Assembly: GCA_013416795.1 (NCBI GenBank) | Contig: RQSC01001094.1 | Coordinates: 64,630-94,526 of the forward strand | Source: Prasinococcaceae sp. CCMP 1430 | Lineage: Eukaryota > Plantae > Prasinodermophyta | Direction: 5' to 3' | DNA: 29,897 bases | Shown here: piece by piece, positions 1 through 29,897 of the stretch | How positions within the stretch are numbered: position 1 is the first letter of the stretch | How the letters are laid out: every line of letters begins with the position of its first letter | Notes under the pieces: generated by a model | What the model was told of the DNA's origin: nothing | Databases searched by the model: none | The model's input: the letters and a program-made list of their open reading frames with translations, nothing else | Made by a program: the position numbers and the translations under genes

Positions 1-578
1 CGCGCGCGCGGCGGCCGCCGGCGCTGCGGCAAGCCCGCGCCGCCGCAGCAGGCAGCAGCAGCACCGCGACCCCGCGCCACCCCACCGACCGACCGACCGA
101 TCGACCCACAGACCAAAACACCGAAGCAACGATCGGCAGACAACGTTGCGGTTGGCGCACCCCGCCCCGCTGTGCAGCACCTCTATCAGTCACTCGATCA
201 CTCATTCAGCGGCCGGGGCGCGGGGCCGGCCGGGGTCTGACTGACTGGCTGGCTGGTGGCTGACCCGGGCGGGGCCCAGCCAGGCAGAAGAAGCAGCGAG
301 AGCGAGGGGCAGGACGGCGTTGGGGTGATGACGTGGTGCGCGAGGTCGAGCTTGCTCCGAGCCATCGCCGGGGCCTCCTCCTTCGCCCCTTTACTCCCTG
401 GATGAGCCGCCGGGATCTCCGGTTCACACCGCCCTCATTCGGGAGGTGAAAGCGCGCTCACCCGGGGTAAGGCGCCCCCCCTTCCCGGTTTCCCCCCGAC
501 GCGCGCGCTCTCGCGCGCGCGCCGCGCGGCGCCGCGCGTCGCTGGAGCGTGTGGCCCACGTCACGCCAGAGCGGATCG

Positions 579-1082
579 NNNNNNNNNNNNNNNNNNNNNN
601 NNNNNNNNNNNNNNNNNNNNNNNNNNNNNNNNNNNNNNNNNNNNNNNNNNNNNNNNNNNNNNNNNNNNNNNNNNNNNNNNNNNNNNNNNNNNNNNNNNNN
701 NNNNNNNNNNNNNNNNNNNNNNNNNNNNNNNNNNNNNNNNNNNNNNNNNNNNNNNNNNNNNNNNNNNNNNNNNNNNNNNNNNNNNNNNNNNNNNNNNNNN
801 NNNNNNNNNNNNNNNNNNNNNNNNNNNNNNNNNNNNNNNNNNNNNNNNNNNNNNNNNNNNNNNNNNNNNNNNNNNNNNNNNNNNNNNNNNNNNNNNNNNN
901 NNNNNNNNNNNNNNNNNNNNNNNNNNNNNNNNNNNNNNNNNNNNNNNNNNNNNNNNNNNNNNNNNNNNNNNNNNNNNNNNNNNNNNNNNNNNNNNNNNNN
1001 NNNNNNNNNNNNNNNNNNNNNNNNNNNNNNNNNNNNNNNNNNNNNNNNNNNNNNNNNNNNNNNNNNNNNNNNNNNNNNNNNN
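579..1082. other. Assembly gap (504 N)
   Basis: Run of N; ORFs in the track that cross it are not meaningful. Confidence 0.99.
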
Positions 1083-1083
1083 G

Positions 1084-1836
1084 AACACAACACAAATACT
1101 ACTGAACGTCGCCGCGGACGAGCGCCACCGGCGCGTGCTCGCTCGCGCGCTCGTGCGGCACACGCTCGCGGCGTACCACTGCGGCGGCGCCGGGGAGGCG
1201 CCGCCGTCGCCGCGTTCGCTCGCGTTCGCGACGGGCGAGCGCGGGAAGCCCCAGCTGGCGCCCTCTGGGGGCGAAGGCGCTCGTGGCAGCGGCAAGCTAC
1301 CGCAGCCCCAGCTCGAGTTCTCGCTGGCGCACACGCGATCGCTGCTCGCGCTCGCCGTCGCGCCGCGCGGCGTGCGGGTGGGCGTCGACGTGGAGCGCGT
1401 TGGGCGGGAGCCGCGGCGGGGCGTGATGCGGCTCGCGCGCCGGTGGTTCGCGCAGGCGGAGGTGGACGCACTCGAAGCGCTCGGGGACGAGGCGGAGCGC
1501 GCACGGCGCTTCATGGAGCTGTGGACGCTCAAGGAGGCGTATGTGAAGGCGCTAGGCGCCGGTATCGCTGGCGCACCGCTGAACACGTTCGAGGTCGCCG
1601 TCGGCGATGGCGCCCAGGCGACGGCGACGCGCATCGCGCTTCGCGACGAGCAGGCGCGGTGCGGCGGCGATGGGGGGGCGCTGCGCCTGCTCGCGCCCGA
1701 CGAGAGCCACGTGGCGTCTCTGTGCGTTCTCGGCGCAGGCACCGCGCCAGCAGTGAGCGCGTACGCGGCGGTGCCTCTCGAGGGCAGAGAGCGCCTCGAG
1801 CTCGACTGCATCACCGTCGCCGCAGGCCACTGGTGA
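1084..1836 (+). CDS. Sfp/AASDHPPT-type 4'-phosphopantetheinyl transferase, 5'-partial (start in or before the gap)
   Basis: Motifs GERGKPQL, FSLAHT, VGVDVE and LWTLKEAYVKALGAG. The frame is open from the gap edge (NTTQILLNVAADERHRRVLARALVR) to TGA at 1834-1836. Confidence 0.9.
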   Translation, partial: NTTQILLNVAADERHRRVLARALVRHTLAAYHCGGAGEAPPSPRSLAFATGERGKPQLAPSGGEGARGSGKLPQPQLEFSLAHTRSLLALAVAPRGVRVGVDVERVGREPRRGVMRLARRWFAQAEVDALEALGDEAERARRFMELWTLKEAYVKALGAGIAGAPLNTFEVAVGDGAQATATRIALRDEQARCGGDGGALRLLAPDESHVASLCVLGAGTAPAVSAYAAVPLEGRERLELDCITVAAGHW

Positions 1837-1939
1837 GCGCGGCGCGTGGCAGCCGGACTCGCGCACGAACGCGCAGTAGACAAATAATAATTAGCATGAG
1901 TAGGCATCGGGGGCTGCTCCTGTGGGTGCAGGCGCTGCC

Positions 1940-4900
1940 TCAGTCCTTTGCACGAACCCTCAGAGACTTGGCCGCGCCGACGAGCGCGGACGACATGTCG
2001 GCGTGCGATTGCAGATACGACTCGCCCCGTCTGCGCCGACTCTTCTGACGCTCCGCGCGGGCGTCGTCGGCGCCAGCCATTGCGCCAATCCAGTGGGCGC
2101 GCTCCACCCGGGCGAGGGCGCTCACCTGCACCTCGTCGACGCGGAAACGCGACGACGCCACAGACGCCAGGCGCGACGCCCTGGGTGCTGCGTCGAGCGA
2201 GCGCGCCGTGCTGCCCATCGCTTGGCGGACGTTGGCCGAGTCCGGCCAGTCCATCGAAGTGGTGAGCATGCCGCTGTCGTTGAGAGCAGCGGACTCGCAC
2301 AGCGCCAGGGCGAGCGATGCGCCCTCGTCCCCCCTCACGCCCCATCGCATCACGCCGCGGGCGAGGGCGCCGCCCGCCTCAGATGCGCCAACACGAGCCA
2401 CGGAGCCGGAGCCATGCGCGCCGAGCGCGTGCGCGCTCGACAGGATGTCGCAAATGCAAGAGAGCTCTGCAAGCGAGCGAGCGCTCAGCTCTTGTGCGGG
2501 CCGAGCGGCAGCGAGCGCGGCCTTGGACGGCGGCTCGCGCGCGCCATCGGGTTGCACGCGTGTGCCGCCCACGTCCGTGCCCAGCGCCTTCGTCGCGTCC
2601 ACTGCCGCCGAGGGCGCCGGCGTACAGACGCAGCTGTTTTCCTTGCCGGATGGCAGCTCGGGGGAGACCTCCGCGGATGTCGCCGCCTCGGAGTCTTTGG
2701 AGGGTTCGGGCGGCGTGTCGGGCTCAAGGGCGCCATCGACTCCGGCAGGAACGTGCCGAGAGTCGCCAGAGGGTTCCGGTGGTGTGTTCGCCTCAACCGT
2801 GCGATCATCAGCAGCGGTTGGCTCGCTCCCGTGTGCACCCTCCTCGCAGGCGTTCGCCGCATCGGGCGCGTCCTCATCGCATATCGCCCCATCCGCGTCA
2901 GCGCGCGCACCCTCCTCCTGCATCTCGTCGTCGCTGCTCGAGTCGGCGATCTCGTCATCACGCAGTGCCTCCATCGACAGCCTGAGCTCATCCTGGGCGC
3001 GCGCATCCGCGGCCGCCTCGGCCACCAAAGTCTGCGCCCACGCCGCGTCGATCCACTCGCCATACGCCTGACCGGCGCGCCAGGACACGTAGGCTGCGGC
3101 AGGGTGGCCAGGGCACGGCGTGAGGCGGCCGTGCTCGCGCTCCGGGCGCACGCCGACGAGCGGCAGCGCACGGTGCGCAGCTCCCGATGCCAGCATGCGC
3201 GACTCGGACTCGACGATGTGGTTGGCGCCGAGCGGCAGACGCCGATCAACACCCGGCGGCCCGGCGCGGCCGTCGGTGTCTGCGGGCGCCGCGCTCTCTC
3301 GCGCGTGCTGCAGCCACAGCTGCGTCTCGTTCAGCACCTTGCGGATGTCGCCGCGTGCTCGCTCTGCGACTGCGACGAGATTGCCCAGTGGCACGTCAAC
3401 TCCTTGCGCGAGGCAGACCATCGATATCAGCTTGGCCACCGACGCCACGTTCGGGCGATTGAACTTGACGGTCCTCATCACGCTGGATGGCAGACTCAGT
3501 GGCACTGGCGCGTTCGACGTGAGCACGATCGGTCGCTTGGTGTCGCTCATCAGCGCCGCCACCGCGGCCAGAAACCCGCGGTCGTCCGCGCACAGCGTGT
3601 CGACCTCCTCGAACAAGATGATGGCCTTCTGATCCGCCCGCATTTGAGGTCCCCCACTCATCGCGGCTGGGGCCGCTGCACCACCCGCTGCCTTCGCGCG
3701 CGGCTTTGCCTTGCCCTTCCCGGCGGCGCCCTTGGCGGCCACGGTCCCGCCGCCGTCGGCCTGCGCAGCCTCCACCTTCGGTTTTCTCTTGCCGCTGCGC
3801 GAGCGCTTCGGCTTGGCGTCGTCGGTCTTCGTCTCAACCGGCTGCTTGCGCTTCCCACGCGCGTTGTGGTCAGCCGTCACCGCCTTGTGAGCCGCAGCGC
3901 GCTCGGCCTTCGCCTTTGATCCTGCACCTTCGCCCACGACCCCAGCAACTGCTGCTGCGGTAGGTCGCAACGAGCCGTCCAGGCCGGACGCCGACATCCG
4001 CGAGAGACCTCGGCTCTGTGTCGCCTCGCCAATCAGCCCCATGATGCTGTGGCCAGTGCGCTTGTCGCTGCCGTTGATCTCGATGACCGCGAATCCGAGC
4101 TCCGCCGCGCAGGCATACACGGCGGCCGTCTTGCCGCTGCCGATCGGACCCTGCAGGAGCATCGCGGGCGGGGTGTCTTTGTCGCGCGGCGACCATCCGT
4201 CCTCCTCGGAGCTCTCGAAGTCGTCGTCCATGCTGTCATATTCATCCTCGGGGGCTCTTCCCCTGTCATCGCACGCTCGCCGCTTGCCACCACCGCCTCC
4301 GCCCGGCTCGTCACCGCGCTCGTCGACGATCCTCCCCAACCACTTTCCAAGCCAGCTGCTGAGAGCGCCCACCTGCTCCTTGTTGCCACACACCTCATCT
4401 GCCCGCAGGGGCTTGTACAACTCGGACCAGAGCTGCCCGATCGCCTCGGGCGCTCTCCTCCGACGCGTGAGGCGGTCGAGCGCCTCCGCATCGCAGCCAC
4501 CAGGAGCCGCATCGCGCTGCGTTGCCTGTGCGGCGATCGCTCGCAGCCGCGGCTGCACCTCATCAGCTCTGAGCATCCTCGGCGGTGGGTGTGCACCGCG
4601 TGCACCCGCACCAGCGCGCGCCAACGTTAGCATTTCGGGCGGGAGGATGTGCTCAGGCACGTCGCTCGCATCCGGTGGGGGCGGAGGCGCGATGTGGCGT
4701 AGCGGCTCCGCATCGGCCCCAGGCCAGTAGAGCGGCGCGTGGGCGGTAGGGAGCTGCGTCACGTGGTACGGAGCTGCGGGCTCGGTCATCGATCCGATCT
4801 TCTTCACGGTGCCGCCCGGGCCCCGTGCGCGCCCGGTGGCCGCCGGTTGTCTCTTCATTGTAAAGAAGGAGTGCGTCTTCTTCCCTTCGTTCATCACCCT

Positions 4901-5704
4901 ACAGATTTCCCTGGATTGTTCGATGCTCTTGCGAAGCGCGGCGGCGCTGGCCTCCTTCTTCTTGTCCATGCGCTGCGCGGTCGTGAGGAACATGTCGTGC
5001 ACCGGGGGCTTCGGGCCCGACGGAGCGGGTGTCGCCGCGGCCTGTCCGTCCTGCTGAGGCTGGCTGGCGGGATCTTCGGGTTCTGACGGCTCCGCCTGCT
5101 CTGGCGTCGTCCTGCCTCCCAGCTTAGCCTTGGCGAAGAAGGGGTGCACAGCCACCTTCTTGTCGCTGCCTTGCCGCGCCTTCTTCCTGACCCCGCTTCT
5201 GCTTTTCCGTTTCTTTTGCTGCGCTGCGCCGTCGGCGGGAGGTCCCGCCGCCTCAGCAGCCACCTCGGTGGCGGCCCGAGCGCTCTCGGCGGCGGCCTGG
5301 GCCACGGCCGCCGCTGGCGCCGCCTTCGGTCGCTCCGAGGCCACCGCATTCCCGCCGTCGTCCACAATCTGTACCGCCAGCCCCTTCTCTGCCAGCGCAT
5401 TTGCAATGGCCTGCGCCCTCGCCTCGGTAACCACGTACTCCCCTGCCACTGCCTGCGCGTTGCGCACCGCCGCGCGCTCCTCAAGGGCCTGCACGCGCCC
5501 AGACCGCCGCCGATGGCGCTCGCCTGGCGACTTGGCGGGCGTGTCTTCTGGGTTTGGCGGCGTCTCCGGCACGCCGGTGAGCACGACCGCGTCGTCGCCA
5601 GCGCTGCCGTCACGGGCGTCGGCATCTACCGCCGCCGCTTCGATCGCTTCCGCGCAAGCGGCCGCCCTGCCGCCGTCCGTGCCTGCTTCAACCTCATTGT
5701 CCAC
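1940..5704 (-). CDS. ATAD5: ATAD5/ELG1-like large subunit of the RFC-like PCNA unloader (AAA+); true start unresolved, frame open upstream to ~6046
   Basis: LWSELYKP, Walker A GPIGSGKTAAVYACAAELGFAVIEING, ATAD5-type Walker B IILFEEVD, TKRPIVLTSN and RGDIRK, plus a long low-complexity N-terminus. Confidence 0.88.
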   Translation of the reverse strand: MDNEVEAGTDGGRAAACAEAIEAAAVDADARDGSAGDDAVVLTGVPETPPNPEDTPAKSPGERHRRRSGRVQALEERAAVRNAQAVAGEYVVTEARAQAIANALAEKGLAVQIVDDGGNAVASERPKAAPAAAVAQAAAESARAATEVAAEAAGPPADGAAQQKKRKSRSGVRKKARQGSDKKVAVHPFFAKAKLGGRTTPEQAEPSEPEDPASQPQQDGQAAATPAPSGPKPPVHDMFLTTAQRMDKKKEASAAALRKSIEQSREICRVMNEGKKTHSFFTMKRQPAATGRARGPGGTVKKIGSMTEPAAPYHVTQLPTAHAPLYWPGADAEPLRHIAPPPPPDASDVPEHILPPEMLTLARAGAGARGAHPPPRMLRADEVQPRLRAIAAQATQRDAAPGGCDAEALDRLTRRRRAPEAIGQLWSELYKPLRADEVCGNKEQVGALSSWLGKWLGRIVDERGDEPGGGGGGKRRACDDRGRAPEDEYDSMDDDFESSEEDGWSPRDKDTPPAMLLQGPIGSGKTAAVYACAAELGFAVIEINGSDKRTGHSIMGLIGEATQSRGLSRMSASGLDGSLRPTAAAVAGVVGEGAGSKAKAERAAAHKAVTADHNARGKRKQPVETKTDDAKPKRSRSGKRKPKVEAAQADGGGTVAAKGAAGKGKAKPRAKAAGGAAAPAAMSGGPQMRADQKAIILFEEVDTLCADDRGFLAAVAALMSDTKRPIVLTSNAPVPLSLPSSVMRTVKFNRPNVASVAKLISMVCLAQGVDVPLGNLVAVAERARGDIRKVLNETQLWLQHARESAAPADTDGRAGPPGVDRRLPLGANHIVESESRMLASGAAHRALPLVGVRPEREHGRLTPCPGHPAAAYVSWRAGQAYGEWIDAAWAQTLVAEAAADARAQDELRLSMEALRDDEIADSSSDDEMQEEGARADADGAICDEDAPDAANACEEGAHGSEPTAADDRTVEANTPPEPSGDSRHVPAGVDGALEPDTPPEPSKDSEAATSAEVSPELPSGKENSCVCTPAPSAAVDATKALGTDVGGTRVQPDGAREPPSKAALAAARPAQELSARSLAELSCICDILSSAHALGAHGSGSVARVGASEAGGALARGVMRWGVRGDEGASLALALCESAALNDSGMLTTSMDWPDSANVRQAMGSTARSLDAAPRASRLASVASSRFRVDEVQVSALARVERAHWIGAMAGADDARAERQKSRRRRGESYLQSHADMSSALVGAAKSLRVRAKD

Positions 5705-6411
5705 CGCCGATGCGTGAGCTCCGCCGGCCCACAGCGGAGTGTCCCCCGGCTCCGTCGCAGGCTCTGGCTGCGGCCGCGTCGCCTGCTCTGGCCGCGGCTC
5801 CGGGACCGGGATCGGCCGGGAACCCGGCTCCGCCTCTACGCCGCCGCCATCAGCGCCATCTTCTGCCTCCCCAGCCTGCGGCGCGGGCTCGTGCGACGCG
5901 GGCTCTGCCGCCTCCCCGTCCCCGTCGCGCCCGCCCGCCCGCCCGCCGGGCAGTGATGACCAGACCGCGCGCGACAGCCCGTCCCCATCCGATCCCCACC
6001 TCGCGCCGCCGAAGCGCGCGCCGCGCGCAGTGGCTGCGCGGCGCGCCTAGATCGGTTTCCGCCCCAAACAGCAGCGCAACTCTGACTGACGACTGATTCG
6101 GATTCGCATTTTCGGATCCGGAGGTCCAGGTCCGCGATGCGCTCGAATGCCTCATGCGGGGTGTGTGTGTCGTTTGCATGAGCGCTCTCCCGTGCGTAAT
6201 TATGAAGTATATAGTCTATGGTGGGTATATCTCATTTGGCGTGTGGCGTTCGGTGCGAGGGGTGCGGCGCGGCGCGGCAGAGGGCGCGCGGGGAGCGCGC
6301 GCGGGGAGCGAGGGGAGGGGGGGGTCCCGACCTGCGCGCTCCCGCCCCCCCTTGTCTTCTCTTTCCCTTCCCGCTGGGCGAGCCCGGGCGCGCCGGGTGC
6401 GGCGAGGGGCC

Positions 6412-7619
6412 ATGGCGGCGGCGGCGAGGGCCCTCGCGGCTGCAGGTGAACTACAAGCCCACCTTCGTGCAGGGGGCATCTGCGGCAGAGACCAGGCATC
6501 ACCGACGACGGCGGCGCCGCGCGGCAGGTGCTCGCCGACGTGGGCGTCAGCGGCGTGGCGTGGGCTGCCGAGGCAGCAGCCCTCGCAGAGGCCGCGGCCG
6601 AGGCCGCCGCCGCCGCCGGGGGATCCACCGAGAGAGGGGCACGACGCCATGCGGAGTGCGTCCGCAAGCTGCCCGCCCGAGCGCGAGCGGCCGTCGCTCG
6701 CTCGCTCGCAGGCGCAGCGAGTGCTGCCGATGGCGGCGATGCCGACGGCATCGCTCGCGTGGCGCATGACCTTCTAGCTGAGCTCGCCGCTGAGCGGCCC
6801 TGGGCGCACGGCTCAGACTCGGAGCTGAGCGCTTGGTGGCTCGCTCACCCCAAGGCACACGCGGGCGCGGTCGACAGAGCAGTGGCCGCAATCGCGCGGA
6901 CCGCTGGTTCAGAACCAGCGGACTCCGCCACCGCTGACGCCGACGTGCTGCAGCTCGCGCGCGGCGCGACGAGGGACCCGCTGGTGTATGCGGCCACGCA
7001 CAGGCGCTTGCGCCTGTGGCTCCGCAAGTCCAGCGGGCATGACAGTGTGTGGAGGCTTCTCTCGTCACTCGCCGCTCAGGCGAGGGCACAGGCAGTGGGC
7101 CGCGCGCGACGCCTGGGAATGTCCGCGGCAGCCGCCATCTCTGAGCTGTACCCCTTAGGCGCAGAGAGCTTGGCGCGAGCGTCGTGCAACACCCCATCCA
7201 AGACAGCGCTGCTCGCACTAGCGGCAGAGCTACAAGCGTTCTGCGATGCGGGCGCGGAGGCGAGCGCACACTCGCGCGGTGACCGTGAAGACGCGGCGTG
7301 GATGGTGCTGCTCGACTCAGGGGTGGAGTGGGAGCTCTTTTGTCTGCGCGAGCTCGAGGAGCGGAGGCAGCAAGTTGACGGGCGACAATGTGCGGACGGT
7401 GCTGCTGGTGCGGGGACGAGAGGGGAGCACGTGTCCCACGACCCTGTGATGAGCGCAGCTGCTGCGTTCGTCGCGCGACTCCTGGCTCCCATCAGCGGCG
7501 GGGTGAGCATCGGCGATGTGTGTGACGGCCTATTGCACGCAGAGCACGGGCCTCGACGAGCGCGCGAGTGGCGCGAGCGCAGAGGCCTTCGTGCTGAGGG
7601 CTTGGACGTGGTGTCATGA
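6412..7619 (+). CDS. Hypothetical Ala-rich helical protein; probable first exon 6412-6445 and 50-nt intron 6446-6495
   Basis: 363-codon ORF with coding-like composition. ATG 6412 joins the main frame via GTGAAC...ACCAG. No family recognised. Confidence 0.55.
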
Positions 7620-7734
7620 CCGCGCAGCTGCCGCTAGTAAGCGAGATCTCCAACGCCCACCCCCTTGGCTGTGAATCTTACAGCCCGCGCGGCGCAGGCG
7701 CAGCAAGCTGCCCGAAGCGGCTCCCCCTGCGCTG

Positions 7735-9381
7735 CTACGCCTCGAGTTCTCGCAGTGCCTGCACTGCACCCTCCAGTGCAATTGCCCAGTGCGTCCAGGT
7801 GGTCGCACCCTGGCAATACGCGCAGAAGGGCTCCCGCAACGGTCCATCCGCGCTCAGCTCGGCCGTGGAGCCCTCAATAAATGTGCCGTCGGCGAAGAGA
7901 ACCTCGTCCTCGTACCCATTGGTCGCGCCAGGCACCGGTGACACGTACGAGCCCACCGGCGAGCGCTTTTGAATGGCAGCACAGAATGCCTGCAGCGCTC
8001 CCGCGGAGCGCAGCTCGACCGACTGAATGATGTCGAAGCGCCTGTCGGTGGGCATCGGGCTCACCGAGTAGCCCTCGTTGTGCATGACCTGCGCCACGAG
8101 GATGGCCCCTTTGAGCGCCTCGCCCACCATCTGCGGCGACAGGAAGAGCCCCTGCAAGATGAGCCGCCTGTCCGTCGCACTGCAGGTCCCAGCGTCGAAG
8201 CCCACGCCGGGCGCGCTCATGCGCGCCACGGCGTTGAGCACGGCATCCTTGCGCCCTGCAACGTAGCCACCGCCCCTAGCGATGGTCCCACCGGGGTTCT
8301 TGATCAGACTGCCTGCGATGAGGTCCACGTGCTTGCTCACGCAGGGCTCGTTTCGCTCGGTGAACTCGCCATAGCAATTGTCAACGACCACCACGCAGTC
8401 CGGATTGGCCGCCTTGACGACGGCGGCCGCAGCGTCAATCTCCGCCACAGAGAGAGTGCGGCGCTCGGCATACCCGCGCGAGCGCTGGATGAGCGCGCAC
8501 GTGGTTCGAGGCCCCACAGCCGCACGCACAGCAGCGAGATCCACGCCTCCATCAGCGTCGAGCTCCGCCTCACGGTAGCTCACGCCGAGCTCCCTCAGCG
8601 AGCCATCTCCCTCGCGCCCGCGCAGGCCGATGACCTCCTCCATGGTGTCATACGGATGGCCTGCCACAGCGAGCAGCTCGTCACCCGGCCGAAGTGCGCC
8701 GTAGAGCGCGCACGCGATGGCGTGCGTCCCCGACACAAACTGCGGTCGCACAGCCGCGAACTCCGCGCCGGTTATCTGCGCGAAAACGGCATCCGTGGTC
8801 TCGCGGCCCATGTCCTCGTGTCCGTAGCCGGAACTCTCGGTGCTCGAGTGCAGGCCCACGCGCGCCGCGGCAAACGCATCGAGAACTTTGCGCAGGTTGT
8901 GCTGCACGAGCGCATCCACCTCGTCAAAAGACGGCCGCACCGCGGCCGCCGCCGCGGCGACCGCTGCCGCGGCAGTCGACGAGTCCTCCTTCGGCGCGTC
9001 GATGGCAACAGCCGCATCAACAGCGCTGGAGGCGCGTGCCTGAGCCTCACGCCGCACAGCCCGCCCTGCCCTCTCATCCATTGAGGCACGCCCGCCCTTG
9101 CCGCGCACGAGCGCAGCAGCTGCCCGTGCACCCCCGCCGCTGCGTCCGCCGCCGCCGCAGCCGCCGCCCCACATCCTGCTGCCACGCCTGCGGCCCGCGG
9201 CGCGCGGCGGCGGAAGCAGAGGCCGCACCGCGGCGAGCGTGCCCACAGGCCGGCCGCGCGGCGTGGCGCTCTCTGGCAGCGCCCGCCGCAGGTGCACGCA
9301 CAGGGAGGGGGGTCGTGAGGGACGTGTGAGGCCACGGATGAGGGTTTGCGGTTTGGGTTTCAGTTCAGGACTTACCATCAT
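7735..9381 (-). CDS. PLP-dependent aluminium-resistance/YnbB (cystathionine beta-lyase/Met gamma-lyase-like) family protein with an N-terminal extension, possibly a transit peptide
   Basis: SGYGHEDMGRE, VRPQFVSGTHAI, LRPGDELL, PYDTMEEVIG, IQRSRGY, VDNCYGEF, DLIAGSLIKNPGG (PLP Lys) and AGTFIEGS-like ADGTFIEGSTAELSADGPLREP. ATGATG at 9381-9376 is followed directly by a GTAAGT donor, so the 5' exon structure is uncertain. Confidence 0.9.
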   Translation of the reverse strand: MMVSPELKPKPQTLIRGLTRPSRPPSLCVHLRRALPESATPRGRPVGTLAAVRPLLPPPRAAGRRRGSRMWGGGCGGGGRSGGGARAAAALVRGKGGRASMDERAGRAVRREAQARASSAVDAAVAIDAPKEDSSTAAAAVAAAAAAVRPSFDEVDALVQHNLRKVLDAFAAARVGLHSSTESSGYGHEDMGRETTDAVFAQITGAEFAAVRPQFVSGTHAIACALYGALRPGDELLAVAGHPYDTMEEVIGLRGREGDGSLRELGVSYREAELDADGGVDLAAVRAAVGPRTTCALIQRSRGYAERRTLSVAEIDAAAAVVKAANPDCVVVVDNCYGEFTERNEPCVSKHVDLIAGSLIKNPGGTIARGGGYVAGRKDAVLNAVARMSAPGVGFDAGTCSATDRRLILQGLFLSPQMVGEALKGAILVAQVMHNEGYSVSPMPTDRRFDIIQSVELRSAGALQAFCAAIQKRSPVGSYVSPVPGATNGYEDEVLFADGTFIEGSTAELSADGPLREPFCAYCQGATTWTHWAIALEGAVQALRELEA

Positions 9382-9510
9382 GGTACAGTACTGTGAGGAC
9401 GTGCGCACATCACGTAAAATATTTAGGGTATCATACATACAGGGTTTATGTGTAATCACATGCACTGGGCGCCGGCGCTGCACCGACGGTGGCCCCCGTC
9501 ACGACACGGC

Positions 9511-10257
9511 TCAAGAGCGAGTGTACTCGCGCGTGACGTAGTACTTTGGCGACGAGTCGAGCCTCAAGTGCAGGTATGACACGCCTGCCCCCGATGTGGA
9601 CACCCAAAGTGGGCGCGAGCCTCGCTCCTCGGCTCTTGCCAGGGCGGCGGCAGCTGTTGCGCGCAACAAGGCTCGCCGGGCGGCGCGAGGCGCGCCCTTG
9701 AAGAAAGTGGCCGCGTGGGCATACACGCGAGCATCGACGCCGGGCTGCTCGCATGGTGCAATTAACACTGCATCCCCACCAAGATTCTCGAACGTCGCGG
9801 TGGCGTCGCCGCGCGAGCATGCGGCAGCTGTGTGCGCCGAGAAAGTGTGCTGATCGACCTCCACGCCCTCGAGCACTCGCGCACGTGCGAGCACGAACTC
9901 GAACGGTGGGTCGACGGAGGCAGACGCAGGCGGCAGCTCCCAAAAGTACGCCTCGAGCTCGCAGCGCTCGAGCGCTTCCAGCACAGCGACTGCGATGCGG
10001 TCGTCTTCATCATCACTTGCCATCCCTTCCATCGCCGCACGCCAGCGCAGCGGCGTCTCTGCCACATACTTCGTCGCCGCCGCGCCCAGCCGCGTTCGCG
10101 CGAAACGCAGCATAGGCACGCGTTCTGCGTCACCCCCTCGCTCAAGGACCTCGACGGATGGCCACGGACGGGTCGCGGAGCGCAACAATCCGAGCGAGAC
10201 GAGCCCGAGAACAGCAGCGGCGACGGCGAGCGCTCCCGCGCGGATGTGCTCCTGCAT
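9511..10257 (-). CDS. DUF6940-like protein with an N-terminal hydrophobic segment
   Basis: AYFWELPP, FEFVL, FENLGGDAVLIAP and C-terminal LWVSTSGAGVSYLHLRLDSSPKYY match my recollection of this uncharacterised family. ATG at 10257. Confidence 0.65.
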   Translation of the reverse strand: MQEHIRAGALAVAAAVLGLVSLGLLRSATRPWPSVEVLERGGDAERVPMLRFARTRLGAAATKYVAETPLRWRAAMEGMASDDEDDRIAVAVLEALERCELEAYFWELPPASASVDPPFEFVLARARVLEGVEVDQHTFSAHTAAACSRGDATATFENLGGDAVLIAPCEQPGVDARVYAHAATFFKGAPRAARRALLRATAAAALARAEERGSRPLWVSTSGAGVSYLHLRLDSSPKYYVTREYTRS

Positions 10258-10511
10258 CGCGCGCTGTGTGGCGCCTCGCGCAAGATGGAGCCAATCCAGC
10301 CTTCCAAACAAAAACTTTGACGCCCGGCAAGTTGCGCGCCCACGCCCGCAAAGGTCATCCTCCGTGCCTTCACGGCTTGAGATGAATGGGAGCAGTCAGG
10401 GGCGCAAGCCCACGCGCCTCGGCCGGGCCGTGTATCGCAAAATTGTATTACTCTCCGCTGGGGGCATCATTCGCGTCGCCCGAGGCAATCTACCTCGCAC
10501 TGCGCGGTCCA

Positions 10512-10940
10512 TCATGCTACCTTCGAGGCGGCCTTGGCTTCTTCCAGTCGCATCCACTTGTAAAACTCCGCCCGTGACGCGTGCGCCTCCTTCAGCGACA
10601 CGTCGTACAGCGCGCGGCCCATCACGTTGCCGAACGAAAAGCCTGCAGCGCCGCCGAGAGCGCCGCACACTGCGCCAACGATGGGGTTGCCAGTCGAGAG
10701 CGTGCCCATGGTGAACATCGCTCCCGCGCCCGCATAGGTCGAGGTATTGGTGAACCCCTCGACCTTTCGCACGTCGGCGTGCTTGGCCCCAAGCGGCTGC
10801 GACTTCTCGAATGTGGCGACGTCGGCGTCAGTCCACTTGGCAGGCTTCTTCATGACAGACAGCCTGTACGCGTCGAACCACGGCGCGAAGCCTTCCTTCG
10901 ATATGCGCAGCGAGTGCATAATGCCCTCCATGACAGACAT
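10512..10940 (-). CDS. SDH6: SDH6-like protein (plant-type mitochondrial complex II accessory subunit), 142 aa
   Basis: P-x-W-(T/S)-x-x-D-V-x-x-F-x-x-S-x-P segment, two Gly-rich hydrophobic helices (GGAAGFSFG) and C-terminal EFYKW resemble land-plant SDH6 from memory. A-rich start context CTAAAC-ATG. Confidence 0.65.
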   Translation of the reverse strand: MSVMEGIMHSLRISKEGFAPWFDAYRLSVMKKPAKWTDADVATFEKSQPLGAKHADVRKVEGFTNTSTYAGAGAMFTMGTLSTGNPIVGAVCGALGGAAGFSFGNVMGRALYDVSLKEAHASRAEFYKWMRLEEAKAASKVA

Positions 10941-11389
10941 GTTTAGGCTACCCTCGCCGTCCGTGATGGGCGCCAGTCCCTCGCTCTCAGTGCGAGCGTA
11001 CCTGCACGTGCGTCCGCAGCAGGCGGTCAGTCGAGCGCGTGGCGCGCGGGAAGGGCGCGAGCAGTACCGCGGGGCGGCGCGGCGAAGCGTGCGGGTGGTG
11101 GCATGGCCGGGGTTGGGTGGGAATGGGGCAAGTCAGCGGAGCCGGGGCGCCGTTCATCGCAGGGAACACCGCGTCGCCGCCCGGCACGGCGAGGGCTCGC
11201 ACTCTTCGTGCACCATGCCCGCCGCGCCGCCTCGGCTGCCTCCGCCCCGCCGGCGCTGTAGGGTAAACCCAAAACATGCGCGCACTCGTGCCTCCTCGCG
11301 CCGCGCGGCGGCGGCGGCGCGCCGTTCCGTTCGCAAGCAGCGGGCGGGGGAGCAGCAGGTGTTGCCGCGTCCCCCACCCACCCACGTAC

Positions 11390-11688
11390 CCGTTCGACGG
11401 CCCGCCGACGGGCATGTGGCCGTTCGGCGCCTGCATGTACCCCTGCTGCTGGTGCTGCTGGGCCGCGACGCCCTGCTGCCCGCCGCCCGCGGCCGCCTGC
11501 GGGTTGCGCGCGACCATGCGCCGCGCGACCGCCTGCAGCCTGCCCTCGAGCGTGTTGGCGTCCTGGTACTCATCCTTGGAGCGCGCCGTGCGGTACAGCG
11601 CCTCCTCGAGCCGCCGCACGAAGTCGGGCAGCTTCACCTGCCACTCCTTGGACACGTTGGGCTTCCGCGAGGTGAACAGGCGGAAGAT
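11390..11688 (-). CDS. Internal exon encoding a plant-type KIX domain (as at the N-terminus of HAC1/CBP-type acetyltransferases and MED15) plus a Q/G-rich tail
   Basis: IFRLF...EWQVKLPDFVRRLEEALYRTARSKDEYQDANTLEGRLQAV. CAG acceptor at 11691-11689 and GTACGT donor at 11389. The upstream exon is probably in the gap. Confidence 0.75.
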
Positions 11689-11728
11689 CTGCCCGGCGGA
11701 CGCGCGCGCGCGGGGGGGAGAGTGGGAA

Positions 11729-11751
11729 GGGGGGGGGGGGGGGGGGGGGGG
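11729..11751 (+). repeat. Poly-G run (23 nt) abutting the gap
   Basis: Directly visible. Confidence 0.95.
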
Positions 11752-11840
11752 NNNNNNNNNNNNNNNNNNNNNNNNNNNNNNNNNNNNNNNNNNNNNNNNN
11801 NNNNNNNNNNNNNNNNNNNNNNNNNNNNNNNNNNNNNNNN
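11752..11840. other. Assembly gap (89 N)
   Basis: Run of N. Confidence 0.99.
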
Positions 11841-11919
11841 CCGCGGGCGGCCGCCGGCGGGACGTGCGCGCTTCCGCCGCGCGCACGCGCTGGAGTCAGC
11901 GAGCGCCGCGGTGGCGACG

Positions 11920-14900
11920 ATGACGGCGGAGGCGATGACCGCGGACATTGCAGCCGCGCCAGCGAAGCGCTACAAGGCGCGGAAGGGCAGGGAGGAGGTG
12001 GTGCGTGGCGCGCCACGAGCGTTGCGGGCCCAGCGCGAAATCTCGCAGCACGGTTTTGCTCGCCCCCCCCCATCCACCCACCCACCCACGCACCCACCCA
12101 TCGCCGGCCAACCCACAGCGGTGCCCGACGCCCCAATTCCGCGCCCTCGCTCGCTGCAATGTAGGCTTCCTGCCGCGCACGATTGCTTGGTCGCGCCGCT
12201 GATAACAGCCGGTGTGCTGACGCGCCCTGCTGCGCGCGTTCGTCCCACTGGCCCCACGCTCGCAGCCGCCACCCATTGCGGCGTTCATTGCCTCGGTTGT
12301 CGCTGCGGGCACCTCGCCGCCGGCGCTAGAGACGGCGCTGTTCGGCTTCAAATGGTGCTTCGACGACAAGGGAGACTTCTATCACTGGGTCGAGCTCTTC
12401 AACTTTTTCGATGAAGTGTTTATGGAGCACGTCGCCAAGCGCGCCGACTTGCGCTGCGAGGCCGACGCGTCGAACGACGCGGCTCCGCCGCCTACGCTGC
12501 CATCGGCGATGCTCACTGCCGTCTGCCGCGCGCTCTCTGCAATCCTCGACAATTGCGCGAACAGACACCTGTTCGTGTCCTCGGACTATCTGAGCCTGCT
12601 GCTTGGGGCCGATGACCGCGAGCTGGTGGCCGTGGTGCTAGAAACGCTCATGGTACTTTCCAGGCGGCCGATGGAGGGTACGCGGCAGATGAGTCGGTGG
12701 AGGCCAGGGCAGGATCTGTTCAAGCGGCTCGTCGCTATGACAAAGGGCTGGGGTGGCAAACAACAGGGCCTGGACATGCTCGCGTGCGTGGCCGAGGGAG
12801 GCCTTCCCGAACCGCTGCCGGAGGGGCCGCGCTCGCTGCGCTTCCAGTACTACGGCGCGGGGACCGCCGCGCATGGCTCGGCTGGCAACGAGGGCGCTCG
12901 TGGGGACGAAAAGCTACGGGTAGTGCAGGTGGCTCCCTACCGACTGCAGTCATCCACGTGGCGTGAGCTCGCGCGAGAGCATGGCGTCCCAGCAGACCTC
13001 ATGTTCTCGTTCGGTGCAGCCTACCACAACGCGCGGTCCTTCGCATCTCTATCGGCGCGGCGCCGGCGTGTGCAGGAGCGCCTGCAGGTCTACTCAGTCC
13101 TGCTTTACTGTTGGGTGGACGCGTCGGTGGTGCAGTTCCTACAGAACTCGGAGCCAGAGCTGGCGTCAGAGCTGACAGCAGTGGCATGCATGCACGGGAG
13201 CGGTCCGGATACCCAGAGGCTGCGCTCGCTCGGGCTCGGCGCGCTCGCTGCGTTTGCCAGCGACCGCTCACGTACTGGCGCGACCCTTGCAGCGCTGGGC
13301 GCCGGTGACACCAGCAGCGCCGGCCGCGGTGTGTTGCCCCACATCCTGCAGGCGCTCAAGTCTGGCGCTGAAGTCGCATCGCCTGGCCCGTCGCGCTCGG
13401 ATAGCGGCGAGAGTGACCCGAAACGCCCGCGGCTAGCGGAGCCAGACACGACGGAAGCGTACGCAGAGGCCGCGCTCGCGCTCGTGTACAGTCTCATGCT
13501 CACCTCCCATGGGCTTCACGCGCTCTCTGGCGCTGGTCTCGTCCCGGCACTGGTGCCCATGCTCTCCGACACCTCATCAGCACGGGAGGGGCTCGTGACG
13601 GCGGCAGTGCGCTCGCTCGAGTCCTTCATCGACTTCCTCCCGACCTCGGCGCAGCTCTTCCGTGAGCTCATGGGGCTGGATAAGGCCATCAAACGCATCG
13701 TGCTTGAGATCGAGAGTGCAGACCCTGGTGCCCTCGCTCATCCCCCTCAGCAGTGCGAAAATGTCCCCGCCGCGCCGACCGCCCAGGTTGATGGATCCCA
13801 AGCCCTGCGTGAGACTACGGAGGGTGCAGAGGCCGCGCCTGCTGCTGGGACGCTTGGATACAACAAGAAGCGGTTGCTGAAAGCCCTGCTCAGAACGGTC
13901 ACCGTCGCAAGCTACTCTCCAGGAGCGTCGACGCGGGCAGTCCTCGAAAACACGCGCCTACCTTCCTGCCTCACTGCGTTGCTGCTGCGGCCACGCCGCT
14001 TCGGCGGCGGCATTTTCTCGCTGGCTGCCAATATGATGTCAGACATTCTGCATCAAGAGCCGACATGCTTCGGAGTCCTCGACGCGTGGGGCACCCCGGC
14101 GGCGCTCCTTAAGATGGTCGTGCAGAGGGGCGGCCTGCCTGTGTCGGCCGAGACTTTGTGCTGCGTGCCCACGTCGATCGTTGCCATATGCCTGAATCAG
14201 GCCGGTCTCGAGGCCGTGAGGCGAAGCCGTGCTCTGGACTCTATCGTGCGTATGTTCACATCCCCATCGTACGTGAAGGCACTCGCTGGCGATACTGCGT
14301 CGGTGCTCGGGAGTGGACTTGACGAGCTCATGCGCCATGCACCTGATCTGCGGGCTGAGGGTGTGCGCGCGACGATCGATATCTTGAGGGCTCTGGCAAA
14401 GGCGCATGAGAAGGTTGTCGAGAAGCTGGCCGCGGAGGAGCGCTCTGAGACCCCTGTTCCCTGTCCTGCACCGGGCGCGCTGCCCATGGTGACGGATGCA
14501 GGTGCCGTCGCAAATCCTGTGGCTGCAACGGACGTGGTCGAAGAGGACTCGCTACGCTCCGGGGCCACGGGGGCGATATATGCCGAGGCCGAGGCTGGCG
14601 CGATGGCCCTGAGCGAGACGATGCTTTCAGATGCTGTGAGCAACGCAGTGCGCTTGCTCGAATCGACTCTTGGCTCCAAGGACACGAGCAAAGAGTTCGT
14701 TCAGCAGGGCGGCGTGCAGCTTCTGCTGCAGCTGTACGCGCTGCCAGCGATGACTTCGTCAAATACGCCTATCTCTGCGACGATGGCTATCACGTTTCGG
14801 TCGTTTGGCGCTGACAACGCGGGCCCAGTTGCGAAGGCCGTGTGCGACCGCACCTATTTCGCGCTCAAGCGTGCATCCGCTGAGTTGGAGCTGCTGCCTT

Positions 14901-17900
14901 GGGAAGGCATCGCGGAGGGCGGCAAGGATGGAAACACCAATCTTGGGGGCGCTCCCGACAAAGACACGACGGGGCTGGAAGCCGATGTCAGCGAGGGCGG
15001 TCTCCCTCCCGCGCTCGTCCGAGCGCTGCGCGAATCGGAGTGCCTCCTTTCGCTCGCGGCTGGGCATGTGCGTGGGTCGACGGCGTTCCAGAAAGAGCTG
15101 AGCAAGGAGCACGGCCTGGTTTTCATCGAGGCGCTTGGGCATGTCATGTGCACGACGCTGTGGCAATCTGCGGCGCGGACGCGGGCGTCAATTGCCCAGA
15201 AGGGGCCTGAACCGAACACTTCTGCACATGGTGCTCCCGGGGGGTCTTCTGGCGGCGCACAGTCTACAGAGGAGGATTCGGGTGCGCCTGAGGGTGCATC
15301 GGGGCAGAACGCAGCTGGCACTGGCGATGCTGGCTCGGCGCACCCAAGCGAGGGCCGGGCTGGCAACGCCGCTGACGCCGTGCGTGGCAAGAAGACAAGG
15401 CCCGGCACCATCGCAACTTTCACGTCGGCTGCGCGGGGGTTCCTCCAGGCGATTGTCAAGGCCGCCTCAAGCACCAGCCGCCGAGAGCAGTTCTCTCCGG
15501 CTGTGCTGCACCGGACTTGCGCAGGCGTGGCGAGAACGCTCACATCAACCCTGCTGTACAAGGGCCCTCTTGCTATTTCTGACCTTTCGCTTGGCAGTCC
15601 CTCAGCTGCGGAGCATGAGCTTGCTTCTCGCAAAGCGATTGTCGACGGCATCAGGCGTGAATATGTCGCTGCTGCAGCTGAAAACGCAGATGCGCTGCTG
15701 TTTGATGCGAGGCGGAGCACGGCGAACGCTTTCTTACACGGCTCGCTGCAGGAGAACGCAGTGCTTGAGGCACTCCGCTCAGTCACGCTATGGGCAACTG
15801 AGGAGCACGTCTCAGTGATGTCAAAGAAATCGGAGGAATCAGAGGTGCAAGATCCTGTTCTTGGGGCGGACATCGAGGCGAGCTCCAAGGCCGCGTGCTA
15901 CTGCCTCGCCCTCTTCGAGAGGCTGGCCCGCGCGCAGCTCGTGCTGACCGGCGCGACGGCAACGAATAACTTCATCGCGGCGAGGTACCGCAATGTGCCG
16001 GGAACTCCGCCGCCGGCGGCTGGTCAGATGACCATGTTTGAGATCCAAAGTGAGGCTATGGGGATCGCGACTGCTTTGTGGTCACGTGAAGACTTCTTTT
16101 CTGGCATTTTCGACGATGCTGTCGTCTCCGCCGTGCTCTCTCTGATGAGCGCTGCAACTGGTGGGCTCGAGGGGGTCGAGCAGCGTGGCAGGATGGCTGC
16201 CCTTGGCACGCTCAGGACGCCAGCGGCGGCGCCTGTTCCGCTCGGGGGTGGCCGCTACGACAACTTGCATCTCGCTGCCGGATCAATTCCGTCTTTGCTA
16301 AACCAGGCTCGCGCTGCTTCCCAACGGCGTACTGCATTTGTCCCGTCTGCTGCTGCAGTTGCCTCCATTTGCGAAATGGGGTTCTCTGAGGCTCGCGCTC
16401 GCCACGCTCTGCGACAGGTTGGTAGCGACTCGCTCGATCTCGCACTTGAGTGGATCTTCAGCCACCCGAATGTCGAGCCGCCGCCAGAGCCTGAGGTCCC
16501 ATCGGGTGCAGATCCCGCGGGTGCTGCGAGCGACGCAGCTGCTGCCGGTGCCTCGGGTGCTGATACCGATGCAGGGGCGAGCGGCGAAGCAAGCGGGGTC
16601 GGGGCCCCCAATGGCGGTGCGGATGGTGCTGTGCCAGCCCCCAGCCAGGTCGGAATCGCTCCAACTACTGCGACGCAGACGGGGCGGATCACGGCGGAGG
16701 ATCTACAGCGTGCTGTCATGGCTGGGCAGGCAGCTGGCGCGGCTTCGGCTGCAGGCGGTGCGTCTGGCGGGCAAGACGATGGAGGTCATCCCGGTCCGAA
16801 CGTGAAGGAAGCCCCCAAGCTCCCAAGCGTCGACTACGTTGTCGCGAAATGCTGCAATCTTTTGAAACGCACGGGAGGCGTGCTCCCAGCAGCGATGAAG
16901 CTGCTGTCACGCTCCATCACCGGCGCCCCTGAGTACGACATGTCGCCGGGACGCGCGAAGGAAGTGCAGGCAGCAGCGCGGGCGCGGGCAGATGTGGTCG
17001 TCGGAGGCCTCGTCGGGGCCATCAGCCGCGAGGTACTTAGCTACAAGGAGGATCAGCGCCTCCTCCACTGCGTGCTGCTTCTGGTCGATGGAAAACAAAA
17101 CAGCTCGTCGGCGCGTGCTGCTGCCGCCTCGACGCCCAGGGCAATCGAGATCGCGCTCAAGGTCCTCGCAGACATAGACGAGGACGCTGGAGAAGCGCAG
17201 CAGCAGCTACTTGCTACCGCAGCACTGCTGCTCGCGGCGTTTAGCCGTATCACCACGACGAAACCCAGCGCAAGCAGCGGCATTGGCGCGAGTGGTGGCG
17301 CTGGCGCAGGCGACGCGAAGGTGAGCGGCTTGGTTCCCGCCGCGACATCAGGCGAGGGAGGTGACAACACTTCGCCGGACGACGAGCGCGAGAAGGCCAT
17401 GAAAGTGCTGGTTGAAGCCGCTGCCACTACCTCTCCGCAGGGGGTGCCCGCCCTAGGCGAGGGTGCGCGAGGGCAGGCGCTAGCAGCGTGCTTGCAGAGG
17501 CTCACAGCCGAGCGCCCACCCTCCTCGTCGGTCCTGCAAGCGCTGTGCTCGTTGCTGGGGCCCATCACGCGGGACAACGCCGTAGCCGTTTCTTTGTTCC
17601 GCGGAGGCGGTGTGCGGGCGCTGCTCAGAATGCCAGCAGCGAGCACCTTCCCTGGGTATGACGCGTGGCTACGAGTGATCCTGAGGCACTGTCTGGAGGA
17701 CCCCGTGTCCCTCCGGCAGGCGATGGAGGCAGAGATCAGGTCTTACGTTGGCATGGCGGTGCAGCGGCAGCAGGGAGTACCGCTGCGCGCCGTGCTGTCG
17801 TCGTGCACCGCGCTCATCGAGCGCGACCCTTCAGCCTTCGCGTCCGCGCTCGCTGCTGTTTGCGATCTCAAGACCGAGCCGAGCGGCCGCTGCACAGTGG

Positions 17901-20900
17901 TCCTGCACGTGCGAGATCGCGAGTCCAGGGACAAGACGCCTCACGACACGCCGGCGAAGCCGGCGAAGCGTGAGGACGTCCAGCAGTCGAAGCCGCGCGA
18001 GAGTATTGGTAAGCTCGCCTTGACACCCGTCAAGCCCCCTGCAAAGCTCAAGAGCGGCAGGGAGGGGGACAAGAAAGCGAAGGCCAAGGCCACGCCCGGT
18101 GGAAAGGACAAGGCAACGCCCGCTGGGAAGGATCGCGACAGGTCAAACCGCAAGACTCCTCCTGGAACATTCCTGAAGGTTGTACTCGAGCTGGTCGAGC
18201 TCCTTTACCGCTACCAGGATGCAGCGCGCGCGCTGGAGAGCGGCTCGGCCTCCGCCATGGACGTCGACCGAGGCGAGGAGGAGGCTGGCGCTGCGGACGA
18301 GTCTCTCAAGGAGCTCAAAGAGGCAGAGAAGCATGCGGCGCACCGCGCTCTCTTCGCCCTTGGTGCCATTGCCGACTTCAGTATGCTCTTCCCCTCGACA
18401 TTCGCCCCGGCGGTCTCGAGGATCGAGCGTGATCCTCAGCATGGCATCCCCTTCAAGAAGGAGAGCGAAAAGGAGCGTGAGCGCACCAAGGGCAAGGGCA
18501 AGGAAAAGGCGTTGGACGCCAATGCAACGGAGTCGACATCGCTGCTGAGTCTGCTGTTCAACGTGCTACTCCCGAGCGCGCTGGGCGAGCGTCGCGGGGA
18601 CGCGGCGATTCGCCAAGCCATTGCAAATCGCGCTGGGACGGCGCTCGTCGCTGTGTCGCTCATGAGCGCTGAGGGCAGACGGCGAGTGCTTCGCTCTATC
18701 AGTGATAAACTCAGTAGCCCGCTGGAGGCGCCGGCCGATGAGCGCATGAAGCTTGCTGTGACCTGCCGGCCCACGCTGGATCTCATTACAGCGATGGTCA
18801 CGACTGGCAGCAATGGTGGCGTGGTCAGCGCTGACAACATCAAAGCGATCACTGACGCTCGCGTCGCCGAGGCTCTTGGCACCGTCCTGCAGGCGGTCGA
18901 CTTGCACCATCCGCAGGCGCCAGCACTCGTATCGGCGATTTTGAAACCCCTCGATGCGCTCGCGCGCGCTGCCTTGGCGGCGGCCAACAAGGCGGATCCC
19001 TGCGGCAGGGCAGCTGGAGCGCGCAGAGATGCCGGGCGCGCCCTCGAGTCCACTGCGGCTGACCTCGAGCGAATCCGTGCCAACATCAACGCGCTGGGCT
19101 CAACCGTCGCTGAGCTCACTGGAGGGAGGCCAGGCAGCGCTGCCCGTGCGGGAGCCGAGGGTGGTGTAGGCGACCCGTTGGCGGTCGGGCGCGACCCCGC
19201 CGCGGACACGGCGGACGATGGGGAAGGACGTGCTGCGGGGTCAACTGCGCCTCGGGGGCGTGGCGGCGAAGGTCGTGCGGGCGGGAACGGTGATGCGGAA
19301 CCACTTGACGAGCTGGCCGTCGCAATGAACGAGGGCACCGCACTGACAGACCTTGCGGCGGCCATGCAAGAGACGGCGCAGGCGACCTATTCCGACGGGT
19401 ATGGACCTTCCGGGCTCGGCGGGGCAGGTGGCGACTTTGACAGCGACGATTCATCTGGCGTGGACCTGGAAGATGACAGCGACGACGACGAGGAGGACAG
19501 CGACGATGAAGATGAGGACGACGACGACGATGAGGAGGACATGGACGAAGATGATGATATGGAGATTGAGGTCGAGCTTGCTGGCGAGGCTGAAGATGCT
19601 GACTCCGAGGATGAGATCGTTGAGGACGATGACGATGACCTGGATGACGACGATGACGACGACGAGTCAGACTCGGAGGATGAGATCGACCTCGATGACG
19701 ACGAGGAACTCGATCTAGCGAGCGACAGCGATGTCGAGGTGCCCGAAGTCGCTCTCGAAGGCCCCGGTCAGGCGGAGGCCGATGAGGGCATCGAGGAGGA
19801 CTACGACGATGATGACGGCATGGGTGAGGAGATAGACTTTCCCGACGAGGACTTGGAGCAGCAGATGGGCGGGGGCATGACGGGCGGGTGGCACATTCTG
19901 GGGGATGACGATGGCAGCGGCAACCCTCCGACCGGTGTGCAGGGCGACTTGCCGCTGATGGATGGTGTGCATGGTCTGCCGCCGGGTGCCACCATGTCCA
20001 TCCGTGACGCCCCCGATGGGCAGTCGCATCGTGTCATCGAACTCAGGCTGCCTCAAGGCTTCGCAGGCCTGCTCGACGGTGCCGAACGTGAGGGCCTCTC
20101 TTTTGGCCAGAGCTTCTTCGAGACGGTGACAGCACAGGCACGTGCCGCATTGGACTCCTTTGACACCATCGCGGGTCAGTCTCGTGAGAATACTGGCGGG
20201 GGAAGCGCGCGCGACCGGGACGTCCTTAGCGCGCCGCATCCCCTCCTGCAGGATCAGCCTGCAGAGGGTGCAGGAGGAGCAAGGCCTGCTGATGCGGCGA
20301 CCGGTTCGGTGCCATTTGGGGGGCTGCGCCAAGCCCGGCACGGAGGTCTGGCAGCACCTCGCTTTCACAGGGCGCGGCCACTGGATGATGAAACAGGCCA
20401 AGCCATTCGGCGGCGGGCGGGAGCCCAGGGAGTGAGGTTGTTCGATTTCAGCGACGATCAGGTCTCCGCGACTGGGCCGGCCGAAAGCCTCCTGAACGCC
20501 GGCGGGGCGCCTGGTCAGTACGTGGTCGTGCAGGAGGGCATGGCACCGAGTAGCGCGCGGGTCGTCATGGTGGGTGGTCCTCAAGGCCCTGCAGGATCAG
20601 GGGGCCGCAACGATGGGCGACTGGCTCACGTCGGGCGAGACACTGCAACAATTCCACCACCGCTGATGATCGAGAGCGCTCACGCCATTTCGCGAGCTGC
20701 TGCTGAGTCCAGGGCCACGCGATGGAGAGGGCAGCTGCCGGCTGCTCGCGCGGATCAAACGTCTGCCGGACCGCCATTGCACGGAATGCCGACCGGGGGT
20801 ATGCCCGAGGACGTGGTCATGCGCTTCATGCGAGCATCGGGCTCAGTTGTGGAGGATACCGCACCCGCGCCTGGCGTCGCCGCTGCCGCCGCTGCTGCAA

Positions 20901-23900
20901 TTGCTGAGGCAGCACCGGTCCCAGAGCTTTGGCCAGCGTCAGGGACTGCCCACGGGGTTGTTGCTGCTGGTGATGATGGGATCGCGCCGATGCGGGCTGA
21001 GGCGGACAACCCCCCTGCAGAACGAGCACAGACGACCACGGATCCAAGGACGACAAGTGACGCTGACGGCGGCCCTGATGGCACCCAGGAGGCCAGCCTG
21101 CGGCCTGCGGAGCCTTCAGCGCAGCCACAACCGCCATCTGAGTCACAGCAGGAACCTCTGGCTGAGGCCGAGGAGGAAATGGTCGATGGAGACGGCGCTG
21201 ATGAAGAGAATGAGGATGCGGCCGGTGGCCCCGCTGACGGCGCGCGGGCTTCGGCGGAAGCTGGTGGTGATATGCCAGCTCAAGATGCCCAGGTGCGCGT
21301 CCCGGGTCTTGCCGAGGCGGCTCGATGTGATGCTGATGGGGCTGCCGAGGAGACACGCGCGGACGAAGTGTCCGGTGATGGCGTGCCTGCCGAAGAGCCG
21401 GCTGGGGAGCCGGTCGGGGATTCGGCCGGGGTCCCAGCCGGGGCGCCAGCCGGCGAAGCGACTGCAGAGCCGGCTGGTGCACCAGATGGAGCAGAGGGCA
21501 GCGAGATGCCTGGTGGTGTCGATCCCTCCTTCTTAGAAGCCCTGCCCCCCGAGCTGCGCGCCGAGGTGATGGCGACACAAGTGCCACAGATTGAGCGCGA
21601 GCACCAACGTCGGCGTGCAGCAAGCAACGATGCCGGGCGCGGCTCACAGCCGGCCGCGCGAGATGCGCCGGAAGGAGGTACGAGTGGCGCGGGTACCGAC
21701 CTGGACCCTGAGTTCTTGTCCGCCCTCCCCCCCGAGCTCCAGGCCGAGGTGATGGCTCAGAGCAGGGCGGCCGCTCGTGCGCCGCCTTCGCGTCCTGCGC
21801 AGCCGGACAACGCCAGCATCGTGGCATCCTTCCCGCGCGAGCTGCGAGAGGAAGTGTTCCTTACTGCCGATGATTCCTTCATCGCGAGTCTGCCGCCAAG
21901 CTTGCGGGCGGAGGCGGAGGCTGCGCGCAGGCGCGCGGCGGAGGCTGCTGCCCGCAGAAACCAAGCAGCGCCGCCGGCAACGCACGAAGGCCTAGGGCGA
22001 GGCCGTTGGAGAGCTCCAATGCCCGGGGGAGTCCGAGGGACGTCTTCTCTTGTGCCTGGCCCTCCTGGTCTCGCCACCGGTTCGGATCCGAGGCGTGGCA
22101 ATAGCACTGCGGGCGAGGGTGTGCTTACGGAGACAATGCCGGTCCTTCTAGGTGAAAATGCCTTGGCAAGTGTGCTGTCTTTGCTGCGCATGGCAACGCC
22201 CCTACCCGGTGGCAAGACCCAGCTACAGCGCTTGCTCCTGTACCTGTCCTCGAATGCAGAGGTCGCCAAGCAGATCGTGTGGAAGCTTGCGCTCATGTTC
22301 AGGCCTGAGCTCACAGCCCCTGTTGGGGCCTCCGAGGCTGAGAGGGCGGTCATTGAGGCTGCATCGGCCGCCTTCGACGCGGTGCGCCTGCCGAGCGATC
22401 CTGTCAGCAAGAAAGCGGCTGCAACCGGCATGTTCGGGAGCAACTCGATGATCGCCGCCGCCGTTGACGAGAGCGGTAGCCCAACCAGCGTGCCACCAGT
22501 GGTGACCCGGCGGGCGCTGGAGACTGCCGCGTATCTCTGCAAGGGATCGGATACGGTCGGAGAGCTGTGCATCGCACCGCTGCCAGCTTCGGAGGAGGTC
22601 GCTCGCGTCAGCAAGGGCAAAGGCAAGGCGGATGAGGCAGGTGCTTCCGAGCAGAAGTCGCCATCGGCGCTCGGATTGATGCTGAAAGTGCTGGGCGTCC
22701 CTGTGTACACGCGTTCGTCCGCCCAGCTCGAAAGCGCGCTCGCTTTCCTGGAGCAAGTGCTCAAGGTCGCGGACCGCGACGCCATGCGACGCAGCGAGTC
22801 GCGTTTCGCGAAGGTCCAGGCGGCCGCCGAGCGCGTTTCGCTAGAGGCCCACCGCGCAGCCCTGCGCGCGGCTCTCGCCCGCGATGCTGGTCCTGCCGGT
22901 CAGTCGACCGAGGCGGTTGAAGCGGCTGCGCGCAGCGCGCAAGATGGGACCCCCGGCGCGAGCGGCGGGGGATCAGGGACGCAGGCGTCTGCTGCCGATG
23001 AGCTGAAGGGTTTGACTGGCCCCGCCGACGAAATCCTGCCTGGCGTGGGTGAGACCGACCTGCGCCGCGTGCCCGCACTTCTAGCTGTCCCTGGCCTGAC
23101 AGACCTGGCGTACGCCAAGGTCGCGGATGTTATGAAGCTCCTCACGGCGTGCCACGCGCCGTCGCTCGAGCTCTTCATCACCGAGCTGGGGGCAGCCGCT
23201 TCGGACATGCACGAGGACGTCGCTGCCGAGCTCCAGCGTGTGGCATCTCGGGCCGAAGCCGCTGGCGACGCATCCGGCACGGGTGCAGTCGGCGGTGCGG
23301 GTGCGGGCCTACTGCGTGTGTTGCAGGCGATGCGCATGCTGACAACTCGGGCGGACGCAGTGGAAGCCTCGCGCGCGCGCCTGCAGAAGGCGCTGGCCAA
23401 GGCCCGCGCGGCTCGCGGCGTGTCTGAGCCCCCTGGAGACGATGATCTTGCTGGACTGGCTCCGGGCGGTGCACAAAAGCGCCGCAAGCTCGTGCAGGAC
23501 GTTGCTCGCTCGCTCGAGCCCGCTCTCGCGAAGCTGTCGGTTGCCGCCTCCGCCGTTGAGGCTGCAATGGGTGTGCGCAAGGACAAGACGCCGGGACGCC
23601 CTAAAGCTGCCGGCGCGCCGCCCAGCCCTGCAACGCTGCCGCCGGCTGCGAATGATCTGCTGCCATTCATCCAGAGTTTCTTCGCTTTGTGCGAGGCCGC
23701 AGGCCTGCTGCCGCCAAAGCCGGACGCCGACACTGAGCGCGAGCGCAAACCCCACGGCGCTTTCGCTTCTGGGGCAACGCGCGGGGCGGCAGGCCGAAAC
23801 GAGGAGATCGAGCCCTCGAGCGTGATGATGATTCGCACCACGTCGCTCGGCGCCGCACAGATGGCCGTGAGGGCGGCCATGGCCGAGCGCGACGGCACAC

Positions 23901-25276
23901 CTCTGACGCCTGCGGGAGCCGGCTCGAGCCGTGGCAAGGAGCGCGACGAGGGGAGGCTCGTATTTTCCTTCGATTCGAACGACGAAGGCGGCGCCTTTGT
24001 GAAGTTTTGCGAGACGCACCGCACGCTCATCAACGCGTACGTGCGCCAGGCGAAGGCCCTCGAGGGCCCCCTCGAGCCTCTCGCGCGGGTGCCGAGGCTG
24101 CTCGACTTCGACAACAAGCGCGCATTTTTCAGGCACAGGGTCCGCCAGCACGCCGCCGGCGAGCGAGGCGGCACGCTGCGCGTGAACGTGCGCCGCGCCT
24201 TCGTTCTCGAGGACTCATTCCACCAGCTGCGGATGCGCACCCCCGCGGAAATGCGCGGCAAGCTGCAGGTGCAGTTCGCCGGTGAGGAGGGCATCGATGC
24301 CGGTGGCCTCACACGCGAGTGGTTCGGCTGCCTGTGCAAGGAGATTTTTAAGGCGAACTACGCGCTCTTCAGCTCGTCCTCGGCGGCGGGGACGACCTTC
24401 CAGCCCAACCCTCTGAGCTATGTGAACAGTGAGCACCTGAGCTACTTCAAATTTGTCGGGCGCATCGTCGGCAAGGCCATCTACGACGGCCACCTGATGG
24501 ACGCCCACTTCACGCGCTCGTTCTACAAGCACATGCTGGGAATGCCCATGACATTTCACGACGTTGAGGCCGTGGACCCCGCCTTTTACAAGACGCTCGT
24601 GTGGATGCTCGACAATGACATCACGGACGTCCTCGACCTGACCTTCACGGCCGAGGCCGACGAGTTCGCCAAGCACCTCTTCGGTGAGGACAATTCGCTT
24701 GCCAAGACTGTCGAGCTCAAGCCCGGCGGCGCGGAGATCGCGGTGACGGAGGAGAACAAGCACGAGTACGTGGCATTAATATCGGAGTACAAGATGATTG
24801 GCGCGATCCGCACGCAGATGCGCGAATTCCTCTCAGGCTTTCACGACATCGTGCCCCGCCACCTGATCAGCATCTTCGACGACAACGAGCTCGAGCTACT
24901 GCTTAGTGGATTGCCCGAGGTTGACCTGGACGACATGCGCGCCCACACGGACTACCACGGCTACTCGGCCGGCAGCAAGCAGATCACGTGGTTCTGGGAC
25001 GTCGTGCGCTCGCTCGAGAGCGAGGACCTGGCCCGCCTGCTGCTGTTCATCACGGGTACATCCAAGGTGCCGCTGGAGGGCTTCGCCGCCCTGGCAGGCA
25101 TCCAGGGGCCGCAGCGCTTCAACATCCACCGGGTGCAGGGGGAGACTGACAGGCTTCCCGCAGCCCACACGTGCTTCAACCAGCTGGACCTCCCGGAGTA
25201 CGAGAGCCGCCAGCAGCTCAAGGAGAAGCTGCTCACCGCCATCCAGGAGTGCGCCGGCGGCTTCGGCTTCGGCTGA
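11920..25276 (+). CDS. UPL1: UPL1/2-HUWE1-Tom1-type HECT E3 ubiquitin ligase, join(11920..12000,12266..25276), ~4,363 aa
   Basis: The spliced N-terminus KRYKARKGREEV|PPPIAAFIASV...FKWCFDDKGDFYHWVELFNFFD matches the UPL1 N-terminus. It is followed by armadillo-like DUF908/913-type regions, UBA, an acidic tract, UBM repeats and a C-terminal HECT domain ending RLPAAHTCFNQLDLPEY...GFGFG. Confidence 0.96.
12001..12265 (+). other. Spliceosomal intron (265 nt, phase 0) in the HECT ligase gene
   Basis: GTGCGT donor, CTGAC branch-like motif near 12216, C-rich body and CTCGCAG acceptor. Splicing restores the conserved N-terminus in frame. Confidence 0.88.
16358..16468 (+). other. UBA domain of the HECT ligase
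   Basis: VASICEMGFSEARARHALRQVGSDSLDLALEWIFSHP (MGF loop). Confidence 0.85.
19433..19859 (+). repeat. Asp/Glu-rich low-complexity tract (GAC/GAT/GAG repeats) in the HECT ligase
   Basis: DDDEEDSDDEDEDDDDDEED...; a central acidic region is typical of the HUWE1/Tom1/UPL1 family. Confidence 0.9.
21518..21920 (+). repeat. Ubiquitin-binding motif (UBM/DUF4414-type) repeats
   Basis: VDPSFLEALPPELRAEV, LDPEFLSALPPELQAEV, ASFPRELREEV and FIASLPPSLRAEA. Confidence 0.85.
24176..25276 (+). other. HECT catalytic domain, catalytic Cys codon at 25172-25174
   Basis: FAGEEGIDAGGLTREWF, FKFVGRIVGKAIYDG, FITGTSKVPLEGF and AHTCFNQLDLP. Confidence 0.95.
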
Positions 25277-25331
25277 TGTCGCCGGCGGCCTGCGTTGGTT
25301 GCTTAATGATGATACATTTACTGCTTAACAG

Positions 25332-25336
25332 TTACA
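25332..25336 (-). terminator. Candidate TGTAA poly(A) signal for the methyltransferase gene
   Basis: TTACA on + lies 58 nt beyond the minus-strand stop, in an AT-rich patch. TGTAA is the established chlorophyte signal. Confidence 0.4.
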
Positions 25337-25393
25337 CGTACACACGCGCGCACGCACACACGAACACGCAAGCGCGCGCGGCCTGTGGCCTCG

Positions 25394-26002
25394 TCACCAC
25401 ACGCCGGGCAGAATTTTGTGCGGCGTTGCCTCACAAAACCTGGCCCACTGCTCCCCATGCCTCTCCTCAAGCCACGCCTCCTCGAGCGCCGACTTCTCGT
25501 CGAAGACCTTGGCCAGCGCCGCCGTGAGTAGCACTCGCGAAAGGCTGCCAGTTATGACGGTGACGCCGGCGCATCCACACAGGACGCCGAAGTACATCGG
25601 GTGTCGCACAAGCGCATACGCGCCGCTGGTCTTGAGCTCGCACGCCTCCTCCCGCGGTTCGGGGAGGTGCCACAGCGAGTCGCTCAGCGAGAGAACTCCC
25701 CACGCCGCGGCACCCATCCCCCCCAGGAGCGCGGCCTTTCCTGCAAGCACGGCCGCGTGCGCGTCCAGCCCGTATACCGACCACTCCACCGGCGGAAACG
25801 CCACCCCCAGCGACAGCGCGATCTGCGCCGCAAAGAGCGCCACGCCGGCCGCGCGGCGGCGCTCCTCGTCGCCAGCATGCACGACACAGACTCTGTGTAC
25901 AAGGTTTGAAGATTGGTTTGGTAGGAAGTATATGGTTTCTGGAAAGAAACCCCATACCAAGAATTCAAACGAGAGGAAGAAAGACTTCCTGAGGGTGACC
26001 AT
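25394..26002 (-). CDS. Isoprenylcysteine carboxyl/phospholipid methyltransferase family membrane protein (5' end uncertain)
   Basis: LKTSGAYALVRHPMYFG and EEAWLEERHGEQWARF motifs with hydrophobic helices. First in-frame ATG at 26002. Confidence 0.82.
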   Translation of the reverse strand: MVTLRKSFFLSFEFLVWGFFPETIYFLPNQSSNLVHRVCVVHAGDEERRRAAGVALFAAQIALSLGVAFPPVEWSVYGLDAHAAVLAGKAALLGGMGAAAWGVLSLSDSLWHLPEPREEACELKTSGAYALVRHPMYFGVLCGCAGVTVITGSLSRVLLTAALAKVFDEKSALEEAWLEERHGEQWARFCEATPHKILPGVW

Positions 26003-26046
26003 CGACGACGAAGCAAGCCGGCGCGGCACGCGTACAGTGTCCGCGC

Positions 26047-27258
26047 GTGGGCGTGCAGGCACCGGCGCGCCGCATTGCCGTCGCCGCCAGTGGGGGCGGT
26101 GGGGGCGGAGGGGAAGTGACCGGAGGTGACGTGCCCTCGGCGGCCGACGCTGCGAATGCGGTGGAAGCCGCGTCGCCCAGTCTGCTACGCCGCGCGGTGG
26201 GTCTTTGGCCGCTCGCTGCACTGTGGGCTGCGAACCGCCACGAGCCACCGTCGGAGGATGCTCCTCTCGTGCTCGATGACGCGCAGTGGCGGCAGCTGGT
26301 GCGTGTGCGCGAGAGCTTGTGGCATGTATAGGCGCACGCAACGGCGGCACGACCGCTGAGAATGCTGGCGCCTGGCGATGCCCGCCAACGGGCCACGTGT
26401 GTCGTGGCCGCGCGTGGCCACACCTGACGCTCGTGCCCCCCCCATCCCCACGACACACACACCACCACCACCACCACCACCACACACTCGCCCCACCTCT
26501 CCCATCCACCCACCCTCTCACGCACATACACTGTGCGCGCGCACGCAGCTAGATGACGCGCAGTGGCGGCAGCTGGTGCGTGTGCGCGAGAGCTTGTGGC
26601 ATGTATGGGCGCACGCGACGGCGGCACGACCGCTGAGAATGCTGGCGCCTGGCGATGCCCGCCAACGGCCCACGTGTGTCGTGGCCGCACGTGGCCACAC
26701 CTGACGCTCGTGCTCCCCCCATCCCCACGACACACACACACATACACCACCACCACCACCACGGTGTGAGCGGGGTGGAGAGGGTAGGTGGGTGGGAGAG
26801 TGCGTGTATGTGACACGCCGCGCACGCAGCTGACGCCAGCCGAGTACGACGTGCTCAGGAACTGGGGCACGGAGTTCTCCGGCAGCTCCCCGCTGGACAA
26901 GCTCTACAAACCAGGCACTTACGTGTGCAAGGCGTGCAACACCCCCCTGTGGCGGTCGGAGGACAAGTTCGACTCTGGCACGGGCTGGCCGAGCTTCTCC
27001 GACCACCTCCCCGGCGCGATCGACAAGACGGTTCAGTTGCTCTACCTCATCGGCGACTTCGGCTGCCGCGAGGTGCGATGTCATCACTGTGCGTCGCATC
27101 AGGGGCACGTGTTCAGCGACGGTCCGCCGCCCACAGGCAAGCGCTACTGCATCAACGGCGTCGCCATCGACTTCGTCCCGGAGGGCGAGCCACTGCCAAA
27201 AGTGCGCGCCGCGGACGACATCGACGTGCGCGCTGCAGCTGTCACTGCACGCGAGTGA
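26047..27258 (+). CDS. msrB: Peptide methionine-R-sulfoxide reductase B; exons ...26298, (26549-26575), 26830-27258; start unresolved
   Basis: Spliced LDDAQWRQL|[15 protein letters not shown], two Zn-binding CxxC pairs (CKAC, CHHC), [17 protein letters not shown] and catalytic RYCING. GTGCGT donors and GCACGCAG acceptors. Confidence 0.92.
26272..26829 (+). repeat. Tandem duplication of 27 nt of exon plus a whole intron (277 + 281 nt)
   Basis: Copies 26272-26548 and 26549-26829 align with 6 substitutions in the first ~170 nt, (CA)/(CCA) microsatellite length changes and one complemented block. Confidence 0.95.
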
Positions 27259-27789
27259 GTGGTGAGAGCGCTGAGAGTCACTTGTCCAGAAAGGAGAGTC
27301 CACTACGGTGGTTTGTGTCACCAGCGGCGAGCGTCCAGGGCGCCACGCGGGGCTGACGAGCGCGCTCGCCACATAGAATCAGGCGTGGGAGGGCGCAGTG
27401 CGCGAGTCTGCATGTGCGCGTGTTTGCGTTTGTGCTTGTTGGTGTGTATGTGTGCGCGCGGCGCGTGTCGCCAGCTGGTACGTCATCGCGCTGCAGCCGC
27501 AGCCTCCTCTGCGGCGGTCCTCTTCGCGATCGTCCTCGCGCCCCGCTCGCGGGCTCTGGGTATCAACAGTCGCGCACGGACGTCGGCGAGTCGGAATTCC
27601 GTGGACCGGTCGCGGGAGTCCTCGCCGTTGCAGAAGCCGACGAACTTTCGCCACGTGCCACCCTCGTGGCACGCCTGCTCGGGCGCAGCAAGCTGTCAGC
27701 CCGCATGATGCGGCGCAGCGCAGGGCAGGGCGGGGCGGCGCGGCGCAGCAAACAACATCGCGGCGCGACACGGCGTCGACGCCTGCTGC

Positions 27790-29040
27790 CCACCTTAAGA
27801 GCACGGATCGCCTCGACGCACGCCGGGTGCGCGACCTCATCGAGGTGGGGATGCATCGCCCAGCGCGGCGCGGCGCCGCCTGCGCCGGCCCAGACGCGCC
27901 GCTGACCCCGATGGTGCGCACCCCCTGTGGCGCGTGTACCGCGGCGTCGCAGCCGCTGGGCCACGCGCGCTCCGCCTACGCCCTCCCCCAAACAATCCTC
28001 CCGCGCGCACAAAGACAAACTGCCCAGCGGCAGCGCCTCCGCACTCGTCTTCGGGCGCATGCGGTGTGGCAGGCGCATACGCGCAGGATCTGCAGATGTG
28101 CGCGCGCTTGCCGGGATGCCACTTGGCACGCGGCGGGCGGGGCGCCGCGTTGACGGGGCAGGGGGCGCGAGGCGCCCGCGGGTGGCGATGGGGCTCAACG
28201 CCGGGGCCGAAGACGCGGCGCCAGCGCAGCGGCGCGCGCCTGTGCGCGCCGCTGGAGCTGCGACAGATGTGCCTGCGGCTGGCATCGATGCAGCGGACGC
28301 GGCGGCTGCCCTCACCGCGCGCCAGCTCGGTTCCATGGCGATGCCTGGGCCTGACCCATCGATGATCAGGAGCGTCGGCGTCGCCAGCGAGTTGCTCCTC
28401 GCCGTGGCGGAGCGCCCGCGTTGGTACATGAGCTTGAAACTCCTCCGGAAGTTCCTCACGCACGCGTGGCCCGCGCACAGCACCGATTGAGCGGCTGTCG
28501 CGCGTGCTGCACGCGCTTGAGTGTCGTGGCCTGACCCCCACTGTGGCCCGTGCCCCACCGCCACCGCGCACTTGCGCACCTCCGCACAGGTATACCTCAG
28601 TAGTTGGTGTCTCGGCCGAGAGGGAGTTTGCGCTCGCCGCAGCACAGTTCGCTGCAGGACAGAGCGCTTGCTCGGCCGAGGCGCGCGCAAGGCTCCGGCG
28701 CGACGCTTGAGTGGAGCTGTCTGGCCTGGAACGGCTGCAGCAACTCGCATGGCAGAAGGACGAGCAGCTGAAAGCGAGGCACACCGCGATGCTACAGATT
28801 GCACGCAGATCCGAGGCCCTGCGCTCTGCCGGGTGCTGCGAGGAGAGGGAATGCAACTGCGCTCTAGGTACTGGCCACATGCTCGAGGCGCAGGAAGACC
28901 TCGTCGCCATGGTGGGGGCGGACGAGGACGTTCGACGCGAGGCGTACCGGGCGCTGGAGGACGTGGTCAGCCGAATACAGGAGTACGTCGACACCTTCCG
29001 AGAAGAGCTCACTGACGCAACGGAGAGCGGCGAGCTGTGA
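27790..29040 (+). CDS. Probable multi-exon gene of unknown function, structure unresolved, with an in-frame TGA at 28708-28710 (possibly a pseudogene or sequence error)
   Basis: Coding-like segments HLKSTDRLDARRVRDLIEVG, ELLLAVAERPRWYMSLKLLRKFLTHA|YTSVVGVSAERE (putative intron 28466-28589) and ELSGLERLQQ...FREELTDATESGEL. An AT-rich patch follows the final stop. Confidence 0.45.
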
Positions 29041-29261
29041 TTGTATTATTATCATTCGACCCCGTCGAGCCAGGCGCGTGTCGCTTCGCGCCCGCGCGGC
29101 GCCTTCGTGAGCTGGGGCAGGAGGCACGAGACCGGCAGCGGAACGCGCTGTTAGCGCCCCCTGCGCCTCCGCACCCTGCTACTTCCACGGCTCTTGCTCC
29201 CTCCACCTGCACCCCGGCGGTCACGGAGCTGCGGCAGTTTGTTTGGTGGCCGTCCTCTGCG

Positions 29262-29897
29262 TCAGGGCTTGCTGAAATTGGCCGCGCCCGGTGCGCCCGC
29301 GGCGGGGCCGCTGCCCGCGGACGGGAAGAGCGGCGCTGACGATGCTGGCGGTGCGGACGCTCCTCCAAAGAGCGTACCACCCAGTGGGCTCTTCCCTGCG
29401 TCGCCCTTCGACGCGTCCGCGCCGAAGTCTGTGCCACCAAACGTCGCTGTCTTCTTGGCGGCTGATGCCGTCGGGGCCTCGACGCCGAATAGCCCAGCAC
29501 CAGCAGGCGTCGCTCCCGCCGGGGTTTGCTCACCGCCCAACGCCACTGCCGCAGCCGGTGCGACAGCAACCACGGCTGGCAGAGGCTCAGGGGCGTCTTC
29601 GAAGCCCTCGAACGGATCGTAGTCGTCCAGTCCACCACCTGCTCCAATACCCTGCGTTGCGCCCTTGCCGCCGCCACCTCCAGCGGCGGCTGCAGCGAGA
29701 CCGCCGCCGTCGCGACTGCCACCACCTCTTCTGCCAAGCACGCTGCTGAAGCTCTGCGCGAGGTTGCGCATCTTCCTCCGCACCGCATGGGCCTTACGTC
29801 TGCCCTCCGTCCCGGCCCGGTCGCCTGCCACTACCGGCCGCCCACGCACCCGCTGCGCCTGCGCCTGCGCGGCTGCGGCCGCGGCCGCGGCGACGCG
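29262..29897 (-). CDS. 3' end of a gene entering from the right edge; low-complexity Gly/Ala tail
   Basis: The frame is open to the window edge: ...MRNLAQSFSSVLG...DDYDPFEGFEDAPE...ANFSKP*. No family recognised. Confidence 0.6.
   Translation of the reverse strand, partial: RVAAAAAAAAQAQAQRVRGRPVVAGDRAGTEGRRKAHAVRRKMRNLAQSFSSVLGRRGGGSRDGGGLAAAAAGGGGGKGATQGIGAGGGLDDYDPFEGFEDAPEPLPAVVAVAPAAAVALGGEQTPAGATPAGAGLFGVEAPTASAAKKTATFGGTDFGADASKGDAGKSPLGGTLFGGASAPPASSAPLFPSAGSGPAAGAPGAANFSKP

What the first reader, a model, noticed from the sequence alone, without database searches (positions are those of the whole stretch)
26764..26818. 55-nt block that is the exact complement, without reversal, of the matching block in the neighbouring repeat copy
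Seen: 26483-26537 (CACACTCGCCCCACCTCTCCC...CATACACTGTGCG) and 26764-26818 (GTGTGAGCGGGGTGGAGAGGG...GTATGTGACACGC) pair C:G and A:T position by position in the same 5'->3' direction, 55/55. Ordinary identity resumes immediately afterwards (CGCGCACGCAG). This is not an inversion, which would give the reverse complement. The C-rich version looks native, since the HECT intron has the same CCATCCACCCACCC style. The G-rich version puts several AGs between the branch motif and the acceptor and adds G-tracts that could form a quadruplex. Established: antiparallel templated synthesis cannot generate this. Inference: most likely a data artefact, either two boundary errors in colour-space (SOLiD) decoding, where a sequence and its complement share the same colours, or an in-silico edit or gap-filling bug. 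If it is real DNA, it implies parallel-strand or mirror copying, which would be a new mechanism.
Basis: partly seen in the sequence, partly recalled or inferred. Interest (0 to 1): 0.88.

Follow-up and report, generated by a model that had tools for sequence, protein, structure and literature searches.

The report
Assembly artefact: complement-only 55-mers
The 55-base stretch that reads as the complement, but not the reverse complement, of its neighbour is really in the file, but it is one of five exactly 55-base software errors in a badly assembled stretch of a green-alga genome and not a feature of the DNA.

Summary
Window 26764-26818 is the 55/55 position-by-position complement of 26483-37 (chance about 5e-31).

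It is not biology. Sixteen independent sequences of this locus were compared: Logan read assemblies, Tara Oceans metagenome contigs and a JGI transcript. Every one that covers the site has a single copy of the repeat, and all seven whose intron is alike enough to compare carry the C-rich version directly in front of MsrB exon 2.

The window holds four more complement-only blocks, each exactly 55 nt: 27560-614, 28417-471, 28691-745 and 29215-269. None occurs in any independent sequence. One of them garbles 18 codons of the conserved Cmc1 gene.

The "neighbouring repeat copy" is a second natural allele of the same intron placed in series. It is framed by exactly 55 shared bases on each side, which is the signature of a k=55 de Bruijn bubble. 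The 14 kb upstream has no such block.

The best reading is an assembler or scaffolder bug that wrote the junction k-mers of one contig without proper reverse-complementing. Colour-space (SOLiD) errors do not fit, because the length is fixed and no other base-swap type is seen.

The organism is Prasinoderma coloniale or a very close relative. First-stage notes of this scan report the same kind of block on other pieces of this genome; those notes are unchecked.

Interest is low, beyond a warning about this assembly.

The parts
26764..26818 (.). Complement-only block 1 (the finding). It is the last 55 nt of the wrongly inserted second allele.
   Evidence: 55/55 complement; independent loci carry its complement, with 0 mismatches in L001, L002, L006 and L007. 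L016 is identical to copy 2 (block complemented) except at the last base.
26483..26537 (+). Native C-rich homologue in copy 1, the polypyrimidine part of the MsrB intron.
   Evidence: The same sequence lies in front of exon 2 in independent contigs.
26275..26551 (+). Copy 1: the last 24 nt of MsrB exon 1 plus the intron, in allele A. The inferred contig P ends at 26551.
   Evidence: 2-4 differences to L006 and L001; its ORF equals the first 57 residues of EukProt PRCOL_00003904-RA.
26552..26832 (+). Copy 2: the same unit in allele B. It is extra sequence, absent from every independent assembly.
   Evidence: one copy in all 13 genomic loci that reach the start of the unit. (1 difference to Logan contig L016 once the block is complemented).
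26552..26606 (+). The 55 nt shared with copy 1 up to the first allelic difference. Inferred to be the start k-mer of the bubble branch.
   Evidence: the direct match 26275/26552 is exactly 55 nt; the first variable column is column 55.
27560..27614 (.). Complement-only block 2, inside the Cmc1 coding exon on the minus strand.
   Evidence: native form in 16/16 loci; 18 codons are garbled and the Pfam Cmc1 match is lost.
28417..28471 (.). Complement-only block 3.
   Evidence: native form in all 13 loci that reach it.
28691..28745 (.). Complement-only block 4.
   Evidence: native form in all 12 loci that reach it.
29215..29269 (.). Complement-only block 5.
   Evidence: native form in all 12 loci that reach it.
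26830..27258 (+). MsrB (SelR) exon 2 with its stop codon.
   Evidence: Pfam SelR, 127 bits; transcript L005 splices ...CAGCTG|CTAACG, that is 26298 to 26830.
26017..26298 (+). Part of the upstream MsrB coding exon, ending ...DDAQWRQL with a GT donor at 26299.
27483..27676 (-). Last coding exon of Cmc1, holding block 2.
25874..26016 (.). A 143-nt low-GC filler that matches no independent contig. It is probably another mis-join at the edge of the bad stretch.

Best explanation
The block is an in-silico error of this particular assembly, not DNA. SHOWN: the locus really has one copy of the exon-end plus intron unit, with the C-rich tract in front of MsrB exon 2. The window carries a second natural allele of that unit inserted in series. 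Five stretches of exactly 55 nt between 26764 and 29269 are written as their complement. INFERRED: the reads contained two haplotypes, and a de Bruijn-type assembly with k=55 produced a bubble. One contig (P) ran through allele A and stopped at 26551. A second contig (Q) began at 26552 with the bubble's start k-mer, ran through allele B and continued downstream. The two contigs were abutted without a gap, which gives the false tandem duplication. In contig Q the k-mer overlaps between successive graph segments were emitted with faulty strand handling. For example, a stored reverse-strand k-mer that is reversed but not complemented reads as a complement-only block exactly k long on the plus strand. 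This accounts for three things: the fixed length, the position of block 1 directly after the last allelic difference, and the confinement of the blocks to the part of the window after 26552.
For: Observation. Five blocks of exactly 55 nt, with no other base-swap type and no reverse-only block. Of 16 independent loci (6 Logan runs, 9 ENA metagenome assemblies of which 8 are Tara Oceans, 1 JGI transcript), none has any block in the window's form. All that cover blocks 2-5 have the complemented form with 0-1 mismatch. Block 1 matches in seven loci, five of them exactly. One repeat unit in all 13 genomic loci that reach its start. With its block complemented, copy 2 differs from natural allele L016 at 1 of 281 positions. 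Copy 1 differs from L006 at 2 and from copy 2 at 15. The inserted piece 26552-26818 consists of 55 shared nt, 157 nt of variant interior (successive differences lie at most 52 columns apart, so one bubble at k=55) and 55 complemented nt. The published P. coloniale protein PRCOL_00003904-RA equals the copy-1 ORF joined directly to exon 2, and no canonical intron in the window could produce that. Block 2 replaces 18 in-frame Cmc1 codons and removes the Pfam match (31.3 bits, against none). Tara contig L017 aligns to 11880-25873 at 99.1% with no block. A size-estimated N gap directly after a run of 23 or more G points to a short-read scaffold.
Against: I could not see the raw reads, the graph or the scaffold file of this assembly, so the software and the k value are inferred. 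Blocks 2-5 do not abut polymorphisms that are known among the sampled haplotypes (nearest 4-63 nt away). A simple canonical-k-mer rule does not predict which 55-mers are affected. First-stage notes on other pieces of this genome report other block lengths of about 23-143 nt and 900 nt (unchecked). A single k does not explain these without overlapping junctions or several assemblies. The only published genome of this species is described as a gap-free PacBio/NextDenovo/NextPolish assembly. This scaffold, with its N runs, does not obviously match that description.
Confidence: 0.85

Rival explanations
1. A post-assembly in-silico edit unrelated to the assembly graph. Candidates are a file-handling script, a polishing or gap-closing patch, or deliberately planted test blocks. 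Such an edit complemented stretches of fixed length. The tandem duplication would be a separate error, or real.
For: The fixed length of exactly 55 nt fits any deterministic program. Other windows of the genome are said to carry blocks of other fixed sizes, about 126 nt and 900 nt (unchecked). The same stretch has other oddities, including a 143-nt filler at 25874-26016 and a missing start exon.
Against: Block 1 starts one base after the last allelic difference, and the inserted allele starts exactly 55 nt before the first one. By a rough estimate of about 1 in 50 for each, a blind edit would hit both only about once in a few thousand trials. The inserted copy is a natural allele found in an independent read set (L016), so it comes from real reads. 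Block starts are not spaced in multiples of 55, so this is not a line-based file error.
Confidence: 0.1
2. SOLiD colour-space decoding. Two colour miscalls bracket each block, and a sequence and its complement share the same colours.
For: In colour space each block differs from the native sequence only at its two boundary colours, as it must by construction.
Against: Five of five blocks have the identical length of 55 nt. All ten boundary errors are the one type (XOR 3) out of three, which has a chance of about 1.7e-5. No XOR-1 or XOR-2 block was found against about 18 kb of independent sequence. The published genome of the species used PacBio Sequel plus Illumina.
Confidence: 0.02
3. The tandem duplication of the exon end plus intron is real in the sequenced isolate, and only the 55-nt complement stretch within it is an error.
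For: I examined no reads from the very isolate. The two copies differ at 15 of 286 alignment columns (5 substitutions; the rest is microsatellite length), as an old duplication could. A 27-nt in-frame mini-exon would be tolerated (direct reading of 26549-26575).
Against: All 13 independent genomic loci that reach the start of the unit have one copy, including L016, which is 99.5% identical to this haplotype. Each copy equals a different free-standing natural allele. The published protein model joins copy 1 straight to exon 2. The unit is framed by exactly 55 shared nt.
Confidence: 0.05
4. Real DNA. The G-rich block exists in the cell and was made by an unknown parallel-strand or mirror copying process.
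For: Nothing beyond its presence in this one file.
Against: The block is absent from every independent sequence of the locus. Four sister blocks of identical length lie nearby, and one destroys a conserved coding motif while keeping the frame. To my knowledge, no polymerase is known that copies a template in parallel orientation.
Confidence: 0.003

Closest known systems
False (haplotypic) duplications in genome assemblies, where two alleles of a heterozygous or mixed sample are placed in series. This is a known class of assembly error (my own knowledge, not looked up here).
   Same: The two copies correspond to two free-standing natural alleles. Every independent assembly has one copy. The duplication boundary sits at a graph-like junction.
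   Different: Here the closing junction k-mer is also written as its complement. I did not find that described in the literature I searched.
SOLiD colour-space symmetry, where a sequence and its complement share the same colour string.
   Same: The blocks differ from the native sequence only at two boundary colours.
   Different: The length is fixed at 55 nt, only one of the three possible swap types occurs, and there is no sign of the platform.
Small inversions and inverted repeats (reverse complement), and mirror repeats or H-DNA motifs.
   Same: A strand-symmetry relation between two nearby segments.
   Different: The block matches the reverse complement at only 23/55 positions and is not mirror-symmetric (23/55), so an inversion cannot produce it.
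k-mer overlaps at contig ends of de Bruijn graph assemblers. For example, 55 is the largest default k of SPAdes for short reads (from memory, not verified here).
   Same: The length is exactly 55. Block 1 coincides with the end k-mer of a bubble branch. The blocks are spaced at contig-segment-like distances of 274-857 nt.
   Different: Correct software collapses the overlap in the right orientation. Here the overlap has the right length but the wrong letters. The program responsible was not identified.

Membership tests
Colour-space (SOLiD) decoding artefact | Block ends fall wherever miscalls happen, so lengths vary | tested here: not met
   All five blocks are exactly 55 nt.
Colour-space (SOLiD) decoding artefact | All three base-swap classes occur (A<->C/G<->T, A<->G/C<->T, A<->T/C<->G) | tested here: not met
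   Only complement blocks were found. There are no XOR-1 or XOR-2 runs of 16-18 nt or more in register against L001, L003, L005 and L017.
Colour-space (SOLiD) decoding artefact | The assembly was made from SOLiD reads | not testable with these tools
   The window's assembly record is not available. The published P. coloniale genome used PacBio Sequel and Illumina (PMC7455551).
False haplotypic tandem duplication (de Bruijn bubble placed in series) | Independent assemblies or reads show a single copy | tested here: met
   One donor unit in all 13 independent genomic loci that reach it.
False haplotypic tandem duplication (de Bruijn bubble placed in series) | Each copy equals a different allele that exists on its own | tested here: met
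   Copy 2 differs from L016 at 1 position. Copy 1 differs from L006 at 2 positions and from L001 at 4.
False haplotypic tandem duplication (de Bruijn bubble placed in series) | The inserted branch is framed by k shared bases before the first and after the last difference | tested here: met
   55 nt shared at 26552-26606 and 55 nt at 26764-26818 (complemented). Interior differences lie at most 52 columns apart.
False haplotypic tandem duplication (de Bruijn bubble placed in series) | Both alleles are present in the reads of the sequenced sample | not testable with these tools
Genuine inversion or inverted repeat | The segment equals the reverse complement of its homologue | tested here: not met
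   23/55 to the reverse complement, against 55/55 to the plain complement.
Real genomic feature of the organism | Reproducible in independent sequence data of the same locus | tested here: not met
   0 of 16 loci carry any of the five blocks in the window's form.

The most novel reading that the evidence does not exclude
The five 55-nt complement-only stretches are real DNA in the sequenced isolate, written by some parallel-strand or mirror copying process that acts on fixed-length tracts. Only reads from that very isolate could exclude this formally, and I could not examine them.
Probability: 0.003. Interest if true: 0.95.

Novelty: not a real feature. Interest (0 to 1): 0.06.

Why it matters
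This matters as a quality warning rather than as biology. This assembly of a phylogenetically important green alga (Prasinoderma, Prasinodermophyta) contains stretches where fixed-length pieces are written as their complement, alleles are strung in tandem and exons are missing. In this window the errors break the intron of MsrB, garble 18 codons of Cmc1 and create a false exon-plus-intron duplication. Gene models, paralogue counts, repeat analyses and variant calls made on such stretches will be wrong. Scans of this genome will also keep throwing up "impossible" complement-only repeats. First-stage notes already list dozens of these on other pieces. A simple genome-wide filter against independent data would remove them all at once.

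Tried and rejected
1. A true inversion of a mirror-symmetric sequence was rejected. The block is not mirror-symmetric (23/55).

2. SOLiD colour errors were rejected, because the length is fixed and only one swap class occurs.

3. A FASTA-line or fixed-grid file error was rejected. Block starts are spaced 796, 857, 274 and 524 nt apart, none a multiple of 55.

4. A canonical-k-mer rule, in which only 55-mers larger than their reverse complement are affected, is not supported. It holds for 4 of 5 blocks in one direction, and the same 55-mer is written correctly at 26483.

5. The expectation that every block abuts a known polymorphism holds for block 1 only. For blocks 2-5 the nearest sampled variants are 4-63 nt away.

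6. A codon-usage scan of the HECT ORF for hidden blocks gave only weak candidates. The Tara contig L017 then showed there are none.

7. Three searches found nothing. These were search for related loci with the HECT protein in JGI metagenomes, the search for homologous proteins with its first 800 residues, and paper searches for the phrase and for the run accessions.

8. The supplement of PMC11884799, which lists SRA runs, is not held. I therefore could not tell whether SRR29950795/96 are CCMP1413 mutation-accumulation lines.

9. I could not establish which public assembly the window comes from. I could not cover 1-11751 with independent sequence either, so blocks there would have gone unseen.

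Full report
**1. The observation**

- Window 26483-26537 and 26764-26818 pair A:T and C:G at 55 of 55 positions in the same direction. Normal identity (13 nt) resumes directly after the block.
- The second block has 0/55 identity to the first, 23/55 to its reverse complement and 12/55 to its reverse. The first block is not mirror-symmetric (23/55). An ordinary inversion therefore cannot explain the relation.
- With the window's composition the chance of 55 complementary positions in a given register is about 5e-31.
- This is the only complement-only self-match of 20 nt or more in the window. Local shuffles reach 14-17 nt at most.

**2. Context**

- The window is 67.6% G+C over its called bases (66% with the 593 N counted), with two N runs at 579-1082 and 11752-11840. 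The second N run follows a run of 23 or more G.
- 12416-25276 is one 4286-codon ORF for a UPL1/HUWE1-like HECT ligase.
- 26830-27258 is the second exon of a methionine-R-sulfoxide reductase, MsrB (Pfam SelR). It contains no Met.
- The upstream exon ends ...DDAQWRQL at 26298, with a GT donor. A transcript from JGI sample 3300016765 (L005) joins ...CAGCTG to CTAACG, so the intron is real.
- In independent genomic contigs the intron is 250 nt long.
- In the window, the last 24 nt of the exon plus the intron occur twice in tandem, at 26275-26551 and 26552-32. The reported block lies near the end of the second copy.
- A Cmc1 gene lies on the minus strand downstream.
- The organism is Prasinoderma coloniale or a very close relative. 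Two proteins of the EukProt P. coloniale set fall in the same 90% clusters as the window's MsrB. An earlier follow-up note of this scan named the same species.

**3. Independent sequence of the same locus**

- A protein search with exon 2 found near-identical proteins from Logan, JGI and ENA. Their contigs were fetched.
- This gave 16 loci: six Logan read-set assemblies, nine ENA metagenome assemblies (eight from Tara Oceans) and one transcript.
- The loci represent several haplotypes that differ from the window and from each other by about 0.5-2%.
- All 13 genomic loci that reach the start of the repeat unit carry it once.
- Five loci carry the C-rich 55-mer exactly, directly in front of exon 2: L001, L002, L006 and L007 and L016. 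L003 and L004 carry it with 4 mismatches. The remaining intron-covering loci have more diverged introns, and their translations still read ...[18 protein letters not shown]|LTPAEY.
- None carries the G-rich version on either strand.

**4. More blocks, all the same size**

- Outside the duplication, the alignment to the independent contigs breaks down in four short equal-length patches.
- Each patch is a complement-only block of exactly 55 nt: 27560-27614, 28417-28471, 28691-28745 and 29215-29269.
- All loci that reach these positions (16, 13, 12 and 12 respectively) carry the complemented, native form with 0-1 mismatch. None carries the window's form.
- After the five blocks are complemented back, the window differs from its closest relative, L016, at 6 of 1334 positions.
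- Block 2 lies in the last coding exon of Cmc1. It replaces 18 in-frame codons (...EDS ALARCLKAERLQARADNYA RARE... in the transcript) with unrelated residues.
- The native piece matches Pfam Cmc1 at 31.3 bits. The window's piece matches nothing.
- No A<->C/G<->T block, no A<->G/C<->T block and no reverse-only block was found.

**5. The blocks are clustered**

- A 14-kb Tara contig (L017) encodes a HECT protein of the same length, 4286 aa. It aligns to 11880-25873 in one piece at 99.1% identity with one gap and no complement-only stretch.
- All five blocks lie after 26552.

**6. The "repeat copy" is a second allele**

- With its block complemented, copy 2 differs at 1 of 281 positions from Logan contig L016. 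L016 carries it as a single copy.
- Copy 1 differs at 2 positions from L006 and at 4 from L001. Copies 1 and 2 differ from each other at 15 of 286 alignment columns.
- The extra piece begins with exactly 55 nt shared with copy 1, up to the first difference.
- It then runs through 157 nt in which successive differences lie at most 52 columns apart.
- It ends with exactly 55 nt after the last difference, and those 55 nt are the complemented block.
- This is the shape of one branch of a bubble in a de Bruijn graph with k=55, printed in full after the other branch.
- The published protein PRCOL_00003904-RA equals the copy-1 ORF (57 residues, including a copy-1-private Arg) joined directly to exon 2.
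- No GT-AG or GC-AG intron in the window could give that product. The only 281-nt skip that ends in AG begins with CT. So a sequence from the genome project itself lacks copy 2.

**7. The most likely mechanism (inferred)**

- The read set held two haplotypes.
- One contig (P) followed allele A and stopped at 26551. This is one base into the next variant site, where all natural alleles have A and the window has G at 26832.
- A second contig (Q) started at 26552 with the bubble's start k-mer and followed allele B and the downstream sequence.
- The two contigs were abutted without Ns.
- In contig Q, the k-mer overlaps between consecutive graph segments were written with faulty strand handling. 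Reversing a stored reverse-strand k-mer without complementing it gives a complement-only block of length k on the plus strand.
- The model explains the fixed length, the position of block 1, the irregular spacing of 274-857 nt and the absence of blocks upstream.
- It does not explain why blocks 2-5 are not next to polymorphisms seen among the sampled haplotypes. The variants or errors in the original read set are unknown.
- A simple canonical-k-mer rule failed.
- The program was not identified. From memory, 55 is a common final k for short-read assemblers.
- The only published genome of the species is described as PacBio Sequel, NextDenovo, Arrow and NextPolish in 22 gap-free chromosomes. This scaffold, with its N runs, does not obviously fit that description, so the provenance of the window stays open.

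**8. Rival explanations**

- A blind post-assembly edit or planted block would also give a fixed length. It would rarely land exactly on both bubble boundaries, and it would not supply a natural second allele.
- SOLiD errors are rejected. Five identical lengths and ten boundary errors of the same one class out of three have a chance of about 1.7e-5 for the class alone.
- A real duplication with an artefactual block inside is unlikely, given the single copy in L016 and the published model.
- Real complement-only DNA is left with no support.

**9. Wider picture**

- First-stage notes of this scan list many complement-only blocks on other pieces of the same genome. Several are given as exactly 55 nt, and others as about 23-143 nt or 900 nt.
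- The notes also mention foreign fragments at gene 5' ends and missing terminal exons. These notes are unchecked.
- In this window I see a matching oddity. 25874-26016 is a 143-nt low-GC stretch that matches neither the tail of L017 nor the head of L008. All independent contigs align only from 26017 onward, and the MsrB start-codon exon is missing.

**10. Verdict**

The feature is an assembly or software artefact and has no biological novelty.
- It is useful only as a flag on this assembly.

Noticed in passing
window 25874-26016: A 143-nt low-GC stretch (about 45% by eye, in a roughly 68% G+C region) matches neither the tail of Tara contig L017 (aligned up to 25873) nor the head of L008. Every independent contig aligns only from 26017 onward. 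The MsrB start-codon exon is missing: the published model starts MAAPARR..., while the window reads ...VQAPARR. It looks like a mis-join or foreign filler without any N gap.
   Followed up: partly
window 27483-27676 (-) and 27793-27993 (-): A Cmc1 (COX assembly, twin Cx9C) gene lies on the minus strand with a 116-nt intron, and transcript L005 supports it. Complement block 2 garbles 18 of its codons, and the Pfam match disappears.
   Followed up: yes
window 12416-25276 (+): A UPL1/HUWE1-like HECT E3 ligase is encoded as one uninterrupted 4286-codon ORF. A Tara Oceans contig (L017) has an ORF of identical length at 99.1% DNA identity. The nearest named relatives are plant UPL1 proteins at about 60% identity in the HECT region.
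   Followed up: partly
window 11729-11840 and 579-1082: The N run of 89 follows a run of 23 or more G. The N run of 504 has ordinary flanks. These size-estimated gaps suggest a short-read scaffold rather than the gap-free long-read assembly described in the genome paper.
   Followed up: partly
loci L001-L016, MsrB intron (window 26430-26490 equivalent): Natural populations show at least six haplotypes of this locus, with different (CA)n/(CCA)n lengths in the intron and 1-2% SNP divergence. They come from Tara Oceans metagenomes of several stations and from several SRA runs. Prasinoderma-like algae therefore appear widespread and diverse.
   Followed up: partly
EukProt P. coloniale proteins P0123 and P0124: The published proteome holds two MsrB models for near-identical loci. 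PRCOL_00003785 is correctly spliced and has a Thr variant. PRCOL_00003904 starts at an ATG inside the intron and reads through it. The second is a mis-annotation. The pair suggests that the locus is present twice in that assembly, as a haplotig or a duplication.
   Followed up: partly
window 26551 versus 26832: The first base after ...GCAGCT is A in copy 1 and in all independent loci (codon CTA) but G after copy 2 (CTG, synonymous). It is a window-private base exactly at the inferred contig end.
   Followed up: no
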